From Vicinamibacterales bacterium (GTDB taxonomy: Bacteria > Acidobacteriota > Vicinamibacteria > Vicinamibacterales > UBA8438): DNA of 64,000 nt. Location: contig CBDAMZ010000009.1 in the NCBI GenBank assembly GCA_965197375.1, positions 137,956-201,955 on the forward strand. Reading direction: 5' to 3'. Numbering within the stretch: the stretch's first letter is position 1; every line of letters starts with the position of its first letter. Positions 1-64,000 of the stretch are shown one piece after another. The position numbers and the translations under genes were made by a program. Under the pieces are notes generated by a model. It had not been told where the DNA came from and made no database searches. It saw only the letters and a program-made list of their open reading frames with translations.

Positions 1-355
1 TATTCGGGAACGTCGTCAGCACGCCGAGGTTGGCGAGGTAGCCGCTGGAGAAATAAAGGCTTCGCTCAGCGCTTTTGAACTCAGCGAACCGGCGCTCGAC
101 AGCTGTAAAGTTCTCGCGATCGCCAGTCAGTAGGCGAGACCCGGTACTTCCGCATCCTTCACGGCGGATGGCATCCGCCGCACGCTCCTTCAGCAGCGGG
201 TGAGTCGCCAGACCGAGGTAATCGTTCGAGGAAAGATCAATTCCAGCTGGCGGTCGCAACCCTCGGAGAAGCCCCCTGGCGTCAAGGTCGGCTAGGTCGG
301 CACGGACGCGGCCTTCGAGAGGCCGCACGACATTCGGGCGTGAGACACTCTTCAT
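1..355 (-). CDS. alpha-oxoamine synthase family PLP enzyme (BioF/Kbl-like), N-terminal ~118 aa only; gene continues past the window start
   Basis: Own minus-strand translation from ATG at 355-353: MKSVSRPNVVRPLEGRVRADLADLDARGLLRGLRPPAGIDLSSNDYLGLATHPLLKERAADAIRREGCGSTGSRLLTGDRENFTAVERRFAEFKSAERSLYFSSGYLANLGVLTTFP. SSNDYLGL and SGYxAN are typical of the BioF/Kbl/ALAS family. Its ATG overlaps the TGA of the upstream gene (ATGA). Confidence 0.6.
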   Translation of the reverse strand, partial: MKSVSRPNVVRPLEGRVRADLADLDARGLLRGLRPPAGIDLSSNDYLGLATHPLLKERAADAIRREGCGSTGSRLLTGDRENFTAVERRFAEFKSAERSLYFSSGYLANLGVLTTFPN

Positions 356-2559
356 GGAATCCTTGATTCACGATACGGTCGACGTTGCTTGTACAGCTCA
401 AGTCGGCGTCGCACTTCGCTAAACATCTGGTCGGCGGCTTGCGAGCCGGCGGCCTCGAGAGCGGCTTCGGCCGCCTCGACCGCCTCGTCGTAACGACCGG
501 CGCTAGCATAAGCGGCCGCGAGCGCGTCGAGTGCCGATGGGTCCTTTCGATCGGTCAGCTTGACGGCACGTCCCGCCAATCGTACGGCTTCACCGGCGTT
601 ACGCGCGGTGGCATCTGGCGACGTGGCCAGGACCCACGCGAGCTCAACGAACGGCGCAGACCAGCCGGGATCCAACATCATCGCTTGACGGAAATGTTTG
701 GTTCCTTCGTCCGGCCGTCCATCCAACGTCAGGGTAAAGGCGAGGTTGTGATGGGCCAAGGCGGAGTCAGGTCGACTTTGTACCGCCCGTTCGAAGTGAC
801 CGGTTGCTTGTCCAAGATCGCCCAGCCATTGGAAAATGCCACCCAAGGTGTTGTGTGCCTCGGCATCGTCCGGGTTGATCGCCAGGGCTTGACGGAATAA
901 GCCGACGGCGTCCTCGCTGCGGCCCTGGGCCTGGCGGAGCTTACCGAGGTTGTGGAGCGCTTGAACGAAGCCTGGGTTGATGGCCAGCGCACGTTCAAAG
1001 TGCATGATGGCTTGGTCGACCTCCCGGTCAAGGAAGCAGGCATAGCCCAAGTGGAAATACGCGAGCGCGAACTGCGGGTTCAGGCGAACGGCTTCCCGTA
1101 GGTGCGCGATCGCCTCCTCGAGACGGTCCTCATCGATAAGCAGGCTGCCAAGGTGGTCGTGGATCAGCGGGTCTGCCGGTCGAGTCTCGAGTCGCTTTAG
1201 ATCGCCGACGATTTGCTGCTGGCGTGCACGGCGGCGCATCTCGTCGACGAGCACCGGTAGCTCGTCAGGGCGCCTGGGAACGACCTGCAGCTGTACATCG
1301 GCCATCTCGTCTCGCGAACCGGAGCCGTAGGTCACCCGTCTGGGTGGATGCTGCGGATTCTGTGGGTTCTCTGACGAGTTGTCGTGGATAAACCGCGCCG
1401 ACAGCACCGTGCCCTTCGGAAGAAACACCGGCTCTACGTACTCATACTCGTCCTGCCAGGAAAAATCCCAATCCCTGATGTAGACCAGCCACTTTCGCTC
1501 GCCGCTGGGAAGCGTGGCATGCGCCTGGATCTCTTTTCCGAGGTAGTGGGCGTGCGGGTACACCGAGAGTGCATCGACGTCGATCGGGAGCACGTACTCG
1601 TCCTCAAGCACGTGGTTCCTTTCACCCGCTGGGATATCGATGTCCTGCGTGCCGAGCCTGAGCACGAACGCACTGCGTGTTGGGGGACTGTCCGCGAAGT
1701 AGATCGCGACGCGCGCCCGGAACGTCTCCGGCACGCCGGTGGGTAACAGGTGCAGCTGGAGCACTAGTGCCTCACCCGGATCCAGTCGCCAAGAGAGCCC
1801 TTCAGGTGAAGCTCTCGGCTGGGTTCCCGGCAACCATCCAAGGAAATGCCCATCAGGAAAATCCGATGCGTCATAGAGCATGCCGCTGTACCCAGGTTCC
1901 GGATCCAGGTCTTCCAACTGCCGTGCCGTGCCGGTCGAGTCGACGAGGATTCTCCCGTGGTGAACCACGCGATAGTTACCTGGTTTAATTTCGACCGCCC
2001 TGACGTACCGGGTCTGCGAGATCGGGACCGGGACGGCAAAGCTCCGGAAGATGTCTTCGCCTTCGGCGGGAACGGTATAGGGCTCCGGCATCTCAATCAC
2101 CAGGTCGGGGGTGCCAAGTTGCCATCCTTCGGTCCAACGCGGTGTGCGAGGCAGATCGGCCCTGTCTCCCTCAGTCGCCCCGCCCTCAACCCACCGATCG
2201 ATCATGGCTATCTGCCCGTCGCTCAGCCGCCGGACACGTGCGAAATCTCCATAACCAGGCTCGGGCTTCCACGGCGGCATCTGACGGGTCGCGACCTCCT
2301 GCCTGATTGCGCGGGCCCACGGTCGCGCATCTTCAAACGTCAGCAAGCTAAAGGGCGCGGACTGGCCTGGGCGATGGCACCCTGCACAATGCTCGAAGAA
2401 GATCGGCGCGATGTCCCGGCTAAACGTAGGTGCCGACTGGCCGGCGGCGCCCAATGATGCTACCGCCAGAAAGGTCAAACCCACTACCAGGCGGGACGCC
2501 GTCGGGGCTGCTGTATGGGTCACTCGCTGCACATGCGGAGGCTTGGCCGTGACTGTCAT
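352..2559 (-). CDS. secreted multidomain protein: CxxCH haem-c-type motif domain + copper type II monooxygenase-like (PHM/DBH-like) domain + C-terminal TPR repeats
   Basis: 735-aa ORF with a hydrophobic signal-like N-terminus (LVVGLTFLAVASLGAAG). FFEHCAGCHRPGQSAPF contains CxxCH. His clusters HHGRILVD and YPHAHYLGKE resemble Cu-monooxygenase folds. The C-terminal third holds multiple 34-aa TPR-like repeats (REAVRLNPQFALAY, ALAINPGFVQAL, ALAINPDDAEAH, AVQSRPDSALAH). Confidence 0.75.
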   Translation of the reverse strand: MTVTAKPPHVQRVTHTAAPTASRLVVGLTFLAVASLGAAGQSAPTFSRDIAPIFFEHCAGCHRPGQSAPFSLLTFEDARPWARAIRQEVATRQMPPWKPEPGYGDFARVRRLSDGQIAMIDRWVEGGATEGDRADLPRTPRWTEGWQLGTPDLVIEMPEPYTVPAEGEDIFRSFAVPVPISQTRYVRAVEIKPGNYRVVHHGRILVDSTGTARQLEDLDPEPGYSGMLYDASDFPDGHFLGWLPGTQPRASPEGLSWRLDPGEALVLQLHLLPTGVPETFRARVAIYFADSPPTRSAFVLRLGTQDIDIPAGERNHVLEDEYVLPIDVDALSVYPHAHYLGKEIQAHATLPSGERKWLVYIRDWDFSWQDEYEYVEPVFLPKGTVLSARFIHDNSSENPQNPQHPPRRVTYGSGSRDEMADVQLQVVPRRPDELPVLVDEMRRRARQQQIVGDLKRLETRPADPLIHDHLGSLLIDEDRLEEAIAHLREAVRLNPQFALAYFHLGYACFLDREVDQAIMHFERALAINPGFVQALHNLGKLRQAQGRSEDAVGLFRQALAINPDDAEAHNTLGGIFQWLGDLGQATGHFERAVQSRPDSALAHHNLAFTLTLDGRPDEGTKHFRQAMMLDPGWSAPFVELAWVLATSPDATARNAGEAVRLAGRAVKLTDRKDPSALDALAAAYASAGRYDEAVEAAEAALEAAGSQAADQMFSEVRRRLELYKQRRPYRESRIP

Positions 2560-2690
2560 GATGAGGTGTCCGGAGGTCGAAACCAGTGTCGCTGCTCAGG
2601 ATCGCAGAGTAGGCTTTGATCGTCAAACATCAAACGGCTGTCGCGGTTGCGGTGGATAATTGTACGATGGTGGTCAGCCAGGGACGTAGC

Positions 2691-5666
2691 ATGCTACCAA
2701 CACTTCGGGTTCGGGTAATGCTGACGGTCGTCGTGGCGGTCGTCGTGGCGGCTATCCCCATGATCGCGCAGGACGAGGGCGATCGTTCCTCTCGCGACGA
2801 GGGGCCCGAGCGTGTGGCTATCCTGCCGTTCGGCAACATCAGCGGTGTCCCGGACGACGACTGGATCGGGGCTGGTATTGCTGAGGCTCTCTCGGTTGAG
2901 TTCCAGGGCCGGTCCGCGTTCGATGTGATTGGTCGCGAGCGGGTCTCCGAGACGATGCGGATTATGGGCGTGCCTGACACGCGCCCGGCCGAGTCCGGAA
3001 TACTCCTCGAGGTGGGCCGGCGTGTGGGCGCGCAGTGGGTAGTCAGCGGGGGATACCAGCGGCTCGGGGACCAGCTGCGCATCACCGGGCGGTTGGTGGA
3101 CGCCACGACCGGTGCGGTCGTCCGGGCTGCGAAGGTCGACGGCGCCATTGATGACCTCTTTGAGCTGCAGGACCGACTTGCGACCGGGCTTGTCAACGGG
3201 CAGGCAAGTGACGCTGCCCACGCAGCCGGGCGGTCGGCACCCCTTAGCAACGCCGATGTCACGGTCGGTGCCGAGAGTGCGTCATCGGCACCCTCGATCC
3301 GACTGCCCACACCGATGCTGACGCCAGCCCCCCCCGACCGCCTGGCCGGAGTCCCCGACCCAGACGGCCGCTCCGGGAGTCTGCCCGCGACGAACCCGGC
3401 TGGCTTCGCTGCGCCCCGGGTCATCGATGGTCCGCCGCCACCGATTCCACCCGACGTGATCCGCCGAGACGAACAGGGACGGGTGACCATCCGCGCGATC
3501 AAGCTCTCGGAGGACATTCGACTGGACGGGCAGCTCGACGAACAGGTGTATCACACGGTCCCGGCAATTACCGGCTTTATCCAGCAGACTCCGGACGAAG
3601 GCGCGCTGGCCACCGAGAAAACTGAAACGTGGATTCTGTTCGACGAGCGCAGCCTCTACGTTACCAGCCGGATTTGGGACTCGGCGCCACCCAGCGAGTG
3701 GGTGGCCAACGAAATGCGGCGGGACGCGGACCGGCTCTGGATGCAGGATCACTTCATGGCGGTCTTTGATACTTTTTACGATCGGCGGAACGCCCTTGGG
3801 TTCTACGCCACATCTCTCGGTGCGATCGGTGACTTCGCCCTTACCAACGAAGGTAACCCAAACCTCGATTGGAACCCGGTCTGGGACGTTCGCACGGCGC
3901 GGTTCGAGGGCGGGTGGACGGTTGAGATGGAGATTCCGTTTAAATCGCTCCGGTATCAACCAGGACCGACACAAGTCTGGGGTGTGCAGCTGCGGCGCAA
4001 TGTGCGGCGCAAGAATGAATGGGCCCACATCACCCCGCTGCCGATCTCGGGCGGAGGATCCGGGGGCGGGGGTGTCTTTCGTATGTCGAAAGCCGCGACG
4101 CTCGTCGGGCTCGAAGTGCCACAGGGCAGTAGGAACCTCGAGATCAAGCCGTACGGTATCGGCGGACTGCGAACCGACGTCAATGCCGCGGCGCCAACGA
4201 CGAATGTCGGAGACGGAGATGTCGGCGTCGATGTCAAGTACGGCATCACCAAAAATCTAACGGCGGATCTAACCTACAACACTGACTTTGCCCAGGTCGA
4301 GGCGGACGAGCAGCAGGTTAATCTGACCCGGTTTAGCCTCTTCTTCCCCGAAAAGCGCGAGTTCTTTCTAGAAGGCCGTGGCATCTTCGGCTTTGCCCGG
4401 GGCGGCATCACGAGAGGGACCGGCCAGGCTCTGCGCCAAGGCGGCCGGGGCGGGGGCTTCTTCGGCGGCGGCAACGCACCGACACTCTTCTACAGCCGCC
4501 GGATCGGGCTCGAACGCAGGACGGTTGTGCCGGTCATTGGTGGCGGTCGAGTAACTGGAAAAATCGGCGCATTCGACGTCGGCGCGTTAAGCGTTCAGAC
4601 CGATGACGAGGAAATCTCGGGCGCCGAGATGACGAATTTTTCGGTCGTGCGGGTGAAGCGCGACATCCTACGGCGCAGCAGCGTCGGCATCCTCTTGGCC
4701 AACCGTTCGGTGTCACTCGCTGGTGACGGCTCCAGCCAGACCTACGGCGTGGATGCCACCTTCTCGTTCTACGACAATGTCAGCTTGCTCGGGTACGTCG
4801 CCAAGACACAGACCCCTGGACTCAAGGGTAAGGACACAAGCTATCAAGGGCAGCTGATCTACGGCGGGGACCGCTACGGGTTCCAAGCCGAACACCTCGT
4901 CGTCGAGGACAATTTTCTCCCGGAGGTCGGCTTTGTCCGACGTGATAACTTCCGCCGGACGTACACGACTGGGCGATTTAGCCCACGGCCACGGTCGATT
5001 GACGCAATCCGGCAGTTCAGCGTTGAAGGGAGTTTCGATTACATCGTTACCGCGGACACGGGACGAGTGGAAACGCGTCAGTCTCAGCTGGGGTTCTCCA
5101 CAGAGTTCGCGAACAGCGACTGGGTCGGCATCTCGGCGACAGACAACTACGAGTTCCTCGCCCGGCCGTTCACCCCGGCGCCCGGCGTGAGCTTCCCTGT
5201 CGGTGGCTACAAGTTTCGCGACGCCGAGGTGACCTATGCACTCGGCATGCAGCATCGTTTCAGCGGGACCTTCACAGTGCGAGTCGGCGAGTACTTCAGT
5301 GGCAACATCCGGTCGGTCGGCTTCCGTCAAGGACGCGTGGGGCTGACGGAGCGGTTCTCGCTCGAGCCGAGCGTGTCGGTCAACTGGATCGACACGCCCC
5401 ACGGGTCATTCCGCACGGATTTAGCTGTCTCCCGTGTGAACTACTCGTTCACCCCGCGCATGTTCCTCAGTGGGCTGATTCAGTACAACTCGAGCACCGA
5501 TACGATCAGTAACAACCTGCGGATGCGGTGGGAGTACTCCCCTGGGAGCGAACTGTTTGTCGTCTACACCGAAGAGCGAATTACCGACCCGCTGCGGCCC
5601 GACCGCTTCTCGGAGCTCCGCAACCGTGGGTTCGTGGTCAAGGTGAACCGGCTCTTTCGGTTCTGA
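2691..5666 (+). CDS. outer-membrane beta-barrel protein (DUF5916/CBM9-like) with N-terminal TolB-N/FlgO-like domain
   Basis: Track ORF 2616..5666. Start placed at M26 (MLPTLRVRVMLTVVVAVVVAAIPMIAQ, signal peptide). ILPFGNISGVPDDDWIGAGIAEAL motif, then a Pro/Ala-rich linker and a long region of alternating beta-strand pattern with Gly-rich loops. Terminal ...VNRLFRF is an aromatic OMP-type C-terminus. Confidence 0.7.
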   Translation: MLPTLRVRVMLTVVVAVVVAAIPMIAQDEGDRSSRDEGPERVAILPFGNISGVPDDDWIGAGIAEALSVEFQGRSAFDVIGRERVSETMRIMGVPDTRPAESGILLEVGRRVGAQWVVSGGYQRLGDQLRITGRLVDATTGAVVRAAKVDGAIDDLFELQDRLATGLVNGQASDAAHAAGRSAPLSNADVTVGAESASSAPSIRLPTPMLTPAPPDRLAGVPDPDGRSGSLPATNPAGFAAPRVIDGPPPPIPPDVIRRDEQGRVTIRAIKLSEDIRLDGQLDEQVYHTVPAITGFIQQTPDEGALATEKTETWILFDERSLYVTSRIWDSAPPSEWVANEMRRDADRLWMQDHFMAVFDTFYDRRNALGFYATSLGAIGDFALTNEGNPNLDWNPVWDVRTARFEGGWTVEMEIPFKSLRYQPGPTQVWGVQLRRNVRRKNEWAHITPLPISGGGSGGGGVFRMSKAATLVGLEVPQGSRNLEIKPYGIGGLRTDVNAAAPTTNVGDGDVGVDVKYGITKNLTADLTYNTDFAQVEADEQQVNLTRFSLFFPEKREFFLEGRGIFGFARGGITRGTGQALRQGGRGGGFFGGGNAPTLFYSRRIGLERRTVVPVIGGGRVTGKIGAFDVGALSVQTDDEEISGAEMTNFSVVRVKRDILRRSSVGILLANRSVSLAGDGSSQTYGVDATFSFYDNVSLLGYVAKTQTPGLKGKDTSYQGQLIYGGDRYGFQAEHLVVEDNFLPEVGFVRRDNFRRTYTTGRFSPRPRSIDAIRQFSVEGSFDYIVTADTGRVETRQSQLGFSTEFANSDWVGISATDNYEFLARPFTPAPGVSFPVGGYKFRDAEVTYALGMQHRFSGTFTVRVGEYFSGNIRSVGFRQGRVGLTERFSLEPSVSVNWIDTPHGSFRTDLAVSRVNYSFTPRMFLSGLIQYNSSTDTISNNLRMRWEYSPGSELFVVYTEERITDPLRPDRFSELRNRGFVVKVNRLFRF

Positions 5667-5848
5667 GGCGGCCGGAACACGAGAACTGTTCGACGGCGGT
5701 GATTCCCACAGCGCCGGCTGAGTGCCTCAGCCCGATCGTCGCCGCTTAAAAATCCCTGGGGGACTTAGTTTAACTCGTCACCGGACGGCAGAACTTGCTT
5801 CGCAGAAACAGAACAAACTATGATTGTCCGCAAATGGGAGGCAATTCA

Positions 5849-7249
5849 ATGAAGTCACGTAGGTTACGGCGTTCGGTGCTTGTCGGAATGTCGGCGGCCC
5901 TGCTCTTGTCGCTTCCTTCGGTGATCGGCGGGCAATCAGGCCAAGTTGTCGAGGTGGATAAGAGCTTGACCCGACTGTGCTCGCTCTATCCAAGCCGGGG
6001 TCCGATTCCCGTAATCTACGCCCACGGCAAGCCCTACGAGCGGGGCGTTCAGATCGGGACGCAACTCCGAGGCCTCGATCCTGAGATCCTGCCGCGCATG
6101 TGTGCGAGACGCTGGGATTGGGTGATGACCGGGATCGAACACGAGATCAGTCGTGATGAGATGGCGGAACTGATCCCCGACTACCTAGAGGCCATCCGCG
6201 GCACCATGGGTGCCGATGTCGTGGATGAATACATCGAGGAGATGCGTGGCGTTGCGGACGGGGGCCACGTTGAGTTTAACGATCTCTTTATGGTCAACCT
6301 GGGCGGTCACTACGTTAAGTACTACATCGACGAACGAGGACATAACCTTCCCTACGAGCGAGGCAGTGACGGTTGCTCGAGCATTGCTGTCTGGGGCAAG
6401 GCAACTGTCGACGGCGAGATGATCGCCACCCACAACTGCGATTGGTCTCGTGATTTCCGGCAGAGCGCGCACGCGGCTGTGGTGATGTACCCCGAAAATG
6501 GTAACCCGCTGATCTATGGGGCACCCATCGGCACTTGGGGCTCGCATCACATCTCCAGCGACCGCCTCTTCGTGGCTGGCCTAGCCTTGGGAAGGCCGAA
6601 AGCCAAACCCCGCTACCTGGTACCTGGCGGACCGAACGGGATGCTCCAGCGCTGGATCGTGCAGTATGCGAATAGCGCTGATGAAGCCTACGAGATGCTC
6701 CAGAGTAAGGGAGGCGTTGGCGACCGAGGCTTCGCGTCACCCTCCGGCAACGTGGTGTACGTCGATGAGCAAGAGGCGATGTATCTGCAAACAGCGCCTG
6801 ACCACATCGGGCGCATACCAAACGAGGACGGCTATAACCTGGTTACCAACCACATCGTGCTCGACGAGATGCATGAGTACATCAGGGGTGCTTCCTCAGC
6901 CGGGAGCATTAATCGACGCCAGAGTGAGAAGTTTCAAATCGAGCAAAACTACGGGAAATTGGATGTCCAAAGCGTGATCAACATCATGAGCAGCCACTAT
7001 GACTTCGCGAATGGACGGGACGACGTTTTTGAAGCTGTCCCCTGCTCACACGGCGAGTACAAGGGGAGCGCGGGTGGCACCAATCTTTCGACCGTGGTGA
7101 AGCTCTCTGAAGACACGGTTTGGCTCGCATTGGGCAATCCTTGTGTGGGAACGTACACAAAGATCACCATGGGGACACGGGAAGATGTCGTCTCGGCTAC
7201 TCAGGCAGCGCTGGGACGTATCGAGGCCGACTCTACCGCACAACAGTAA
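5849..7249 (+). CDS. C45-family peptidase / acyl-CoA:6-aminopenicillanic-acid acyltransferase-like Ntn hydrolase, secreted
   Basis: Track ORF 5795..7249. Start placed at M19 (MKSRRLRRSVLVGMSAALLLSLPSVIGG, signal peptide). SDGCSSIAVWGKATVDGEMIATHNCDW fits the autoprocessing Gly-Cys nucleophile context of the C45/Ntn family. Confidence 0.65.
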   Translation: MKSRRLRRSVLVGMSAALLLSLPSVIGGQSGQVVEVDKSLTRLCSLYPSRGPIPVIYAHGKPYERGVQIGTQLRGLDPEILPRMCARRWDWVMTGIEHEISRDEMAELIPDYLEAIRGTMGADVVDEYIEEMRGVADGGHVEFNDLFMVNLGGHYVKYYIDERGHNLPYERGSDGCSSIAVWGKATVDGEMIATHNCDWSRDFRQSAHAAVVMYPENGNPLIYGAPIGTWGSHHISSDRLFVAGLALGRPKAKPRYLVPGGPNGMLQRWIVQYANSADEAYEMLQSKGGVGDRGFASPSGNVVYVDEQEAMYLQTAPDHIGRIPNEDGYNLVTNHIVLDEMHEYIRGASSAGSINRRQSEKFQIEQNYGKLDVQSVINIMSSHYDFANGRDDVFEAVPCSHGEYKGSAGGTNLSTVVKLSEDTVWLALGNPCVGTYTKITMGTREDVVSATQAALGRIEADSTAQQ

Positions 7250-7267
7250 GCCAACCGTAAGATCTGC

Positions 7268-7310
7268 ACTCGCGACGGCGCCGTCAACTTCCGACGGCGT
7301 CGTCGCGAGT
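7268..7310. terminator. strong hairpin between convergent genes (possible bidirectional terminator)
   Basis: ACTCGCGACGGCGCCGTC (7268-7285), loop AACTTCC, GACGGCGTCGTCGCGAGT (7293-7310): 17 of 18 bp complementary. It lies 19 nt after the stop of 5849..7249 and ~100 nt after the stop of 7410..9059. No clear T-tract. Confidence 0.45.
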
Positions 7311-7409
7311 GTCTCTCCAGCTACAACTGGATCCGAGAGATGGTAGCGGCCGCCGCGTGGCTTAGCTAGATCCGTTCGCGGTTGCACCATCCTTACGTAG
7401 CATCAGACA

Positions 7410-9059
7410 CTAGCGATCGTCCCGATCTCGCTCTCCGCGCGCCCTGAAGAAGTTAATGCTGACGGTAGCCAGCTCAGACGGGGGGAATTTCGCCTGCAGC
7501 TGTTCATCGGCTATCAGACCCGCTTCGCGGGCGCATTCCAGAAAGACGTCGGGCTCGACGAGGTACTGGTCGGAATAGCCGTGCGTCGCGTCGTACGGCA
7601 CGGCAAGCGTCCGGCCGAGATTCGCGGCGATCCGCTCAGGCGGCAAAGTATGAAGCTCCAGGATCAATAATCCAAACCGCCCCGCATAGGGCGCCCAGCG
7701 ACGCAGGTGCCGCACCAGGTTTTCTTCCAACACGTCCGGGGGAATCTCTTGACCCAGAACAGCGAAGGCTCCCGTAGTTCGCGCTGTACGCGTCCCGGTA
7801 ACATAATCCTTCAGCGGTAGAAAGGGTCGGGTGTGGTCCAGGAACGAACGTACGTGCAGCAGCTCATGACTGACGATCTCTAGCTGCTCCAGATCGCTCG
7901 CCAGCTTGGCTGGCCGGTTAATGTCTCCATGGATCACGTAAAACTTAGGGATGTTCGCCTGGCGGAGGCGCCGCTTGGTAAGCCGACGGGCCACCTTATT
8001 GAAATCTGCTTCGACGAGGACCAAGGGATGCAACTCCAGCGCGTGCCCACGAACCGTTCCGTCCCGGATAACACCATAAAGGTGTTCCAACAACGTGCCG
8101 TCGCCGCAACCCATGTCGCAAATCCCGCACGGCTGCTCCTGTAGCGGCCGGTTAAAAATGTGGGCGACGATCTCGTCGATCTGGTGGAAGTACGTCTGGT
8201 GCGCACCGCCGCTTCCCCACAGATTCATGCCGCGGCTGACCAAAAGCTCTGTTCCGTGTTCATCGACCCGTGGGATCAACGCATTTCCGAACAGCAGTGT
8301 GCTGAGAACCTCAAGAAGCGGGAAGTAGGAAACCGTGACCCCGTAGGAAGTGGCAATCTGTAAGGCATATCGGCCCGCTGGAGTCAGGGAGATTCGTGTT
8401 TCATCACGGTTAGCCCATCCCTGCGCACAAAGCAGGTCAAAAACGCAGCTGAGGCACTCGCGGTTCCCCTCGATAGACGCGAGCTTAAGGCCCAGCGGGT
8501 CCTGGGTCATTCGGTCGAGAACGCCTTCGCGGGCCAGAGCAACCATGGTCGGGCCGACCAAGATCCCATCCAGGTGGCGCCGGAGCTTCTGCTGAACCTT
8601 TGCGGTAAGCGGGTCGCCAGCTTCTTGAAGTCCCCACCGTTCCCGCGCGCGCGACACCAGCGTGCGCAGTGAGGGAAGCAGGGCGTCGCCACCGTGACCG
8701 AAGAGGAAATCCTCCAGAAACATCGCTTTCGGTAAAAAGGGGAGGGCCTCACCATACGTCTGGGTCATCCCAATAGCGACGCGGCCCTCTGGCGTCATTG
8801 TGTAGCGGGTCGAATCACCTGACTCTTGCTTCAGCCATCCGCAGGAGACGGGCGCCCGAAACGCAACTCGAAGGTACCCGGGATTTCCATCCGTCAGACC
8901 GACGATCTCGGCGAGCGTGATCCCCTTGGAGGCCCCCTCAAGGATCTGGAAGACACCGCGATCCTGAAGGGCCTTCACCGTGGGGGCCAGCACGATTCCG
9001 GTCAGGTGATCGAAGATGACCGCCCGGACTATGGCTTTTTCTTCTCTGCTAAGTCCCAT
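7410..9059 (-). CDS. class I SAM-dependent methyltransferase with two N-terminal winged-helix/dimerisation-like modules
   Basis: 549-aa ORF. ICDMGCGDGTLLEHL is a SAM-binding motif I (DxGxGxG). VLVEADFN and VIHGDIN are acidic post-I/II motifs. The N-terminal ~280 aa are repeated helical modules, as in O-methyltransferase dimerisation domains. Confidence 0.7.
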   Translation of the reverse strand: MGLSREEKAIVRAVIFDHLTGIVLAPTVKALQDRGVFQILEGASKGITLAEIVGLTDGNPGYLRVAFRAPVSCGWLKQESGDSTRYTMTPEGRVAIGMTQTYGEALPFLPKAMFLEDFLFGHGGDALLPSLRTLVSRARERWGLQEAGDPLTAKVQQKLRRHLDGILVGPTMVALAREGVLDRMTQDPLGLKLASIEGNRECLSCVFDLLCAQGWANRDETRISLTPAGRYALQIATSYGVTVSYFPLLEVLSTLLFGNALIPRVDEHGTELLVSRGMNLWGSGGAHQTYFHQIDEIVAHIFNRPLQEQPCGICDMGCGDGTLLEHLYGVIRDGTVRGHALELHPLVLVEADFNKVARRLTKRRLRQANIPKFYVIHGDINRPAKLASDLEQLEIVSHELLHVRSFLDHTRPFLPLKDYVTGTRTARTTGAFAVLGQEIPPDVLEENLVRHLRRWAPYAGRFGLLILELHTLPPERIAANLGRTLAVPYDATHGYSDQYLVEPDVFLECAREAGLIADEQLQAKFPPSELATVSINFFRARGERDRDDR

Positions 9060-9138
9060 TAGCCGGCCAAGTAGGAGATGGTGATTTTTTTTAGAACCGA
9101 CACTGACGGCACAGAAAATCTTTCGGTTGCAGATCCCC

Positions 9139-9202
9139 TCACGGAAGCACGGAATTCCTAAAATGCAGAAAGGAAAATTTCCTTAATTCCGCGCTTCCGT
9201 GA
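9139..9202. promoter_or_regulatory. 18-bp inverted repeat in an AT-rich intergenic region (terminator of the MetE-like gene and/or operator upstream of the methyltransferase)
   Basis: TCACGGAAGCACGGAATT (9139-9156) and AATTCCGCGCTTCCGTGA (9185-9202) are complementary at 17 of 18 positions. The spacer holds a second small palindrome, AGGAAAATTTCCT. The surrounding 207-nt spacer (9060-9266) is much AT-richer than the flanking genes. Confidence 0.4.
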
Positions 9203-9266
9203 CCAGAACAACCCGGTAAAAAATTTTGTATTTTTTCTTGGATAAGTCTTATTTGTCGGCATTCAC

Positions 9267-10271
9267 TCAGACTCGCCCTTCGTACAGATTCCTTCCCGCC
9301 ACTAGCGCCCGGATCTTCCGCTCCACGACGTTACGCTGCAGCATCCAGAAGCCGCAGTCTGGATGAATGTACTGGAGCCGTTGGGATCCAAGCGTCTTGG
9401 TAATTTTCTCGATCCGCGAGGCAATCAACTGAGGAGATTCAACCTCGTTGTCTTTGATGTCGATCACGCCAATCCCTAACCCGATCTTGGGATCCAGCTC
9501 CTTGAGCACCTCCAGCTGGTCGTATCCGTGACGCGCGAACTCCAGGACCACGTGATCCGCGTGCAGCGCATTAAGAAAACGAATCAGGTCGACCCAACGC
9601 CCCTTCTGAATGGTCTGGCCGCCATAGTTTCCGAAGCACAGGTGAACGGCCCGTTGATTCGGGATCCCATCGAGCACGTGGTTGATTGCCTCGGCGGCCC
9701 AGTCGGCGTCTTCGGGATGCCCAGTAATGTTCGCCTCGTCCAACTGGATCGTGTCGGCCTCTACCGATTCGAGTTGGCGGCGCAGGACCCGGGCGATATC
9801 CATAGCCAGCTCGGCCTGGTCCGGGTAATGGATATTGGTAACGATTCTCGAAAGCATGTGAGGACCGGTGCAGGTGAACTTCAGCGGCGAGCGCGTGAGC
9901 GAGCGGACTGACTCATAATCCCGAGGAAGGTTTAACGTGCCATCTCCGATCTTCCCGACGACGGTTCCGACGGGAACCGTCCGGTAGGCCCCAGCGCGAT
10001 CGGCTTGGAAGCGATCGAAGTCCGACATGGAAAATTCGGTTCGAACTCCCTCCATCTTCGAGACGAAATAGTGAACCATGCCGTTGGTCTGCGGATGGTC
10101 TGGGTCAAAGCGAGAAAGTTCGCCGTCAGCGATCAGGTCCAAGCCCGCCAGTTCCTGAGCCTTCAGTACCACCATCACCGCATCCATTAGGGCAATGCTG
10201 GAACTGTTCCCGGTTAACCATGAAGGCGCCGGATAGCTGCCGACGACGGTGGTCTTGATATGGCTAGACAT
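9267..10271 (-). CDS. cobalamin-independent methionine synthase family protein (short, MetE C-terminal-domain type)
   Basis: 334-aa ORF. Begins MSSHIKTTVVGSYPAPSWL (the typical TTxxGSYPRP start of this family). Zn-ligand contexts VHLCFGNYGG and IHPDCGFWML are present. Confidence 0.75.
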   Translation of the reverse strand: MSSHIKTTVVGSYPAPSWLTGNSSSIALMDAVMVVLKAQELAGLDLIADGELSRFDPDHPQTNGMVHYFVSKMEGVRTEFSMSDFDRFQADRAGAYRTVPVGTVVGKIGDGTLNLPRDYESVRSLTRSPLKFTCTGPHMLSRIVTNIHYPDQAELAMDIARVLRRQLESVEADTIQLDEANITGHPEDADWAAEAINHVLDGIPNQRAVHLCFGNYGGQTIQKGRWVDLIRFLNALHADHVVLEFARHGYDQLEVLKELDPKIGLGIGVIDIKDNEVESPQLIASRIEKITKTLGSQRLQYIHPDCGFWMLQRNVVERKIRALVAGRNLYEGRV

Positions 10272-10559
10272 AAATGGCTCCCGGCTAAGGGTCTTCGACC
10301 AAACCGGTTCAGCTCGATGCTATGCCCCGATCGGGTCGAAATAGAACATATTGGCGGAGGGACTGTCTACTGACTTTCGTGTTTCAAGAAGTTCCAGAAT
10401 GTTCCACGACGTTCTTTGTAAGTTTCATTGATGAAATACATTTCTCGTCCTCAATCGTCTTGACTGTTCACGTGACTTTCGGTATATTCCTGATAATATT
10501 TGTATATGTTTCTGTAGGTCATAAAAGGCCTTCACCCGGTCGATCTCTGCAACGCCACC

Positions 10560-11771
10560 ATGCCCACGCGCCGCCTGACGCATCGCTTGAGTGCCGCATT
10601 CGTGCGCGCCGCCCCGCCCGGCTTCTACTGCGACGGCCACGGGCTGAACTTGCGCGTGGACCCGTCCGGGGCGCGGCGGTGGGTGCAACGACTGCTCATT
10701 CGGGGCCGGCCCCGCATGCTCGGGCTCGGCGGCTACCCGCTGGTGTCGCTGGCCGAGGCGCGCGAGGCGGCGTTCGCCCACCGCAAGCGAGCGCGGGCGG
10801 GCGGGGACCCGCTGACCGAGAAGCGTCATGCCCAGGGCCTCCCCACGTTCGAAGAGGCTGCCGCCGTGGTGCTGGCGCAGCAGCGGCTTGGCTGGCGAAA
10901 CGCCAAGCACGCCCAGGAATGGCCGCGCAGTCTGCGCGCCTATGCCTTCCCGCGCATTGGCGGAGTCCCCGTCTCCGAGGTGACCACGGCTGACGTGCTC
11001 CAGATCCTCACCCCCATCTGGCATGACAAGTCCGAGACCGCGCGACGGGTGCGGCAGCGAATCGGCGCCGTGATGAAGTGGGCGGTGGCGATGGGGTACC
11101 GGCCGGACAACCCGGCGGGCGAGGCCCTTGGGCAAGCCCTCGGCCGGCAGCAGGCCGTCGTCCGGCACATGCGGGCGCTGCCCCACGACGAGGTGGCGGA
11201 TGCCCTCACGACCGTGCGGACATCCAAGGCGTCGATCACCACCAAGCGTGCGTTCGAGTTCCTGGTGTTGACGGCGGCGCGGTCCGGCGAGGTGCGCTTG
11301 GCGACCTGGGCCGAGCTGGACCTGGACGCAGCCGTGTGGACCATCCCCGCCGCGCGCATGAAGGCGAATCGCGATCATCGCGTGCCGCTCTCCGCGCGGG
11401 CGGTGGCGATCCTCACCGAGGTGCGGGGACGAGGCGAGGGGACCGGTCTCGTGTTCCCCAGTCCGTGCGGGAAGCCACTCTCCGACATGACGCTGTCGAA
11501 GTTAATCAAGGAACTCGGCATCGCCGCCGTGCCACATGGGTTCCGGTCGAGCTTCCGGGACTGGGCGGCGGAGCGGACGAGTACGCCGCGCGAGGTCGTC
11601 GAGGTAGCGCTCGCCCACGCGGTGCGGAACCCCACGGAGGCGGCCTATGCGCGGTCAGATCTGTTCGCGCGCCGCCGCCGCCTCATGGAGGACTGGGCGG
11701 ACTACCTTCGTGGCGCGCACGGCCGCGTGGTGCCGCTTCATCGGGAGGCCCTCACGGTCGGTCCCGGGTGA
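10560..11771 (+). CDS. int: tyrosine-type site-specific integrase, P4/CP4-57-like (N-terminal DUF4102-type arm-binding domain)
   Basis: 403-aa ORF. The N-terminus GFYCDGHGLNLRVDPSGARRWVQRLLIRGRPRMLGLGGYPLVSLAEAREAA matches the DUF4102 pattern. Catalytic region: LTAARSGEV (Arg), HGFRSSFRDW (His-x-x-Arg), ALAH...AYARSDL (His/Tyr). Confidence 0.9.
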   Translation: MPTRRLTHRLSAAFVRAAPPGFYCDGHGLNLRVDPSGARRWVQRLLIRGRPRMLGLGGYPLVSLAEAREAAFAHRKRARAGGDPLTEKRHAQGLPTFEEAAAVVLAQQRLGWRNAKHAQEWPRSLRAYAFPRIGGVPVSEVTTADVLQILTPIWHDKSETARRVRQRIGAVMKWAVAMGYRPDNPAGEALGQALGRQQAVVRHMRALPHDEVADALTTVRTSKASITTKRAFEFLVLTAARSGEVRLATWAELDLDAAVWTIPAARMKANRDHRVPLSARAVAILTEVRGRGEGTGLVFPSPCGKPLSDMTLSKLIKELGIAAVPHGFRSSFRDWAAERTSTPREVVEVALAHAVRNPTEAAYARSDLFARRRRLMEDWADYLRGAHGRVVPLHREALTVGPG

Positions 11772-12756
11772 TGAGCTCGGTCGCCAGCGCCTCCGCCTGC
11801 TCTCGGGGGAAGTAGGCGTCGAATTCCACGATCGCCGCTCGTTCTTCCCATGCCTCCCGGAGACAAGCTGTTCTATCCGCTACGCCGCTACAGTCCCGTT
11901 TATTCAATACCTTCCAGTCGTTTGTATCCGCTACGCCCTCAGGCGGTGTAGCGGATAGCGATCCATCTAACGCATTGGTTCTCCTGGGATGTAGCGGTGT
12001 AGCGGATAGCACACCCCGCGGTTGGTGGAGGTAGGTCTGCCACACGGCTGTGAGATCGTCCCTCCGGTACCCCTTGAGCACGGTTCCACCCGGGAGACGG
12101 ATGTTCACGGGTCGAACGTGGAACGACGCCAGGAGGGTAGCCAGCCCGCGCGCCGACAGCGGTTTCCCATGCCGCCACTCACTCCACGGTCGCCCGTCCA
12201 ACGCGTGCAGTGCCTTGAACAACCGAGCCGTCGGTAGCGCCACCGGAACGCCCGCGGTCTGGAACACCGCGTGAAGATCCGCGAGCAGTTGTTCGCGCGC
12301 GCCGAGATCGTCGCCGGTATCCTCGGTGACGTGCCGACAGGCGCGCGAAGCCCGGCCGTCCGGTCCCGCCCAGTCGTCGCTAGCGATGTGCCCCATCGCC
12401 AGCAGCGCTTCCCACGCGTCGCGCGCCCGGTCGTGGAGGCCCGAGGGGAAGTCCACTGTCTTTCTGGCCGCCAAGATGACGGCTGCGCGGTCAACCGTCC
12501 ACCGCACGATCTGTCGTTGGAAGCGTGCGATCTGCTCCCGATCGCGGTCACGCCAGTGCGCCAGGGAATGGTTGGGCGGCCGGCGTTCGAGGCGGATGAC
12601 CAGTGCGCGATCCCTCACCGTGTCCGGTAGATCGCCAATGCCAACAAGCACCTTCGGGCACCACGTCCCAAATTGACGCGGCTCATAATCGTCGCCGACA
12701 CAACGCAGGACAAAGGCCGAGTCGCGCCGCTGCGAAGCGTTGATCCCCGCGATCAA
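11752..12756 (-). CDS. DUF3631-like domain protein; probably the C-terminal part of a frameshifted primase/P-loop gene
   Basis: 334-aa ORF beginning with TTG inside the stop of the upstream ORF. INASQRRDSAFVLRCVG...FGTWCPKVLVGIGDLPDTVRDRALVIRLERR resembles DUF3631 proteins that accompany mobile-element primases. Confidence 0.65.
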   Translation of the reverse strand: MIAGINASQRRDSAFVLRCVGDDYEPRQFGTWCPKVLVGIGDLPDTVRDRALVIRLERRPPNHSLAHWRDRDREQIARFQRQIVRWTVDRAAVILAARKTVDFPSGLHDRARDAWEALLAMGHIASDDWAGPDGRASRACRHVTEDTGDDLGAREQLLADLHAVFQTAGVPVALPTARLFKALHALDGRPWSEWRHGKPLSARGLATLLASFHVRPVNIRLPGGTVLKGYRRDDLTAVWQTYLHQPRGVLSATPLHPRRTNALDGSLSATPPEGVADTNDWKVLNKRDCSGVADRTACLREAWEERAAIVEFDAYFPREQAEALATELITRDRP

Positions 12757-14105
12757 TCGGGAGTGTTCCGCTTGGCGAAGGTCCGGTCCGCCTCATCCAG
12801 GAGGAGGGTCGGCGCGTGCCGCTCGATAACGCGAAAGAGCGCTGCCGGCGTCACGTGGCTCGTCGGCATGGGCTGAGACACGAGCGCACCGACCACGTCG
12901 AGGAGTAGCGATTTCCCACAGCGCTTGGTGGCGCTCGTGACGTTCAGGAATGTCGAGATCTCAAGCTGATCATGCAGCCACGTCATGACCACCCACAGCG
13001 CGAGAGCATCAGCCAACGGCGGCACCAGGTAGACGTATGACTTGATCAGGGCCGCGATCTCGGTGAGCAGCGCCGCGCCGTCCACCGCCGTGGGCCACGG
13101 CTCCACGTCAGGCCAGTTGAGCGTCCGCCCGTTCCGGTCGCCAGCCGGTGCCACCACGCGGGCATCGGTGACCGCGGCATCCAAGGTCCCGACGCGGACG
13201 TGCAGGCGTGCCGCTTCACGTGTCCGGACCCAGTCGTATTCGTACAGCGACAGCGCGGCAAGGTGTGACACCGCGTGCGCGAACGCGTCACCGCTGTCCT
13301 CCGCCGTGTCCGTCGGCCCGCGCGCGCCGGCCACCAGCGCAGCCGGATCCACCCCCTCGGGCCACGCGTCGGCCACATCCCAGCCCTCCGGTACGCTGTC
13401 CGGCCGCGACACGATCCGTACGGACGCCGCCCCGGCCTCGCCCACCAGCCGCGCCACGGCGGCCGCGAACTGCGTGCCCGCCTCGTCCGCGTCGGGGCAG
13501 ATCGTCACGTCCCGCTTCGCGACCGATGACCAGTCGGTCTGGCGTGGCGATTGCGCGCCATGCATCGACGTGATCGCCACCATGTCGGGGAACAACCGGG
13601 CTGCGGCCTCGGCGGTCTTCTCGCCTTCGACGATCAGGCCCGGGGTGTCGGGTCGGGCGAGCAAGGCGGGCAGGTGGAAGAGGGGATATGGCTTGGGCAA
13701 GCCCCGGGCCCGCGACGCCGTCCGCCAGCACCCGGCGTCATCGCGCACGAGGGACCGGAACGTTTTGCCCGTGGGGGTCTCGAACCGGGCTGCACAACCG
13801 ACCACCCGTCCGGTGGCGTCATGGTAGGACCACGTGCGGGAGGGCGCGCCGAGCGTCGGGTGTCGGTAGTCCTCGATGGAGGTGGCGCCGCTGACACATG
13901 CCCGGCGGAGATCGATCCGCCGCCGGGCCAAGGCCGCCAAGACTGCGTCCTGCGAACAGCCAGCGTGACAGTGCACGAGCACGTGCCCGGCGCGTTCGGT
14001 CACGTGCAGGCTTGGGGTCGTGTCGTCATGCGCAGGGCAGTGGACCATCCCGTGAGACCCGGTCATCCGCCCGCCGAGCGCCTGGACAATCTCTGCCGCG
14101 CCCAT
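12753..14105 (-). CDS. phage/plasmid-type DNA primase (zinc-binding + Toprim) with C-terminal P-loop segment
   Basis: 450-aa ORF. VHCPAHDDTTPSLHV...HCHAGC is a zinc-finger-like motif. LIVEGEKTAEAAARLFP and DVTICPDADEAG give the Toprim Glu and DxD. SATKRCGKS (Walker-A-like) and LLLDEAD (Walker B) sit at the C-terminal end. Confidence 0.75.
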   Translation of the reverse strand: MGAAEIVQALGGRMTGSHGMVHCPAHDDTTPSLHVTERAGHVLVHCHAGCSQDAVLAALARRRIDLRRACVSGATSIEDYRHPTLGAPSRTWSYHDATGRVVGCAARFETPTGKTFRSLVRDDAGCWRTASRARGLPKPYPLFHLPALLARPDTPGLIVEGEKTAEAAARLFPDMVAITSMHGAQSPRQTDWSSVAKRDVTICPDADEAGTQFAAAVARLVGEAGAASVRIVSRPDSVPEGWDVADAWPEGVDPAALVAGARGPTDTAEDSGDAFAHAVSHLAALSLYEYDWVRTREAARLHVRVGTLDAAVTDARVVAPAGDRNGRTLNWPDVEPWPTAVDGAALLTEIAALIKSYVYLVPPLADALALWVVMTWLHDQLEISTFLNVTSATKRCGKSLLLDVVGALVSQPMPTSHVTPAALFRVIERHAPTLLLDEADRTFAKRNTPD

Positions 14106-14106
14106 G

Positions 14107-14307
14107 TCACGCCGGCCGGTCAGAGCCTGCGAGCGGACGGCTGGCGATCCACTGCTCGACCTCGACGCGCCGCCAGGCCACGGCGCGCTGACCGATCTTC
14201 ACCGGCCGAGGAAAGGTGCCAGCGCGCATCGCGGCATAAATGGACGAGCGCGACAGGCGGGTCAGAACCTCGACTTCGCGACGTTTGACGAGGACCGGTG
14301 CATGCAT
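14107..14307 (-). CDS. AlpA-family transcriptional regulator / excisionase-like HTH protein
   Basis: Inside track ORF 14107..14637. Start placed at MHAPVLVKRREVEVLTRLSRSSIYAAMRAGTFPRPVKIGQRAVAWRRVEVEQWIASRP (66 aa), preceded by AGGAGG about 7 nt upstream. The pattern LSRSSIY...G.FP.PVKIG.R.V.W...EV..W is classic AlpA. Confidence 0.8.
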   Translation of the reverse strand: MHAPVLVKRREVEVLTRLSRSSIYAAMRAGTFPRPVKIGQRAVAWRRVEVEQWIASRPLAGSDRPA

Positions 14308-14402
14308 AGGAAAGCCTCCTTGGGACCACATCTTCCTCAAGGGTGCCAGGGTGTTGCGATGGCGGGCTAGGTGGACTTGCTGCGGAGCAACTTTCACCAG
14401 TG

Positions 14403-15065
14403 TCACCGTGGTCGACGTCGCCCACGTGGGTGAGCAATCTCCCGCACGGCTTCGCTGCTCAGGTTCAGCATCTCCGCGAGGATCTTGATCGCCTGCGTTT
14501 TTGACACGGGGGTTCCCTCGGTCAAGATCAAGAGATATTCGCGAATAACCTCGTTTCGGTGCCCCACTGTTCGCGCACGCCGCCCGCCTGTCTTCTTCGG
14601 CGGCGACATACGGAATTCCAAGACGTCCAAGAGCCAATGGGCCAGCCTGGGGTCGAGATCAGGCAAGCGCCTGCCCTCGCGTAGGTGCTGTGCCACGATC
14701 CTTGACACGGCCTCCCAATAGTCATAGTCCGCTTCCGCTCGATGCAAGAAATAACCGGTGGGATCACCCACCATCTGCTTGCAGTCAGCGTTCGGGTCAA
14801 AGCTGAGGAGAAACTCTTCTGCTTCTGTCGCCGCTTCAAGGGGCGGCATATCGAAATACAGGTGGCAGAGCCATTCGCCTTGTTCGACCTTCTTGTCCGG
14901 GTCTTCGTCCTTCTCGTACGGGTCTTGGATGGCGAATTTCAGGTAGGGACCTATCAGCTTCCGGACGAGTGTTCTAGCGTCTTCGTCGGAAAGCCGTGAA
15001 GGTGGCGGAGATGTCTTGTCCGGCTGAGTGACGACCTGCGTGGGCTTCCTGGTCTGCTTGGTCAT
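14403..15065 (-). CDS. hypothetical protein (acidic N-terminal half, possible C-terminal HTH)
   Basis: 220-aa ORF with normal, non-Arg/Pro-biased composition, co-directional with alpA and the primase. No motif recognised. Confidence 0.5.
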   Translation of the reverse strand: MTKQTRKPTQVVTQPDKTSPPPSRLSDEDARTLVRKLIGPYLKFAIQDPYEKDEDPDKKVEQGEWLCHLYFDMPPLEAATEAEEFLLSFDPNADCKQMVGDPTGYFLHRAEADYDYWEAVSRIVAQHLREGRRLPDLDPRLAHWLLDVLEFRMSPPKKTGGRRARTVGHRNEVIREYLLILTEGTPVSKTQAIKILAEMLNLSSEAVREIAHPRGRRRPR

Positions 15066-15303
15066 GATGTGGCCTCCTTCCGTACCCTACCTGATGCCAC
15101 GTGTCGTCAGACGCACCGGCCTCAACGCGCTGCGCCCCTGTCGTTTCCAGATCGGTTGACAGCGGGACATCGTCATCGGCGATCTGCGTGCGGCATCGGC
15201 TGCAGGTCTCGTCGTAGCCGGGGTCGTGCATGTGGTCGGTGGGCCAGATGCCGCCCGGCACGACCGCGGCCAGGTCGATCGGCTTCACCGGCGGGCTGCT
15301 CAT
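14974..15303 (-). CDS. hypothetical small protein
   Basis: 109-aa ORF. Its ATG overlaps the TGA of an upstream frame (TCATGA), and the N-terminal ~50 aa look protein-like (CSRC pair). The C-terminal part overlaps the next gene by 92 nt, so the true end is uncertain. Confidence 0.3.
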   Translation of the reverse strand: MSSPPVKPIDLAAVVPGGIWPTDHMHDPGYDETCSRCRTQIADDDVPLSTDLETTGAQRVEAGASDDTWHQVGYGRRPHHDQADQEAHAGRHSAGQDISATFTAFRRRR

Positions 15304-15492
15304 GAGTCGACCTGCCGCGGCGACGGCAACGTGTGCCGATCGCGCGCCATGAGTTCCAGCAGTCTGGTGGTCTGCTCGACGATCTGCGGCTTCTCGGTCT
15401 TGATGGCGATCTCCGCGGCGTGGGCGACGGCGCTGTGAAGCGTGGCGGTTGTGGCGAAGAGCGTTGAGATGGCCTGGATGGTTTCGATGGGA

Positions 15493-15858
15493 CTAGTAGT
15501 AGAAGGCGGCCAGTTCGTCCTCCGTGAATGGCGCGAGCAGCTCGTCGAGCGTCGCGGTGCGCGGTCGGAATTCTGGTTTGAGTGCTTCACCGGCCCACGG
15601 CGGAATCCCCGGTGGAAAACTGGCCAGAAAGTTGTCCCTGGCGATCTGTTCCCAGGTCCGGCCGTAGGGGCGACGAGGCTGCGGGAGTCCTTCGATCCGG
15701 TAGGCGACGTCGGGCATGAACTCCGGCCACTTCGCGCGGGCCTTCGCGCGCCAGCGGCGGAGGGTGCGCGTGGTGACCGTTTTGCGCGAACGGACGGGCG
15801 GCTTGGGCCAAACCTGGATCGAACTGTCCGGGAACTCGGCAATGTGGTCACTGGCCAT
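15493..15858 (-). CDS. conserved small protein of the 'YY-terminal' family (divergent paralog of 22675..23046 and 39022..39393)
   Basis: Track ORF 15493..15891. Start placed at M12 by alignment. WPEFMPDVAYRIEGLPQPRRPYGRTWEQIARDNFLASFPPGIPPWAGEALKPEFRP...EDELAAFYY aligns along its full length with the two 123-aa ORFs. Substitutions are mostly conservative, which argues for real coding sequence. Confidence 0.6.
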   Translation of the reverse strand: MASDHIAEFPDSSIQVWPKPPVRSRKTVTTRTLRRWRAKARAKWPEFMPDVAYRIEGLPQPRRPYGRTWEQIARDNFLASFPPGIPPWAGEALKPEFRPRTATLDELLAPFTEDELAAFYY

Positions 15859-16039
15859 GGGGTGTCGTCGGGTGTCATCGAAATATAGCAAATCGCATGG
15901 TCGTGTTGCGCACGATGTGCCAAACCTCTTGAGTGAAGCGAGCGGTCATGGCAAGCGGTTGATTACGCAGATCGACCTCATTCACAAGGAGTTGGACCAT
16001 GACCACTCGGAGCACGCGTCGCGCGAAGTCGGCGGGCGT

Positions 16040-16355
16040 CCGCAGCCCTGATCGGCCAGGACGGCGAGATGCTGAGACAGTTGATGCAGGAAGCCCTGCA
16101 GGAGGCGGTGGGCGCCGGCTCCGGCGAGCGGACAGCGGCGGGGCGGCTGGGCTATCGCGCGGCTACTACAGCCGCAGCCTAGTGACTCGCATCGGGAAGC
16201 TCGAGCTGCGGGTGCCGAGAGCCCGCGACGGGCGGTGTTCGCCCGAGCGGTTCGCCCAGTATCAGCGTTCGGAGAAGGCGCTGGTGAGCGCGCTGGCCGA
16301 GATGTCTGTGCAGGGCCGTATCGACGCGCACGGTCAAGGTGATCACCGACGAGCT
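16040..16355 (+). pseudogene. IS256-family (Mutator-type) transposase, N-terminal fragment with frame disruptions
   Basis: GYYSRSLVTRIGKLELRVPRARDGRCSPERFAQYQRSEKALVSALAEMSVQG...ITDELC matches the conserved N-terminal region of IS256 transposases. It ends abruptly where the truncated repeat copy begins. Confidence 0.7.
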
Positions 16356-16665
16356 GTGCCCAGGTCCGGCCGTCGGGGCGGCGGGAGCCCTTCGATCCGG
16401 TAGGCGACTTCGGGGAGACACTGCGGCCACGTCGCACGGGCCTTCGCGCGGCGCCGGCGGGAGGGTGCGCGGGGTGACGGTTTTGCGCGAAATCAGCGTC
16501 GTGGGCGGCCAGATCGCGATCGCGATGTCCGCCATCTCGCCTGTTTCATCAATGTTCATGGGGGGTCGTCCGGAAATTTCGAAATCGAATTTTGCGAAAA
16601 TGCGCGCAAGGGGGGGCGGACGGTCACGCGGCTCAGCCGGATGAGATTCGGGGGTGGGGGGGCGT
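16356..16665 (-). repeat. truncated, frameshifted copy of the ~1-kb repeat family (part of the leader plus the 5' part of the small ORF)
   Basis: Contains MNIDETGEMADIAIAIWPPTTLISRKTVTPRTL (ATG at 16559), then a frameshift and EVAYRIEGLP-like sequence. Upstream is the conserved leader segment AAATCGAATTTTGCGAAAATGCGCGCAAGGGGGGGCGGACGGTCACGCGGCTCAGCCGGATGAGATTCGGGGGTGGGGGGG. Confidence 0.55.
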
Positions 16666-17026
16666 GTACCCACGCGACCCCCGTCCCGGATCGACCCGTT
16701 CGTACCCGCCAGTCGCCGGGATCTTCAGCACACATCCAGCCGCGCCAAGGCTAAGAGGTGGGTCGCCGCCGCCGGGTTGATGTTGCCGTGCGTGACCGCA
16801 TGATGCTCGACCGCCTGTTTGCAGGGAACTCCATGCGCGAGGTTGCCCGTGCGTTCGGGTCAGGATCGGGGTGGTGCGCGCCGCCCCGGGGGCTGGAGCG
16901 CTGCGATTGACACCTATCCCGGTTCAAACTTTGTGGTCAGGACGCGCCGGACCCACTCGGTGGTGGTGGCTATTCGAGCAACAACATACTTTGTCTGACC
17001 GCCCCGTCTGATCTACAGTTCGCGCG

Positions 17027-17326
17027 ATGGCGATTGTTCGGTGTACCAACTGCGGGCACCCTCAAGCTAACAAACCACCGGAGTACGGCGAGAAACCATA
17101 CCTGCCGGCTGGAGGTCTCTTCGGTGCACTCATCTGCGGTACGGCGCACTGTCGCCGCATCGGCTTGATCTGGCTCAAGCTCGACGAAGAAGCGGCTTAC
17201 GCGCAGGGCGAGCGTATCTTCGACATTAAGACAGGCTCAGCGAAGGTCGCGGCACAAGACGGTGGCCCGGTACCGGTTGACGCGGCTGAGGCTCTCGTCG
17301 GTCTCCTGAATGCCATCGACGACTAA
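17027..17326 (+). CDS. hypothetical small protein with N-terminal zinc-ribbon-like CxxC...CxxxxC
   Basis: 99-aa ORF (MAIVRCTNCGHP...ICGTAHCRR) with lower GC than the preceding region. It lies directly upstream of the DUF262/DUF1524 gene. Confidence 0.45.
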   Translation: MAIVRCTNCGHPQANKPPEYGEKPYLPAGGLFGALICGTAHCRRIGLIWLKLDEEAAYAQGERIFDIKTGSAKVAAQDGGPVPVDAAEALVGLLNAIDD

Positions 17327-17431
17327 TCCCGAGCGGCTCCGGCCCGGCGAGACCAGACAGTCCCTCACGTAGCGCGCGGCCGCGTCCTTGCGCGCTGGCC
17401 CATCACTGACTCCGGTACAAGCGAGATTGAG

Positions 17432-19528
17432 ATGCAGGCGATCAACAAACCCTTCACGAAGATCATCAACGGGACCACTCAGTTTGTCATTCCGGTGTTC
17501 CAAAGAGACTACAGCTGGACCGAGTCGGACTGCGAGCAACTCTGGTCTGACATTCTTCGGGTTGCGGCAGACCCTTCTGACCGTGGCCACTTTGTTGGCT
17601 CGATCGTCTACATCTCCACGGGAGACTCTTCCGCCGGCTTCACTCGCTGGCTTCTCATTGACGGCCAACAACGGGTTGCCACGTTGACGCTTCTCTTTGC
17701 AGCACTTCGTGACCACATTCAGGACACCGGCTGGACGGGCACCGACGACGGTCCGACACCGGCCCGCGTCGACAGATACTTCCTCAAGAACCCAGACGAG
17801 CCGCCCGCCCGCAGACACAAGCTCGTGCTGCGCCGCCGTGACGAAGAAACCCTACAAGCACTTCTTGATGGCCAAGACCTGCCAGGAAACGCTTCCGAGC
17901 ACGTCCGAGACAACTATGAGTTCTTCCGCGAACAACTGGCAAGCGCAGACCCAGAAGTGGTGTATCGAGGCATCGCACAACTGATTGTCGTTGATGTGAC
18001 ATTGCAGCGAGGACTCGATGATCCCCAACTGATTTTCGAGAGTCTCAATTCAACCGGCGTCGACCTGAGTCAGTCCGATCTCATCCGCAATTTCATCCTG
18101 ATGCGATTGTCGGAGCCAGAACAGACGCGGCTCTACGAGATGTACTGGAGCAAGATCGAGAATCTGTTTCGAGGATCGGAGCAAGTATTTGACGCGTTCG
18201 TGCGAGATTTCATCGCTCTGGAGACACAACCACGCAAGCAGAGGAAAGCCAACGAGATATACTCGGCGTTCCGGCCTGTATTCCGAGCGCTCGGCTCCGA
18301 TCCTGACGCCCTCGACTCCTTTCTTCAGCGCCTCCTGCGTTTTGCGCGTTACTACGCAGCGTTCAGCATCGGAGTGGGCGCCCCGGAAGTGCTCCGTCAG
18401 TTCCTAGCTCGACTTCGCAAACAAGTCGATGTGCCGGCTACGCTCGTGATGCGTTTATATGACTACTACGATGACCGCAAGACGCTGACGGAGACCGAGT
18501 TTCTAGAGGCTCTCAGACTGCTAGAAAGCTATGTGTTCAGACGCGCCATCTGCGGCGAACAAACCCGCGGCTATTGACAGGTCTTTGCCAACCTCGCTTA
18601 CCGACTCAACCCTGACAAGCCCCTTGAGAGTCTTTCGGTCGGACTGGCTTGCCAGCGAGACAACTATCGATTTCCAAGCGACGATGAGTTCCGCACAGCC
18701 TTGGAGGAGAGAGATCTCTATGGAAGGCGCGTGTGTTTTGACTTGCTTGACCGCCTTGAGAATCACGGTAACCGAGAACCGACCGACACAAGCAGATACT
18801 CAATCGAACACGTCATGCCGCAGAACGAGCAACTCCCTCGGGAATGGCAGGAGATGCTCGGGGAACAATGGCCTGAAGTGCACCGCCAGTGGCTGCACCG
18901 ACTGGGAAATCTCACGCTCACCGGCTACAACAGCGTCTACTCGGACCGACCCTTCAGCGAGAAGAAGACGATCGCGGGCGGTTTTGCTGACAGCTCGGTT
19001 CGGCTGAACCGGTTCATTCGCGAGAGCCGAGTGTGGACAGCGGCCAAACTTGAGCAACGCGGAAAAGACCTCGCCCACCGAGCGCTATCGATCTGGCCAC
19101 CCTTGGTCGTTGACAGTGTTCTCATTGATGCTGCTAAGCAGGAAGAGATGCGAAACTTGGCCCGGCGTCGCGATGTGGCCAGTGTGGAGATGAGTTCACG
19201 AGCACGCGAGCTCTTTGATCTCATCCGCACAAATATTCAGGACATTGACGAGGACATCATCGAACTCGCCGAGCAGAAGTCAGTCAGCTATCACGGACCG
19301 GCGTTCTTTCTGGAAGTCCTCATGAGGAAGCACGATATTAACCTCCTCCTCGCGCTGGACTTCAATGAAGTTGAAGATCCGGCTGGTGTTGCGTTGGATG
19401 CATCACAGCGGAAGTTTTTCGTTTGCGCTGCCCACGATGGCGGCGTCAACATTATCATTCGCGAGCCCGCGGACGTCGACAAGGCGATGCCTTTGGTGCG
19501 TCAGGCGCACGCGGTTGCATCTGCCTGA
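17432..19528 (+). pseudogene. GmrSD-like DUF262 (ParB-like NTPase/nuclease) + DUF1524 (His-Me finger) type IV restriction-family gene, interrupted by one in-frame TGA
   Basis: ORFs 17432..18577 and 18701..19528 are in the same frame. DUF262 motifs: FVIPVFQRDYSW and LLIDGQQRVATL. DUF1524 motifs: YSIEHVMPQN and HRLGNLTLTGYN. The sequence between them reads GY-TGA-QVFANLAYRLNPDKPLE... with no other stop. Confidence 0.8.
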
Positions 19529-19982
19529 GTATCCGTCAATGCAAGTAGGTCACCTCGCCACTACTTCGCCACATGGTTTGAGAAGTCGACGACACCCGCC
19601 CACCTTCCGCCGTCGTGGGACTGGACCAACTTCCGCGTGAGCGGTCACCTAGGAGCCCGTAAATTGCCGCGACATTCGACCGACGATGCATCCTGTCTGT
19701 GGGCGTTGGTCCTTGGTCGAATATGCCCAATATTCTCCGTCGTCACGCGGTGCTAGGCGGGCGCCTCGCCGGTCCCGGCCGAGGTCGACGAGTATGTTGC
19801 GGCTCGGGCGAAGACGGTTGACTCGGCCGGTCGCTGCTTTGGCGACGGCTCAGGACGATGGAATCTTCGTGTCGGCTGAACGTCTCGCTGAGGGTGTTAA
19901 ACTCCAGCGCGAGGTGATCGGGACACAGCGCTCGATGGGTCGCGTGAGCCTCGGTCTGGCCATAGCCAGAGCTGGGTGCTCT

Positions 19983-21269
19983 ATGTCCAACATCAGCAGA
20001 CGCCGGTTTTTGGAGGCTGGCGGCTCGTTAGCCGCCATGTCAGCCATGACTCAAACAGGGAAAGCAGCCGCCCCCACCGCCCATGTGAACATTCGTGGGT
20101 TGCCCCGCGTCAAGCAGGAGCTGGTCGCCCCGCCGTTCGTGCCTGAGCACGAGCAGGTTGCCGGCGGCGGCCCGAAGATTGTCGAGGTGGAACTGGTCGT
20201 CCACGAAGGCACGCGGGTGGTCGACAACGCCGGGACTGAAATCAATGCGCTCATGTTCAACGATTCCATTCCGGGGCCCTTGATCATCTGCCACGAGGGG
20301 GATTACGTTGAACTCACGCTGAAGAATCCGACGGGCAATCTCCTTGGGCACAACATTGACTTTCATGCCTCGACGGGCGCACTCGGCGGCGGAGCCCTGA
20401 CGCACGTACGCCCGGGCGAACAGGTCGTGCTCCGCTGGAAGGCGGTCAAGCCGGGGACCTTCATCTATCACTGCGCCCCGGGGGGATCGATGATCCCCTA
20501 CCATGTGGTGTCCGGCATGAATGGGGCTGTCATGGTGCTGCCCAGGGCCGGCCTGAAGGACCGCGATGGCGGCCCCATCCGCTATGACAAGGCCTACTAT
20601 ATCGGCGAGCAGGACTACTACGTTCCCCGCAACGCCGCCGGCGAGTTCATGCAGTACGCAAGTCCTGCCGCCGGCATCGTCGATGTCCTGCAGGTCATGC
20701 GCACGCTCACGCCGTCCCATGTGGTGCTGAATGGCCGGGTCGGCGCGCTCACCGGCGATGGCGCCATGACGGCCACGGTTGGCGAGACCGTCCTGTTTAT
20801 CCACTCCCAAGCCAACCGGGACTCGAGACCGCACCTGATCGGCGGACATGGGGACTACGTGTGGGAGCAGGGCTCATTCGCCGATCCCCCGGCCCACGGG
20901 CTTCAGACCTGGTTCATTCGTGGGGGCTCGGCCGGGGCGGCCATCTACACGTTCAGGCAACCGGGTGTGTATGCGTATCTGACCCATAACCTGATCGAGG
21001 CGGTAGGGTTGGGCGCCTTAGCCCATGTCGTGGTCGATGGCGAATGGGACGATGATTTAATGACGCAGGTGCAGGCGCCGGCGCCAATTCAATTCCCGCG
21101 TAAGGCGCCCCGTGGACGACGCCGGCGTTTGAGTCAAGTCCATCGACTGGATGGCGGTAACGTCAAGCGGACCCCATGGATAGTGGGGAACATGCTGGGC
21201 TCCCTGCCTGCCTGCTGGTCAGTGGTGACCGCCACAGCCCGACGGGTGCTGGTGCGGGATATGGCTTAG
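19983..21269 (+). CDS. nirK: copper-containing nitrite reductase NirK with Tat signal
   Basis: Track ORF 19686..21269. Start placed at M100 ([22 protein letters not shown], twin-arginine signal). Copper-ligand contexts are [10 protein letters not shown] and [22 protein letters not shown]. The core ends near [17 protein letters not shown]; the last ~55 aa look non-native. Confidence 0.9.
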
Positions 21270-21426
21270 CGAGGGTTGTCAATGGCGCTGCCACCTCGAT
21301 ACTGGCGACGGTTGCCGCCGCGCCGCGCTCCTTGTCGGCCGCGTGTGTCACGGCGTACAACGCGAACCACTCCCCGGCGTCGGGATTGCGCCCTCCGCGT
21401 GGCAGCCGGCCGACGGTCCCGGAGCC

Positions 21427-22270
21427 CTACCGGAAGGCGCACCGGACGCGCACACCAGCCCGTCGCGGGGCGAGCACGTTCACAAAGTAGCGGCGCGACC
21501 GGAAGCCGTCCTCCGAGCGACCGATGTGCCCGGGCGTCTGGCGCACGCCGGTCACCGCGTACGCGTCGAACAGGTTGTCGCCGTAGACCGTCAGGGTCCA
21601 GGCGTCCTTTGAAAACGACGCCGACAGGGTGTGGAGGTCGTAGGCCGGCAGCAGCTCGCCCCCGGGGCGCATCCCGATCCGGGTGAGCACGTCGCCGGTG
21701 TAGCTGTAGCCGTACTGCAGCTCGACGGCGCCGTCGCCGCCGAGCCACGTGGCATAGGATAGGAGGCGAGCAGGCTCCCCGCCGTTCAGGGTGATCGGCT
21801 CCGCACTGAACGGGGTGAGCCCCTCCACCTGGATATCGGTCTAGTCGACGTGGAACAGCGTGGCGCTGAGCGTGACCGTTCGTCGCGCCATGAGCGGCGC
21901 AGCCCCACCTCGTAGTTGATCCTCGTGTCCGGTCGGATGAACGCCTGATCGGCGTAGATGCAGCCGGATTGCGGCGAGTCGTTGCTGGCGTCGGCGTTGG
22001 TGAGCAGAGCGATCTCCTCGTCGGTGCAGACCCGGAAGTTGTTGTCGCCGCCGATGCGGTACCCCCTCCGATCGGGTGACGTAGGCGTACGTCTCGTCGT
22101 CGAACCGGTAGCTGACGCTTCCCTTGAAGAGGACGCCGCGGTCGTCGGACACGAACTCGCTGAAGGGTGAGTTGTACCTCGGCGTGTACGGGAACTCGGT
22201 GAGGCTGCCGGTCGCGAGGCCGTAGCCGAACCAGCGGCCGCCGCCCGTCACGCGCCACCGGTCCAGAACC
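21427..22270 (-). pseudogene. TonB-dependent receptor, C-terminal barrel fragment with frameshifts, N-terminally truncated by the repeat element
   Basis: ORF 21427..21828 reads ...LTVYGDNLFDAYAVTG...FVNVLAPRRAGVRVRCAFR (TBDR C-terminal strands). A further piece, RWFGYGLATGSLTEFPYTPRYNSPFSEFVSDDRGVLFKGSVSYRFDDETYAYV, lies in another frame (21841..22290 region). Confidence 0.6.
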
Positions 22271-23306
22271 GGATCGTCGCCTCCGTGGCCCCGGAACGCA
22301 GGGGTGGACGGACAGGTGGCGACCGCCCCACACAGGGAGCACAGCCCGTGCGTTGCGGTGAACGGCCCGTCGTCCATCCGGGTCGGATTCGTCCCATGCG
22401 GATGGGGGTGGCCCAGTCGAACCGGCGGGCTCGCCGGTGAGGGACACCGCGGCGACCGGGCCACGACGGTGCAGCGGCCACGCGGCGCTGCCACGTGCGG
22501 GAGTACTCGTGCTACGTCCGCCCGCGCCCCCACGGATGACCGTCCGAGTCGACGGTGAGCCACACCCCGGCGCCGATGAGCCGTGAACGACGGCATCTCT
22601 CCATCGCACACGGGCGATCGCGCCGCCCGCGGGAACAGCCCGGTCACCGTAGGACCTCGGGCGTGTACCCGTGCTTAGCAGTAATACCTAGCGAGTTCTT
22701 CTTCCGTGTACTCGGCGAGGATCTCCTCGAGGCTGATGGCCTTTGGGCGGTATTCGGGTCGGTAGGCTTCACCCGCCCACGGCGGGATGCCGGTGCCGGC
22801 GGAAAAACTGGCCAGAAAGTTGTCGCGGGCGACCTCGGCCCAGCTCCGCCCGTGGCGGCGTTTGGGTTGCGAGAGGCCTTCGATGCGGTAGGCCACATCG
22901 GGCATGAACATCGGCCACTTCGCCCGGGCGACAGCGCGGCGGCGGCGCAGCGTCCTTGGGACGAAAGTTTCACGTAAGTTTACACTCGTTTTCGGCCAGT
23001 TCTGTATTTCGGTGGCCGGGGTGAAGCACTTTTTATCAATGTTCATAGAGGTCTCCTGTACAAAATCCTAATCGAATTTTGCGAAACTGCGCGTGAAGGG
23101 GGGCGGACGGTCACGCCGCTCATCCGGACGAGATTCGGGGGTGGGGGGGTACGGCGCACGCCGAGCCGTTGGTGTCGATACCTCCACACTCGCGGTCGCG
23201 GCGGGCGTCGAGGTCGTTTCGTTTCTGACCAGTTCGGCCGCAAGTTCGCCGACGAGAACAACGTGGCCCGAGGCACCTCAGAAATGAGATTTTGATTTTC
23301 CTAGAG
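22270..23306 (-). mobile_element. unclassified ~1.0-kb repeat element, full copy (3' non-coding ~400 nt + 123-aa ORF + ~260-nt leader)
   Basis: Near-identical at DNA level to 38615..39649 over the whole length, with unrelated flanks (TBDR fragment/integrase fragment here versus unknown/DUF4145-like there). The sharp common right terminus ...CACCTCAGAAATGAGATTTTGATTTTCCTAGAG is also shared by the truncated copy ending at 27938. No terminal inverted repeats seen. Left boundary +/- 15 nt. Confidence 0.55.
22675..23046 (-). CDS. conserved 123-aa protein of the repeat element ('YY-terminal' family), function unknown
   Basis: MNIDKKCFTPATEIQNWPKTSVNLRETFVPRTLRRRRAVARAKWPMFMPDVAYRIEGLSQPKRRHGRSWAEVARDNFLASFSAGTGIPPWAGEAYRPEYRPKAISLEEILAEYTEEELARYYC. 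AGGAGA lies ~8 nt upstream of the ATG. Protein-level conservation with 39022..39393 and 15493..15858. Confidence 0.65.
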   Translation of the reverse strand: MNIDKKCFTPATEIQNWPKTSVNLRETFVPRTLRRRRAVARAKWPMFMPDVAYRIEGLSQPKRRHGRSWAEVARDNFLASFSAGTGIPPWAGEAYRPEYRPKAISLEEILAEYTEEELARYYC

Positions 23307-23573
23307 ATCGAGGCCCTAGCACGGCGACGGGCGCGCCGCGACCCCGCCAGCCCGCTCGTCTTCCACCGCGACGGCATCCCCGTCCGGCGCTGGCGCACGA
23401 CGTGGCGCACCGCCTGCCAGGCGGCCGGGGTGCCGACCCGCTTCCTCCACGATTGCCGGCGCACCGCCGCCCGTAACCTGATCCGCGCCAGCGTCCCCGA
23501 GCGGGTCGCCATGCTCCTGACCGGACACAAGAGCCGCGCCATCTTCGACCGCTACAACATTATTAACGATTAA
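23307..23573 (+). pseudogene. tyrosine recombinase/integrase, C-terminal fragment (N-terminus replaced by the repeat element)
   Basis: ...PLVFHRDGIPVRRWRTTWRTACQAAGVPTRFLHDCRRTAARNLIRASVPERVAMLLTGHKSRAIFDRYNIIND carries the H-x-x-R and GH...Y catalytic C-terminal box. The usual tail (NEQELLDAGDQLVEYL) continues in another frame after the stop. Track ORF 23292.. starts inside the repeat end. Confidence 0.75.
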
Positions 23574-24351
23574 CGAGCAGGAACTGCTCGACGCCGGGGA
23601 CCAGCTTGTCGAGTACCTGGCGCAGCAGGCGCAGGCGGTGCCAGCCCGTCGGCGGCCCCACGCGGCCGGCCCCGCCGCCCCGCGCACCGCACCGCCCCTC
23701 CGCCTCGTGCGACGCACCACCGCATAAGGGCGCGTGGTACGCCCGCGAGCCTGGCGGCGGGGGCCGGACACCGCCTGTCTGTGCGCCGCGGGTCGGTCTA
23801 GGCCCAACACCGTACGGGCTGGCCAGCGATCGTGGCACACGTGGCGACGGGGCGGGCCGACGTGGCCGAACACGGGCACCCGGCCGGCCCAACCGAGCCT
23901 CCACGCCAGGAGGCCGGGCGCCATCCGCCCCCGCAGCCGCTGCACAAAGTGCTTCCGCTAGGCATCGATCGTCTGGGCGCTAATCCCGCGGACCAGGCTC
24001 GCACAGTCCGCATCGGTGAAGTGGGTCTCGGCCGGGCGGGTCAGGCCGGTCCCGGGCGCGTAGGTAGACGTCTTGCGCGGCGGCCAGTCCGGGGAGCAGC
24101 GTCGCCGCCGCCGCCGTCAACGCCACTACCGCGCCCGGAACCCCGTGGTGCCACCGCTGTTCTGCGACCCGTGTCGGGGAGTCAGTCATTGCGCGAGCGC
24201 CTTCCCGGTGCGGCGCGGTGTATGGCCCGGCAAGAGGGGGCATGCTGGGCAACGTCGTCATCGGGTCTCGCACAGCCGGGCCATCCCTCAATTGTTGCAT
24301 CTCCCGCCCGTCGTGCGAGCGGGGTGGCTAGACTAGCCGGGCGCTCTTTGC

Positions 24352-27351
24352 CTAGAAGTTGAGCCGGACGCCGAGGAACATGCGCCGCGGGGGGGTGAAG
24401 CGGATGCCGTCGCCAAAGTCGTTGCCGCCGGCGCCCGCGAGCAGGTCCTGGTTGCGGGTGGCGGCCTGGGTGTCGAACAGGTTGAAGATGTCGGCGAACA
24501 GCTCCAGCCGGTAACCGGCGAAGCGGGAGTTGTAGAGCAGCCGGATGTCGACGAGGCCGTACGCGGGGTTGCGGAGGGTGCCGACCGCCTCCGGCGAGAG
24601 CCAGCGCCGCGTGATGCCGGCGAAGTCGAACTCCTCGCCCGGGTCCACGCGCACCGGCAGGTTCCGGCCCGACGCCCGGAACGTACGACTGGCGACCGTG
24701 CCGGCGTTCCAGCGCCAGTTGCCGCCGACCTGGAAGCCTTGGTCCCAGGTGTACGACGAGCTGAGCTTGAATAGATGCGCGATTGAGCCGGGCTGGACCC
24801 CCACCTGGTGCGGCCCGCGCGGGTCCAGCCAGATCACGTCGCCCTGGAAGTCGGCGTTCGAATCCGAGTTGGTGTTCCCCGTGGCGTCGCCGAAAGTGTA
24901 GGCCGCCAGCGCCTGCCAATTCTCCCGCAGCCGCTGCCTGAACGTGAATTCCACACCCTGATAGTCTCGCCGACCGCCGGCAAGCGTCGCAATGATGAAG
25001 TTCGATTCGGGAAAGGCGTCGTAGCCGAAGTAGTCGAGGCCGAGGAACAGCGAGTCGGGATGCTCGACCGGCCCCGGATAGGTCGTGATACCGTCGTCAC
25101 GGAAGGCGTAGAGCGCCAGATCGTAGTCCTCGATGATGTCGCGCGTCCGGCGCCGCGTGTATAGCGCCATGAAGCTGCGCTCCTGGCCGAGGTCGGTCTC
25201 GTAGCTCAACTGGAAGTCGTCGGTCCAAGGCGTCTTGGTGGTCGGCGCAAACAGCGCGTCGGCCTGCTGCGGCCCGCCCCGCACGCGGTACGTCACCCAC
25301 TGGTCATTGGCATACACCTGCTCTTCGCGTGCCGACCCGCTGAGGGTTCCGGCAAAATTGGTCAGGTTGTTGCGGATCGGGTCGTAGTAGCGGCCGTAGA
25401 ACGCGCTGATGCGCTGCTGGCCGCTACCCGACGGGTCGTACGACACACTGAGGCGCGGCGCAAACGTCCAATCGAAGGTGAACACGTTCGTGCCGTCGGT
25501 CGCGAAGTGCGCGAACCGCTCGGTGCGCACGCCGAGGTTGAACGACAGGTTGCCCGTCACGGTGAACGTGTCCTGCACGAACAAGCTGAGACCGTCGGAG
25601 CGCGTCTCCTGCGACCCCAGCGCGGTTTGCACCTGCCGGTCGTAGTTGATCGCGCCGTGCGGATTGCCGGCCGCGCTGTCGAATGAGAGGCTCGCCGCAA
25701 GCTCGTCCTGGGTGATCGTGCCGTCGCGGTTCCCGTCGTACAGGCCGTAAAACTCAGTTCGGTTCGGCAACCCGTCGATGGCCCGGATAAAGCCGCTGTA
25801 GTCGCTGCTGTTCGTCGGGTCGAACTGCGTGTTGGTGAAGCGGCCGGCAATCAGGTTCTCGGCCGTCAACCCTGACAGCGCAGGCGACAGCGATACGTAC
25901 AACCCGCCGTCGTACACCGTGTCGCGGTAGTTCGTGTTGCGCATGAACTCGACGCCGCCGTGGATGGCGTGCAGCCCGACCTGCACCACTGCGCTCCCCT
26001 TGTATCCCGCGGTGTCACGCTGGTCCAGGTCGTCGAGCCCGAACCCGCCGCGCTGCTCGTCTTCGAGCGTCCGCACGTCGGTGTCGCGGAAAACGATAGT
26101 GTTGCGCGGACCGGGCACGACCGCGAAGTCCGACACCTCCCCGTTGTGCCGGCTGTATGAACCCTCGACGAGCACGCCGCGGAACAGGCGGTTGTACTTC
26201 AGGTGGTAGTTGTTGCCGCCCTGTACGCGGCTCCGGTTGCGCGCGTTCGTCACGTCGCGGTCGCGGCTGCCGCTGATGTCGGTCGGATCGTTCAGGAACG
26301 TGAAGCTCAGCGTGTCGGCGGTGGTCGGAGCCCAGGTGCCGCGGCTGTAGAACTGATCCTGCGTGTTTTCGACGGTGCGGATGGCGTCCACGCCGTCCAG
26401 GGCGACGACGGTGTCACTGCGCTCCAGGCGTCGGTAGCTGCCGAAGAACCACGCCTCGTTTGCGACAATCGCCCCCCCGCCCGTGACTGCCGCGTCGAAG
26501 CGCGAGAACTCCAGATCGGCGGCGGTGCGGTTCTCGGCGACGAGGCCGTCGTTCTGAAAGAAGTAGTTCACCGAGCCGCTGAACTGGTTGGTCCCGGACT
26601 TCGTGATGACGCTGGACAGCAGGCCGGGGGCGCCGACGAACTCGGCGGGGATGCCGCCGGTCAGCACCTGCTGCTCCTGGATGATCTCGGTGTTCAGGTT
26701 CGCGCCGAAGGTGCCGCTCACGCCGTCGGTGACGTTGATCCCGTCGATGTAGTAGAAGTTGTCGCGCGACACGCTCGTATTGCCGCCGATGTCGCTGTAG
26801 TTGAGTCCCGACTTCGATGCGGGGTTCCCGGGCGATTCCGGGTCGTCCGGAAACACGCCAGGCACCAGCTGCAGATAGCTCTGGTAGGTCCGGCCCGTCG
26901 GGACCGCCTCCGTCAGGGCGAGAGTGATGTCCTCGGCCACCACCGCACTGGTCACGTCGACCACCGGAGACGCAGCGGTCACCACGACGGTTTCGGTCAC
27001 GTTACCGACCGTCAACGTGACTGCGGTGGACGCCGTCTGACCCGCGCGGACGAGGAAGTCCTCCTGGCGGATCGCCTGAAATCCCTGGAGCTCGACGGTG
27101 ACGACGTAGCGGGCGGACGGATGCAGCGCGGCCAGCTCCGCCAGTCCCCGGGTATCAGTAACCGTGACGCGCGTCGTCGCGGCATCCTCCGCCGCCGCGG
27201 TCACAGTTGCGCCAGGTACCGTCAGACCGTCCTGATCGGTCACGGCGACACGGATGTTCCCCGTCGTGGTGACCTGGGCGCGCGCGCGCCCGGGAGTCAA
27301 CGCCGCCAACAGTGCGAACAGGGTGAACACGCGGCGCACGGTCACGGTCAT
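24352..27351 (-). CDS. TonB-dependent receptor with N-terminal carboxypeptidase-regulatory-like (CarboxypepD_reg) domain
   Basis: 999-aa ORF. Signal peptide MTVTVRRVFTLFALLAALTPGRARAQ, then GNIRVAVTDQDGLTVPGATVTA...VELQGF (CarboxypepD_reg), a plug/barrel-like region and terminal ...RRMFLGVRLNF. Confidence 0.9.
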   Translation of the reverse strand: MTVTVRRVFTLFALLAALTPGRARAQVTTTGNIRVAVTDQDGLTVPGATVTAAAEDAATTRVTVTDTRGLAELAALHPSARYVVTVELQGFQAIRQEDFLVRAGQTASTAVTLTVGNVTETVVVTAASPVVDVTSAVVAEDITLALTEAVPTGRTYQSYLQLVPGVFPDDPESPGNPASKSGLNYSDIGGNTSVSRDNFYYIDGINVTDGVSGTFGANLNTEIIQEQQVLTGGIPAEFVGAPGLLSSVITKSGTNQFSGSVNYFFQNDGLVAENRTAADLEFSRFDAAVTGGGAIVANEAWFFGSYRRLERSDTVVALDGVDAIRTVENTQDQFYSRGTWAPTTADTLSFTFLNDPTDISGSRDRDVTNARNRSRVQGGNNYHLKYNRLFRGVLVEGSYSRHNGEVSDFAVVPGPRNTIVFRDTDVRTLEDEQRGGFGLDDLDQRDTAGYKGSAVVQVGLHAIHGGVEFMRNTNYRDTVYDGGLYVSLSPALSGLTAENLIAGRFTNTQFDPTNSSDYSGFIRAIDGLPNRTEFYGLYDGNRDGTITQDELAASLSFDSAAGNPHGAINYDRQVQTALGSQETRSDGLSLFVQDTFTVTGNLSFNLGVRTERFAHFATDGTNVFTFDWTFAPRLSVSYDPSGSGQQRISAFYGRYYDPIRNNLTNFAGTLSGSAREEQVYANDQWVTYRVRGGPQQADALFAPTTKTPWTDDFQLSYETDLGQERSFMALYTRRRTRDIIEDYDLALYAFRDDGITTYPGPVEHPDSLFLGLDYFGYDAFPESNFIIATLAGGRRDYQGVEFTFRQRLRENWQALAAYTFGDATGNTNSDSNADFQGDVIWLDPRGPHQVGVQPGSIAHLFKLSSSYTWDQGFQVGGNWRWNAGTVASRTFRASGRNLPVRVDPGEEFDFAGITRRWLSPEAVGTLRNPAYGLVDIRLLYNSRFAGYRLELFADIFNLFDTQAATRNQDLLAGAGGNDFGDGIRFTPPRRMFLGVRLNF

Positions 27352-27599
27352 CTACCAGTATCTCTCGTCGAGCAGCGCCAGGGGATGTCCCAGTAGCTGT
27401 TGAAATTTGAAAGCGGCGCTCCTCACTGCTCGTGATACAGGTGCTTCCGTCATCAAGTGTTGGTGAAGAGAGCTTAAGCCCTAATCATTCAGATACTTCC
27501 AGCCGATTTTGACGCTGGCAGCTCTCTGGCACTGAATATCTAGTCTAAGCGGTTTGGTTAGAACGAGATAAGGGCGGGGTAGCAACAGTTGCTGGCGGA

Positions 27600-27938
27600 A
27601 GCACCGGTGAAAAGACGGGTATTGTCGGCCAGATCCGGATCGACGTGTCCGCCCACGGGCTGTTTTTCTCAATATTCATGGGGTCTCGTCAAAACATAGC
27701 AAAATCGAATTTCGCGAAACTGCGCGTGAAGGCGGGCGGACGGTCACGCCGCTCATCCGGACGAGATTCGGGGGTGGGGGGTACGGCGCACGCCGAGCCG
27801 TTGGTGTCGATACCTCCACACTCGCGGCCGCGGCGGGCGTCGAGGTCGTTTCGTTTCTGACCAGTTCGGCCGCAAGTTCGCCGACGAGAACAACGTGGCC
27901 CGAGGCACCTCAGAAATGAGATTTTGATTTTCCTAGAG
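27600..27938 (-). repeat. truncated copy of the ~1-kb repeat (complete ~260-nt leader + first ~25 codons of the small ORF)
   Basis: 27680-27938 matches the leaders at 23047-23306 and 39394-39649 almost base for base, including the terminus ...GATTTTGATTTTCCTAGAG. ATG at 27679 opens MNIEKNSPWADTSIRIWP, then homology is lost. Confidence 0.6.
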
Positions 27939-28124
27939 GATCGAGCCGTCATCGTCCGCATGCGATTCCACCAACCAACCCGCGACGACGTCGCCCGACG
28001 CACCGCCGATGGCCGGACCACACGCGAGATCATCCGATGCCTGAAACGCTTCCTTGCGCGAGAGATCTACCAACGCGTCATGACAGACTTCCGCAGACGC
28101 CAAGCCGTCACCCAGGCCGCTTAA
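27939..28124 (+). pseudogene. IS110-family transposase, C-terminal fragment
   Basis: DRAVIVRMRFHQPTRDDVARRTADGRTTREIIRCLKRFLAREIYQRV matches the conserved IS110/IS116/IS902 C-terminal tail (R..AEGK...E..RCLKR..AR..Y). It starts directly at the repeat terminus. Confidence 0.7.
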
Positions 28125-28166
28125 AACGCGTGTCTTGACATATAGGGGCGTCTGCCGTCGCCGACG

Positions 28167-28862
28167 ATGAACATGCACTGGCGTCCCGACGTTCATTCAG
28201 CCACTTGCGTCGATATTCCTGTAGTCGTCGCAACGCACCCTCCAATGGCCCACAAAGACTGGAAGGCGGCTCAAGAGCCGTGGGGATCTTCCGACTACAC
28301 AGACGATTCGGCGTTCGGCCAGTACGCTCGACTCGCCAAGACGGGAAGGTTCAGGTTCCCGAAGGGTGGACAGGCACCGTACTGGTTTGGCGAATTCCAT
28401 GCGGGCCTGCTGCTAGATCGTGCAGGTTTCACGTGTTGGACCAATGTGCAGTTGTTCGATCACCGAAAACCGAAGCGCGGCTTCTGGTTGAAGAACACGG
28501 ATGAAGTCCGGGGGAAGTGGCCTCAGGCATGGAAGTGGCCCGGTGATATTCAGCAAACGCTGGACTTTCTACCAAGGACACCTGACCTTGTAGCGCGCCA
28601 CCCACGGAAGGGCTGGCGGTTCTGTGAGGTAAAGCGCCTCAAGGATCGAATCAACAACGACCAAGTAAGGGCCCTTGCCGTACTGCACCTGCTGACCGGC
28701 GCACCCGTGGCCATCGTCCGGGTGGTGCCGGAGGGAGAACGGACCGACTGGGCACCGTGCGAGGCCCTGCTCACGTACCAAAATGGTGTTCACCCGCCAT
28801 GGTTTCGGCGAACTAGCCGCACAGTGGGCTCCACGCTGACGTCCGCTCTACCGGACAGTTGA
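28167..28862 (+). CDS. VRR-NUC-like PD-(D/E)XK nuclease domain protein
   Basis: 231-aa ORF. TPDLVARHPRKGWRFCEVKRLKDRINNDQVRAL fits the VRR-NUC core (PDL...EVK...D.l...Q). The start is uncertain (alternative M27 at 28245). Confidence 0.6.
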   Translation: MNMHWRPDVHSATCVDIPVVVATHPPMAHKDWKAAQEPWGSSDYTDDSAFGQYARLAKTGRFRFPKGGQAPYWFGEFHAGLLLDRAGFTCWTNVQLFDHRKPKRGFWLKNTDEVRGKWPQAWKWPGDIQQTLDFLPRTPDLVARHPRKGWRFCEVKRLKDRINNDQVRALAVLHLLTGAPVAIVRVVPEGERTDWAPCEALLTYQNGVHPPWFRRTSRTVGSTLTSALPDS

Positions 28863-29186
28863 CAGGCAGACAAGCACTAAACCTGGAACTTCACGGTAAA
28901 GGTGGTCCCGAAGAGGTCGAACGCCATTCTCGGCCGCCGCCTGCGTCTCCGCCATCCAGATGCCGTGCCGCATGGCCTTCGCCTTGGGCTGAACGCCTTT
29001 GGGGAGCTTGTTGAAGACATTGGCCGTCTTGCGGACCCAACACCGCTGTTCGCGGGTGTTCGGGAACATTTTCCGCACCGCGCCCCAGAAGCCGAAGCCG
29101 CCATCGGCAATGGCCAGTTCGGGATTGATTGTGAGCCCGCGCTCCCGAACATCCGCTCGTATCCTAGCTGGTTCAGTGCCCGGCAA
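28848..29186 (-). pseudogene. IS256-family transposase, internal fragment
   Basis: ELAIADGGFGFWGAVRKMFPNTREQRCWVRKTANVFNKLPKGVQPKAKAMRHGIWMAETQAAAE matches the IS256 core (ADGA.GF..A....FP....QRCWVHK..NVLNKLPK..Q). Confidence 0.75.
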
Positions 29187-29276
29187 TCACGATCTTCCAC
29201 GCCGGCATCTACCGCATCTTGTAGTGCCACGGGATGAGTTGGAAGCTGGCCCGCGGTCGATTAGCATTCATGAGCC

Positions 29277-32200
29277 TTGACCGACCCCTTCATCGCTCAA
29301 CTCGCCCAGCTTTGCCAAGACAGTCCAACCCGCTCGAAGTGGGTCATCGTCCCCACCCATGCCCTCGGGCACACCATCGGCGATCGTCTTGTCCTTGAGG
29401 GAACCCACTGGGCGAATCTCCGCTTCAAGACGCCGTTCGACTTGGCCTTCGAGCTCGCTGGCCCTTGTCTCGCTGAACGCGGCATCGACCCGGCGGCGGA
29501 CGACTCCGGCCCGGCGCTGATCATGAGCCTCCTCCGCGAACTGCCGGATGACATCCCTGCATACTTCAGGCACCTCGTGTTGCATCCGCAAATGGGCTCG
29601 GCGCTGTGGACCACCGTTCGTGAGCTGCGACTCGCCGGGATCGCTTCGAGCGACGTTGCACCCGACGGGTTTGAGAACGCTGACAAACATGCCGAGCTGG
29701 TCGCGCTCCTTGCGGCCTTCGAGGCACATCTTGCGTCACGACGTCTCGCCGATCGCGCGACGGTCTATCGCGAAGCGCTGCAGCATCTAGAGGATTCCGC
29801 GATCGGCCCGGAGGATCCGGTTCTTCGCATGCCGGACGTCATCTGGGCCCCGCTGGTTCAGCAGCTCCTGGACGGCCTTCCAGGTCAGTGCATCGAGCCG
29901 ATTGCGCCTCGAATACCTGGCTCGCGGCGCCCGCGCCGCTTCGCCGAGGTTCCGGCACGCGAGCAGGCGGTCTCATTTCCACTGGCATACCTGTTGTCTC
30001 CGACTGAGGTTAGTGAGCCGGCCTCGCCCGATCAGCTCCAGCTGTTTCGCGCCGGCGGTCGAGAGGCCGAAGTCGAAGAGGTGTTTCGACGGATCCTCCA
30101 TGGTGACAAGGGCTCACTGAGCTTCGATCACGTCGAGATTGCCTGTTCGTCTCCCGACTACGTGCCTCTGATCTGGCAGAAGGCACAGCGATACGAGTGG
30201 CCGATCACGTTCGCTCCTGGACTGCCTGTCACGGTTGCACGTCCGGCACGAGCGCTCCTGGCCTGGTGCGACTGGATAGAAGAAGGATTTCCCGCGAGCG
30301 GTCTTCGTCGCCTGTTTCAGTCTGGCGATGTGCGACTCGAGATTCCCGATGGGCCCAAGGCCGGACGTGCGGCCCGACTGCTGCTGCGCGCGGAGGCAAC
30401 ATGGGGACGTCAGACGTACGCGTCGCGACTGACGGCTCTCGCAGCCACGGAGCGCACCCTGGCCGCCGATCCAGAAGTCGAAACCGATGAAGCCGTGCAC
30501 CGGCTCGAACGAGCGGTACACGCCGAACAACTGCGCGACTGGATTACGGCCCTGCTCGTAGCCATTCCCGAAGCCTCAACGACAGCACCGGTCTCTCTGC
30601 TCGACGTCGTGACCGCAGCACACGCGTTCATCGACCGTTTTGCGACGACGTCAATAGAGATGGACCGTCAGGCCAAGCATGCAGTGAAGGTTGCTCTCGA
30701 CGAACTTAGAACGCTGGGGCAGGTGTCGCAGCCGACACGTGAGTGTTTGCAGTTGATTCGAGCGTCACTGGAAGGGGTGACCGTCGCCCCCGACCGCGCA
30801 CGGCCAGGGCACCTCCATGTGACGATGCTGCAACGTGCCGGTTTCGCTGGTCGGCCACACACCTTTGTCGTCGGGCTCCAGGAAGGCCGCGTGTTTCCGC
30901 TCCCCGTTGAAGACCCGGTCTTGCTCGACGCTGAGCGCGAAACGATTCACCCGTCACTCGCCACGTCACTTGACCGCGTCGAGGAATCGGTGCACACCGT
31001 GGTGTCGAGAATGGCGGTCCTTGGCGCAGGCGGCGCTGCGTCACAATCGGGCCTCGCGGTCTCGTCCTGGACCCTCTCGTACTCCTGTCGTGACCTGCGC
31101 GACTATCGCGAGACGTTCCCGTCGTGGCTGATGCTGCAGGCGAGACGCTTGCGGGACCCACAGCGGGAGATCACGTACGAGCAACTGGGCCGCGACCTCG
31201 GCGAGCCGGTCTCGGTGGTACCTCGCACTGGCGAGGCGGCTTTATCGGATGCCGGGTGGTGGTTGAGCGGCCTCCAGAAGGTGGGCAACGCAGGACTTGA
31301 ATCGCTATTCGTGGCCTATCCGATGCTCGCCCGAGGGCTGCAGGCCGAGCACGAGCGAGCGTCGACTCGATTTACGGAGTTCGACGGCTTTGTTCCAGCC
31401 GCGGCCGCCCAGCTCGATCCCCGACAATCGGGTCGCCCGATCTCGGCCAGTAAACTCGAGGGGTTGGCGGCGTGCCCGTTTCGCTACTTCTTGCAGGTCG
31501 GTCTCCGGCTGCGGCCACTGGACGACGAGGACCGCGATCCAGACGAGTGGCTCGACCCGCTCATCCGAGGTGGTGAGCTCCACGCGCTCTACGCCGACGT
31601 GATGCGCCAGCTCCGACAGCTGTCGGACACCGGCGAGCCAGTCGACCCGCGCCGCCAAACGGCATGGCTCCGGCAGCGGGCCCTCGCCCGCCTCGAGATT
31701 CTGAGAAGCGAGCGACCGCCACCATCGGACGCTATCTTCGAGCGCGACCGCGATCAGATACTGCGTGACCTCGAGCTGTTCTTGGCATACGAAGCGGTCA
31801 ATCGTGCCGACGGGCACGAACCCGTCGGGTTCGAGGTCGGATTCGGTCTATCGCACGGCACATCCGATACCGCCGAGCCTCTCAGCCGAGCCGAGCCGGT
31901 GGAGCTCGCCTTGGGTGCGCTCCGCTTTCGTATCCGGGGCCGGATTGACCGAATCGATCGCATCGGTCCGGGACACTACGAAGTCACCGACTACAAGACA
32001 GGGTCGTTCTTCCGGCCGGCCTACACAGGCACCTTCAACGGAGGGCGCCTCCTGCAGCACGCGCTGTATGGCATCGCCACAGCGGACCTGCTGCGGGCAC
32101 ACGACAGCAGCGCCATTGTCAGCACAGGCACGTACTACTTCCCCAGCCAACAAGGTGGTGGGCAAAAGAAGCGGATTCCGCATCCACCTCAAGCCACGTT

Positions 32201-32450
32201 GGCGCAAGTGTTTACAGATCTACTCGACATTCCTGGCGCAGGAGCGTACCTGCACACGGCGGACGAGGAAGACTGCCGGTTCTGTGAGCTGTCTGCTGCA
32301 TGTGGGGGTAAGCGCAAAAAGGGAACCGGTCCGAACCTCGAGAAGGCCCCGGCCGCCCGTGCACATGCAAGGACGAAGCTGAAGGCGGCCATGGCGGGCG
32401 ACATCAACGACGCGCTGAAACCGTTTCTCCGGGTGCGTGAATGTGATTAA
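29277..32450 (+). CDS. AddB-like PD-(D/E)XK nuclease subunit (degenerate helicase-like N-terminal region, C-terminal nuclease with Fe-S cysteines)
   Basis: 1057-aa ORF (TTG start). No Walker A seen. The C-terminal nuclease core is RIRGRIDRIDRIGPGHYEVTDYKTGS. The cysteine set LAACPFRYF ... EEDCRFCELSAACG resembles the AddB iron-sulfur staple. It overlaps the next gene by 14 nt. Confidence 0.8.
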   Translation: MTDPFIAQLAQLCQDSPTRSKWVIVPTHALGHTIGDRLVLEGTHWANLRFKTPFDLAFELAGPCLAERGIDPAADDSGPALIMSLLRELPDDIPAYFRHLVLHPQMGSALWTTVRELRLAGIASSDVAPDGFENADKHAELVALLAAFEAHLASRRLADRATVYREALQHLEDSAIGPEDPVLRMPDVIWAPLVQQLLDGLPGQCIEPIAPRIPGSRRPRRFAEVPAREQAVSFPLAYLLSPTEVSEPASPDQLQLFRAGGREAEVEEVFRRILHGDKGSLSFDHVEIACSSPDYVPLIWQKAQRYEWPITFAPGLPVTVARPARALLAWCDWIEEGFPASGLRRLFQSGDVRLEIPDGPKAGRAARLLLRAEATWGRQTYASRLTALAATERTLAADPEVETDEAVHRLERAVHAEQLRDWITALLVAIPEASTTAPVSLLDVVTAAHAFIDRFATTSIEMDRQAKHAVKVALDELRTLGQVSQPTRECLQLIRASLEGVTVAPDRARPGHLHVTMLQRAGFAGRPHTFVVGLQEGRVFPLPVEDPVLLDAERETIHPSLATSLDRVEESVHTVVSRMAVLGAGGAASQSGLAVSSWTLSYSCRDLRDYRETFPSWLMLQARRLRDPQREITYEQLGRDLGEPVSVVPRTGEAALSDAGWWLSGLQKVGNAGLESLFVAYPMLARGLQAEHERASTRFTEFDGFVPAAAAQLDPRQSGRPISASKLEGLAACPFRYFLQVGLRLRPLDDEDRDPDEWLDPLIRGGELHALYADVMRQLRQLSDTGEPVDPRRQTAWLRQRALARLEILRSERPPPSDAIFERDRDQILRDLELFLAYEAVNRADGHEPVGFEVGFGLSHGTSDTAEPLSRAEPVELALGALRFRIRGRIDRIDRIGPGHYEVTDYKTGSFFRPAYTGTFNGGRLLQHALYGIATADLLRAHDSSAIVSTGTYYFPSQQGGGQKKRIPHPPQATLAQVFTDLLDIPGAGAYLHTADEEDCRFCELSAACGGKRKKGTGPNLEKAPAARAHARTKLKAAMAGDINDALKPFLRVRECD

Positions 32451-35400
32451 GTCCACGGCCGGGCCGAACGGTCAGGTCCCGCTGCCCGACAAGGCCAGTC
32501 GAGACGTCATCGAGCGAAACCTCGACGTCAATATGCTCGTTGAGGCCGGGGCGGGTTCAGGCAAGACGCAGAGCCTCGCCACTCGGATGGCGGCTGGTGT
32601 TCTGTCCGGAAAATATCGTGTCGAGCACATGGCGGCGGTCACATTCACCCGAAAGGCCGCGGCAGAGCTGAGGGGACGATTTCAGCAGGTGCTCGAGGAG
32701 CGTCGTGCCTCCGAAGAGGATCCCGACCGGCGACAGCGCGCGCAGGAGGCGCTGTCTCGCCTCGAGCGTCTCTTTGTTGGAACCATCCACTCGTTTTGCG
32801 CCCATCTCCTCCGGGAGCGTCCGGTCGAGGCGGGACTCGCGCCTGGGTTCGCCGAGCTTGATGACGTCGGCGCCATCGAGTCCAGGCAGCAGCTCTGGCG
32901 AGCGTTCATCGCGCGTAAGCGAGCCGAGGGAGGCGCACTGCTCCCCGAACTGCGCGATGCCGGGATCAGAGCAGGCGATCTCGACCATGCCTTCGCGACG
33001 ATCTGCACATTCGACGAGGTCGAGTTCCCAGCTGGCAACGCACCAGCACCGGACCCGACGCCGGCGTGGGCGGCCCTCGACCGTTTCTGGCAGCAGCTGG
33101 ACCCGCTGCTCCCTCGCAGGATTCCAGACGACACGACGTGCAAGGTCCTCCAGAAGGCTCGAGACGGCCAGTGGCAGATCAGGATCGCGAGACGAGACCA
33201 CCCGGCCGACCTGGTTGATCTGGTTGCGCCGTGGGAAGGCGCCTTCCGGATCACGATGAGCCGCTGGACGGAGTGGCACGAAGATCCCCGCCAGCTGCGC
33301 GAGGACATCGACCGGATGCTTGCCGACCTCCGGGCAGCTATCGGACCATTCCTCGAGGCATGGCGTCACTACGTCTACCGCCTCGCCATCACGCTCATGG
33401 TCCAAGGCCGGGAGTTTGCCCGTGCGCATCGATACCGGGCGTTGACGCTGGAGTACGAAGACCTCCTGCAGTGCGCCGCCCGCGTGCTCCGCGAGAACCT
33501 CACGGTGCGGCGGGCCTTGCAGCAGAAGTACCAGTGGCTTTTCGTCGATGAGTTCCAGGACACCGACCCGATTCAAGCCGAAGTGGTGGCCTGGCTGGCC
33601 AGCGACGGGCGCGACGCATCCGACTGGACGACCGTGTCTCTCCGGCCGGGCGCGTTGTTCATCGTCGGCGACCCGAAGCAGTCGATCTACCGCTTTCGTC
33701 GGGCTGACATCGAGATCTACAGTCGGGTGAGCGAACTCATTCACCAAAGCGGGGGAAGTCTCGTTCCACTCGCAGCCAACTTCAGAGCAACACCGCTCCT
33801 CTGCCAGTGGGCCAATGGTGTGTTCAAGGACGTGTTCCCCGACGTCCCGACGCCCCAGCAACCGCAGTATCAGAGGCTCGAGCCAGCGCCATCATTCGAC
33901 ACCAACCAGTCTCCTTCGCCGAGTGGCAGAACCACGGGCATTCGCGTCCTGACCACGCCGAGTACTTGTCAGAAGGCCGCAGACGTTGTCGCACACGATG
34001 CCGGGGCCATTGCCCGCTACATTCACGCTGAGATTGACGCCGGGAATCGGCAGCTTGGTGATTTTTTGGTCTTAACGTGGAAGAAGGGCAACCTCGCCGA
34101 GTACGCACGGGCGATGGATGCGGAGCGTGTACCCGTGGAGGTGAGCGGCGCCAGCGCGTTCGGTGACTCCGAACAGGTGCACGTACTCGCCGCCTTGCTC
34201 CGGGCGCTAGTGGATCCGGATGACGAGGTTGAGGTTGTTGGCGTGCTGCGCGGACCGTTGTTCGGCGTGAGTGACCCTGCGCTCTATGCTCATCGCAGCG
34301 CGGGAGGCACGTTCATCTTCACGGCCGTCCCGCTCGAGGACGGCCCGACGACACAGGCTGAATCCAGCGTCATCCGGGCGCTCAGTCGCCTGCGTGCGAT
34401 GTACCACATCACCCGGACGCTGTCGGCTCCCGCGGCAGTCGAGCGCATCCTGGAGGACACGGGGTTACTGGCGCTGACGGTCGGCGAGACACGCGGAGGC
34501 GCGAAAGCTGGCGACCTGTTCCAGGCGTTGGACCGGGTTCGCTGGGTCACCGAGGAAGGTGGCACGCTGGCCGACGCAGCCGCGTCGCTGGAGGCTGATG
34601 TCGAGTCGAACGACATCGAGTCGTTACCCCTCGAACCAGGCCGAACCGACGTCGTGCGCCTGATGAACCTTCACAAGGCCAAGGGGCTTCAGGCTGAAGT
34701 CGTCTTCCTCGCTGATCCCTGCGGCACCTTCCTGCCCAAGGCTGACCGACGGATTGTTCGTGACGGCGAGTCTGCTCTCGGTTTCCTCAGGATCGAGCGG
34801 AAGAAGCCAGGGAGCTTTCACGGGCAGTTGTTGGGCCTTCCAGTGGGGTGGGATGCACACGAAGCGGCCGAACTCGCGTTCGTCGCCGCCGAGCACGAGC
34901 GGTTGCGATACGTGGCGGCGACCCGCGCGCGGATGCTTCTGGTTGTCAGCCGTTGGGGGAAGCCCAATGTCAGGAAGGGCCCCTGGCTGCCGTTCGAGCC
35001 ACACCTTGCTGGGATGGCTGAGCTTCAGGTGCCGACAGAAGTCAGTGAACCCACGCTGGTCAGTGTCGACCTCTCGCCGAAGGCGATCGAGGAGGCCGAC
35101 TACGCGAGAGTCCGCCGCGTCCTCAAGGGGGCTGAACTGTCGTTCACCACTGAGTCGGTCACGGGCGCCACTCACCGCGACGTCGTCGTTCGGGAAGAGG
35201 ATTCGGCGCGGTTACTCCGTGGACCCGCCACAGGCATCGAGTGGGGTGACCTCGTCCACAAGCTGCTTGAGTGTGCGGCGACGACCGGCCAGCCGGATCG
35301 GGAGCGGCTACGGCGTCGAGCAACGTGGTTGACGCGCGGAAAGCCCGCGCTTCAATCCGTCATCACCGCCACCCTCGATACCGTCGAGCAGGTGATGACA

Positions 35401-35721
35401 AGCGACATGTGGCAACGAGCACTGCACGCCGACGAACGCTACACGGAGGTACCCTTCTCGTACTCAATCGAGGCGAAATCTGGACAAACGAAGATCACCC
35501 ACGGCGTGATTGATCTGGCCTCTCGACGCGGCAATACATGGGAAATCGTGGACTACAAGACCGACCAAGTGGATGATCCTGCGGAGCTGACGGCTCGGTA
35601 TCACCAACAACTCACTGCGTATGCGCGCGCGTGGAAGACACTCAGAGCTGACGAGAGCCGTGTTCGAGTCGGCTTGCATGCCGTTCGTCTCAACTCCACC
35701 GAGTGGCGTGATGCCGTCTAG
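32437..35721 (+). CDS. UvrD/Rep-type SF1 helicase with C-terminal PD-(D/E)XK nuclease (AddA-like)
   Basis: 1094-aa ORF. Motifs: LVEAGAGSGKTQSL (Walker A), FVDEFQDTDPIQ (motif II), VGDPKQSIYRFRRAD (motif III), VRLMNLHKAKGLQAEVVFL (motif V/VI region), and the C-terminal nuclease GVIDLASRRGNTWEIVDYKTDQV. Confidence 0.85.
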   Translation: MNVIKSTAGPNGQVPLPDKASRDVIERNLDVNMLVEAGAGSGKTQSLATRMAAGVLSGKYRVEHMAAVTFTRKAAAELRGRFQQVLEERRASEEDPDRRQRAQEALSRLERLFVGTIHSFCAHLLRERPVEAGLAPGFAELDDVGAIESRQQLWRAFIARKRAEGGALLPELRDAGIRAGDLDHAFATICTFDEVEFPAGNAPAPDPTPAWAALDRFWQQLDPLLPRRIPDDTTCKVLQKARDGQWQIRIARRDHPADLVDLVAPWEGAFRITMSRWTEWHEDPRQLREDIDRMLADLRAAIGPFLEAWRHYVYRLAITLMVQGREFARAHRYRALTLEYEDLLQCAARVLRENLTVRRALQQKYQWLFVDEFQDTDPIQAEVVAWLASDGRDASDWTTVSLRPGALFIVGDPKQSIYRFRRADIEIYSRVSELIHQSGGSLVPLAANFRATPLLCQWANGVFKDVFPDVPTPQQPQYQRLEPAPSFDTNQSPSPSGRTTGIRVLTTPSTCQKAADVVAHDAGAIARYIHAEIDAGNRQLGDFLVLTWKKGNLAEYARAMDAERVPVEVSGASAFGDSEQVHVLAALLRALVDPDDEVEVVGVLRGPLFGVSDPALYAHRSAGGTFIFTAVPLEDGPTTQAESSVIRALSRLRAMYHITRTLSAPAAVERILEDTGLLALTVGETRGGAKAGDLFQALDRVRWVTEEGGTLADAAASLEADVESNDIESLPLEPGRTDVVRLMNLHKAKGLQAEVVFLADPCGTFLPKADRRIVRDGESALGFLRIERKKPGSFHGQLLGLPVGWDAHEAAELAFVAAEHERLRYVAATRARMLLVVSRWGKPNVRKGPWLPFEPHLAGMAELQVPTEVSEPTLVSVDLSPKAIEEADYARVRRVLKGAELSFTTESVTGATHRDVVVREEDSARLLRGPATGIEWGDLVHKLLECAATTGQPDRERLRRRATWLTRGKPALQSVITATLDTVEQVMTSDMWQRALHADERYTEVPFSYSIEAKSGQTKITHGVIDLASRRGNTWEIVDYKTDQVDDPAELTARYHQQLTAYARAWKTLRADESRVRVGLHAVRLNSTEWRDAV

Positions 35722-35744
35722 AGAGAGACCCGCAGCGCTGGCTG

Positions 35745-35900
35745 GACAGACGGAACTGGATTTCGAACGAATCTGGTCGGCAACAGTATCTCTGGCGAGC
35801 GGTGGACGAGGACGGCAACACACTCAGAACTTTGTCCGAAACATGCGTATCCCCGCCCAGCACCAGGGCTCGGGTCGGCGCGGGTGCGGCGCGGCGCCGG
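35745..35900 (+). pseudogene. IS6-family (IS26-like) transposase, short internal remnant
   Basis: Own reading: LDFERI...GRQQYLWRAVDEDGNTL, compared with HLDEVFVKIQGRQQYMWRAVDEDGDVLDILV in the second fragment at 56210..56539. Homology decays within ~100 nt. Confidence 0.4.
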
Positions 35901-35984
35901 TGGCTGAGCCGACGGCCATGCGGGGTGCGTCCCTGACCACCGCCCGCGTCGTGGCCATCAATCACCGAGGCTTGCTCCGAGGTC

Positions 35985-36203
35985 ATGGCTCAGGAGAGAG
36001 GCGCGGTGACGACCACTGATGTGATCAACCTGCTTGAGAGCGTCGGGTTCGACATCAAGTCCCAGTAAAACGCCAACGCTTCGGTCCATGCCGTACTGTC
36101 GCGCCTGGCTCGAAAGGATCAGATCAGCAGAGGGAACAACGAGAACGGAGTAACGTGGAAGGGACCGATGTTCGATCCAGACTACGGCAACATTCCATTT
36201 TAG
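35985..36203 (+). pseudogene. small hypothetical (winged-helix-like) gene with an in-frame TAA
   Basis: Own translation (both halves are below the ORF-track cutoff): MAQERGAVTTTDVINLLESVGFDIKSQ-TAA(36066-36068)-NANASVHAVLSRLARKDQISRGNNENGVTWKGPMFDPDYGNIPF-TAG(36201-36203). Single frame throughout. Confidence 0.35.
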
Positions 36204-36312
36204 GGCTGACCGGCATGACCTTGGCGATCTACAGGTAGCGACCGACGGCCCTACGGAAATTGATGCCCCAAGCGCCGTCAGTTCGGATACGAGTCCTGCG
36301 TGCGGCCGATGG

Positions 36313-37970
36313 TTAAGGAACCTGGTGCGCCTCGTGCCACTCCCGCGCGCGGCGGTTTGCCTCGCTTATGTCCGCTGGCGTCATCTGTGCGGCTACGCCG
36401 TTGCGCGCGGGCTCCGTCCGCTCGCGCGCCTTACCAGTTGACCGGAAATCGGCAAGGATATGCCACATGAGGGCTTCGACGTTGTCCTGCGGGACGCCGT
36501 TGCCGGTGGCGTAACTCACCCCAAGGGTGTTCTGCGCGTCGGCGTGGCCTTGCTCAGCGGCTTGGCGGTGCTAGGCGACGGCTTCGGCGGCATCCTGCGG
36601 GACGCCGTTGCCGGTGGCGCAACTCACCCCAAGGTTGTTCTGCGCGTTGGCGTGGCCTTGCTCAGCGGCCAGGCGATGCCAGACCACGGCTTCAACGTCA
36701 TTCTGCAGGACGCCCCGGCCATTGGCGTACATCGTCCCAAGGTTGGTCTGCGCATCGGGATCGCCCCGCTCAGCGGCCAAGCGGTACCAGGCGACAGCTT
36801 CGGCGGCATCCTGCGGGACGCCCCGGCCCTCGGCGTACATCCCCCCAAGGTTGGTCTGCGCTTCGGGATCGCCCCGCTCAGCGGCTAGGCGGTACCAGGC
36901 GACAGCTTCGGCGGCATCCTGCGGGACGCCGTAGCCCTCGGCGTACATCACCCCAAGGTTAAACTGCGCCCTGGCGTCGCCCTGGTCAGCGGCCAAGCGG
37001 TACCAGGTACCGGCTTCAACGTAATCCTGCGGGACACCGTTACCGGTGGCGTACATCACCCCAAGGTTAAACTGCGCGTCGACGTCGCCCTGGCCTGCTC
37101 AGCGCTGGCGCGCAGGGCGGCGACCCTTGCTGCGGCGGGCCAAATATTTCCCCCGCCCACCTCGCCTTCCCAGTACTCCTTCGGGCTCGCCTCAAATCGC
37201 TCGTCGTCATTCTTTAAGTCAATACCCCCTTCGTCAGCGCCATCGTCCAGGTTCTCAAGAGCCGCACGGATTGTCCGGACAGTGGCGTCGATGATCGCGA
37301 ACCATTCCGGGCCATGTGTGACCAACGGGTCAAGGCGCGGAATACCCTTGTTCGGGCTCTCGCTTGTCGCCACCTGTTCCCATTCCTTGCCCGACGGTGC
37401 GCGGAACCTGCGGCGAGTAGCGCCCGGAATCAGGGCAGCGACCTGGTCCAGGTAGCCCTGGTAAATAGATGCGTCGAGCCCGAGCTTTTGAACGCGTCGA
37501 GAAAATCGTTGCGTACTCGATAGCCTTCCTCTCCAGCTGAGCTGCCCAAGCGTGAAGCTGTGGCCGGCGTCGGCGTCTTCGTATTTCAGTAGTGGACCTG
37601 CATCACCCCACGCGATCGTTAGGTCGTGTGCGGAGGCTTGCTCAATCACCCATCTTGCGAACACGACGACCTCTGGTGAGCTCGTTGTGGATAGCCGCTT
37701 GAGGAAATCAGCTTCCTTTCTTTCTTCCGTCTTTAATCTCATCAGCCGATTCAAATTCATCCACTTGATACCCTTCTCGTGTCTGTGTCGCGCCACAACG
37801 TCATCCGGCAGAATCTGAACGTTCGTTCCTACGGCAGTGGTGAGCCTGCGTTGTCCTTCAAGTGACAGTTCTACATACGCAGCCTCACCGTTTGGCATCT
37901 TTGTCTCAGCAAGCGCTGGCCGCAGTTCGGTAGGTAGTTCCGTACCCGCCTGATCGGCTTTCTTGATCAT
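36313..37970 (-). pseudogene. Sel1-like repeat (SLR) protein with ~295-aa unknown N-terminal domain; disrupted by one frameshift and one in-frame TAG
   Basis: Start placed at MIKKADQ (M47 of ORF 37056..38108, GGAGGA ~7 nt upstream). The frame switches near 37085-37100 (...ALRASAEQ then GQGDVDAQFNLGVMYATGNGVPQD). SLR units follow (AVAWYRLAAERGDPEAQTNLGGMYAEGRGVPQD, repeated). The TAG at 36571-36573 replaces the Trp of the AVAW motif, and the same frame continues to 36313. Confidence 0.7.
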
Positions 37971-38614
37971 AGGTTTCCTCCCGAAGTTCTGAAGAGGATA
38001 GCCTGTGACCGGCGTCAACCATTCTTCCGGGTGGTTGACCACTAGAATCCTGGTGGCGCGTCGCCCACCGAGGTAATGCTCGCGGGGGCGTGGATGACGG
38101 CGTCGCATCGTCGCCCACTACTCCGCCGAGGCCGCCGCCGCGCATGTGCGGCTCGTCACCGAACGCCTCGTGCTGATCAACCGGCAACTCGATCACGCGC
38201 GGCGCCAACTCGACCGGCTGGTGCGGCAGCTCGCTGAGTTCGATTCGGCGGACGATCCGGACTGTGCCGCGGTCGGCGTCAGCGTCCCGCCGGTCACGCA
38301 GAAGACCACGAGACCGAGCGTGGCCCCGTATCGACGCACCGACTCGCCCATGCTCTGCCGGTTGACGCCAGACCCAGACCCGCGTACGCCCCCGCTGGCG
38401 AGGTAATGGGCCTCTTTGGCCAACTGCCTCATCGTAAGCGCTCAACGACCCGTCAAAAACATCCACGGCACACGACACACCTAGCGCGCCGCCAAATCTG
38501 CCCCGCGCCGCACTCTGCAGTGGGCGCATCGGGCGACTCAGTTCCACGGGTGTCGTCGAGGGTTCTCCACGAACGCCTTGGCAGTTCCAGCGGGTGCCGC
38601 GTGCACGAACGTGA

Positions 38615-39649
38615 CGATCGTTGCCCACGTGTCCCCGGAAGGTAGGGGTGGACGCGTACAGGTGGCGACTGCCCCACGCAGGGAGCACAAGCCCGTGCGC
38701 TGCGGTGAACGGCCCGTCGTCCATCCGGGTCGGATTCGTCCCATGCGGATGGGGGTGGCCCGGTCGAACCGGCGGGCTCGCCGGTGAGGGACACCGCGGC
38801 GACCGGGCCACGACGGTCCAGCGGCCACGCGGTGCCGCCACGTGCGGGAGTACTCGTGCTACGTCCGCCCGCGCCCCCACGGATGACCGTCCGACCCGAC
38901 GGTGGGCCACGCCCCGGCGCCGATGAGCCGTGAACGACGGCATCTCTCCATCGCACACGGTCGATCGCGCCGCCCGCGGGAACAGCCCGGTCACCGTAGG
39001 ACCTCGGGCGTGTACCCGTGCTTAGTAGTAATACCTAGCGAGTTCTTCTTCCGTGTACTCGGCGAGGAGCTCCTCGAGGCTGATGACCTTTGGGCGGTAT
39101 TCGGGTCGGTAGGCTTCACCCGCCCACGGCGGGATGCCGGTGCCAGCGGGGAAGCTGGCCAGGAAGTTGTCGCGGGCGAGCTCGGCCCAGCTCCGTCCGT
39201 GGCGGCGTTTGGGTTGCGGTAGGCCTTCGATGCGGTAGGCCACATCGGGCATGAACATCGGCCACTTCGTCCGGGCGGCGGCGCGGCGGCGGCGGAGCGT
39301 CCTGAGAGCGAAATTTTCACGTACGTGTACCGTCGTTTTCGGCCAGTTCTGTATTTCGGTGGCCGGGGTGAAGCACTTTTCATCAATGTTCATCGAGGGT
39401 CGTCTCGAAATTTTAAAATCGAATTTTGCGAAACTGCGCGTGAAGGTGGGCGGTCACGCCGCTCATCCGGACGAGATTCGGGGGCGGGGGGGTACGGCGC
39501 ACGCCGAGCCGGTGGTGTCGATACCTCCACACTCGCGGCTGCGGCGGGCGTCGAGGTCGTTTCGTTTCTGACCAGTTCGACCGCATGTTCGCCGACGAGA
39601 ACAACGTGGCCCGAGGCACCTCAGAAATGAGATTTTGATTTTCCTAGAG
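38615..39649 (-). mobile_element. unclassified ~1.0-kb repeat element, second full copy
   Basis: Colinear with 22270..23306: 3' non-coding block ...GGTGGACGCGTACAGGTGGCGACTGCCCCACGCAGGGAGCACAAGCCCGTGCGCTGCGGTGAACGG..., then the 123-aa ORF and the leader ending ...GATTTTGATTTTCCTAGAG at 39649. Left boundary +/- 15 nt. Confidence 0.55.
39022..39393 (-). CDS. conserved 123-aa protein of the repeat element ('YY-terminal' family)
   Basis: MNIDEKCFTPATEIQNWPKTTVHVRENFALRTLRRRRAAARTKWPMFMPDVAYRIEGLPQPKRRHGRSWAELARDNFLASFPAGTGIPPWAGEAYRPEYRPKVISLEELLAEYTEEELARYYY. About 90% identical by eye to 22675..23046. Confidence 0.65.
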   Translation of the reverse strand: MNIDEKCFTPATEIQNWPKTTVHVRENFALRTLRRRRAAARTKWPMFMPDVAYRIEGLPQPKRRHGRSWAELARDNFLASFPAGTGIPPWAGEAYRPEYRPKVISLEELLAEYTEEELARYYY

Positions 39650-40033
39650 ATTGAAAGAGCTGGTGTGAAGGTTACGGGAGGAGTGGCTCAATCGTCCACT
39701 CTCACAGTTCCAAAACCGTCCTTCGTAGAAATAGCTGACGCGGACCCGAATCTTGCACTGGTCGGATTGCGAATTGAACTTGAACGGCGCCTTCGGAATT
39801 TAGCTGGTCGGTACTCCATCAGTAAGAAGCAGCCCTTGGTGCACATCCTTCACCAATTAGAGAGGCAAGGAGTACTATCTCATCCGGTGCTCTCCGGACT
39901 TCAGGAACTCGTGGCGTTCGGCAATCAGGCCGCACACGGTGCTCAGGTAAATCCGGCGGCAGCATCTTGGGCAATCGCTGTTGGTCCGCAAGTCCTCGCG
40001 GTACTTGACAAACCCTTGGGCGCAACAGCGTGA
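39650..40033 (+). pseudogene. DUF4145-like protein, N-terminally truncated at the repeat terminus
   Basis: ...DPNLALVGLRIELERRLRNLAGRY...VHILHQLERQGVLSHPVLSGLQELVAFGNQAAHGAQV fits the DUF4145 pattern (R..LE..l...........GN.AAH). Track ORF 39635.. begins inside the repeat end. Confidence 0.45.
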
Positions 40034-40178
40034 CTTTGCGTGATGGAATTGTTTACGGTGCGTCTAGGTGTCGTGTCCCTAAAGTCACACGGAGGACAGG
40101 CCCTTGAGTAGGGGATTATAAGTTTCACTTGACACGACAGGCGGAGGACCACATGCCAGAATCAACTATACTACCCGG

Positions 40179-40415
40179 ATGATGCCGAAGATCATGAGCA
40201 CAGACTACGAAGCGATACTGACCGACGCGACCGAAATCAACGGCGAGAGCGCCCGCCTCAAGCGGAGAAACAACATCAACCGCTTCATCAACGAGGCCCA
40301 GGGGTGGCTCCAGCATCTTGAGACTCGCGGAGAGGGTCCCTCGCTGAAAGAAGCGCATCGGATCGTTGAACACCTCCGCGAGAAGTTAGACACGATTCCC
40401 GAGACAGACGACTAG
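40179..40415 (+). CDS. hypothetical 78-aa helical protein between the outer and inner left IR copies
   Basis: ORF with ordinary composition (MMPKIMSTDYEAILTDATEINGESARLKRRNNINRFINEAQGWLQHLE...). No motif recognised. Confidence 0.35.
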   Translation: MMPKIMSTDYEAILTDATEINGESARLKRRNNINRFINEAQGWLQHLETRGEGPSLKEAHRIVEHLREKLDTIPETDD

Positions 40416-40630
40416 ATGGAACTATGAGTTTCACTTGACACTCGCGCCCGCCTGACCTACCCTTCACTCGCCACAGCAGACTGCGTGCAATCCGACGTCG
40501 GGTTGCCCGCTCAATACAAGACCCTTCCGGGGAACAAGCGGGACTCTGCATACGCATGCGGTTTGTTGTGGCGACTGACCCGGCGACCAATTCAGGTCAC
40601 GGGCAATCCCAGAAGGGGGAAACCGTTGCT

Positions 40631-41035
40631 ATGCAAAGACTCGCGATCGGATTGATGCTCGTCGCTGTACTTGGTGTTGTCGCACCAGCTCATGCGCGCA
40701 CGGCTGGCAAAACGAAAGCTGGCGCGATTCTCACGCTCTCGGGAAGCGCCCTTGTGCTCGCGGCATTTGACTACACGGGCGATCAATGCCCAGAGGGGTA
40801 TTCGACGCATACGTATGAGAACCTTTCGACACAGTGCGTCTTTCTTAGCCGTTCTGGGTCTGACGTGCGAACGGCCACGACTGGAATTACGTACAAACGG
40901 CCTGGGCTGATGTGGAGCGGCCTCGGTGTGGCGGCCACCGGGATCGTGCTGTTGTTGCTTCCTGAACGAGCGCGGATGGTGGACGTGAGTGTGACGCCAG
41001 ATGGGTGGCGAGCCTCAAAGATGATCGGGTGGTGA
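40631..41035 (+). CDS. hypothetical secreted/membrane-anchored protein (IS passenger)
   Basis: Track ORF 40556..41035. Start placed at M26 (MQRLAIGLMLVAVLGVVAPAHA, signal peptide). A C-terminal hydrophobic segment GLGVAATGIVLLLL is present. Confidence 0.5.
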   Translation: MQRLAIGLMLVAVLGVVAPAHARTAGKTKAGAILTLSGSALVLAAFDYTGDQCPEGYSTHTYENLSTQCVFLSRSGSDVRTATTGITYKRPGLMWSGLGVAATGIVLLLLPERARMVDVSVTPDGWRASKMIGW

Positions 41036-41197
41036 AGGCTATAGAGTTCGGGTTCTAGTCCTCGGCTCGGGCACGCTGTGGGGCGTGCCCGAGCCTCATA
41101 CTGGTGAAATCACTCAGGGAGTGATACATGCCTAAAAAGCAAACGTCCAGTAGGGTATCAACGTTGGCGAGCCAAATCCTTTCAGGCGAGAAGAAAC

Positions 41198-41536
41198 CTA
41201 CCCTGAAGGACGCGAAGACGCTCGCGGCGTCTGTCTTGTCACAGGACGAGAAGAAAGGCCAGCGCCGAAAGTAAGCTTCGGCTCTTTCAATCGCGAGATT
41301 TTCACGATGCAACAGGCAGGAATGCGAATCAGGCCAGACACTTGGAGTGCCTCTTCGTCCTCGAGATCGCCCATATTCGGAGCCAGGGCTTTCACGTCGT
41401 TCCCATCGTGGACGAGCCACCCCACAGAGACGCATCGCACGACGCGGAGTGGGTTGTGCGTCAGTTCATGAAGAAAGCGCCAAGCCGATGTCGGTTGCGC
41501 ACTATCCTCCCATTCAATCATGACGAGCTGAACCAT
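41198..41536 (-). CDS. hypothetical protein (IS passenger)
   Basis: 112-aa ORF. The N-terminal ~80 aa look protein-like (MVQLVMIEWEDSAQPTSAWRFL...VSVGWLVHDGNDVKALAPNMGD). The C-terminal tail is low-complexity and overlaps a convergent 48-aa Lys-rich ORF (41128..41274, MPKKQTSSRVSTLASQILSGEKKPTLKDAK...), so its end is uncertain. Confidence 0.4.
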   Translation of the reverse strand: MVQLVMIEWEDSAQPTSAWRFLHELTHNPLRVVRCVSVGWLVHDGNDVKALAPNMGDLEDEEALQVSGLIRIPACCIVKISRLKEPKLTFGAGLSSRPVTRQTPRASSRPSG

Positions 41537-41621
41537 ACACGTGAAAGGATAGCACCAATGAGGAAACGCCCAGACTACGGCGACGCCACCCCGGAAGACT
41601 TAGTTCGTGCCGTGATGCGCC

Positions 41622-42599
41622 CTACGAACGGGCGCCCGATGCCAGTCCGTTCTGAGCAATCAGGTCGCGGTACATCAGACGCTTCCCGACTAACCCGCGC
41701 GCAAGGGAAATCATCTGCGCCTGCGTGTCCGCCTCGCGTAGGTTGTGCTTCCAGGCAAACTCGTTGACGTAGCGTTGGAGGTGCTTGGGGCTCAGCTTGT
41801 GGAAGGTGCCCTTGTGGGCACGTTTAAGCATGGCCCAGAAGCTTTCGATCCCGTTGGTGTGCGCCATGTTGCTAACGTACTCACCTGCTGAGTGCTTCAC
41901 AGTTTCGTGGTTCGGTAGTCCCTCGTACCCGCCGTGGTCATCAGTGTAGACCGTCGCGCCAGGCGCAGTGTGGCGTTCGACGAATCCCTGTAAGGTCGGC
42001 GCGTCGGTCTGCTCGATGACGCGCGCGCTCACGCGGTTCGTCTTCCGATCCTTCGCGCCGATGACCGCCGTTTTCCCTGAAGGCCCTCGCCCGGTTCCGG
42101 CGAGGGCTTTCCGCGTCGCGTTGCTCATGTTCCGGCGTTTGCCGCCGACGTACGTTTCGTCCACTTCGACGGGACCGGTGAATGATGATCGGGTTGGTCT
42201 CCCCCACGCTTCGCGAATGCGATGCAGCATGAACCACGCGGCTGGTTGTGACACCCCGATATCCCGATGGAGTTTCATGCTGGAAATGCTCTTGAGGCTC
42301 GTGAGTTCGAGATACATGGCGAAGGCCCATTTTCGCAGCGGCACATGCGAGCGTTCCAGGATGGTCCCCGTGCGGACACTGAAGTACGATCGGCAGTCAG
42401 TGCACCAGTAGGGCATCGGTGTCGCGTTCGGGACGGGTCTCGTCGCGATGCTCCCGCAGTGGCCGCATCCGCGACCATCGGACCAGACGTACCGCTCGAA
42501 CCAGAGGGTCGCCGTCTGTTCGTCGGGGAACATCCGGGTCAATTCGATGAGCGTGATCCCCTTCCGGTGTGATTTCCCAGGGGCGGCAGGTCTTGGCAT
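41622..42599 (-). CDS. IS1595-family transposase (N-terminal zinc-ribbon + DDE domain)
   Basis: 325-aa ORF. CGHCGS...YWCTDCRSYFSVRTGTILERSHVPLRKWAFAMYL is the zinc-finger/HTH region typical of IS1595. VEVDETYVGGKRR, VYTDDHGGYEGL and HTNGIESFWAMLKR give the DDE-type catalytic contexts. Confidence 0.9.
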   Translation of the reverse strand: MPRPAAPGKSHRKGITLIELTRMFPDEQTATLWFERYVWSDGRGCGHCGSIATRPVPNATPMPYWCTDCRSYFSVRTGTILERSHVPLRKWAFAMYLELTSLKSISSMKLHRDIGVSQPAAWFMLHRIREAWGRPTRSSFTGPVEVDETYVGGKRRNMSNATRKALAGTGRGPSGKTAVIGAKDRKTNRVSARVIEQTDAPTLQGFVERHTAPGATVYTDDHGGYEGLPNHETVKHSAGEYVSNMAHTNGIESFWAMLKRAHKGTFHKLSPKHLQRYVNEFAWKHNLREADTQAQMISLARGLVGKRLMYRDLIAQNGLASGARS

Positions 42600-42640
42600 G
42601 TCAGCGTCCTTTCACCTGTAACGATAGGCGAGTCTCGCTG

Positions 42641-43627
42641 CTATGTCAAGTTAAACTTATAATTCCCGAGGGTGGTGGTCCCGCTGCCGCTGGTGTAGTT
42701 CGCCGGCTTCAAGTTCACGGGATCGCCGCCGCCGACGCGCAGCGTGAGTTGCGGCGTGCCGGTCACCGCCACCGCCCGGTCAAAGGTCACCGTGGCCGTC
42801 ACCGTGTCGCCGATGGCGTAGGTCTCATCGGCGCCCGGGTCGGAGGTGAGTGCCACGTTGTTAATCGTCGGCGGCGGCTCGTTCACGTCGGTCAGGTCAA
42901 TCGCCACGGCGATGGTGTCGGTCCCGCCGAGGCCGCCGTCGGCCTTGACGGTCACCGCGTAGCTCGGCGTCGTCTCGTAGTCGTAGGTCACGCCCGACGT
43001 GGTCTGGATCTGGCCGCTCGCGGAGACGATCTGGAACGAGGCGGCGTCGGTCCCCTCCAGGGAGTAGGTCAGCGTGTCGTCGTTGCCGTCCGTGGCGGTG
43101 ACGGCGGCACCGACGTTCGTGCCCGCGTCGCTGTTCTCGGCCACCTCGCGCGTCGTGCTGTCCGCGCCGAAGTCCGGCGCGGCGTTGGAGAGGGTGAGGC
43201 GCGCCTGGACGGTATCGTCGTCGCTCCAGGTGAGACCGTGGCCGGTCCATATGTATCCTCTGTCACTGTTGCCGAGCGTAGCGGCGGAGAGGGCGAAGGA
43301 GGCGGAGCCGAGGTGGAGGGTCAGGCGCTGCGCGGCCGCGCCGGGGGCGGAATCGAATATGAGGACCAGTTGGTTGCTAACTGTTGGCACCTGAATTTGG
43401 AGGGCCGTGATCGTGTAGGTCGTTCCGCCCAGGTCGAAGTCGTCGTCGGACAGGCTGCCCGTTTGTTCAGAGGCGGTGTTGCTGAATCCGACGGACGAGA
43501 CAAATCCGCTGGTCACGTTCTCTTCTGCGGTGAGGGTGGCGGACCAGATCGCGGTCTGGGCCGCCGCGGGCGCGGGAAGGGCGAGGAGACCGGCGAGGGC
43601 GAGGAGCACGCCCCCGCTCGCGCGCAT
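42641..43627 (-). CDS. secreted cadherin-repeat protein, C-terminally truncated by the IS1595 insertion
   Basis: Track ORF 42641..44146. Start placed at M174 (MRASGGVLLALAGLLALPAPAAAQ, signal peptide). Cadherin-like unit: VAENSDAGTNVGAAVTATDGNDDTLTYSLEGTDAASFQI...YDYETTPSYAVTVKADGG...DLTDVNEPP. The reading frame runs into the IS terminal repeat and stops there (..GNYKFNLT*). Confidence 0.7.
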   Translation of the reverse strand: MRASGGVLLALAGLLALPAPAAAQTAIWSATLTAEENVTSGFVSSVGFSNTASEQTGSLSDDDFDLGGTTYTITALQIQVPTVSNQLVLIFDSAPGAAAQRLTLHLGSASFALSAATLGNSDRGYIWTGHGLTWSDDDTVQARLTLSNAAPDFGADSTTREVAENSDAGTNVGAAVTATDGNDDTLTYSLEGTDAASFQIVSASGQIQTTSGVTYDYETTPSYAVTVKADGGLGGTDTIAVAIDLTDVNEPPPTINNVALTSDPGADETYAIGDTVTATVTFDRAVAVTGTPQLTLRVGGGDPVNLKPANYTSGSGTTTLGNYKFNLT

Positions 43628-44188
43628 CGCGCGACCCCGCCGGGCCACAGCGCGCGGCCGGGCACGCCAGGCGTGCGCCGTCTGCCAGATTCCGCCGAGA
43701 GGGGCGCGGAGGCAGAGCGAGCGTCGGGCCGGGCGCCGGGGCGTTCCAGCGACACCGTGCGTGTCAGTGGCCGCCGCCCTCGCGGGCGCGGCGGACGTGG
43801 GGTCGGGCGGAGCGGCGATCCGTCGGACACGCTCTCCGCGTCGGGCGCCGTCATGGTCTTGGCGCGCGGACGCAATCGCGATCCGCAGGCGGGACGCATC
43901 TATGGCCGCACCCTCACGGTGCCAGGTGGCGCGTCCTTCCTGCTGAACGCCCCCCCGACGACGGGGGTCCCGCCGCCGTCCGGCGCACGCGCGTGCGGCC
44001 CACCCGAGCCACTCATGCCGGGCGGCGCGTCCGAACGACCCTGCCGGGGCGAACGCCGCGCCCACGGCTCCCAGGTTCTGGGTGTGGGCGTCCCCACAAC
44101 CCACTGTTCTTGATACCGTTCTGCGACGGACGCTCCCGGAATTCATGCCGTCCCTCCCTCGTTGCGTACTCGGCGCCCACGTGGGCGG

Positions 44189-44218
44189 GACTCGCGATAA
44201 CTGTAGTTATCGCGAGTC
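44189..44218. repeat. 30-bp palindrome, putative recombinase core site (centre GT)
   Basis: GACTCGCGATAACT-GT-AGTTATCGCGAGTC: 14-bp perfect arms, 13 nt upstream of the recombinase ORF start. Confidence 0.6.
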
Positions 44219-44230
44219 AAATGCCGGGCC

Positions 44231-45229
44231 GTGTTCGATGGACTCGGGGAGGTGGCGATGCTTGTGGAAAGCCTGAGCAGCCCGGTGCCGGCGAGCGCCG
44301 GGCGCACCGACCGCGACCCGCTCGACGCCGGCGCGGTGACCGCGCGCGGGGCGCTGAGCGCCAACACCGAGCGGGCCGTGCGCTCGGACCTCGCCATCTA
44401 CGCCGTCTGGTGCGCCGACCGCGGCGTGCCGGCGCTGCCCGCGAGCGCGGCGACCATCGCCACGTTCGTCGACGCCATGGCCCGGATCCGGGCCCCCTCG
44501 ACGGTGCGCCGCTACGTCGCCAGCATCGCCGCCGCGCACCGGGCGCTCGGCAGGGCAAAGACGGCGCGAAGCGAATCCGTGAGACGGGCGCTCCAGCGCA
44601 TGCACCGGCGCACGGGGCGGCGGCAGGCGCAGGCCAAGGGGCTCACCGGGGCGCTACGCCAGCGCCTGCTCGACGCGCCGGGCGAGCGGCTCATCGACGG
44701 ACGCAATCGCGCGCTGCTGGCGGTCGCCTACGACACGCTGCTGCGGCGCTCCGAGCTGGTGTCGCTGGACGTGTCTGATGTACTGGAGGAAATCGATGGA
44801 ACGGCGACGGTGCTGGTGCGCCGCTCCAAGGCCGACCCCGAAGGCCGCGGCGCGACGGTCTACCTGGCGCGCGACAGCGTGGCGCTGGTGCGGGCGTGGA
44901 GGCAGCGAAGCGGGGTGCGGGACGGCCGGCTGTTCCGCTCGCTGTGCCGGGGCGTGGTCGGCGCGGGGCTGGACGCGAGCCAGGTTCCGCGCATCTTCAA
45001 GGCGATGGCCGAGCGCGCCGGCGTCTCAGGCGCGGTCGTGCAGCACATCTCCGGGCACAGCCCCCGGGTCGGCGCGGCGCAAGACATGGTCGCGGGCGGC
45101 ATCGGCATGGCGGCCATCCTGCACGCCGGGCGGTGGAAGACCACGACCATGGTCAACCGCTACGGGGAGCGGCTGCTCGCCAGGCGCAGCGGCGCCGCGC
45201 AGCTCGCGCGGCTGCAGCAGCGCGAATAG
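44231..45229 (+). CDS. tyrosine recombinase (XerC/D-Cre-like 'phage integrase' family)
   Basis: 332-aa ORF (GTG; alternative ATG at 44258). N-terminal SAM-like core-binding region (TERAVRSDLAIYAVWCADRG). Catalytic contexts: AYDTLLRRSELVSL (Arg), VLVRRSKADPEGRG, ISGHSPRVGAAQDM (H-x-x-R) and HAGRWKTTTMVNRYGE (His/Trp...Tyr). Confidence 0.9.
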   Translation: MFDGLGEVAMLVESLSSPVPASAGRTDRDPLDAGAVTARGALSANTERAVRSDLAIYAVWCADRGVPALPASAATIATFVDAMARIRAPSTVRRYVASIAAAHRALGRAKTARSESVRRALQRMHRRTGRRQAQAKGLTGALRQRLLDAPGERLIDGRNRALLAVAYDTLLRRSELVSLDVSDVLEEIDGTATVLVRRSKADPEGRGATVYLARDSVALVRAWRQRSGVRDGRLFRSLCRGVVGAGLDASQVPRIFKAMAERAGVSGAVVQHISGHSPRVGAAQDMVAGGIGMAAILHAGRWKTTTMVNRYGERLLARRSGAAQLARLQQRE

Positions 45230-45320
45230 ATGCGCGGTGGTGTATCATGCGGCGGTCCCACCTCGGCCCGCTGTCGTGTCGCCGCCGAGCCGGGCGCAAA
45301 GAGGGCGGATTTTCCGCAAG

Positions 45321-45335
45321 AGTTATCGCGAGTCA
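45321..45335 (+). repeat. isolated half-site of the recombinase palindrome
   Basis: AGTTATCGCGAGTCA followed by TATGC. The same arm plus flank (AGTTATCGCGAGTCA-A/T-A/T-TGC) forms the right halves of the palindromes at 44189 and 45522. Confidence 0.5.
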
Positions 45336-45521
45336 TATGCGCCGATGGGCGTACGGTCGGCCCTGTCGGCGCGGGTGAGGCGGGCGCGGCGCGCCGTGCG
45401 CCCCGGACGGGACAAGCGGCAATGGAATCAACAGGTTGCCTTGAGTCGCCGTACGGCCTAGAATGACGCGATTACGACCGAGGCCGATTGCGCGGTCACC
45501 GGCCGAGAACGCCGAATTGCC

Positions 45522-45561
45522 CAATTGACTCGCGATAACTACAGTTATCGCGAGTCAATTG
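45522..45561. repeat. 40-bp palindrome, putative recombinase core site (centre AC, inverted relative to 44189..44218)
   Basis: CAATTGACTCGCGATAACT-AC-AGTTATCGCGAGTCAATTG: 19-bp perfect arms. The inner 30 bp are the exact reverse complement of the 44189 site. Confidence 0.6.
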
Positions 45562-46104
45562 CCTTGATATGAGCGCGTGACGCGACACGTCCAGCCCCTG
45601 CCTGTCAGCATCACCCGGTGCGCCCCGTGTCCCCGTTTCGGCCGGTGACTCGCCCCACCCGTCAACCCTCGAAATCCCTGTGACGTCGCGCCCGGCATCT
45701 GCGCCGACCCGGCAAGCACGCCGCCGCACGTCCGGCGCGGACGTCCGCCACGGCGTTGCGCGCTCGGCGAGCCATCGGCACGCGCCAGCAGGGTCACGCT
45801 CCGGCGCGGCCGTATCACCGTCCCGATCTCGGTGGTCTTCGTCAACCTCGTCCTTCCCAAGACGGGCCGCCCGCGCAGCCGCCGCCGCGTCGTTCACGCC
45901 CCGTCGCCGCGCCCCCCGCGGGTGGGCGGCATCTGCCATCCCTGCCGTGCATCACGTGGAGCCCATGCTACAAACGCGCCGGGAGGATGGGTAGACGAGA
46001 ACATTGCGGGTGGTTATGAGGGGGAACACCCCATGTTGTTGGGCTGTCGGCTCGCCGGTCCTGTGCCCGGTCTCGGGAGCCCGCCGCGGCGCCGGCGCAC
46101 CCGC

Positions 46105-47064
46105 TCAGCGGATCGACAGCAGGTACGCGCGCAGGGTCACGCGCCGCTCCACGCCGAGCTTGCCGCGGATGTTGTTGCGGTGAAAGTCGATCGTGCTCGG
46201 CGCCCGCGCCAGCGTGGCGGCGATGTCCTTCGTGGTCAGGCCGCGCATCACCAGATGCGCGACGTCGGCTTCGGTCGCGGTCAAGGCCTGGAACACGCGC
46301 GCCAGCCTCGATGAGAGCGACGAGGTGAGGGTCTTGAGGTGGGTCTCGATCAGGCGCACGTACTCCACGGCCGTGCTGTCGCGCTCCACAAGCCGCGCGA
46401 GCTTCGCCACATGCGGCAGCACCAGCGTATTGATCTGTTGCAGCAACTGCTCGTTGCGCGCCTCGTTGGACTGCTCGACATTGCCGAGCAGCACGCGTAG
46501 CGCCGTGTTGGCGTCCTGCAGTTCGCGGGTGCGTTCGACCACCTGCCGTGCGGTCTCGTCGAGCGATTGCTGCAGGGCGGTTTCGAGCCGCCGGCGTTCG
46601 GCGATCTCGACCAGCGACCGCAGGGTTGCCTCGACCACGCCGGCGAACGCCTGCAGCCCCTCGCGGAACAGCAGCGCGTGGGCGTTGCGCTCGCGGTCGA
46701 GCACGCAGATCGTGCCGAACACGTCGCCGCTGGGCCATTTCAGGGGATAGCCGATGTAGAAGCGCATCCCGTCGGCCAGATCCTCGTTCCCCGCCCAGAC
46801 CGGGTCGCGGGTCGCGTCCTCGACCACCAGCTCGCCGTCGTTGTCGAACACGCCCTGGCAATAGAGCACGGCGTGCAGATCGTACTCGCGCCCGACCGCG
46901 TAGGGGTTGCCCTCGGTGCGGCTACTCACCAGGACCGTGTGCTTCGGACGCGCGGTTTGCATGATCAGGCTCGCCGGCACCCGGGCGAGCCGGGCCGTCA
47001 GGTCGACCACGCGCTGCCACTCGGCCAGCGTCTCGGGCGGGATCTCGGGCAGCACGGTCGTCAC
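46105..47064 (-). CDS. GAF-domain sensor fused to LuxR/FixJ-type HTH transcriptional regulator
   Basis: Track ORF 46105..47661, but its first ~200 aa are Arg/Pro-rich and overlap the upstream gene. Start placed at GTG (V200, VTTVLPEIPPETLAEWQR). GAF-like region ...PYAVGREYDLHAVLYCQGV...GYPLKWPSGDVFGTICVLD. The C-terminal LTATEADVAHLVMRGLTTKDIAATLARAPSTIDFHRNNIRGKLGV is a LuxR HTH. Start uncertain. Confidence 0.7.
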   Translation of the reverse strand: MTTVLPEIPPETLAEWQRVVDLTARLARVPASLIMQTARPKHTVLVSSRTEGNPYAVGREYDLHAVLYCQGVFDNDGELVVEDATRDPVWAGNEDLADGMRFYIGYPLKWPSGDVFGTICVLDRERNAHALLFREGLQAFAGVVEATLRSLVEIAERRRLETALQQSLDETARQVVERTRELQDANTALRVLLGNVEQSNEARNEQLLQQINTLVLPHVAKLARLVERDSTAVEYVRLIETHLKTLTSSLSSRLARVFQALTATEADVAHLVMRGLTTKDIAATLARAPSTIDFHRNNIRGKLGVERRVTLRAYLLSIR

Positions 47065-47581
47065 GGCCGCCGTTCCGATGACCAACGCCGCCCGGCCGGG
47101 ACCGATCGGGGACGGGGACTCCTTGTTAACGGCATACGAACGCGTGCCTCGGCCTGTACAACGGGGGCTTCCATGCCGTCGCACGATCGAGGGGCATCTG
47201 GGAAGAATACCTGAATCGATATGGGGCACGGCCCCATGTTGTTCGGGACGTGGCGGCAGCCTTTCGCGGGGGCCGGGCACCGCGCGGCCGGGGCCCACGG
47301 GTCGGGCAGTTGCCACAGGCGCGGCACACGTTCGTCGATGGGATGGTAGACCTCGGGTACTTTCGTTCCAGGTCTTCGCGACGTGCGCGTGGACCCGAAT
47401 CTGCAGGGGTCGAACGCCACAATGGCCGTCTTTGACAACGGGAGTTCGATGGACCTGGATGGTCTTCGCGAGCTCTGGCACATCGCGTTTTCCTCGAAGG
47501 AAGGCCGCACAACGGAGCACGGCCGCCCGCTGATCGGTAAATTCGGTGCGCCAGACGCGCACCGTTAGTGCCGTCCGGCGC

Positions 47582-48547
47582 TTATCTGGTCGGCGGCACT
47601 CTTGGAATTGCGAAGAGGGAATTCCTCTGTTCCGCGCGCTTCTCCTCGAAGTAGCGGTCAAACGACCTTACGTCGCTGGTTCTGCCTAGCTCCGCGCCCT
47701 GCTTGATCCAGCGCACCAACATCCGAAACGGGTCGGGCGGTCTGGATCCGCCTGCGTGCGTCGCCGTCTCCGCGGACCACGAGTCCTGCCACGCCTCCGG
47801 GCCGTCCTTGTGCACCGTCACCCCGTAAGTTCCGGCGGCGGACTTGCGCACCTCCTTCCGCTCCCCCTTGGTCACTTGTCCCCACCTTACGGCATGCCCG
47901 TCCAGCGTCACGAGCAGGTTCGGCACCACGCTCGCATCCAGGCCCGCCGAGAGCCCGCTGAACATCCCCACCAGCGTTTCGCGACTCAGCCGCGACTCGC
48001 CCGCCAGCACGAACCCGAATATCTGTGCTCGCTCTTTCTGTTCCGGCCCCTCGTCCAGTCGGACGACCGAGTCGCGGTGCGGAGACAGGTAGTTCCGTTT
48101 CAACGGGATCGGTTCTCCGGTCGTGGGATGCGGCAGCAGGTCAGTCACGTCGTACCGCCGAAGTTCCTTCGCCGACGCGACCTTCCGGAACGCGTCCTCG
48201 AGCGAATCCCCATCCAGCCGACTCTTGATCTCGCCCACGGCGATCACGCCTTCGCACGGGTAGTAGGTCGTTTGCGCCGTGCGATTCACCGAGAACACCG
48301 GGCAGATGTCCCGCTCGTATACAACAACGTCCTGCTGGCGGCTCGTCCCGTCGTAGTTGTCTATGACGAAGCCTTCCCCGACTCCCAGACCCCGTGGCAG
48401 GACCTGCTCCAGTTGGTCCCTAACGGGTTGCTCCGCCGCCGATCCCACGGTCGACGGAGTAGTGCCGGCCTTTGCGTCCTTGAATTCGTCGACGAGCCGC
48501 TCACCGATGCGCCGGATGAATGCGTCCGGATCGAAGGTCCTGCTCAT
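47582..48547 (-). CDS. PD-(D/E)XK nuclease-fold protein (DUF6602-like)
   Basis: 321-aa ORF. SRQQDVVVYERD ... YPCEGVIAVGEIKSRLD gives a D...E-x-K arrangement on predicted strands. The family assignment is from memory of the DUF6602 pattern and is not verified. Confidence 0.55.
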   Translation of the reverse strand: MSRTFDPDAFIRRIGERLVDEFKDAKAGTTPSTVGSAAEQPVRDQLEQVLPRGLGVGEGFVIDNYDGTSRQQDVVVYERDICPVFSVNRTAQTTYYPCEGVIAVGEIKSRLDGDSLEDAFRKVASAKELRRYDVTDLLPHPTTGEPIPLKRNYLSPHRDSVVRLDEGPEQKERAQIFGFVLAGESRLSRETLVGMFSGLSAGLDASVVPNLLVTLDGHAVRWGQVTKGERKEVRKSAAGTYGVTVHKDGPEAWQDSWSAETATHAGGSRPPDPFRMLVRWIKQGAELGRTSDVRSFDRYFEEKRAEQRNSLFAIPRVPPTR

Positions 48548-48649
48548 GCTCTAACCCCTTTGGCTTCCTATGCCTCTCTGCCCTGCCGACTGTCGCGTCA
48601 ATCGTGCGCGAACAGCTGCCCTGAATGTTCGCCGAACACTGGCGGGCCG

Positions 48650-48901
48650 TCGAGTACGACCGCGAACCGCTGACGAACTCCGCAATGAACTTCGTCTCGA
48701 TGCGCTTTCCGTGTCACGCCCGACGGCGTGTACTTTGAGACCGGCGGGTTCACGTTCGCCGATGAACGCCAGAACCGCCATCACCTGCGGCTCGGCTACT
48801 CGGTGATCAAGCGCTCACGCATTGCCGAGGGGATCGGGAAGATCGCCGCGGCGGTGCCCCACGCCGTCCCCGATCCGGGGCCTGACGCCCCCGCCGGGTG
48901 A
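48650..48901 (+). pseudogene. possible C-terminal remnant of a PLP-dependent aminotransferase
   Basis: Own translation: ...PDGVYFETGGFTFADERQNRHHLRLGYSVIKRSRIAEGIGKIAAAV...*(48899-48901). The pattern xHLRLxY/F...I.EGI..La is typical of class I/II aminotransferase C-termini. No N-terminal part is present. Confidence 0.3.
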
Positions 48902-49315
48902 TCGACGCCCGCGCCGCGCGGCGCGCCGAGCGGGGCTCCCGAGCGTATGTACAGAACTTTATTTCTATAAGTACAGCGTGGCGTCGTGCGGCAGGTCCAG
49001 CGAGGGGGAGCCGTCCGCCGTCGAGACGCGGCCGGCGCCGAGCCTCAGGTGTTGGAAACGGTCGTTTGCGACACGACGGCGAGGGCGCCGTCCGGCAAGC
49101 GCCTCAGTGTGTCGTAGACCGTGTCTGATTCTATGTCTTGCAGACGTCGAACGAAACAGCATAGCTCGGAGACCGGCTGCTCGGATGGCGCCTTGCTCTC
49201 AAGCGTCAGCTGTTCCGAAAATCGCCAGGCGGATCAGTCACGTACTCACTCTGCGCGTTCGGAAGGAGCACCAGCCCGAGCGCCCTCGGGTGGTCGAGCT
49301 CGGCCGCGGCGCGTT

Positions 49316-51313
49316 TCAATCAGTGTCTTGTTCCGTTGGGCTATTCTTCTCTCTTGCGACATCAGGAAATGATTTCACAAACGCTGACAGCGCCGCTTCG
49401 GCGCGACCACACGTCTCCCAAAGAGCGGGCTCTACGTGAAGCAGTGCATAGATCTTTCTTTGTAAAGCGATGGCTTCCTCGCAAGTCATGTCTTCAAACG
49501 CCAACTCATTGAGCCAATCGCCGACGGTCTCGCTCCATGCAGCCAAGTCGCTGTTGGCAGCAGCCGCCACCACAGCGACTCGCGCAACGCCTTCAAGTGA
49601 AAGACCACAGTCAGCGCGCCGCCGTGCGACTCGACAAAGGTTCCGTACCTCGTTCGCCAACGCTACGCTCCGGGTGACAGCACTCACCACCGCAAGGCCA
49701 TTCAGCAGCGAGAACAAATCGTCATTGCCACTCACCCTCCGAAGCTGATATCCAACGCGAGATAAGCCCTGGGCTGCCAGTTCTGACAACTGGGGGCTGG
49801 TGCGATATAGCAATGACATGTTGACGAGTTCGCTGAATGACTCCGGAGTCAGTTCCTCAGTTTGAAGACTCACTCTGATGCTAGATTCATACTTGTCCGG
49901 CATTTCGATCACGGCCGCTGAGCCGCCTTCGAGAGGTCCTGGGAGAAAGGCATAGGGAATGATCTTGCGGGATTGAACCGCAGAACCTTCTCCCCAAAGA
50001 AGCGAAGTCAATTCACCCGATCGAACATTCTTTCGATATCGTTCCGCCGCATTCCTAATCCTTCCCAACATCTCTGCCTGGAGCTGCTTCGGCGTCATCC
50101 CGTCTGGGAACCAGCGTGGCTCTTGACGCAAGTCAACCAATGATTGCATGTAATAGTGAGCCCCACCACTCTCAAGTGCCCATTCTGAAAACACCGTTGG
50201 CGCTAGCTCTGCATCAAGTGCCTCGCGCTCAATTAGTGCGGCGTGAGCAATAGACGCCAGCCGTCTCCAAAATGGCGGTCGTTGTCGAGCGATGCTTCGG
50301 CGACTGATCTCACCGTCAACAAGCACCACGAGACCCGACAACAGCTTCAGACGCCCAGCGGGATCTTCCGGATCGTCAGCGCCAATCACCTGGATCATCG
50401 CCGCAAGCCATGGCTCAATCTCAGGAACCGAGTCGAAATGCTGCAGACCACATTCTATTGCCCCGACCTGAGAGATGCGATCGCCATGATTTGCCAACCA
50501 CTCGTAGGTCCGCACCACCTCCTCACGTGGCACCGCCGTCAAATCGATGATTTGCGAGATCATTTGATGAGACGAAAGCACGAATACGGACCGAAGTCCT
50601 TTATAGGACTTCCACTGAACCAGTGTCCGCACGTGAGACGTAAGCACGCCAGAGATAAAGTCGTTCACGTTTGTCTCGGTAGCCGGAATGCCTACCAAGC
50701 GATCGAAATATCGCAGATCGGATGGCACCAAGTCAGCGCCACTGAAATTAGGTGCTCGCAGCCGTTCACGGTTTGCGGCGGTGCAATGCACAGGAGTCAA
50801 ACGGAATTCGTCAAGAACGTCATTAACTTCGTCGTCCTCTAACGGTCTGTCAATCAAGACGTCTCGCCATCTCTTAATGCGTTCGTCGATGATGGCACAG
50901 TCGGCCGTCTGTCTCTCGAACCATTCCATTCGTGTATTGACGTCAGGCGCTAGACACGCACATTCTGGCAACGCCTGCACGACTTTCTCATGGGTAACAG
51001 TGATTCCAGTTCCATTGTCATTGGTTAGGCGCCATACCATACCGTCCATCGACTCAACGTCTACGCTACGAGTCGCGCCAGCAAGTACTTGTCGCGCGGC
51101 TCGGAAGAGTGTTGAGCGAATAAACTCTGCGCCTGTTCGCTTTAGCTGAACTACTGCGTCGCCGCGGAGGGCATAACGGGTGCGAAACTCTTCGTCTCTC
51201 ACTATGGCGGTACGTACGCTTGGCGGAAACAGTCGCAATGCCGCCATAGCCATCTCTGCGCCAGAGGGTGTTTCAGTCGTCATCGCCTGTTCTGTTCTGT
51301 AAACGTGTGACAC
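49316..51313 (-). CDS. large hypothetical protein (665 aa as tracked), partner of the 1546-aa gene
   Basis: Long ORF in an AT-richer segment with ordinary amino-acid composition. No motif recognised and no Walker A. The frame opens (GTG 51313; ATG 51283 or 51253) around the stop of the upstream gene (51273-51275), so the two genes overlap or abut. Confidence 0.6.
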   Translation of the reverse strand: MSHVYRTEQAMTTETPSGAEMAMAALRLFPPSVRTAIVRDEEFRTRYALRGDAVVQLKRTGAEFIRSTLFRAARQVLAGATRSVDVESMDGMVWRLTNDNGTGITVTHEKVVQALPECACLAPDVNTRMEWFERQTADCAIIDERIKRWRDVLIDRPLEDDEVNDVLDEFRLTPVHCTAANRERLRAPNFSGADLVPSDLRYFDRLVGIPATETNVNDFISGVLTSHVRTLVQWKSYKGLRSVFVLSSHQMISQIIDLTAVPREEVVRTYEWLANHGDRISQVGAIECGLQHFDSVPEIEPWLAAMIQVIGADDPEDPAGRLKLLSGLVVLVDGEISRRSIARQRPPFWRRLASIAHAALIEREALDAELAPTVFSEWALESGGAHYYMQSLVDLRQEPRWFPDGMTPKQLQAEMLGRIRNAAERYRKNVRSGELTSLLWGEGSAVQSRKIIPYAFLPGPLEGGSAAVIEMPDKYESSIRVSLQTEELTPESFSELVNMSLLYRTSPQLSELAAQGLSRVGYQLRRVSGNDDLFSLLNGLAVVSAVTRSVALANEVRNLCRVARRRADCGLSLEGVARVAVVAAAANSDLAAWSETVGDWLNELAFEDMTCEEAIALQRKIYALLHVEPALWETCGRAEAALSAFVKSFPDVAREKNSPTEQDTD

Positions 51314-54300
51314 TTCTCATGATTAAATGTGACGCGTCTTGAATTGATGCAGTGAACACATCGCTCTGCGTTTCCCTCACATCCTCCAATAGCGCGTTGT
51401 TCAGCCATTCCCAATATGCGTGTCGACGCTCCGACGCTTCCGATTTGAAGGTCATTAGTGCCACCAGTAGTGCACGAAAGCGCACGTGGCTATCCCCTCG
51501 ATCTGCCTCACCAACGTGTCGATGAGACCAACCACGAATATCTAGCAGCTCCAAGAGCCACGTACTCCGTGCCGCAGCCGTTGTGATGTCGATGTCTTCT
51601 CGCCACTGAGACCTGATTGTGTCAAGCAGTACGTGAAAAAGATTGTCTAACCAGGTGGACTCTACTGCAGGCGTGAGTCCTTTGGACATCCGGCACAGTT
51701 GTAGGTTTTCACGCAACGCTTTCATTTCAGCGCCCTCAGCTAGGGCATCGTCAACGACAGTACTTCGCGACAACAACACGGTGAGCTCGTCAAAGTCAAC
51801 TGGCACAAACGCAAGAGCTGCAGAGCGCATGCGCGAAAGATAGTCCGTGCGTTGCTCTTCTTCTAACTGCAATGCAGATAGCAGATCATATGTAGTCCAC
51901 AGAGGCGTCCGTGCACCACCGTTTTGTGAGATGTCTGAGTGCTGATTGAAATAGCGATCGTCAATAACAGCGACGTCGGCACAATTTGCGATTCGTATGA
52001 TGTCGATGGCTGGATGATCAAGAGCAGCATCTGTTGGACCCTCGTTCTGCACTCTCTGAGCCAGGCGCACCTTCCCGTTCATGATCCCGTTTCTGAGCAC
52101 CTCCCTGATGTGGTCGATAACCGCGTTCGCGCGCTCGGCTAGAGCCTCGTACTTAATGAGGCGATCGCCTTCGGCAATATGATTCGCTGAAATCATCAAA
52201 GAGAAGCCAGATGCCTCGAACTTGGGAAGGAGTCGGAGGTGCTGGAAGTACAAGAGTGATACACTGTCGATATAAAGCACTGAACCCGGCGCGACGGCGG
52301 GGTTCTCCGCCCAGGGGGTCTCGTGCAGGTTCAGAAACGTCCGCGCGCGGCGTTCCTCTGCTCGGGTTAGACGTCCTTGTTGAACTAAAGCGTCAATTAC
52401 GGCGAGACAGCCGCAGACGTACGTTTTGTGAAGACCGATGTCTGCCTCTTCTTCCATCAGAGACGCCACTCGATGGATCGGTGCAGACTTCACGACACGA
52501 CGCGGCCTGCGATCAGAACCCCAATCTGCTTTGGCCTCCGCGAATAAGCACGCAAGCTCTCGGCCAACCTCGCTTGCAAGCGCTTCATCGATGGGTGCCG
52601 TGGGCTCGATGGGCTTTAGTAGGCCAGAATCCACAAGACGTCTGATCTCACGCGCACTGGCTACCCTGCTTGGTTGATGAAAACGAATACGCTGCTTTTC
52701 TTCGAACAGCCATCCCAGCGTCGAGTGAGGAACTACAACCCTGCTCACCGCGCGCATTATCCGCTCAAGTAGGCCACACGTCCCTGCGATGAGAAGGGCG
52801 GTTGGGTCTATTGCAATCGAGTGAGGCATGCGCGATGACACACCTCGTCGAGCACCACTGTAGCTATACAGCAACACTCGCCGACGCGGATCAATGGTTT
52901 CCACATTGGCAAGGACGGGCAACATTAAGAACTCCGCCAGAGACCGGCTCAGCAGTCGTGCGCAAGTGAACATTGGAACGAGGCCAGCATTAAACTGATC
53001 CCAAGCTTCCGCCTCTCGTTGTTGCCAGTCTGGGTGTCGATCGATTAAGTCCCGGAGCGATACCCGTTCAACCGGGCCGCCTGAGTCAGATAGCGTCGCG
53101 GCTCGTTCGATCCATTGGACAGTAGTCTCGTCTTCCCATCCGGCCGCCACCGCACTGGAGTAGCATCCGAGTAGCACGTGCGGATCATCCGTCGCCTTGG
53201 CGGCGGCCTCTACAATGAGTGCTTGCGCTCGGGCCGATGTCAATTCTTGCGCTATTTGGCCAGCACGCAACAGTTCTTCGGCACTTCGGTCTGCTCGTCG
53301 CTCCCACTCGCGTTCCACAAAAGTCGCAAGAGAATGCCAGTCACCTGACGCAATCGCTAGATTTACAGCGAGAATCCGATCCTCCGGACAGTCGCGATGT
53401 TCCTGCAGCCGCGTCAGGGCATCGAGACACTTAGCTAACTCGCCAAGATTGTAAAGCGACCAAGCAAGCGATGACTGAAGGTGCTCGGATCTCGACAGCA
53501 GATCCTCGTGCACGCGCAGCAACTCGACGACCTCCTGAAACTTAGCAGTTTCAAATAAGGTCCTAGTGTAAAGCTGGCAGCTTGGTAGGTCGTTGGTCCG
53601 CTCAAAAAGAATCGCCGCGTACGTGGTTAGTCGAGCCCAATCTCTCTCACTTTCTAATGCCTCTACGAGAAGTATCAGGTCTGTCAGTTTATTTGTGGAA
53701 GCGAACTGCCTTTCGCGGACCACCGTTCGATTGGATTCTGCCTCGGCAATAAGCTGTGATAGTCGCGCGCGCTGCTCACTGGGCACATCATGGTTCAAGA
53801 GTTCTTCCAGGCGTTCTTTCGCCAAGGGAAGCTGGCCCGAAGCGACCAGTGACTCGACCTCAATGCTATTAAGGAAAAATATATTCAAGTGTTTCGCCAG
53901 CTCATGTCGATGTTGCCGGATATACGCGGCGCATTCCACGGGTGGCTTCGTCTGAGCGATCGCTAATCGTGCAAGGGCAGCATCTCTTGACCCATTGGCA
54001 GATAGTGATATGTGGCGATCGATCTCCTGCTCCACTGTGTCGAGATCGATCGTCAGGCCGAACTGCAGAGCGATCGGCAATCTCCTGAGGGCGTGCTCAG
54101 GACTTCGCATACTCTGTTCAAGGTCATTGATCGCGATGTGTCGTTCATCGGGATCCCTCAGCCTCAGCAACAGCGCACGGTCGGTCGCGTCGTAACTGCT
54201 CTCTAAGCATTCGAACTCCTGTGCTGCAAGAGCAGATTGCTGATACAAGTGTTGCGCCTTCCGTCGTGTCTCTAGCGAGGCGACGTCATCGGCAAGGGAA

Positions 54301-55913
54301 ATAGGTCCGATTATGAATGGTGGTTGCGATAGAATCACTTTTGCCAATTCACGTGGAACAACGGATGCCAAATGAGCATTCGCAGCGACATACCAGAGCG
54401 CTGGAGTGTGCTCAAAGTCACCGGGCTCAAGGCCGGCACAGCTCGCCAGTGCGTCCTCGAACAGGCTCGCATCCAGCTGCGCTGCGATCACGAAGAACCG
54501 TCCATCAGAATCGAGGTCGGCGAGCGTCAGACCACTCTTGCGTAGCCAAGCCAATGCCTCCTCTTGGTTCTTGTTATTCTTGATTGCGATGAATACTGCG
54601 GCTCGCGCAGTTCGTGACTCAAACTGTGACAGCTTGGCAATCGCACCTTCAAGATCGCCAGCGTAGGACTGCTCAAGGGCCTCAGCAATCGACACTTCCT
54701 CCGTATCTGCGAAACGGCGCGCGGCCCTAACGAGCTCCGGTCCCTCTGTATGACCGGGTTTGCCAAGCAAGAGCCGTGCACACCAAGCCACACCTCGCGC
54801 TTTTGTTATCGCGGGCGCCAATGCAAGATCGCCCGTAGAGAACGCTGTAGCTAGCCGCAAGGCTTGTTCATGAGGCCGTGCGCCGCTAAGGAACCGACTC
54901 TTCCGCAGACGCGTAAGGCGTCTCTCCGCCTCGGTGTTAACCAACTCTCGAGGCATTGCCACCGATAACGGAGAAGCGAACGTACTGGTTGTCAGTGTTG
55001 TCTCGATACGTACATGTGTGACGGGAATGCTTGTCGTACCTGCAGCGGTGTCCTGCAACGTGTCGTGGGTGACCAGCGTTGTGCGAGGACGCAATTGAGA
55101 GGGTGCCTTCAAGAAGTTCTTGATGTGAAGGTACGCCTCGGACTCCCGTGATGCTGGCGAGGCAATTCCAAGATGATCCGCATCAAGCGGAATTGGAGTT
55201 GGGAGCAATCCTGGGTCAGCGCGGTCGGGCGGGACAATATGGAACCCGAGTATGCTCTTAGTCTCGATCAGCGTCTTTATTGCAATGCCATTGTCCGCAG
55301 CGTACCCTCGAAACCATACGTTCAGATCTTGAAGACTCGGATTGTTACGTGCTAGTCCTCTCACGGCTGGCGACGGGCAGATGAGTAAACGCAGTATTCC
55401 GGTCCATGTGGCTAAATCGGCACCGCGATGAGGAGTTCCCAGGAATGCTATGCGACTGACTCGTTGGACAAAATTCGCTGCGTCTGGTTGCCGGGGCGAT
55501 AAATCATGCGCGACGCGCAGAATCTGTTCGAGGATCAGCCCACCGAAACTATGCGCAACGAATGCGATGTCCCCTTCAGCCAACCGCTCGTTCGTCAAGA
55601 GCAACGACAGGATATTGTTGGCTCGGTCGACTCGTGACATGGCGTGACCACGCCACAGAGTAGGCGCCGAATCATGTTCGATGCTCCAGACGCCAAGACG
55701 AGGGATATCATCTGCAAGCCACCGTGGCCACACCTCAGGCTTTCTACCGGAGGACAGCCACGGTTCTTTGTTCGAGAATCGAACCCCGTGAATCAACACA
55801 ACGTGCCTGTCAATAGACGCGAGGCTCGAGAGAGGGACTAGTTTCGACAGGATGAACTCCAAAGGATGTGCGAGATGGCGCCGATCGCAGGCGACGTTGC
55901 GCGATCGTGGCAC
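51273..55913 (-). CDS. giant protein: N-terminal lipase/esterase-like alpha/beta-hydrolase (DUF676/PGAP1/SesB-like) + >1200 aa helical-repeat region
   Basis: 1546-aa ORF. Hydrolase motifs: HVVLIHGVRF, IAFVAHSFGGLILEQI (nucleophile elbow, Ser122 at ~55548-55550), AFLGTPHRGADLA and LDADHLGIAS (Asp/His). The remainder is Leu/Ala/Glu/Arg-rich and TPR/helical-like, with no P-loop. The C-terminal ~500 aa contain several hhhD strands (IAIDPTALL, VLYIDSVSL, VAVIDDRYF) that could be a PIN-like fold (weak). Confidence 0.7.
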   Translation of the reverse strand: MPRSRNVACDRRHLAHPLEFILSKLVPLSSLASIDRHVVLIHGVRFSNKEPWLSSGRKPEVWPRWLADDIPRLGVWSIEHDSAPTLWRGHAMSRVDRANNILSLLLTNERLAEGDIAFVAHSFGGLILEQILRVAHDLSPRQPDAANFVQRVSRIAFLGTPHRGADLATWTGILRLLICPSPAVRGLARNNPSLQDLNVWFRGYAADNGIAIKTLIETKSILGFHIVPPDRADPGLLPTPIPLDADHLGIASPASRESEAYLHIKNFLKAPSQLRPRTTLVTHDTLQDTAAGTTSIPVTHVRIETTLTTSTFASPLSVAMPRELVNTEAERRLTRLRKSRFLSGARPHEQALRLATAFSTGDLALAPAITKARGVAWCARLLLGKPGHTEGPELVRAARRFADTEEVSIAEALEQSYAGDLEGAIAKLSQFESRTARAAVFIAIKNNKNQEEALAWLRKSGLTLADLDSDGRFFVIAAQLDASLFEDALASCAGLEPGDFEHTPALWYVAANAHLASVVPRELAKVILSQPPFIIGPISLADDVASLETRRKAQHLYQQSALAAQEFECLESSYDATDRALLLRLRDPDERHIAINDLEQSMRSPEHALRRLPIALQFGLTIDLDTVEQEIDRHISLSANGSRDAALARLAIAQTKPPVECAAYIRQHRHELAKHLNIFFLNSIEVESLVASGQLPLAKERLEELLNHDVPSEQRARLSQLIAEAESNRTVVRERQFASTNKLTDLILLVEALESERDWARLTTYAAILFERTNDLPSCQLYTRTLFETAKFQEVVELLRVHEDLLSRSEHLQSSLAWSLYNLGELAKCLDALTRLQEHRDCPEDRILAVNLAIASGDWHSLATFVEREWERRADRSAEELLRAGQIAQELTSARAQALIVEAAAKATDDPHVLLGCYSSAVAAGWEDETTVQWIERAATLSDSGGPVERVSLRDLIDRHPDWQQREAEAWDQFNAGLVPMFTCARLLSRSLAEFLMLPVLANVETIDPRRRVLLYSYSGARRGVSSRMPHSIAIDPTALLIAGTCGLLERIMRAVSRVVVPHSTLGWLFEEKQRIRFHQPSRVASAREIRRLVDSGLLKPIEPTAPIDEALASEVGRELACLFAEAKADWGSDRRPRRVVKSAPIHRVASLMEEEADIGLHKTYVCGCLAVIDALVQQGRLTRAEERRARTFLNLHETPWAENPAVAPGSVLYIDSVSLLYFQHLRLLPKFEASGFSLMISANHIAEGDRLIKYEALAERANAVIDHIREVLRNGIMNGKVRLAQRVQNEGPTDAALDHPAIDIIRIANCADVAVIDDRYFNQHSDISQNGGARTPLWTTYDLLSALQLEEEQRTDYLSRMRSAALAFVPVDFDELTVLLSRSTVVDDALAEGAEMKALRENLQLCRMSKGLTPAVESTWLDNLFHVLLDTIRSQWREDIDITTAAARSTWLLELLDIRGWSHRHVGEADRGDSHVRFRALLVALMTFKSEASERRHAYWEWLNNALLEDVRETQSDVFTASIQDASHLIMRSVTRLQNRTGDDD

Positions 55914-56209
55914 GCCTTCACACTATACTGTCTGAATCCCACGCTTTCTGCTTTCCGGAGCGGCGGGCCCGATGTCAACGTCACCACAGCAGCTCCGCAG
56001 TGAAGCTCACCGCGGTGAGCGATTCCAACAAGCCGAGGTTCTTAGCGCGCTTAAGAATCGCTCGGTTTCGGCTGGCATCATCCAAGCTGTGGCGGCGACG
56101 TGCCGGTGCCGGAGGACGACTGGGGCTACACGCCGGACGAGACCGCCGTGCGCCAGCCGTTGCGGCCGGCGTCCAACCCGGTCGATCTGACCCAGGCGGG
56201 CGGCCCCGG

Positions 56210-56539
56210 CTATGCCACCACGGGCTCGCGCATACGGCCCTGGGTTTTCAGCAGTTTCCGAAGGAATCGGACGACTGCTCGCCGATTCTGGTGCGATTGC
56301 ACGAGGATGTCCAGGACGTCACCGTCCTCGTCTACTGCGCGCCACATATACTGTTGGCGACCCTGGATCTTGACGAACACCTCGTCGAGATGCCGTTCCG
56401 GTGAGCAGGTCACCGTCCCAGTGCCCCGGGATGGCTCGATCTTCGATCTCCGCTGGCCGCTCGCGAATCGAGATAAGGCGAGAGACCTATCATCACGGAT
56501 CCATCTCGGCGTCACCGCAAGATCCCTCGCGGGCGGCAC
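56210..56539 (-). pseudogene. IS6-family (IS26-like) transposase fragment
   Basis: ...ERHLDEVFVKIQGRQQYMWRAVDEDGDVLDILVQSHQNRRAVVRFLRKLLKTQG matches the IS6 DDE region (W.lDEtyvKi.G...YLwRAvD..G..ld..l...Rd..aA..Ff.k.l). Confidence 0.7.
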
Positions 56540-56613
56540 GGCACATGTCCACCCGCCCCCAGTCGGTCACAAGGACTCGCCCTCTAGGCACTCCGCCAAG
56601 CCTAGTTCATTTG

Positions 56614-57249
56614 CTAGCTCGCTTGCGCTTCCGGGAGTATCCCCATACCGGTGCTTCCGTACTTCTCGTACATCGATTCGAACCTGTTACGTAGATCGTC
56701 GTTGCCAACAAGCTCCTCGTGGTACGCTCTCAGTCCACGGACGAACGCCAAATAGACACCCTCGACACTGACGAGGAAATGATCCGGCTTCTCAGGGTTC
56801 TCCAAGATATCGAAGTCCGGTCGCCGATTCACTAGCCAGATCTCCCGCTGCTGGTCATACAACGTGAACGAATGCAGCAACGGATTCCTGAGACCGAGAT
56901 ACAGCACTAGCGCCGAACGGCCAGGATCCTTGGATGTCGGGAACATGTATCGAGCCGCGAAGTTCCTGATTCTGGCACTCACACCGCCCACTTCATCTGA
57001 CCCGGCGTAGAACTTCGCTAGCAAATCTACCCCAGCCATCACAACCATCAGAGTCGCGAACAGCCGGTGCTCCCCGCGCATCGCCTCCTCTACTACTGCA
57101 TCCTCGTGGAGCACCTTCCCGATGAGGCAGTCCTGAGCTTCACGACGAACCAAAAACAGAGAGCTATATGTGCCTGAGCCGTACGTACCTGCTTCAGTGG
57201 GTTGCTCGGGACTCGTGAAAAAGAACGTGATCTTCTCGTCAAGCGTCAT
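56614..57249 (-). CDS. hypothetical protein
   Basis: 211-aa ORF in the AT-richer segment with ordinary composition. No motif recognised. Confidence 0.5.
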   Translation of the reverse strand: MTLDEKITFFFTSPEQPTEAGTYGSGTYSSLFLVRREAQDCLIGKVLHEDAVVEEAMRGEHRLFATLMVVMAGVDLLAKFYAGSDEVGGVSARIRNFAARYMFPTSKDPGRSALVLYLGLRNPLLHSFTLYDQQREIWLVNRRPDFDILENPEKPDHFLVSVEGVYLAFVRGLRAYHEELVGNDDLRNRFESMYEKYGSTGMGILPEAQAS

Positions 57250-57481
57250 GCGCCAATCCTACCTGGCGTGAACGGCCTGTAGACTAGGATTTCCATGTTG
57301 AGGGCGTCGACGCAGAAGCCCGCGTCGAGGGTGTTCGACAGCCGCCAGGCCAGCACATACCGACTCGCCAAGTCCATCTGCCACGCGGAACTGCGTGTTC
57401 GTGCTGTGACGGGAAGCGCTCAGGTGGTCGGTGATGAGTCGCTTGGCCATCGCCGTCACTCAATTGTGGGGCGTCGCTCTA

Positions 57482-57775
57482 CTAGACGGCAGCGGGGCGG
57501 TAACGCTTGACCCTGATATCGCCTTCGCGCATCCGTGCGCGGGCGATATCGTAGGACGCCTGCATCCGCATGAGCGTGTCCATCTTGATGCTGAAGGCCT
57601 TCTCGATGCGCAACGCCATGGTGCCGGACAAGTCGGAACGCCCGTTGAGGAACGTCGACAGTGCAGGACGGGAGACGCCGAGTACGGTCGCAGCGGCGGC
57701 GACGGTCAGGTTGAGCGGTTCGATAACCTCGGTCTTGACGAACTCACCGGGATGTGGGGGGTTCAGCATGCGCAT
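57482..57775 (-). CDS. higA: HigA-type antitoxin (XRE-family HTH)
   Basis: Track ORF 57482..57820. Start placed at M16 (MRMLNPPHPGEFVKTEVIEPLNLTVAAAATVLGVSRPALSTFLNGRSDLSGTMALRIEKAF), the typical HigA/VapI HTH. It lies downstream of the toxin gene, which is the hig gene order. Confidence 0.85.
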   Translation of the reverse strand: MRMLNPPHPGEFVKTEVIEPLNLTVAAAATVLGVSRPALSTFLNGRSDLSGTMALRIEKAFSIKMDTLMRMQASYDIARARMREGDIRVKRYRPAAV

Positions 57776-57788
57776 GGTCGTTCTCCCG

Positions 57789-58073
57789 CTAGTGATAATC
57801 CTCCAGGTCCACGTCAACAATCTCGTCGCCGTCGACCCGGAAGGTGAGCCGCCAGTTGCGCGTGACGTGGAGGCTCCAGGTACCCTTGTGGTCGCCAGTC
57901 AGTTGATGCGCCTTCCAGGTGTGGATCGTGCGTAACTCGTCAGACGTTCCCATATCCTGCAGAAATGCCAACATCCTGCGGAGTTTGTCCACGGCGGCGG
58001 CCGGAACCCCTCTGTGGTCGTCCCTGAGAAACAGACGACGGACACCCCGATGGACGATGTGCCGGATCGTCAC
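57789..58073 (-). CDS. higB: HigB-type toxin (RelE/ParE superfamily, 'plasmid maintenance system killer')
   Basis: 94-aa ORF. MTIRHIVHRGVRRLFLRDDHRGVPAAAVDKLRRMLAFLQDM...HQLTGDHKGTWSLHVTRNWRLTFRVDGDEIVDVDLEDYH matches the HigB/killer-protein pattern (L.G.r.g.wSi.v...wRl.F......v.l.dYH). Confidence 0.85.
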   Translation of the reverse strand: MTIRHIVHRGVRRLFLRDDHRGVPAAAVDKLRRMLAFLQDMGTSDELRTIHTWKAHQLTGDHKGTWSLHVTRNWRLTFRVDGDEIVDVDLEDYH

Positions 58074-58437
58074 TCGTTATGTGTAGCCTAACACATTACA
58101 GTCGGTAACGGTCGAGGACACCGGGGACCCGAGGCCGATCACTTGAGGCCCTCGGTTCGATTGCGATCGGGACGTCACGGAAACGGCAGGTCCTCTGTAC
58201 GAGGAGCGTTGCCACAATGTTGCCAAGACCGGGGTCGACTCGGGGGAACTCCCGGGGACTGGAGGGGACGGCCACACGGCGGGAACGTGATGACCGACAA
58301 AGACTTAGCGCCAGAAGTCCTTTGCCATCATTCACTTAGCAAATCGAGTGGTTCGGGTTCGACTCCCGAGGGCGATTGCGCACGCTCAACCTGCTACCGG
58401 TCCATCAGCACATGCCTAGAACCATTGGGACAGGACA

Positions 58438-59268
58438 CTAGGATTGGAGGCTCGCCCGGATCGTTTCGTAAAGTGTCTTCAGTATAGCCTTGGTCTCCTG
58501 CGCCGCTAGATTTCTCTCGTGGCGCGCCTCCAGCATGCGATAAGCTATTGCCCGTTTGTTCGGAGGGCTGATGCCCTTTGTCTGACACCATTGATCGAGG
58601 GCGATAACGCGACCGGTTCTCGGTATCTCCGCTTCTTTGATTTTGCAGCCATCCCCGTGCGAGCGCCTGAACTCTTCATTGATCGCACAAACATAGCTCC
58701 GCAGTTCCAGAAAGTCCTCAAGTACCGTATCGGACTCGTCAATCTTCGGAAGCGAATGGACTAGTGTGGCCGGTATACCAGCGGCGATGACCTTTTGGTA
58801 CAAAATTCGCCCTGATTTATCGTTGTCCGTTAGGAACACTACTCTTGGCGACTCATTCTTAACTAGCGCCAATTGCTCTTCGGAAGCACTTGATAGCCCT
58901 GGTGCGACCTGAAACCCAAGATGCTCGACCGCGAGTACTTCTTTCAGGAGCGCAGGTAGAAGGATCATGTCTGTGGCACCTTCGGTAAGAACAGCGAATC
59001 GAATCGGAATAAACGCCAATGTGCTGGCTCCCATTCCAAACAGCAATCGGGAGAAGCCAGGATAACCATTACTCCAGAACCAATTGTTTATCTGACTTAA
59101 GTGGTCGGTGGCTTCGACCATTCGAACGCCGAGACCGAGATCTTCAGGGAGGCAACCGAGAGAATGAGTCGTGTACACAACCTTTGCCGCAACGTCCTGG
59201 TGCGCGAGCATCTGCACAAGATCGGCCTGTGCGTCGTAGTGCAGGTGGCGTTCGACTTCATCTATCAA
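58438..59268 (-). CDS. OLD-family nuclease, C-terminal part (Walker B/H-loop of the ABC-type ATPase + Toprim domain)
   Basis: 276-aa ORF starting (TTG) at LIDEVERHLH. Upstream in the same frame is PPIV, giving PPIVLIDEVERHLH (Walker B). VVYTTHS is the H-loop. VLTEGATDMILLPALL (Toprim Glu) and VVFLTDNDKSGR (DxD) follow. Confidence 0.75.
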   Translation of the reverse strand: MIDEVERHLHYDAQADLVQMLAHQDVAAKVVYTTHSLGCLPEDLGLGVRMVEATDHLSQINNWFWSNGYPGFSRLLFGMGASTLAFIPIRFAVLTEGATDMILLPALLKEVLAVEHLGFQVAPGLSSASEEQLALVKNESPRVVFLTDNDKSGRILYQKVIAAGIPATLVHSLPKIDESDTVLEDFLELRSYVCAINEEFRRSHGDGCKIKEAEIPRTGRVIALDQWCQTKGISPPNKRAIAYRMLEARHERNLAAQETKAILKTLYETIRASLQS

Positions 59269-59270
59269 GA

Positions 59271-60389
59271 CTATCGGCGGACCTTAAGATTAGGGTGACT
59301 GGAGAGAAACATAAAGAGTGCTAGGAACTGGCGCAGCCCATCACTCCTCTCAGCGATGCGATCGAACTGACCACCCGGTGATTTAACAAGAATGTGTAGC
59401 ACTCTTCCGTCTAGCCGTAGCCGAACGGTGATTGGTGACTGCGACCAGTTTGTCTTTAGAAGGTCTCTCAGTATTGCATTCGCGCTGTCCAAAAGCGTTT
59501 CAATGTGGCCTTCGTCGTTGATGATGGCGGCGTCGTAGAGTTCCCTGAGCGTTAATCTCGCAGCACCCGAGAGATTCTTCAAAGCGCTCGGAATGGATAG
59601 CGGGTTGTTGGGTCTGAAAAGTTCCTCCAAGTTGTACTCAGACTCAAGTAGGCGATGGTCGTCGCTGAAGAATAGGAACTCCGGCTTCAATGCGAGGAGG
59701 GCCTTCGCCGCAGAATTCGCTGGGTGTGCAAGCAACTCGGACTCGGCTACTTTACGGAAGATGCTCGGGATGGCTTGGAGTTGCTCGGAAGCACCCTCAA
59801 CGATTGGGTCGATTACTTCTGCTTGGCTTTGGAGGATTTGGAGCTTCGCGCTCGAAAGAGTCTGATCCTCGTCCAAAAGCACCTCGCGAACAGCGTCGAA
59901 TTCTACAAACTCCTTCGCGGCCTCATCTTCCGACGACTCTCCAGCCGTGGATTCCGAAATTCTCTCTATTTCAGACCTCGCCGCGTCAAACGCGGAGAGC
60001 GCGCGTCGTCGCGGCTCGAGATCCCTTTCTGGCTCCGGGTTCTGGCGTGTTTCCAGAGGCCCGCCCTGGGCTTTCTTTGACAAAGAAAACCACCTTATCT
60101 CGGAGGCTTCTGGAATGTGGCTGATCACACGGTGGTCATCGTCATCGAGCAAGAAGGTCGCTTCGATGACGTAATCCTCTGGGCTGACAGATTTTCCCCG
60201 TGTCGTTTCCTGCGACGAGCCCGATAGGCGAAACTCGGTCTGGTGATTCAGGTGCTGTAGTGCGTCGAGGATGGAGGTCTTGCCTGACTCGTTCGGGCCG
60301 ACGACCGCCACGACTTTGGTATCAAAGTTGACTTTGGACCGAACAGAAAAGCGTCTAAATCCTTCGATCTCGAACCAAACCAGCTTCAT
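59271..60389 (-). CDS. OLD-family nuclease, N-terminal part (ABC/AAA_15-type ATPase, Walker A to signature motif)
   Basis: 372-aa ORF. MKLVWFEIEGFRRFSVRSKVNFDTKVVAVVGPNESGKTSILDAL carries the Walker A. It ends ...IAERSDGLRQFLALFMFLSSHPNLKVRR*, immediately before the Walker B encoded in another frame. Confidence 0.75.
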   Translation of the reverse strand: MKLVWFEIEGFRRFSVRSKVNFDTKVVAVVGPNESGKTSILDALQHLNHQTEFRLSGSSQETTRGKSVSPEDYVIEATFLLDDDDHRVISHIPEASEIRWFSLSKKAQGGPLETRQNPEPERDLEPRRRALSAFDAARSEIERISESTAGESSEDEAAKEFVEFDAVREVLLDEDQTLSSAKLQILQSQAEVIDPIVEGASEQLQAIPSIFRKVAESELLAHPANSAAKALLALKPEFLFFSDDHRLLESEYNLEELFRPNNPLSIPSALKNLSGAARLTLRELYDAAIINDEGHIETLLDSANAILRDLLKTNWSQSPITVRLRLDGRVLHILVKSPGGQFDRIAERSDGLRQFLALFMFLSSHPNLKVRR

Positions 60390-60699
60390 GTCTCTATCTC
60401 CCGCTCAGCTCCACAGCCGCACCACCTCGACTTTTCGCTTGAAGTGATAGAGCACGCCGACCACCGCGAGCAGCATCAACGATTCCGTGCAGGCAGCGAT
60501 GAAGAAAACGGCGAGTGGATACCCGGCCAAGCCGGAGCTACGCCTTTAGGTTCCGTGTGGCCCTGACGCTCACCCCTTCAGTATCTACCTCTTCACATCG
60601 GGGATCCAGAGGGCGACGCTCCCTGGCCGGTGATTGCTCGGATCTGGAGAGAGGTATCGCCAATCACTTTGACGTCATCTTCGGCCTGAGCCTTGAGCG

Positions 60700-61242
60700 T
60701 CAAACGGTTTCGGCTTGTTCAACCAGCCATTTCCGAATGTGGCCATCGAGTGGTGATAGGAATTCTTCGCCTGTCGACGCGTACACGCCAACACTCAATA
60801 GTCGAAGCTTCAGTGAAAATGGTCCGGCAGCACCGAGCGTTTTGAGCAGCTCGCTCGCGGAGCGCGGAAATGTCTTTGTCAGGAAGAAGAAGAGCGCCTG
60901 ATCGCCGTATTGCAGTTTTGCTGGCACCTTTGTCGAGTACGGGTCGTCGGGCGGAAACACAACGTACGATTGTCTTCGCAATCCTCTTTGCTTCCACATG
61001 ATCCCGGACACGACAACTTCCAGAGACCCGCGGTTTACAACCCGGATCTGGAGGAACTCTGCCCCGTCCCCTAACCGCTGGCCCGTCGGAATCATCCGCA
61101 CTATGGAGCAGGACACTCGAACCCTGTGCCTCGACATTCGGCTCGCCAAATAGAGCGAGACCAAGACCGCACACAGCGTCCCGAGTGCCGAGAACCATGG
61201 TGCGAAGGAGTTTATAAAATCCCAAGTCTCACGATCGGGCAT
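60700..61242 (-). CDS. hypothetical N-terminally membrane-anchored protein
   Basis: 180-aa ORF with a TM segment FAPWFSALGTLCAVLVSLYLA. It lies upstream of and co-directional with the OLD gene. No motif recognised. Confidence 0.5.
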   Translation of the reverse strand: MPDRETWDFINSFAPWFSALGTLCAVLVSLYLASRMSRHRVRVSCSIVRMIPTGQRLGDGAEFLQIRVVNRGSLEVVVSGIMWKQRGLRRQSYVVFPPDDPYSTKVPAKLQYGDQALFFFLTKTFPRSASELLKTLGAAGPFSLKLRLLSVGVYASTGEEFLSPLDGHIRKWLVEQAETV

Positions 61243-61540
61243 CTACTTCAAAGTCCGCTCGATGTGGGGCCGCTTGAACTCCATGCAAGCGCCCGGTGAA
61301 GGCGACGCTCGTGAATTGGCGGCCCTGGTCGGTGTTGAAGATCTCCGGCGGGCAATGGCGGGCCAGCGCGTCGTTGAGGGCGTCGACGCAGAAGCCCGCG
61401 TCGAGGGTGTTCGACAGCCGCCAGGCCAGCACATGCCGGCTCGCCAAGTCCATCTGCCACGCGGAACTGCGTGTTCGTGCTGTGACGGGAAGCGCTCAGG
61501 TGGTCGGTGATGAGTGGCTTGGCCATCGCCGTCACTCAAT
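61229..61540 (-). pseudogene. IS3-family transposase (OrfB/rve integrase core) fragment, frameshifted
   Basis: MDLASRHVLAWRLSNTLDAGFCVDALNDALARHCPPEIFNTDQGRQFTSVAFTGRL matches the IS3 rve core (D...R.vvgw..s......l...AL..A......P.i.HsDqGsQftS..F). A shorter tail of the same fragment opens repeat copy A (57297-57460). Confidence 0.7.
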
Positions 61541-61557
61541 TATGGGGCGTCGCTCTA

Positions 61558-61851
61558 CTAGACGGCAGCGGGGCGGTAACGCTTGACCCTGATGTCGCCT
61601 TCGCGCATCCGGGCGCGGGCGATATCGTAGGATGCCTGCATCCGCATGAGCGTGTCCATCTTGATGCCGAAGGCCTTCTTGATGCGCAACGCCATGGTGC
61701 CGGACAAGTCGGAACGCCCGTTGAGAAACGTTGACAGTGCAGGACGGGAGACGCCGAGCACAATCGCAGCGGCGGCGACGGGCAGGTTGAGCGGCTCGAT
61801 AACCTCGGTCTTGACGAACTCACCAGGATGCGGGGGGTTCAGCATGCGCAT
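61558..61851 (-). CDS. higA: HigA-type antitoxin, second copy
   Basis: Track ORF 61558..61896, start at M16. It differs from copy A at ~4 residues (LNLPVAAAAIVLG, RIKKAFGIKM). Confidence 0.85.
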   Translation of the reverse strand: MRMLNPPHPGEFVKTEVIEPLNLPVAAAAIVLGVSRPALSTFLNGRSDLSGTMALRIKKAFGIKMDTLMRMQASYDIARARMREGDIRVKRYRPAAV

Positions 61852-61864
61852 GGTCGTTCTCCTG

Positions 61865-62149
61865 CTAATGGTAATCCTCCAGATCCACGTCAACAATCTC
61901 GTCGCCGTCGACCCGGAAGGTGAGCCGCCAGTTGCGCGTGACGTGGAGACTCCAGGTACCCTTGCGGTCGCCAGTCAGTTGATGGGCCTTCCAGACGTGG
62001 ATCGTGCGTAACTCGTCAGACGTTCCCATATCCTGCAGAAATGCCAACATCCTGCGGAGTTTGTCCACGGCGGCGGCCGGAACCCCTCTGTGGTCGTCCC
62101 TGAGAAACAGACGACGGACACCCCGATGGACGATGTGCCGGATCGTCAC
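61865..62149 (-). CDS. higB: HigB-type toxin, second copy
   Basis: 94 aa, 2 differences from copy A (TIHVW, GDRKG). Confidence 0.85.
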   Translation of the reverse strand: MTIRHIVHRGVRRLFLRDDHRGVPAAAVDKLRRMLAFLQDMGTSDELRTIHVWKAHQLTGDRKGTWSLHVTRNWRLTFRVDGDEIVDVDLEDYH

Positions 62150-62430
62150 TCGTTATGTGTAGCCTAACACATTACAGTCGGTAACGGTCGAGGACACCGG
62201 GGACCCGAGGCCGATCACGAGAGGCCCTCGGTTCGATTATGATCGGGACGTCAATGAGAAGGCAGGTTCTCCTCGTAGGAAGCGTTGCCACAATGTTGCC
62301 ACGACTGGGGTCGATTCGGGGGGACTCCCGGGGACGGGAGGGCACGACCGAACGGCTGGAACGTGAGGGCCAACAAAGGCTTGTCGCCAGAAGTCCTTTA
62401 CCATCATTCACTTAAAAAATCGCGTGCGTC

Positions 62431-62453
62431 GGGTTCGACTCCCGCCGCTTCCA
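62431..62453 (+). other. tRNA/tmRNA 3'-end-like fragment (T-arm + acceptor 3' strand), putative integrase attachment-site remnant
   Basis: TCGGG-TTCGACT-CCCGC followed by CGCTTCC-A: a GGGTTCGAnTCCC T-stem/loop consensus plus a 7-nt acceptor-like strand and discriminator. No D-arm, anticodon arm or 5' acceptor lies within the preceding ~90 nt, so this is not an intact tRNA. Confidence 0.45.
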
Positions 62454-62788
62454 AGGTCGCGTGCGGCTCAGCGCCGGCCACCGAGCAGGCCCGCACTGCA
62501 GAGGACGTACAGGCACGTCCTGCGCGGCGGTTCGGCTCTCTTGTGCCGCGCTGTCCGCCCGCCACGCGTACGCGTCGCTGGCCGACGCTCGATCGTCGTT
62601 CGGTGACAACGGCAGTCGTGACGATGGTGCCCCGCGGCGCCTGATCAGCGCGTAGTCGTCTCTGCGGTCCACGATCTCACGCCGTCCACAGAGGGTCTTC
62701 AACGCCCTCGGACATCTGATTGCGAACGAGGGGCACGATGAGGGGAAGAGATTACAGCTACAGCTGTAAGATATTGCTATAGAATGAG

Positions 62789-63935
62789 TTACTTCGACTC
62801 TATGGCAGACGCCCAGTCGTTCATCAGCCGCCGCCGACGCTCGAAGAGATCACTGCGCGCGTAGGCCGCCTCGGTGGAGTTCTGTACCGTATGGGCGAGC
62901 GCGGCCTCGACCACCTGCGGGGTGTGCTCGTCCGTTCCGCGGCCCAGTCCCGGAAGCTCGACCGGAACCCATGCGGCACGGCGGCGATGCCGAGTTCCTT
63001 GGTCAATTTCGATAGCGTCATGTTGGAGAGTGGCTTCCCGCGCAGGCTGCGGAACACGAGACCGGTGCCGTCACTGCGTCTCCGTACGTCGTGCAGGATC
63101 GTCAGCGCCCGCCCCGAGAGCGGAACGCGGTGATCCCGCTTCGCCTTCATGCGCGCGGCTGGAATAGTCCAGACGCGCGCGTCCCGGTCCATTGCGTCCC
63201 ACGTCGCCAGGCGTACCTCGCCGGACCGCGCCGCCGTCAGCACCAGGAACTCGAACGCCCGCTTGGTGGGGACCGAGGCCTGGGAGGCTCGCACGGTCGC
63301 GAGGGCGTCCGCCACCGCGCCGTGCGGCAGCGCCCGCATGTGCTGGACGACGGCTTACTGCCGCCGAGGGCGTCGCCCGCAGGGTTGTCCGGCCGGTAAC
63401 CCATGGCGACCGCCCACTTCATCACGGCACCGATCCGCTGGCGCACGCGCCGTGCGGTCTCGGGCTTGTCGTGCCAGATCGGGGTGAGGATGGCCAAGAC
63501 GTCGGCCGTCGACACCTCGGACACAGGCAGCGCCCCGATGCGCGGGAACGCATAGGCGCGCAGACTGCGCGGCCAGTCCCGCGCGTGCTTGGCATTGCGC
63601 CAGCTGGGGCGCTGCTGCGCCAACACCTCGGCGGCGGCCTCCTCGACCGTGGGCACGCCTTGGCCATGGCGCTTCTCGGCCAGCGGGTCTCCGCCCGCCC
63701 GGGCCCGCTGGCGGTTTACGAACGCCGCGTTGCGCGCCTCGGCCAGTGACACCAGCGGGTAGCCGCCGAGTCCGAGCATCCGGGGCCGGCCCCGAATGAC
63801 CAGCCGTTGTACCCACTGGCGCGCCCCGGACGGATCCACGCGCAAGTTCAGTCCGTGGCCGTCGCAATAGAACCCGGGCTCGGCGGTACGCACAAAGGCG
63901 GCGCGGCGCCCGGGGGTGATTGAGGTCGCATCCGC
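62789..63935 (-). pseudogene. int: P4-type tyrosine integrase paralogous to 10560..11771, inactivated by several frameshifts/stop
   Basis: ORF 63237..63893 (FVRTAEPGFYCDGHGLNLRVDPSGARQWVQRLVIRGRPRMLGLGG...) is ~87% identical by eye to the left integrase over ~175 aa. The frame breaks near 63340-63360 (..QTAAAVVQHMRALPH, with an in-frame TAA). ORF 62824..63339 continues (KRAFEFLVLTAARSGEV...HGFRSSFRDWAAERTSTP). A 1-nt loss follows, and the tail QVVEAALAHTVQNSTEAAYARSDLFERRRRLMNDWASAIESK* ends at 62789. No in-frame ATG lies upstream of GTG 63893. Confidence 0.85.
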
Positions 63936-64000
63936 AGGGTGTTGTTGTGCTCAAGTGGTAGCTATACGGTAGCTACGTCAACAACAAGTTCCTGCGAAAT

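Follow-up and report, generated by a model that had tools for sequence, protein, structure and literature searches.

The repeat of about 1 kb in the window, i.e., the whole stretch of 64,000 nucleotides analyzed here, terminates in an IS91-family oriIS and is probably (probability roughly 0.7) a transposase-less, oriIS-bearing derivative of the rolling-circle IS91-family elements found in Vicinamibacterales (Acidobacteriota), with Y2 transposases acting in trans to spread it. The initial annotation of this DNA had recognized a mobile-element repeat, either a new IS-like or non-autonomous element or a module with an unknown mechanism. Its mobile, non-autonomous character is supported; the novelty of the element and of its mechanism gives way to the findings that the terminus represents the oriIS of the IS91 family, obeying its tetranucleotide target rule, and that the same terminus is carried by elements encoding a genuine Y2 HUH transposase. 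What is new here is the conserved leader-plus-ORF121 module on an IS91-family origin in Acidobacteriota. IS91-family/ISCR elements are of importance because one-ended rolling-circle transposition moves adjacent genes, and they are poorly characterized outside Proteobacteria. The locus shows an acidobacterial IS91 subfamily with an origin end directly readable from the sequence, a transposase-less module that has multiplied, to at least 10 copies in two clusters on chromosome OZ244656 of one genome, and keeps a selected orphan protein and a conserved leader, and an apparent capture of neighboring DNA. It offers a concrete system for trans-mobilization, origin-proximal accessory proteins, and gene shuffling in soil-bacterial defense islands, and for annotation it accounts for repeats of a "hypothetical 121-aa protein" and for truncated genes in Vicinamibacterales metagenome-assembled genomes (MAGs).

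Copies of the repeat in the window

The repeats are real, and every copy lies on the minus strand of the window, which is the sense strand of the ORF. The features are as follows.

23283..23308, minus strand: oriIS-type end of copy 1, ATCTCTAGGAAAATCAAAATCTCATT, aligning with IS91 and IS1294-like oriIS ends
23309..23312, minus strand: target tetranucleotide of copy 1, CTCG (CGAG on the plus strand)
23313-23573, plus strand: integrase C-terminal fragment, directly beyond the tetranucleotide of copy 1
23047..23308, minus strand: non-coding leader of copy 1, ~262 nt, with oriIS and a length-variable poly-C tract
22675..23046, minus strand: ORF123 of copy 1 (ORF121 family), an orphan basic helical protein of 123 aa
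22272..22674, minus strand: co-duplicated neighboring DNA of copy 1, with the start of a TonB-dependent-receptor-like gene
38616..39651, minus strand: copy 2, whole
39394-39651, minus strand: oriIS and leader of copy 2
39022-39393, minus strand: ORF123 of copy 2, 123 aa
38616-39021, minus strand: co-duplicated DNA of copy 2
39652-39655: flank tetranucleotide of copy 2, TTCA, then the DUF4145 gene
27609..27940, minus strand: copy 3, with oriIS (1-nt indel), leader, and ~22 ORF codons; flank CTCG
16350..16662, minus strand: degenerate copy without oriIS, comprising the 3′ part of the leader and the N-terminal half of the ORF
15493..15891, minus strand: divergent paralog of 132 aa, first gene of an operon

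Two full copies of ~1.04 kb with unrelated flanking DNA, as claimed in the initial annotation, were borne out by blastn within the window (22272-23311 versus 38616-39654, 93.2% identity over 1045 nt), and so were two truncated copies and a divergent ORF paralog. By the same method, 27663-27945 matches the leader at 93.7%, and copy 3 reaches ~27609 when aligned with the other copies; 16350-16662 matches at 71% and is truncated at both ends, and 15509-15765 matches at 73%, within the paralog. The degenerate copy at 16350..16662 adjoins what we take, by eye from the translation, to be an N-terminal fragment of an IS256-family transposase. The operon headed by the paralog continues with ORF2-like, Zn-ribbon-like, 220-aa, AlpA, 450-aa, and DUF3631 genes and runs toward an integrase (10560-11771). 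Each full copy contains a single plausible ORF, of 123 aa, and an inverted-repeat search found no terminal inverted repeats at the unit ends, both as previously described.

The sharp right terminus reads ...TTTTCCTAGAGAT, and its terminal 21-mer is found at three places in the window versus 0 in 100 shuffles; this part of the earlier description stands, but the true end lies 2 nt further out. The final AT is part of the element, and the element ends are positioned at 23308, 27940, and 39651 with AT included. The three truncated genes reported to abut the terminus were all verified: the gene beside copy 1 (23292-23573, plus strand) covers positions 92-167 of the 172 positions of the Phage_integrase profile, that beside copy 3 (27942-28121, plus strand) shares 73% identity with the C-terminal 60 aa (residues 299-358) of an IS110 transposase of 358 aa, and that beside copy 2 (39635-40033, plus strand) matches DUF4145. 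An outward-reading, in-frame "MIFLE" fusion with the flanking gene is true of three of three window copies and fails in most of 18 copies elsewhere, and it was dropped as a general feature.

The 1.03-kb unit of the initial annotation is duplicated in the window but is composite. The unit recurrent across Vicinamibacterales genomes comprises oriIS, a ~260-nt leader, and ORF121, corresponding to the ~640 nt nearest the terminus, read on the ORF strand, and its genomic relatives are all from Vicinamibacterales MAGs. The remaining ~400 bp are common to copies 1 and 2 and one other locus (L001) only, and at L001 the distal ~97 nt of this segment are placed elsewhere, inverted, beside the N-terminal domain of a TonB-dependent receptor. 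Because L001 alone shares the segment, with its distal part displaced and inverted, the segment is interpreted as neighboring DNA travelling with the unit. Overall, the origin end is constant and copy lengths range from 53 nt to more than 3 kb. The DNA beyond ORF121 varies and is either the remainder of an operon or unrelated DNA, i.e., a TIR-domain gene (L018), a 473-aa gene (L004 and L014), or receptor upstream DNA (the window). The units are nested head-to-tail in a single orientation, and a Y2 element abuts a same-orientation unit in three of six distinct ORF121 loci, at three different junctions.

The oriIS terminus and its target sites

The terminus of the window units aligns with the oriIS ends of IS91 and of an IS1294-like element from Escherichia coli. 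On the bottom strand, the flank CTTG is followed by ATCGATAGGAATTTAAAT in IS91 (L016), GTTC by ACGTATAGGAAATTGAAAAA in the IS1294-like element (L017), and CTCG by ATCTCTAGGAAAATCAAAAT in the window units. Because the IS91 and IS1294-like ends align in this manner, AT is assigned to the element and the preceding four bases to the target, and the terminus is an IS91-family oriIS.

The ORF121 units are linked with Y2 elements through this end. The first ~26 nt (ATCTCTAGGAAAATCAAAATCTCATT) are near-invariant, with at most 1-2 substitutions, across ORF121 units and three Y2-transposase elements, and one Y2 element has ~85 nt in common with the leader. The 26-nt end is located 220-300 nt beyond the stop codon of the Y2 transposase in L014, L019/L020, L022, L023, and L026, and the arrangement of L019/L020, a Y2 gene followed by the 26-nt end, is also present in L021. 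In L014, the first ~27 nt recur in a second terminus, and the gene that points toward this terminus, with its stop codon ~300 nt before it, encodes Zn_Tnp_IS91 and Y2_Tnp domains. The Y2 genes of the related loci match PF04986 (2.9e-32) and PF14319 (3.9e-18), and over 97% of its length the Y2 protein of L014 has 31-34% identity with IS91-family transposases of E. coli. No HUH-Y2 transposase was found in the unit or anywhere in the window by tblastn with the L014 Y2 protein, and ORF123 has no Pfam match. The unit is consequently a non-autonomous derivative at most, because it contains no Y2 gene and Y2 is found in elements with the shared terminus. Beyond these genomes, an exact 31-nt scan of JGI metagenomes yielded 0 hits and a looser 26-nt pattern yielded five ends; the terminus was absent from IMG/VR. 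The E. coli-type terIS hairpin, GCAGCC-N4-GGCTGC, is present in L016 and L017 and absent near ORF121 units.

In 30 distinct copies, the flank tetranucleotide adjoining the end is GTTC in 8, CTCG in 7, and CTTG in 6 (21/30), against a combined background frequency of 1.7% for the three tetranucleotides (P = 5.6e-31). T is the second base of this tetranucleotide in 28 of the 30 (P = 5e-19), positions -5 to -10 are unconserved, and the five extra metagenome ends obey the same rule. For IS91 itself, the target is GTTC or CTTG, then CTCG, with T always second and no target duplication (Fauconnier et al., 2026, PMC13181058), and the target rule of ORF121 units is this published rule. Target-site duplications were seen in none of four filled/empty comparisons: in these pairs, which are paralogous and not orthologous sites, insertion occurred exactly 3′ of the tetranucleotide with nothing duplicated. 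A search for truly orthologous empty sites found none. No clear tetranucleotide rule emerges at the opposite, 3′ end of truncated copies, where the breakpoints are blurred at 75-90% identity.

An IS200/IS605-like target (T-Y-N-A-T, cf. TTGAT) was also considered, and this reading was replaced on account of the IS91/IS1294 ends and the filled/empty pairs, the motif being an IS91 tetranucleotide followed by the AT that starts the element. IS200/IS605 elements encode a Y1 HUH TnpA and have a left end at a TTAC/TTGAT-type motif and subterminal hairpins; a Pfam search found no Y1_Tnp match in ORF123 and no robust subterminal hairpin was found in the units, and with the motif so explained membership in this group was rejected.

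The leader and the ORF121 protein

The leader diverges approximately three times more slowly than synonymous sites, with a median p-distance of 0.09, the synonymous pS of the ORF next to it being 0.28 (up to 0.58). The oriIS of IS91 was reportedly placed at 81 bp by Mendiola et al. in 1994, and the conservation of the 260-nt leader exceeds the need of an oriIS of that size alone. No sigma-70 consensus was found in the leader. The leader and 3′ region match no Rfam 15 family, neither at the gathering threshold nor at E ≤ 1; covariation, evaluated in 25 sequences, has a term of ~0 for either strand. Relative to shuffles, folding is worse for the sense strand and slightly better for the antisense strand (z = -1.46). 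With single-sequence folds unremarkable and covariation absent, a structured RNA in the leader was dropped as a candidate.

The ORF was claimed to lie outside described families and to be under selection as a protein, and both claims hold. ORF123 matches nothing in Pfam, NCBIfam, PHROGs, or PDB sequences (a profile search for PDB), and its AlphaFold2 (AF2) model, the structure prediction proposed earlier, is helical with low confidence (pLDDT 58) and has no Foldseek match in PDB. A word-indexed search returned 58 clusters of ORF121 relatives, all unnamed, and HMMER run exhaustively over 1.84 billion representatives returned only 37, of the same small family. The median dN/dS of ORF121 is 0.40 among 12 intact copies, and ORF121 is therefore regarded as a selected protein. 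Its invariant columns include neither His nor Asp, and hence no HUH or DDE-type signature is present; a C-terminal YYY is conserved. No ORF121 homolog was found within Y2 elements. ORF121 is not a transposase and is probably an accessory or regulatory DNA-binding factor, encoded by the first gene of the operon of a parent element. In related genomes, it heads a longer operon just inside oriIS, followed by ORF2, a Zn-ribbon protein, a further protein, ORF3, and ORF4, so that the unit is in part what the initial annotation had weighed against its own proposal, namely a piece of a larger known IS. ORF2 of this operon is small and helical, ORF4 is ParB-like (PHROG 620, 5e-13), and the protein between the Zn-ribbon protein and ORF3 is presumably VRR-NUC-like, as judged by eye.

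IS91 itself encodes an accessory protein of ~121 aa, Orf121, which lies at the terIS side, is translationally coupled to tnpA, and contains a CxxC motif (Fauconnier et al., 2026, PMC13181058). In contrast, ORF123 is located just inside oriIS, with neither a linked tnpA nor a conserved Cys pair, and BLASTP of IS91 Orf121 (L016, 761-1126) against the window ORF123 showed no sequence similarity (E = 20). That the two are alike in length is coincidental or, at most, reflects a functional analogy, in which ORF123 could possibly act, like Orf121, as a regulator of Y2 transposition or termination. Elsewhere in the window, two more 121-aa ORFs, at 57570 and 61646, are part of an unrelated repeat and probably spurious.

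Mobilization and rival explanations

The oriIS identity, the target rule, and the Y2 link are established, and we infer the trans-mobilization, the one-ended termination, and the role of ORF121; Y2-driven, rolling-circle, one-ended spread of the units is suggested because experiments on IS801 showed the same features, namely ori-end miniature fragments and co-mobilized DNA under a transposase that works in trans (Bardaji et al., 2011, PMC3189936). Read along the ORF strand, each copy starts with oriIS (ATCTCTAGGAAAATCAAAATCTCATT...), directly after one of the target tetranucleotides GTTC, CTTG, and CTCG, and continues with the ~260-nt leader, ORF121, and a variable tail of more genes or captured neighboring DNA. 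A Y2 HUH transposase encoded elsewhere would nick between the tetranucleotide and oriIS, and a strand would be displaced through the leader and ORF121 by rolling-circle replication. Because no dedicated terIS is evident, termination would be imprecise, amounting to one-ended transposition, and the product would reinsert 3′ of another tetranucleotide, with neither inverted repeats nor target duplication. This mechanism would generate a constant sharp origin end, a ragged other end, co-mobilized flanks, nested same-orientation arrays, and host genes truncated at the origin end.

Among the rival explanations, it is unlikely that the copies are simply decayed remnants of a larger integrative or rolling-circle element with an origin-proximal operon headed by ORF121, their multiplication and truncation being due mainly to recombination, deletion, and other ISs inserting in mobile islands and not to trans-mobilization of discrete units. 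Such decay is consistent with the longer operon in related genomes, with arrays common to several genomes as blocks, with 3′ ends that follow no clear tetranucleotide rule, and with the fragments of other ISs that adjoin many copies, and the same conclusion was reached for most genomic IS801 fragments, which arise by rearrangement and not by one-ended transposition (Bardaji et al., 2011, PMC3189936). However, more than 25 different 5′ flanks meet the end exactly after a canonical IS91 tetranucleotide, for which rearrangement alone is insufficient, and units are nested within each other at tetranucleotide sites. Block inheritance of some arrays between genomes means that the copies are not all independent insertions, and part of the pattern must come from recombination and decay.

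Far less probable is a regulatory module unrelated to mobility, in which the leader would be a structured non-coding RNA or regulatory element on either strand and the ORF its regulated gene. Leader conservation far above that of synonymous sites and the slightly favorable antisense fold point in this direction, but the empty Rfam search, the covariation term near zero on both strands, and the poor sense fold argue against it, and the sharp end and the tetranucleotide rule would be left unexplained. Least probable of all is the IS-like option of the initial annotation taken as an autonomous minimal IS, with the 123-aa protein acting as a novel transposase or recombinase; the protein is indeed the sole ORF of the window copies, is under purifying selection, and conserves its C-terminal YYY, yet it lacks an HUH or DDE-type signature, its low-confidence helical model has neither structural nor sequence relatives, leader-only copies devoid of the ORF retain the precise end, and Y2 transposases, present nearby with the same end in related genomes, are the enzymes to which both this end and the target rule belong. 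An IS110 bridge-RNA-like leader, an integron-like cassette, and a Helitron were also dropped, the unit having no DEDD transposase and no attC-like repeat and the Rfam search being empty.

Within the preferred reading of a transposase-less IS91-type derivative, experimental precedent is found in the miniature fragments of IS801 (Bardaji et al., 2011, PMC3189936), which likewise have a constant ori end, a variable other end, mobilization in trans, and co-mobilized adjacent DNA, the trans-mobilization of ORF121 units being deduced. Unlike these fragments, which are random truncations of the IS itself, ORF121 units constitute a specific non-transposase module that is conserved, selected, and present in multiple copies across genomes, and a 3′-end tetranucleotide rule is not evident in them. 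Non-autonomous Helitrons of eukaryotes provide a further likeness, by analogy only, as transposase-less rolling-circle hitchhikers that capture host gene fragments and outnumber or accompany autonomous elements; they differ in their RepHel transposase, their hosts, and their defined 5′-TC and CTRR-3′ ends with a 3′ hairpin. A tentative and rather doubtful extension would make the leader-ORF121 unit a self-maintaining satellite of Y2 rolling-circle elements and a bacterial counterpart of non-autonomous Helitrons, which might keep oriIS, a further ~175-nt conserved control region, and its own orphan protein acting on the helper transposase or origin, and might repeatedly capture and shuffle host DNA (among it truncated genes, a TIR-domain gene, and the 5′ regions of receptors) in defense and mobile islands.

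With the IS91 family proper (IS91, IS801, and IS1294; HUH-Y2), the window units share the oriIS terminal sequence ATC..TAGGAA..T.AAA and insertion 3′ of GTTC, CTTG, or CTCG, with T second and with neither inverted repeats nor target duplication. In autonomous relatives, the Y2 tnpA points at an origin end downstream of it; in contrast, the window units have no transposase, and inside oriIS the 3′ end of tnpA is replaced by a 260-nt leader and an inward-reading orphan ORF. Furthermore, no terIS was recognized in the window units, and the host belongs to Acidobacteriota, in which the autonomous relatives are larger modules: those of L014 and L019/L020 contain integrase, AlpA/HTH_17, and ParB-like genes, and that of L023 contains a ParB-like gene and an MT-A70 methyltransferase.

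Y2 transposase modules and sequences adjoining origin ends

Acidobacterial Y2 (IS91-family) transposase genes in loci outside the window (L014 and L019/L020) are part of larger conserved modules, in which the order is integrase, a 246-248-aa protein, AlpA/HTH_17, a ParB-like 281-308-aa protein, Y2 tnpA, and oriIS, the sharp IS91-family end that is shared with the ORF121 unit. In L023, the Y2 gene is preceded by genes for a ParB-like protein, an MT-A70 methyltransferase, and a LexA-like protein. The regions are as follows:
L014, 11940-16511: larger Y2 module
L019, 10629-15628: larger Y2 module
L020, 992-6069: larger Y2 module
L023, ~1-7453: Y2 region
Relatives of the Y2 subfamily number at least 1417 (E <= 1e-40), and those of ORF121 are far fewer (58).

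A 432-aa TIR-domain protein (TIR_2, 7.5e-20) is encoded directly after an ORF121 unit and before the next unit in L018 (7905-9603); its gene is a defence-type gene placed as "cargo" between two origin ends. Two origin ends are arranged face-to-face in L009 (4738-5388), the second being only a 53-nt fragment that ends in GTTC, an IS91-type target tetranucleotide, followed by a short local duplication. This fragment adjoins another IS110 transposase C-terminal fragment; truncation of an IS110 gene at the end of a unit is seen here for a second time.

Leader tract and second assembly of the copy 1 locus

The leader between oriIS and ORF121 contains a poly-C tract, C7-10 A C5 (window ~23128-23142), at the equivalent position in all leaders. 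Its length differs from copy to copy, apparently by slipped-strand variation, so that no conserved ORF can span the leader. Another assembly of the same locus (L013) is 99.7% identical to the window over 10.7 kb and diverges completely at window position 23368 (L013 9679), 60 nt past the unit terminus and within the integrase fragment; the break is due either to a rearrangement between strains or to a join made during assembly.

Integrase-flanked island and other repeats

A ~1-kb inverted repeat (window 10593-11591 and 62917-63902, 83-85% complementary) is composed of two tyrosine-integrase genes flanking a ~52-kb island with many mobile and defence genes. The two flanking genes and examples from the island are as follows:
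10560-11771, plus strand: full tyrosine-integrase gene (flank)
17432-19528: GmrSD
28167-28862: VRR-NUC
29277-35721: AddAB-like helicase-nuclease pair
41622-42599: IS1595
63237-63893, minus strand: partial tyrosine-integrase gene (flank)

A second direct repeat, unrelated to the ORF121 unit, has a spacing of 4076 nt:
57297-57596 and 61373-61672: part 1, 97% identity
58205-58368 and 62281-62444: part 2, 87% identity
The 121-aa ORFs in this repeat look like spurious antisense frames. Additionally, four tandem 108-nt repeats (36450-37073, 75-80% identity) fall within the minus-strand gene 36571-37059, which encodes a Sel1/TPR-like repeat protein; they are ordinary protein-repeat periodicity.

Follow-up and report, generated by a model that had tools for sequence, protein, structure and literature searches.

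What does a tyrosine recombinase gene do when it is enclosed by two palindromes of opposite polarity, with the start of a surface-protein gene beside it? This question is raised by a locus in the window, i.e. the whole 64-kb stretch of DNA that was analysed, for which a sequence-only reading had proposed either a recombinase that flips its own gene or a small mobile cassette. Surface proteins with animal-type adhesion domains are a known feature of sponge symbionts and are believed to mediate host recognition, and we know of little that describes how the corresponding genes are regulated. We consider it fairly probable that segment 44187-45558 forms a self-contained inversion module of the Cre/lox type that acts as a phase switch, either ON/OFF or adhesin versus regulator. 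No description of this arrangement was found in the literature. If true, a recombinase switch at the start of such genes, shared across phyla, would make phase variation of proteins for host interaction directly testable.

The gene (44258..45229, plus strand) encodes a protein of 323 aa that matches PF00589 at E = 1.5e-16, with 61 bits against a cut-off of 27. In a phmmer search of the PDB, the structures of Cre and Tre match at E = 4e-21, residues 9-312 of the query corresponding to 15-333 of Cre, and XerD matches more weakly (E = 5e-6). Identity with Cre is ca. 28%. Residues R163, K191, H267, R270, W293 and Y302 align with Cre R173, K201, H289, R292, W315 and Y324, and all six positions are unvarying across 32 homologues. 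As judged from these alignments, the ORF is a homologue of Cre over its full length, including both domains, with its catalytic residues complete; the Phage_integrase catalytic domain and the R-K-H-R-H/W-Y residues place it in the tyrosine recombinase superfamily. Identity as a XerC/XerD-dif system was rejected, as the NCBIfam models XerC and XerD yield 45 and 44 bits against cut-offs of 335 and 330, and it is also contradicted by the presence of two sites in each locus and of several such loci in a genome.

The likely start codon is ATG 44258, which has GGAGGTGG just before it and is favoured over the alternative GTG at 44231 because it yields 323 aa, the length of nearly all homologues. More than 2,200 homologues were identified, the majority of 323 aa among the matches listed. 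The earlier description of an ORF that starts 13 nt after the first palindrome is therefore correct for the longest ORF, from GTG 44231, and incorrect for the likely start. An exact-sequence look-up of the recombinase, with both starts, and of the LuxR protein of the window retrieved no contig on record.

Both palindromes are present as initially described. The first, GACTCGCGATAACT-GT-AGTTATCGCGAGTC, lies at 44189-44218 and the second, of 40 bp, at 45522-45561, 293 nt past the stop codon at 45229; their inner 30 bp are exact reverse complements that differ solely in the central GT/AC. What had to be revised is the unit. Comparison with relatives shows that it is not 14-2-14 but 13-8-13, a 34-bp core of the lox type, and only the central dinucleotide appears asymmetric since the spacer in the window is nearly palindromic. 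The upstream site U, defined by its sequence and by homologous loci, is GGGACTCGCGATA-ACTGTAGT-TATCGCGAGTCAA at 44187..44220 (plus strand) and the downstream site D, inverted with respect to U, is TTGACTCGCGATA-ACTACAGT-TATCGCGAGTCAA at 45525..45558 (plus strand), with a palindrome that reaches out to 45522-45561. The outer arm of U has GG at the place of TT in relatives, and the U sites of the orthologues L081, L169 and L170 are identical to that of the window. Hence the locus has, as far as its sequence can tell, the hallmarks of a lox-type site, namely two 13-bp arms in inverted orientation, an asymmetric 8-bp spacer between them and a position near the gene. It also has one feature of an inverton, inverted sites on either side of a DNA segment, the spacers of U and D being exact reverse complements.

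A lone arm, AGTTATCGCGAGTCA, had been reported at 45321-45335 and is indeed found there on the plus strand, in the orientation of the outer arm of D and preceded by TTTCC. It completes a set of five copies of the 14-nt arm (at most two mismatches) in the 64-kb window, every one at the sites or the lone arm of this gene, where 0.42 are expected and none of 100 shuffles reached five. The suspicion that the palindromes are a dispersed REP-like repeat unrelated to the gene was thus refuted, since the arms are confined to this gene in the window and elsewhere the sites accompany the recombinase gene. Arm identity fades just beyond 13-17 bp in ca. 70 loci. Neither longer terminal repeats nor a target-site duplication were found around the sites, and inverted identity is at background ca. 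12 nt outside the core. A transposon or IS-like element was rejected on the same grounds, as target duplication is lacking and inverted identity stops with the recombinase arms. A search of the whole window for structured RNA with Rfam returned nothing at gathering score; a chance match of a miRNA model to the palindrome has E = 0.04.

Whether palindromes flank homologous recombinases elsewhere had been suggested as a check, and an inverted bracket was found in some 70 of 80 homologous genome loci (69-71 with paired inverted sites), and likewise in most of the metagenome loci that reach 60% identity. Bracketed loci span Acidobacteriota, Alpha- and Gammaproteobacteria, Chloroflexi, Gemmatimonadota and Latescibacterota, and many of the records name sponge-associated lineages. 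U lies 40-70 nt upstream of the start codon in ca. 70 loci. The spacer occurs in about 30 variants across loci, and in 44 out of 71 loci the spacers of U and D are reverse complements of each other; most other true U/D pairs have a mismatch at spacer position 1 or 8 only, with an identical central 6 bp, which fits the requirement of a Cre-type crossover. Arms show 1.8 mismatches per 13 nt within a locus versus 3.3 between loci. The bracketing of the recombinase by palindromes is not due to chance. Cassette copies do occur in unrelated contexts.

The nearest cultured relatives are the plasmid recombinases of Methylobacterium/Methylorubrum (e.g. WP_012778790.1, p1METDI; 45-48% identity), which share an upstream site of the CGATA-N8-TATCG type with the module and, unlike the module, adjoin VapBC toxin-antitoxin genes. 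Scanning two of these plasmid loci gave a single site, no second core site of the CGATA type and no adhesin gene. The window locus itself lies amid IS and defence genes. One might thus regard the module as a degenerate plasmid or prophage resolution (or cyclisation) system, its second site a functionless duplicate and its association with adhesin genes due to shared carriage on conjugative islands. We hold this to be quite improbable, given that the second site is kept in ca. 70 loci, at a fixed position and inverted, with spacers that follow those of the first site across some 30 variants, that a conserved fifth arm is not expected, and that the loci are chromosomal, being found on contigs and complete chromosomes of 4-6 Mb. 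Rather, the second, inverted site would be a specific gain, as the plasmid relatives have one site.

Palindromes can also be operators. LuxR boxes are palindromes of ca. 20 bp, many loci have a LuxR-family gene less than 1 kb from D, and in some subfamilies the lone arm falls inside the spacer of a promoter-like element. Under such a reading the sites bind the neighbouring LuxR-type regulator or are purely autoregulatory and no recombination takes place. Nevertheless, about two thirds of the loci lack a LuxR gene and still have the sites, as do single-site plasmid relatives with no annotated LuxR gene nearby; the geometry of the sites is that of loxP (13-8-13); and a spacer that is asymmetric and points in strictly opposite directions at either end makes no sense for a dimeric operator. 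We therefore give operator function very little credence.

With a Cre-like gene placed between two mirror-oriented lox-like sites, the module probably inverts its own 1.4-kb segment. Four recombinase monomers would occupy the four arms and bring U and D into synapsis, upon which strands would be exchanged over the central 6 bp of the spacer, leaving the site sequences unchanged. The 1.3-kb interior, consisting of the recombinase gene and a non-coding tail of 300 nt, would thereby flip. At present the 5' end of the recombinase gene is directed toward the 5' leader of the adhesin gene and the tail toward the regulator gene; following inversion the tail would be turned to the adhesin leader. The spacer variants may stop copies in the same genome from recombining with each other.

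Homologous loci show both orientations of the cassette relative to its flanks. In L031 as compared with L044, the two flanks have traded places and are reverse-complemented, while the cassette between them is 96.7% identical, a MalT-like regulator is at the U side in L012, L028 and L050 and at the D side in L027 and L032, and in L024 a giant Calx-beta gene adjoins D. The flipped pairs are paralogues or distant homologues with 64-95% flank identity and not alleles. All assemblies of the window-type locus (the window, L081, L168, L169 and L170) have a single orientation, and the contexts from the close homologues P0003, P0084, P0108, P0023, P0002, P0122 and P0128 never show this locus flipped. 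A metagenome scan added loci but no further flipped pairs of high identity. The original proposal of a tyrosine recombinase that flips its own gene is favoured by these two cassette orientations, together with the full-length homology to Cre and the co-varying inverted sites.

Alternatively, the inverted sites could delimit a unit that is mobile or exchanged between replicons, or could mark a recombination hot spot, inversion then being a side reaction. Exchange would take place by a double crossover with another copy (recombinase-mediated cassette exchange), or by site-specific recombination between cassettes at different loci, which changes the pairing of adhesin genes with flanks. Recombinases are 60-93% identical across phyla with several copies per genome, and conjugation genes (TrbC, ArdC, TrbI) are nearby. 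Homology of the window to L004 or L008 stops exactly at the sites (44189-45563); one flank of L057 matches that of L059 at 98.8% as far as the site, the other flank being unrelated; and in L168 the LuxR-DUF6602 flank is 98% identical, yet the cassette is 74% identical and the adhesin gene a different one. Horizontal spread, with homology that sometimes stops at the sites, is the part of the small mobile cassette idea that stands. The remainder does not, as there are no target-site duplications, terminal repeats beyond the sites or transposon-like ends, inverted identity being gone ca. 12 nt past the core, and inverted sites are unable to yield an excised circle. Furthermore, identity between the window and L168 breaks ca. 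320 nt outside D, away from the site, and free insertion would not put the cassette so regularly at the 5' end of a giant gene. Homology runs past D or U in many pairs, so the transferred unit often exceeds the cassette. All in all, we deem it unlikely that movement or exchange is the primary function; under the inversion model, the modules would spread horizontally along with the adhesin genes, apparently via conjugative elements.

The tail is where the switch would exert its effect. A coding function was ruled out, since indels among close relatives have lengths that are not multiples of three. Its most strongly conserved block is the lone or fifth arm. With up to two mismatches to the arm of the respective locus allowed, 46 of 64 loci have it, on the plus strand in all and 173-197 nt before D in all but one. 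A second conserved block, AATCAACAGGTTG, is kept in the subfamily of the window and partly across the whole family, and fits the IHF consensus WATCAANNNNTTR. It is overlapped by a sigma-70-like element, TTGCCT-17-TAGAAT at 45436-45464, that points toward and out through D; block and element together occupy 45426..45464 on the plus strand, with a putative function based on conservation and a motif scan. This element is the sole promoter-like match in 43400-46300 (2.9 kb, both strands; 0.1 expected), and no promoter of the recombinase gene itself was found there. Across the family, 19 of 64 tails contain the looser motif [ACT]TCAAN4TTG (0.002 expected per locus), in most cases 86-98 nt from D, and a strict sigma-70 scan was positive in 18 of 59 tails on the plus strand versus 8 of 59 on the minus strand. 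Because this enrichment is weak, we keep the outward promoter as an inference, and the conserved block may be an IHF-type site instead of a -35 element. The fifth arm and the IHF-consensus-like block suggest accessory elements in a Cre-type system; the arm, possibly with an IHF-type bend, would either influence the reaction, by biasing or regulating it, or repress the promoter in the tail. It is the outward reading of the promoter-like elements that leads us to propose an ON/OFF or adhesin-versus-regulator switch.

The genes such a switch would serve recur. A divergent left neighbour, encoded on the minus strand, is seen in 48 of 52 loci, and about 28 of these neighbours exceed 900 aa; Pfam domains encountered are Cadherin, fn3, Calx-beta, SRCR, SWM_repeat, PPC, He_PIG and sulfatase. 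Between U and the start codon of the adhesin gene there is a leader of 100-900 nt, and the adhesin genes could therefore have their own promoters. The right side is enriched in regulators, which are of the LuxR type in 26 of 81 loci. Hence the cadherin-repeat gene and the LuxR regulator noticed at either side of the window cassette both belong to neighbour classes that recur across the family. The recurrence of the module at the starts of giant adhesin-type genes in several phyla suggests an undescribed on/off switch that is shared horizontally among sponge-associated bacteria. Tentatively, and with less than even confidence, we extend this to a horizontal family of self-encoded Cre/lox toggles, each with a recombinase, an accessory arm and an outward promoter, that would subject giant 'eukaryotic-like' adhesin genes (cadherin, fn3, Calx-beta, SRCR, LRR) to phase variation in at least five phyla.

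Parts of this design are known from other systems. In Hin/hix the invertible segment contains the gene of its own recombinase and an outward promoter that serves a flanking surface-protein gene. The logic of this H-segment of Salmonella (and of Gin and Cin) is that proposed for the module, but Hin belongs to the serine recombinases and depends on Fis and an enhancer, and its chemistry, sites and protein family are unrelated. In FLP/FRT of the yeast 2-micron plasmid the gene lies between two inverted sites and recombination flips the gene-bearing segment; the module shares the tyrosine recombinase gene between inverted target sites, whereas FLP/FRT is found on a eukaryotic plasmid, has sites within 599-bp repeats, serves copy-number amplification at replication and has a recombinase that is not close kin. 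TnpI/IRS of Tn4430 has a core site beside its tyrosine recombinase gene and extra, directly repeated accessory arms, so resembles the module in its inverted-repeat core site by the gene and its additional recombinase-binding arms; TnpI, however, resolves cointegrates between directly repeated IRS copies and lacks the inverted second core site.

Cre/loxP of phage P1, Dre/rox, Vika/vox, VCre and the YR series (PMC10250229) are like the module in having a site beside the gene, and Cre/loxP further shares full-length homology, catalytic residues and a target with 13-bp arms in inverted orientation and an asymmetric 8-bp spacer between them. The single site of P1 and of the plasmid relatives serves cyclisation or multimer resolution, whereas the module has two inverted sites that bracket the gene plus a fifth arm; unlike P1 Cre/loxP it is chromosomal, has several copies per genome and is located at the 5' ends of adhesin-type genes. 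Promoter inversion by tyrosine recombinases phase-varies surface structures, as is proposed here, in fimS with FimB/FimE, Bacteroides Mpi, C. difficile RecV and UPEC ipuS (PMC6083910, PMC5386303), and fimS involves accessory factors such as IHF. The recombinases of these systems are encoded outside the invertible DNA, often act in trans on many short inverted repeats and are not of the Cre type, and their sites lack the 13-8-13 lox geometry. By its predicted organisation the module thus differs from textbook tyrosine-recombinase invertons in its Cre-type enzyme, in the carriage of this enzyme within the flipped DNA and in its accessory arm. Identification of native sites is the limiting step in current recombinase discovery pipelines (PMC10250229). 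For genome engineering, the family offers dozens of relatives of Cre with native 34-bp sites that can be read straight from the genome and, if the model is true, a natural collection of Cre-type recombinases whose targets are known and differ from one another.

In the window, the left neighbour (42668..44146, minus strand, divergent from the recombinase gene) is a remnant of a cadherin-like surface-protein gene, with a signal-peptide-like start at ATG 43627 and a Pfam Cadherin match at E = 3e-5, under Pfam's cut-off. An IS1595-family element cuts off its 3' part: homology to the intact orthologous locus L170 begins at 42665, within the IS inverted repeat 42644-42667, and the L170 counterpart is an intact 610-aa Cadherin/SWM_repeat/fn3 gene. 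The right neighbour (46105..47064, minus strand, convergent with the recombinase gene) encodes a GAF-LuxR regulator of 319 aa (GerE, E = 1e-11), the L081 orthologue of which is likewise a 319-aa gene with GAF (weak) and GerE. The regulator flank is 90-98% identical beside cassettes with only 74-93% identity. As the regulator is convergent, the tail promoter would run antisense into it. The switch of the window looks intact and its presumed target gene IS-truncated.

The open reading frame between the palindromes encodes a Phage_integrase-family protein. The likely start is ATG 44258, just preceded by GGAGGTGG; the resulting 323 aa is the length of nearly all homologues. A phmmer search against PDB sequences matched Cre and its engineered derivatives over nearly the full length (E = 4e-21, query residues 9-312 versus Cre 15-333), and XerD far more weakly (E = 5e-6). 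Residues R163, K191, H267, R270, W293 and Y302 align with Cre R173, K201, H289, R292, W315 and Y324, and none of the six varies across 32 aligned homologues. Judged by its sequence, this is a Cre-type tyrosine recombinase. A Xer identity was also tried and rejected, the NCBIfam Xer models scoring far under their cut-offs.

Both palindromes and the lone arm (45321-45335) were found precisely where the sequence-only reading, which proposed a recombinase gene flipping itself or a mobile cassette, had placed them. Allowing up to two mismatches, the 14-nt arm AGTTATCGCGAGTC has five copies in the 64-kb window, all at the recombinase gene (0.42 expected; none of 100 shuffles gave five). A genome scan yielded 80 loci encoding proteins 58-93% identical to the window recombinase. 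The idea that homologous recombinases should be flanked by the same palindromes was borne out, since about 70 of the 80 share the layout, with a first palindromic site 40-70 nt 5' of the start codon and a second 230-390 nt 3' of the stop. Aligned with their relatives, the upstream site U (44187-44220) and the downstream site D (45525-45558) have the geometry of loxP, 13-bp arm, 8-bp spacer and 13-bp arm. Compared in inverted orientation, the outer flanks of U and D drop to background identity about 12 nt past the CGATA core, so the arms are 13-17 bp; the same comparison found no longer terminal repeat or target duplication outside the two sites.

The family contains about 30 different spacers. 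Of 71 detected pairs, 44 have a D spacer that exactly reverse-complements the U spacer at the same locus, and the other true pairs mostly differ at spacer position 1 or 8 only, so that the central 6 bp agree between U and D. These central 6 bp are the region exchanged by a Cre-type enzyme, and partners must match there. Arm mismatches per 13 nt average 1.8 within a locus versus 3.3 between loci. Because the window spacer ACTGTAGT is close to a perfect palindrome, only a GT/AC asymmetry had been seen before. The window cassette, U to D inclusive, appears intact; its outer U arm starts with GG versus TT in relatives, as it does in three other assemblies of the same locus (L081, L169, L170). L081 itself has U spacer ACTGTAGT and, at D (6066-6099 of that locus), the perfect palindrome ACTATAGT, a one-base change that abolishes the polarity of D and mismatches U within the crossover region.

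The tail, about 300 nt from the stop codon to D, is non-coding, as close relatives differ there by indels whose lengths are not multiples of three; no Rfam family matches it. It contains three conserved blocks. The first is the lone arm; at 46 of 64 loci it matches the arm of its own locus, on the + strand in every case and, with one exception, 173-197 nt before D. TTCC borders it on one side and an A-rich hexamer on the opposite side, and for several subfamilies these borders score as a promoter whose spacer contains the arm. The second, (A/T)TCAAC(A/G)GGTTGC, fits the IHF consensus WATCAANNNNTTR in its window copy (45426-45438) and provides the -35 of a sigma-70-like TTGCCT-17-TAGAAT (45436-45464), the sole such match in 43400-46300 with both strands scanned. 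Of 64 tails, 19 have a looser form of this motif, usually 86-98 nt from D, with 0.002 expected per locus. The third, TTGAC(A/C), lies immediately inside D. All promoter-like elements of the tail point toward D. We regard the outward tail promoter as putative, because a strict promoter scan across the family was only modestly enriched (+ strand 18 of 59 tails, minus strand 8 of 59).

The cassette combines an intact Cre-type enzyme with a pair of lox-type sites, opposite in polarity and matched in their crossover regions, and with an accessory arm that is conserved. By the established Cre mechanism, a recombinase tetramer on U and D would invert the interior and restore the same sites. Given its position, inversion would swap the cassette end that faces the leader of the adjoining adhesin-like gene, presenting either the recombinase gene start or the tail with its outward promoter-like elements. 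In the common orientation no promoter of the recombinase gene itself is evident, the scan of 43400-46300 giving no match upstream of it, and U is separated from ATG 44258 by only 37 nt. Speculatively, after inversion at window-type loci the recombinase gene would follow the LuxR gene beyond D and read in the same direction. This arrangement could make the flipped state short-lived, which could explain the single orientation found in all five assemblies of this locus (window, L081, L168, L169, L170). Anatomy and comparative signal are both strong; inversion and its regulatory output are predicted.

Loci that differ in orientation relative to their flanks are not alleles but paralogues or homologues. 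One Rhodobacterales MAG contains both L031 and L044, whose cassettes are 96.7% identical and whose flanks have changed places, each as the reverse complement of its counterpart (94.6% and 80.9% identity); inversion of the cassette in one copy would give this pattern. L031 and L044 also have two tandem U-type sites 47 bp apart upstream of the recombinase gene (3883-3949 and 2698-2764, respectively) and a far longer tail of about 820 nt. A group of loci has a MalT-like LuxR gene with its 5' end against the cassette, next to U in L012, L028 and L050 and next to D in L027 and L032. The gene at the opposite end is surface-protein-like, encoding an LRR protein in L012 and a Cadherin/Calx-beta/SRCR protein in L027, and in L024 a 1,249-aa Calx-beta/SWM_repeat gene adjoins D. 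L057 and L059 share one flank, 98.8% identical up to the site and in opposite orientation, with unrelated other flanks, as if cassettes at separate loci had recombined. Some chromosomes have, near intact cassettes, recombinase copies truncated at the N terminus and solitary D-type sites (L002 and L021, about 12 kb apart on OZ245021.1; L052; L060), which may be left over from rearrangements between cassettes.

A GC3-based gene call places the left neighbour of U on the minus strand, reading away from the recombinase gene, at 48 of 52 loci; about 28 of the 48 exceed 900 aa, and most extend past the 4-kb flank. The Pfam domains of these left neighbours follow no single common architecture and include Cadherin, Cadherin-like, fn3, Calx-beta, SRCR, SWM_repeat, PPC, He_PIG and Ig-like, plus a sulfatase fused to a cadherin-like domain; independent gene calls concur. 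The right side lacks strand bias (31 plus versus 27 minus) and is rich in regulators: LuxR-type HTH genes of three architectures at 26 of 81 loci (26 of 349 called genes), and OmpR-type, LysR and hybrid kinase-regulator genes. The window fits this pattern, with a cadherin-like gene left of the cassette and a GAF-LuxR gene of 319 aa to its right. A leader of about 300 nt left of U (43877-44188) matches its positional counterparts in the gammaproteobacterial L002 and L005 at 70-74% identity. It holds a GGAGG-ATG motif (ATG 44146) and a possible hairpin GTGGG...CCCAC; coding is disfavoured because third-codon-position GC appears low by eye. In seven alphaproteobacterial loci (L034, L036, L038, L039, L041, L053, L071) a second conserved palindrome type, GCCGCGCACGG-N4-CCGTGCGCGGC, lies outside the cassette, about 170-300 bp right of D, and the flank beyond D is conserved among the copies.

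In enzyme and sites the cassette is like Cre/loxP, and in its proposed logic like Hin, with the recombinase within its own invertible segment and an outward promoter, although the chemistry here is that of a tyrosine recombinase. With fimS and the Bacteroides invertons it would share the theme of surface-protein phase variation, but there the recombinase lies outside the switch. The accessory arm is reminiscent of TnpI/IRS. Our literature search found no published description of a self-bracketed Cre-type arrangement; a Cre-type discovery paper seeks single palindromes near such genes, for tools (PMC10250229).

Hosts of the 80 loci include Acidobacteriota (Vicinamibacterales, Terriglobia, Bryobacterales), Alpha- and Gammaproteobacteria, Chloroflexi, Longimicrobiales and Latescibacterota, and many record names indicate sponge microbiomes. 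Many loci are on 4-6 Mb contigs or complete chromosomes, with up to five copies per genome. The window recombinase is 93% identical to L001 and 62% to L073, two copies in one Vicinamibacterales genome, and 86% identical to L002 on a gammaproteobacterial chromosome; since L002 is closer than L073, the transfer between phyla is recent. Conjugation genes (TrbC, ArdC, TrbI) are close to orthologous loci. Compared with the window, L168 has a 98% identical LuxR-DUF6602 flank, a 74% identical cassette and a different fn3 gene, with the identity break about 320 nt outside D, so adhesin gene and cassette can be exchanged as one. Among cultured bacteria, the closest relatives (45-48% identity) are carried by Methylobacterium and Methylorubrum plasmids, where they adjoin VapBC genes, and offer a tractable model of the enzyme family. 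The two plasmid loci scanned have a single upstream CGATA-N8-TATCG-type site, ATTGCCTGCGATA-ACACCATC-TATCGCGGGAAAT (L164 3818-3851, Methylorubrum extorquens DM4 plasmid p1METDI; L165 3890-3923, plasmid of a cultured strain); a second CGATA-type core was found in neither. As metagenome relatives below about 57% identity likewise have one site or none, the clade above 60% identity appears to have gained the inverted second site and the accessory arm.

The cadherin-like gene of the window is interrupted. Its homology to the intact orthologous L170 starts at 42665, inside the right inverted repeat of an IS1595-family element (40111-42667; 24-bp repeats 40111-40134 and 42644-42667; 325-aa DDE_Tnp_IS1595 transposase at 41622-42599, minus strand), which truncates the gene; no continuation was found beyond the other side of the IS. 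The GAF-LuxR regulator (46105-47064) travels with the DUF6602 gene (47582-48547), as in L168. It has very many near-identical relatives (protein clusters of 201 and 237 members), several truncated or fused, one with an rve integrase domain, and in L166/L167 it stands beside an IS fragment with the cassette absent. Downstream (49316-55913 and 59271-60389) are genes for a protein of 1,546 aa, which has HTH_upstream_double_PIN and PIN-TPR-GreABC domains, and for an AAA_15/AAA_21 ATPase; this region, DUF6602 included, looks like a defence or mobile island. An AddAB-type helicase-nuclease pair (29277-35721; PDDEXK_1 and UvrD-helicase + PDDEXK_1) and a TonB-dependent receptor (24352-27351) point to ordinary chromosomal context on its left.

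Follow-up and report, generated by a model that had tools for sequence, protein, structure and literature searches.

A low-GC gene pair of a Vicinamibacterales bacterium as a probable two-gene relative of the TGP conflict proteins

The gene pair and its surroundings

The window, that is, the whole stretch of 64,000 nucleotides that was analysed, carries on its minus strand two large co-directional genes which overlap by 11 nt. A sequence-only reading had reported them as abutting giant ORFs at 51273..55913 and 49316..51313, and this is where they are found. The genes and their neighbours are as follows:

51273..55913, minus strand: gene 1, the large protein; longest ORF of 1546 aa from GTG 55913, stop TGA at 51273-51275
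49316..51283, minus strand: gene 2, encoding the 655-aa partner; start ATG 51283, stop codon 49316-49318
51273..51283, minus strand: stop/start overlap of gene 1 and gene 2, 11 nt (ATGACGACTGA)
47582-48547: DUF6602 / PD_DExK / NucC-like nuclease (profile match)
56210-56539: partial IS240/IS6-type DDE domain (IS6 fragment)
58438-60389: OLD/GajA-like ATPase plus Toprim (OLD-type nuclease), frameshifted and split over two frames
61865-62149: HigB-like toxin

The likelier start of gene 1 is TTG 55862, which yields a protein of 1529 aa whose N-terminal peptide, LEFILSKLVPLSS..DRH, aligns with homologues; no clear Shine-Dalgarno sequence was seen upstream of this TTG. A public protein of 1455 aa (P0001) is 100% identical to the gene 1 product, and because it is annotated from Met92, the hydrolase HG motif is missing from the public annotation. 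About 53 full-length homologues of gene 1 were counted among public proteins. The longest frame of gene 2 (49316..51313, 665 aa) opens at a GTG, the likelier start being ATG 51283 (655 aa): the identical public protein P0078 begins here too, and homologues align to this point with their residue 1. The partner family comprises 1419 cluster representatives (50% identity) at E<=1e-3. The ATG of gene 2 lies over the stop of gene 1 (...GGCGATGACGACTGA), and the 11-nt overlap suggests translational coupling. Both ORFs are unbroken across 6.6 kb, relatives at 86-87% identity are likewise intact, and hundreds of conserved homologues for both proteins mean that the ORFs are no chance product.

The pair has 54.9% GC and a GC3 of 0.55-0.56, compared with 68% GC in the region from 42 to 49 kb and a GC3 of 0.80 in the two downstream genes. 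It is a low-GC insert with foreign base composition, in agreement with the remark that the stretch is AT-richer than its flanks. Profiles confirmed the PD-(D/E)XK-like ORF and the IS6 debris that had been placed on either side of it, and the OLD-family nuclease and the HigB-like toxin do lie within a few kb; a partial integrase fragment is also found near the pair. No convincing promoter was found upstream of the pair, where one weak sigma-70-like site was seen against 3.1 expected by chance.

The large protein: a lipase-like head on a constant core

The product of gene 1 has a modular architecture:

54984..55862, minus strand: swappable N-terminal effector head, lipase-like alpha/beta-hydrolase (DUF676/PGAP1/SesB type), from profile matches and conserved residues
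53064..54983, minus strand: alpha-helical TPR-like repeat region of ~640 aa (residues ~311-950), start of the core
52848..53057, minus strand: HTH domain (residues 953-1022), Pfam HTH_upst_double_PIN PF24407, E 3.9e-21
52299..52835, minus strand: provisional PIN-like domain A (residues ~1027-1205), from AF2 topology and conserved acidic residues
51858..52298, minus strand: second PIN-like domain (PIN-B), PIN of the TPR-GreAB-C-PIN (TGP) system, PF20698, E 1.6e-11
51276..51857, minus strand: all-helical C-terminal tail (residues ~1353-1546), AF2 helices 413-601 of the modelled fragment

The serine-hydrolase signature recognised earlier is complete, with its four motifs at residues 37, 117, 157 and 243 and Ser122 as the nucleophile candidate. 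In the 1546-aa numbering, the key residues are H42-G43, S122 in AHSFGG, T160-P161-H162-x-G164, D230 and H247, all invariant or nearly so across 16 homologues. The PADLOC model DUF626_VIII (retron type VIII esterase) matches the head over residues 52-309 (E 2.1e-19). Pfam matches to DUF676, PGAP1 and DUF7379 fall below the cut-off, and in a PDB profile search the nucleophile elbow weakly matched one alpha/beta hydrolase and one lipase. These data support a predicted serine-hydrolase effector of the DUF676/PGAP1 type with a putative Ser122-Asp230-His247 triad.

More than 1200 aa of helical repeat had been proposed behind the head. This is borne out for the ~640 aa of the TPR-like region, but the HTH and the two PIN-like domains had been missed. 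The TPR-like region opens at a conserved P-x-x-L-V-D...LRKSRFF junction and is kept in 78/81 loci, whichever head precedes it. TPR_19 matches 5/30 homologues (best 2e-7) and ARM_TT21 3/30, the window protein giving sub-threshold matches only, and PDB profile matches to designed PPR repeats reach 7e-8. A weak ImpA_N (T6SS) match inside the helical repeat (E 0.008-0.03) is below cut-off.

The HTH scores 75.6 bits with PF24407 (cut-off 27) and corresponds to helices 14-66 of the AF2 fragment (pLDDT ~90), while PIN-B covers positions 1-136 of the 138 of PF20698 (45.1 bits, cut-off 27.8) and has retained D1216, D1318, D1319, N1323 and D1343. The AF2 model of the C-terminal fragment (pLDDT ~90) displays the HTH, two Rossmann-like beta/alpha PIN-type domains and the tail, which is conserved across loci. 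Domain A had no Pfam or PDB sequence match; its provisional assignment as a PIN comes from its predicted topology (beta-alpha-alpha-beta-alpha-alpha-beta-alpha-beta) and its conserved acidic residues D1036, E1071/E1072 and E1155, and hhalign places it weakly but in register with PIN-B (E 0.04-0.18). The earlier statement that no NTPase is present holds: a motif scan found no Walker A in either protein, and a profile search of the gene 1 product brought up neither NACHT nor NB-ARC nor any further P-loop domain.

The partner protein

Two parts can be distinguished in the product of gene 2:

50969..51154, minus strand: small beta-rich N-terminal domain (residues ~44-105), Pfam Permuted_GreAB-C PF24388, matched at family level
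49319..50968, minus strand: all-helical solenoid (residues ~106-655), AF2 mean pLDDT 89.7, pTM 0.89

The sequence-only reading recognised nothing in this protein, a view overturned by its family: PF24388 is found in 13/18 homologues (best 1.7e-9), its match in the window's partner (E 4e-4, 20.4 bits) being under the cut-off of 27. The N-domain is modelled as beta-beta-alpha-beta-beta-beta-beta (pLDDT 82-94). Neither a profile search of PDB sequences nor hhalign revealed similarity to GreA, and the domain's putative tie to GreA comes from the name and HMM of Pfam family PF24388. The solenoid carries family-wide motifs, including GDRISQVGAIE, PPFWRRLA, EPRW, LPGPLEGG and AVTRS, and Foldseek on the partner model returned generic helical-repeat proteins only. 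Profile and structure searches had both been proposed earlier. Pfam names the HTH, PIN-B and the partner N-domain; Foldseek, run on the multi-domain models as a whole, did not return a significant match to PIN, to GreA or to any other specific fold.

Pairing, fusion and head exchange

The synteny expected of a genuine pair was found in other genomes, the partner directly following a homologue of gene 1 residues ~300-1503 in 78/81 loci from more than 10 phyla. The core lies immediately upstream of the partner in Proteobacteria, Acidobacteria, Latescibacterota, Nitrospirota, Chloroflexi, Firmicutes, Cyanobacteria, Bacteroidetes and Verrucomicrobia. Where the partner aligns from residue 1 (20 loci), the upstream ORF runs 1-11 nt beyond the start of the partner; this ORF is full-length in most of these loci, with ORF pieces of 246-802 aa in L002 and L009. 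Core and partner form a single fused ORF in 12 of the 78 loci, fused forms make up ~15% of the top cluster representatives, and one public protein (P0049) holds all three Pfam domains in one chain.

The first ~300 residues of gene 1 are replaceable, the core being preceded by a hydrolase, HNH, SMEK, TIR, PNPase, REase or phosphoesterase domain, or by none. The hydrolase head occurs in 16 loci; among 44 further heads, HNH accounts for 22, SMEK for 4, and TIR, PNPase, Metallophos and Mrr for 1 each; ~9 loci are headless. Distribution is patchy, with ~32-57% identity between distant phyla. The pair is present in 0/5,426 complete E. coli genomes but on one E. coli draft contig, and on 3/72,556 plasmids, most loci being chromosomal; it was not found in the phage collection searched. 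No third conserved gene was found beside it in the flanks of other genomes, and in a crude, uncontrolled sample of these flanks some loci had R-M, helicase, Fic, resolvase or integrase genes nearby.

Interpretation and alternatives

The TPR-GreA/B-C-PIN (TGP) conflict class was predicted in 2021 (Kaur, Burroughs, Iyer, Aravind, eLife, PMC8195603). Its member Bab/Agp of E. coli ECOR25 protects E. coli from T5, and mutations in the GreA/B-C domain of Agp, a canonical TGP protein, abolish protection (bioRxiv 10.1101/2024.11.07.622273). The pair described here probably makes up a single unit and represents a split double-PIN form of this class of prokaryotic conflict (anti-phage) proteins. On sequence grounds it is a real, widely conserved two-gene relative of the TGP proteins and not a wholly new system: the core carries the TGP-defined Pfam domains PF20698 and PF24407, with PF24388 in the partner. 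The proposal that it is uncharacterised and new in kind is not supported, and neither is the reading of the arm as helical repeat throughout or of the partner as unrecognisable; the underlying idea, a self-contained effector-sensor module for conflict that lacks an NTPase and lies in a defence-rich region acquired horizontally, is supported.

In such a module, gene 1 would link an exchangeable effector at its N-terminus with a constant core that serves as sensor and nuclease, and gene 2 would supply the small domain that Pfam assigns to a circularly permuted GreA/B C-terminal (RNA-polymerase-binding) type, together with a large helical solenoid. By analogy with the TGP model and Bab/Agp, the complex of core and partner would monitor RNA polymerase or transcripts taken over by an invader through its GreAB-C-like, HTH and PIN domains, and the PIN domain(s) may cut nucleic acid. 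Activation, perhaps by oligomerisation, would free the hydrolase head, which would then act on lipids or on some other ester, and the infected cell would then be stopped or killed (abortive infection).

It is unlikely that the genes form instead a toxin-antitoxin or addiction pair, in which the large protein (hydrolase and/or PIN) would be the toxin and the partner its dedicated inhibitor, stabilising the island and not sensing phage. PIN domains are classic VapC-type toxins. The presence of this toxin fold in gene 1, the two overlapping genes in a mobile low-GC island adjoining higB, and the lack of a conserved third gene would all suit such a pair. However, 1529 and 655 aa are far above the size of toxin-antitoxin components, the HTH is within the large protein and not the partner, and the fused chains (12/78 loci, ~15% of top representatives) better fit subunits of one machine than a toxin and a labile antitoxin. 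The many effector types swapped on a constant core are, moreover, a hallmark of sensor-effector immune proteins.

It is very improbable that the pair is a decayed or silent relic on a degraded island, having ceased to be expressed or to function in this genome. The damaged neighbours (IS6 transposase fragment, frameshift-split OLD-type gene, partial integrase), the weak upstream site and the TTG without a clear Shine-Dalgarno do point that way, but the ORFs run uninterrupted for 6.6 kb, every family-invariant and catalytic-type residue is retained, public entries are 100% identical, and the 86-87% identical relatives are intact.

Still harder to credit is a housekeeping or stress factor of transcription or RNA turnover, with a GreA-like RNAP-binding subunit and PIN RNases acting on stalled complexes and no role in conflict. 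Pfam indeed ties the partner to the transcription-factor domain GreA/B-C, HTH and PIN domains are known in RNA metabolism, and the loci are mostly chromosomal; against this stand the patchy spread and divergence across phyla, the foreign GC3, the swappable HNH, TIR, PNPase or REase heads, the absence from 5,426 complete E. coli genomes despite one positive draft contig, and the mobile/defence genes flanking a fraction of loci.

Polymorphic toxin systems typically have lipase-like effectors and toxin domains that can be exchanged (PMC3482391). A secreted or contact-dependent lipase toxin of this kind, aimed at other bacteria and escorted by an immunity protein, would fit the lipase-like effector and swappable domain and the weak ImpA_N match, but is barely conceivable here: the variable domain is N-terminal and not C-terminal, neither a signal peptide nor Rhs, PAAR or any other domain for trafficking turned up in a profile search, the ImpA_N match is sub-cut-off and lies in the helical repeat, and a 655-aa partner conserved whatever the head, and often fused, is incompatible with a head-specific immunity protein.

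Comparison with known systems

The favoured reading, a split variant of the TGP class, can be set against that class feature by feature. Both have a variable N-terminal effector on a constant, fast-evolving core, with HNH, REase, TIR and PNPase common to the two repertoires (PMC8195603); both have a TPR-like repeat region, a GreA/B-C-type domain and a PIN of family PF20698, lack an NTPase and are spread patchily over many phyla. In TGP proteins, however, the GreAB-C-like domain lies between TPR and PIN, whereas here it is classed as permuted by Pfam and is N-terminal on a separate 655-aa protein or C-terminal fusion that also bears a large solenoid; the insertion of an HTH and of a second PIN-like domain is a further difference. 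While TGP genes are "mostly standalone", the pair forms an obligate unit of two genes, and its alpha/beta-hydrolase head is not named among TGP effectors in the text of PMC8195603. Solimicrobium silvestre, a host of the two-gene variant (L048), is named in the supplementary tables of that paper, only in files other than the TGP-table file; the same holds for 0/4 of the other host species searched. No paper or PADLOC model describing the split double-PIN variant was found.

The accessory protein of type VIII retrons, a "putative serine esterase (DUF626)" (Mestre et al. 2020, PMC7736814; PADLOC PDLC02918), is homologous to the hydrolase head and also occupies an effector position in a defence-type locus, but the pair has no reverse transcriptase or ncRNA, and beyond the head the proteins are unrelated. 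Fungal NLRs (NACHT/NB-ARC-WD40/TPR) and bacterial STAND proteins likewise carry a head of the SesB-like/DUF676/PGAP1 family as the N-terminal part of a long sensor protein, the effector preceding a repeat sensor; proteins P0055 and P0063-P0077 match the head at E 1e-33 to 5e-4, and N-termini of fungal NLRs share it. Because the pair has no NACHT, NB-ARC, other P-loop or Walker A, its oligomerisation and switch module must differ from theirs. In CBASS, the patatin-like phospholipase CapV is an effector of abortive infection activated by a cyclic nucleotide. The resemblance is one of function only: the predicted outcome would be the same in both systems, a restrained hydrolase being freed on infection to damage the cell envelope, but they differ in fold family and in activation logic, a cyclic nucleotide there and a protein sensor here.

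The gene pair and its reading frames

The pair is a new offshoot of a class already described, TGP (TPR-GreA/B-C-PIN) conflict systems (Kaur et al., 2021, PMC8195603). It has a lipase-like head and, by analogy with described systems, a predicted role in defence, and consists of two genes:

51273..55913, minus strand: gene 1, large protein, 1546 aa from the first GTG
49316..51313, minus strand: gene 2, partner, 665 aa from a GTG

These two co-directional ORFs had been described by a sequence-only reading of the window, and its observations on motifs and composition are borne out as well. The four hydrolase motifs that it quoted are found at residues 37, 117, 157 and 243, with Ser122 in place, and a motif scan finds no Walker A motif ([AG]xxxxGK[ST]) in either protein. 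The AT-richer stretch is equally real: the pair has a GC content of 54.9% and a GC3 of 0.55-0.56, against 0.80 in the two genes immediately downstream, which marks it as foreign to its surroundings.

For the partner, the likeliest start codon is the ATG at 51283, giving 655 aa, because this is the length of an identical public protein (P0078) and its residue 1 matches the starts of homologues. As this ATG lies within ...GGCGATGACGACTGA, the stop of gene 1 and the start of gene 2 overlap by 11 nt. For gene 1, the most likely start is the TTG at 55862, giving 1529 aa, since the peptide LEFILSKLVPLSS..DRH lines up with the N-termini of homologues. Another cluster member of the large protein is 1509 aa long, while P0001, as modelled publicly (1455 aa), begins at Met92 and so loses the initial beta-strand of the hydrolase head together with its HG oxyanion motif (window 55638-55913).

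The constant core of the large protein

The core (residues ~300-1503) begins with a region, residues ~311-950, that appears from its sequence to be helical and TPR-like. In the window protein, its Pfam matches to ANAPC3 and ImpA_N are all sub-threshold; among 30 homologues, 5 match TPR_19 (best 2e-7) and 3 match ARM_TT21, and the family profile of the region matches designed PPR repeat proteins among PDB sequences.

Only two Pfam matches in the large protein are above threshold. Residues 953-1022 match HTH_upst_double_PIN (PF24407; E 3.9e-21, 75.6 bits against a cut-off of 27), and residues 1214-1326 match PIN-TPR-GreABC (PF20698; E 1.6e-11, 45.1 bits against a cut-off of 27.8), the family drawn up for the PIN of TGP systems, over profile positions 1-136 of 138. 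Pfam finds no GreA/B-type domain in gene 1, and the PF24407 HTH holds the place between TPR and PIN. An AlphaFold2 model of residues 940-1546, built with 63 homologues (mean pLDDT 89.6, pTM 0.85), gives the order as a helical HTH region, two beta/alpha domains of PIN-like topology (~1031-1199 and ~1211-1349) and a helical tail. This succession, HTH_upst_double_PIN and then two PIN-like domains, is that of the double-PIN/permuted-GreAB-C two-gene module, for which Pfam (PF24407 with PF24388) gives the only definition.

In both PIN-like domains, the first strand ends in a conserved Asp, D1036 and D1216 respectively. The second domain, which further conserves D1318, D1319, N1323 and D1343, is securely a PIN domain of the PF20698 family. 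The first may be called PIN-like on the strength of its modelled topology, its conserved acidic residues (E1071/E1072 and E1155 besides D1036) and a weak, in-register hhalign alignment to the second (E 0.04-0.18). Profile searches of PDB sequences give no match at E<=10 for the first domain and chance-level matches only for the second. When the two confident AlphaFold2 models of the study, multi-domain and uncropped, are compared by Foldseek with PDB and BFVD, generic helical repeats are returned, none at E<=1e-3. Mainly fragments come back when the last 607 aa of the large protein are used as the query of a homology search.

The lipase-like head and its exchange

The head (residues 1-~300 of gene 1) probably adopts an alpha/beta-hydrolase fold, as judged from motifs and homology. 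Over residues ~35-300, it has sub-threshold Pfam matches to DUF676 (14.1 bits, cut-off 20.3), PGAP1 (11.3 bits, cut-off 24.3) and DUF7379; several head homologues carry PF05057. The PADLOC model DUF626_VIII matches it strongly (E 2.1e-19); in type VIII retrons, this model stands for the accessory protein described as a "putative serine esterase" (PMC7736814). Weak PDB profile matches fall at the nucleophile elbow, to the alpha/beta-fold hydrolase 8hfw (E 1.5e-3) and the lipase 5ah0 (E 1e-2). The elements that mark DUF676/PGAP1-like esterases are all present: the nucleophile elbow with its Ser, the oxyanion HG, a conserved Asp and a conserved His. Across 16 aligned heads, H42-G43, S122-x-G-G, T160-P161-H162-x-G164 and H247 are invariant (1546-aa numbering) and D230 is nearly so; S122, D230 and H247 would form the catalytic triad.

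Residues 1-300 align in just 16 of 78 loci. In the others, a conserved P-x-x-L-V-D...LRKSRFF junction marks the beginning of the alignment (residues 285-318), and a different head, or none, precedes it:

Heads found on the constant core
Hydrolase (aligned over residues 1-300): 16 loci
HNH: 22 of 44 other heads
SMEK_N: 4 of 44 other heads
TIR: 1 of 44 other heads
PNP_UDP_1: 1 of 44 other heads
Calcineurin-like phosphoesterase (Metallophos): 1 of 44 other heads
Mrr-type REase: 1 of 44 other heads
No Pfam match: 14 of 44 other heads
Headless proteins (~1266 aa): ~9 loci

The same hydrolase head is N-terminal in fungal NACHT/NB-ARC NLRs, in an Amycolatopsis NB-ARC-TPR protein and in Streptomyces S1-domain proteins. 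A lipase-like head is thus common to bacterial TGP-type proteins, type VIII retrons and fungal NLRs, which supports the sharing of effectors across different immune scaffolds.

The partner protein

The AlphaFold2 model of the partner (107 sequences, pLDDT 89.7, pTM 0.89) places a small beta-beta-alpha-beta-beta-beta-beta domain at residues 44-105; from there to residue 647 the chain forms an all-helical solenoid. Pfam places Permuted_GreAB-C (PF24388) at residues 51-93, under its cut-off in the window protein (E 4e-4, 20.4 bits against 27). The same profile matches 13 of 18 clear orthologues (best E 1.7e-9) and is present in the precomputed annotation of many database homologues, one UniRef entry being named "GreAB-C-like domain-containing protein". 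The GreA kinship of this domain is the call of the Pfam curators, because independent comparisons gave nothing: a profile search of PDB sequences with the N-domain returned no GreA, GreB or Gfh1, hhalign found no similarity to E. coli GreA (whose query sequence was approximate), and Foldseek of the whole partner model returned generic helical repeats only.

Pairing, fusion and distribution

Scanning with the partner alignment, one genome per species, gives 80 loci, and 81 with Bradyrhizobium sediminis. These span Proteobacteria, Acidobacteria, Latescibacterota, Nitrospirota, Chloroflexi, Firmicutes, Cyanobacteria, Bacteroidetes, Verrucomicrobia and others. Synteny in other genomes, which the sequence-only reading had put forward as a check, holds: a core homologue lies directly upstream of the partner, on the same strand, in 78 of the 81 loci. 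Among the three exceptions, L030 and L053 have only ~70 bases of contig upstream of the partner, and L082 is a separately retrieved draft contig outside the searched DNA set, which does carry the core. Where the partner alignment runs from residue 1 (20 loci), the upstream ORF ends 1-11 nt past the partner start.

Core and partner are united in one ORF of 1860-2230 aa in 12 loci (L018, L021, L035, L036, L039, L041, L066, L068, L070, L072, L075 and L076), which shows that genes of this family have fused or split repeatedly. The hosts of fused genes include Paenibacillus sp. SI92, Caldilineaceae, Thermodesulfobacteriota and Verrucomicrobia. A profile search of 1.84 billion proteins gives ~15% fusions among the best 150 representatives, with the partner C-terminal; the public homologue P0049 (2010 aa) unites PF24388, PF24407 and PF20698. 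Clustered at 50% identity, the partner family counts 1,419 representatives at E<=1e-3, 758 of them at E<=1e-30. Taken as a system, the HTH-double-PIN core and its partner reach more than 10 phyla and number at least 1,400 such clusters.

In ~60 loci, the largest neighbouring ORF to the left and right of the pair (106 ORFs in all) reveals no third conserved gene. These flanks contain scattered resolvases, integrases, type I R-M subunits, ResIII/SNF2 helicases, OLD-type ATPases and Fic proteins; as a survey without background control, they are only suggestive of an association with defence and mobile genes. Locus DNA has no match among plasmids, a plasmid search finds the partner homologue on only 3 of them, and a protein search of phages finds no homologue.

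The L082 contig belongs to an E. coli draft (GCA_012576305.1, contig AASUHP010000093.1, 3.6 kb) and holds a 5'-truncated core, 38% identical to residues 685-1529 and named "HNH endonuclease" by NCBI, with the start of the partner gene. Since 5,426 complete E. coli genomes contain no match to it, this copy is either very rare in E. coli or a contaminant.

Surroundings in the window

The pair is accompanied by the following features:

29277-35721, plus strand: overlapping addAB-like genes, addB-like of 1057 aa (C-terminal PD-(D/E)XK) and addA-like of 1094 aa (UvrD helicase and PD-(D/E)XK)
41622-42599, minus strand: IS1595/ISXO2-type transposase, apparently intact
47582-48547, minus strand: DUF6602/PD_DExK/NucC-like nuclease, downstream of the pair (PADLOC PD_DExK E 4e-29, NucC E 7.5e-19)
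56210-56539, minus strand: IS240/IS6-type DDE fragment, upstream of the operon (profile positions 5-56 of 139)
58438-59268, minus strand: Toprim part of an OLD-type gene, 276 aa, in another reading frame
59271-60389, minus strand: OLD/GajA/AriA/PtuA-like ABC-type ATPase, 372 aa
61865-62149, minus strand: HigB-like RelE-family toxin (E 3.8e-12)
62824-63339, minus strand: partial tyrosine (phage-family) integrase

Mobile-element remains (the IS6 fragment, the IS1595-type element and the integrase ORF) surround the low-GC stretch, and no tRNA gene is found in the window or at the island border. A scan for promoters and terminators gave no informative signal. The AAA_21 profile runs across both OLD-type ORFs (positions 2-252, then 264-300), and with the ATPase and Toprim parts in different frames, these would represent a single OLD-family defence gene interrupted by a frameshift or a sequencing error. 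Beside HigB, a 95-aa ORF (61536-61823, minus strand) in the place of the antitoxin has no Pfam match at E<=0.01. The low-GC stretch also holds, among the IS6 fragment, the OLD-type gene and higB, several ORFs of 128-211 aa (56614-57249, minus; 57431-57847, plus; 60515-61242) that may be genes, with no match in Pfam or PADLOC.

The DUF6602 ORF has a GC3 of 0.80, host-like and unlike the pair, and is followed by a LuxR-type regulator; in other genomes, this ORF does not recur as a neighbour of the pair. Since the addAB-like genes have the look of standard recombination-repair genes, the window's left part probably belongs to the core genome.

Proposed mechanism and alternatives

How might such a pair work? 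Core and partner would form a complex that senses infection, possibly via RNA polymerase or invader nucleic acid, as the GreAB-C-like, HTH and PIN domains suggest. One or both PIN domains may act as a nuclease. Activation would then free the Ser-Asp-His hydrolase, whose damage to lipids or other esters would abort the infection. That the pair is a TGP-type conflict module working broadly in this manner, through sensing, PIN nuclease and hydrolase release, we consider fairly probable; any single step deserves much less confidence than the whole.

Among the alternatives, a toxin-antitoxin-like pair is the best placed, yet improbable: the type II (VapBC-like) reading was set aside given proteins of 1529 and 655 aa, an HTH inside the PIN protein itself and the 12 fused loci. 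We give somewhat less credit to a silent relic; the window protein retains every conserved head residue. A housekeeping transcription or RNA factor is very unlikely, and the family is patchily distributed. A secreted polymorphic toxin with its immunity protein is the least credible reading of the pair and was rejected, as the variable domain is N-terminal and the partner is conserved whatever the head.

If active, the TGP-type pair adds to its class, whose single experimental example is Bab/Agp, a well-defined family with clear boundaries: two genes, sometimes fused, and a sharp junction where heads are exchanged. It would also provide a second, different architecture for testing how an NTPase-less sensor switches, and a means of testing whether a GreA-like domain really detects, in an infected cell, what state RNA polymerase is in. 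For annotation, the public start at Met92 removes part of the hydrolase, and current PADLOC models catch the head only.

Comparison with known systems

The names given to PF24407 and PF24388 imply that Pfam curators have seen this architecture. Literature searches found no paper on the double-PIN/permuted-GreAB-C variant or on its Pfam accessions, no PADLOC 2.0 model for the variant was found, and PADLOC 2.0 recognises the head alone. None of five species hosting the two-gene variant was found in the TGP table of Kaur et al. (2021; supplementary file 1); Solimicrobium silvestre, the host of locus L048 and a species used in that work, is in other supplementary files only.

The sequence-only reading had proposed an uncharacterised two-gene conflict or defence module. 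An NTPase-free effector-sensor module with a conserved partner is indeed what the evidence favours; "uncharacterised" does not hold as to its kind, the TGP class being known. As a STAND/NLR immune NTPase the pair was rejected: it is without a P-loop, with no NACHT, NB-ARC or AAA match and no Walker A. More tentatively, the HTH-double-PIN core and its permuted-GreAB-C/solenoid partner could constitute a distinct, widespread NTPase-free immune sensor, which would watch the transcription machinery and fire interchangeable effectors; unlike canonical TGP and STAND/NLR, it would sense and switch through two subunits without nucleotide hydrolysis. This possibility we hold to be rather doubtful.

TGP proteins combine an effector or adaptor head, TPR, GreA/B-C and a new PIN, and are "mostly standalone"; in the proposed model, the PIN would cut a transcript and the head would fire on its failure (Kaur et al., 2021, PMC8195603). 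The TGP protein Bab/Agp, from E. coli ECOR25, has an amyloid-coupled executioner and confers protection against T5, which is lost when its GreA/B-C domain is mutated (bioRxiv 10.1101/2024.11.07.622273). Phage protection that depends on an intact GreA/B-C and PIN is known for Bab/Agp alone. Like TGP, the pair has a variable N-terminal effector on a constant core, an apparently TPR-like region and a C-terminal PF20698 PIN, and its family has a matching head repertoire, that of TGP comprising HNH, REase, PNPase, TIR, SIR2 and peptidases (PMC8195603). Contrary to TGP, it carries an HTH and a second PIN-like domain in place of the internal GreA/B-C. Its GreAB-C-like domain is instead permuted, according to Pfam, and located on a second, large protein, and rather than standing alone the pair is an obligate two-gene unit, adjacent or fused in 78/81 loci.
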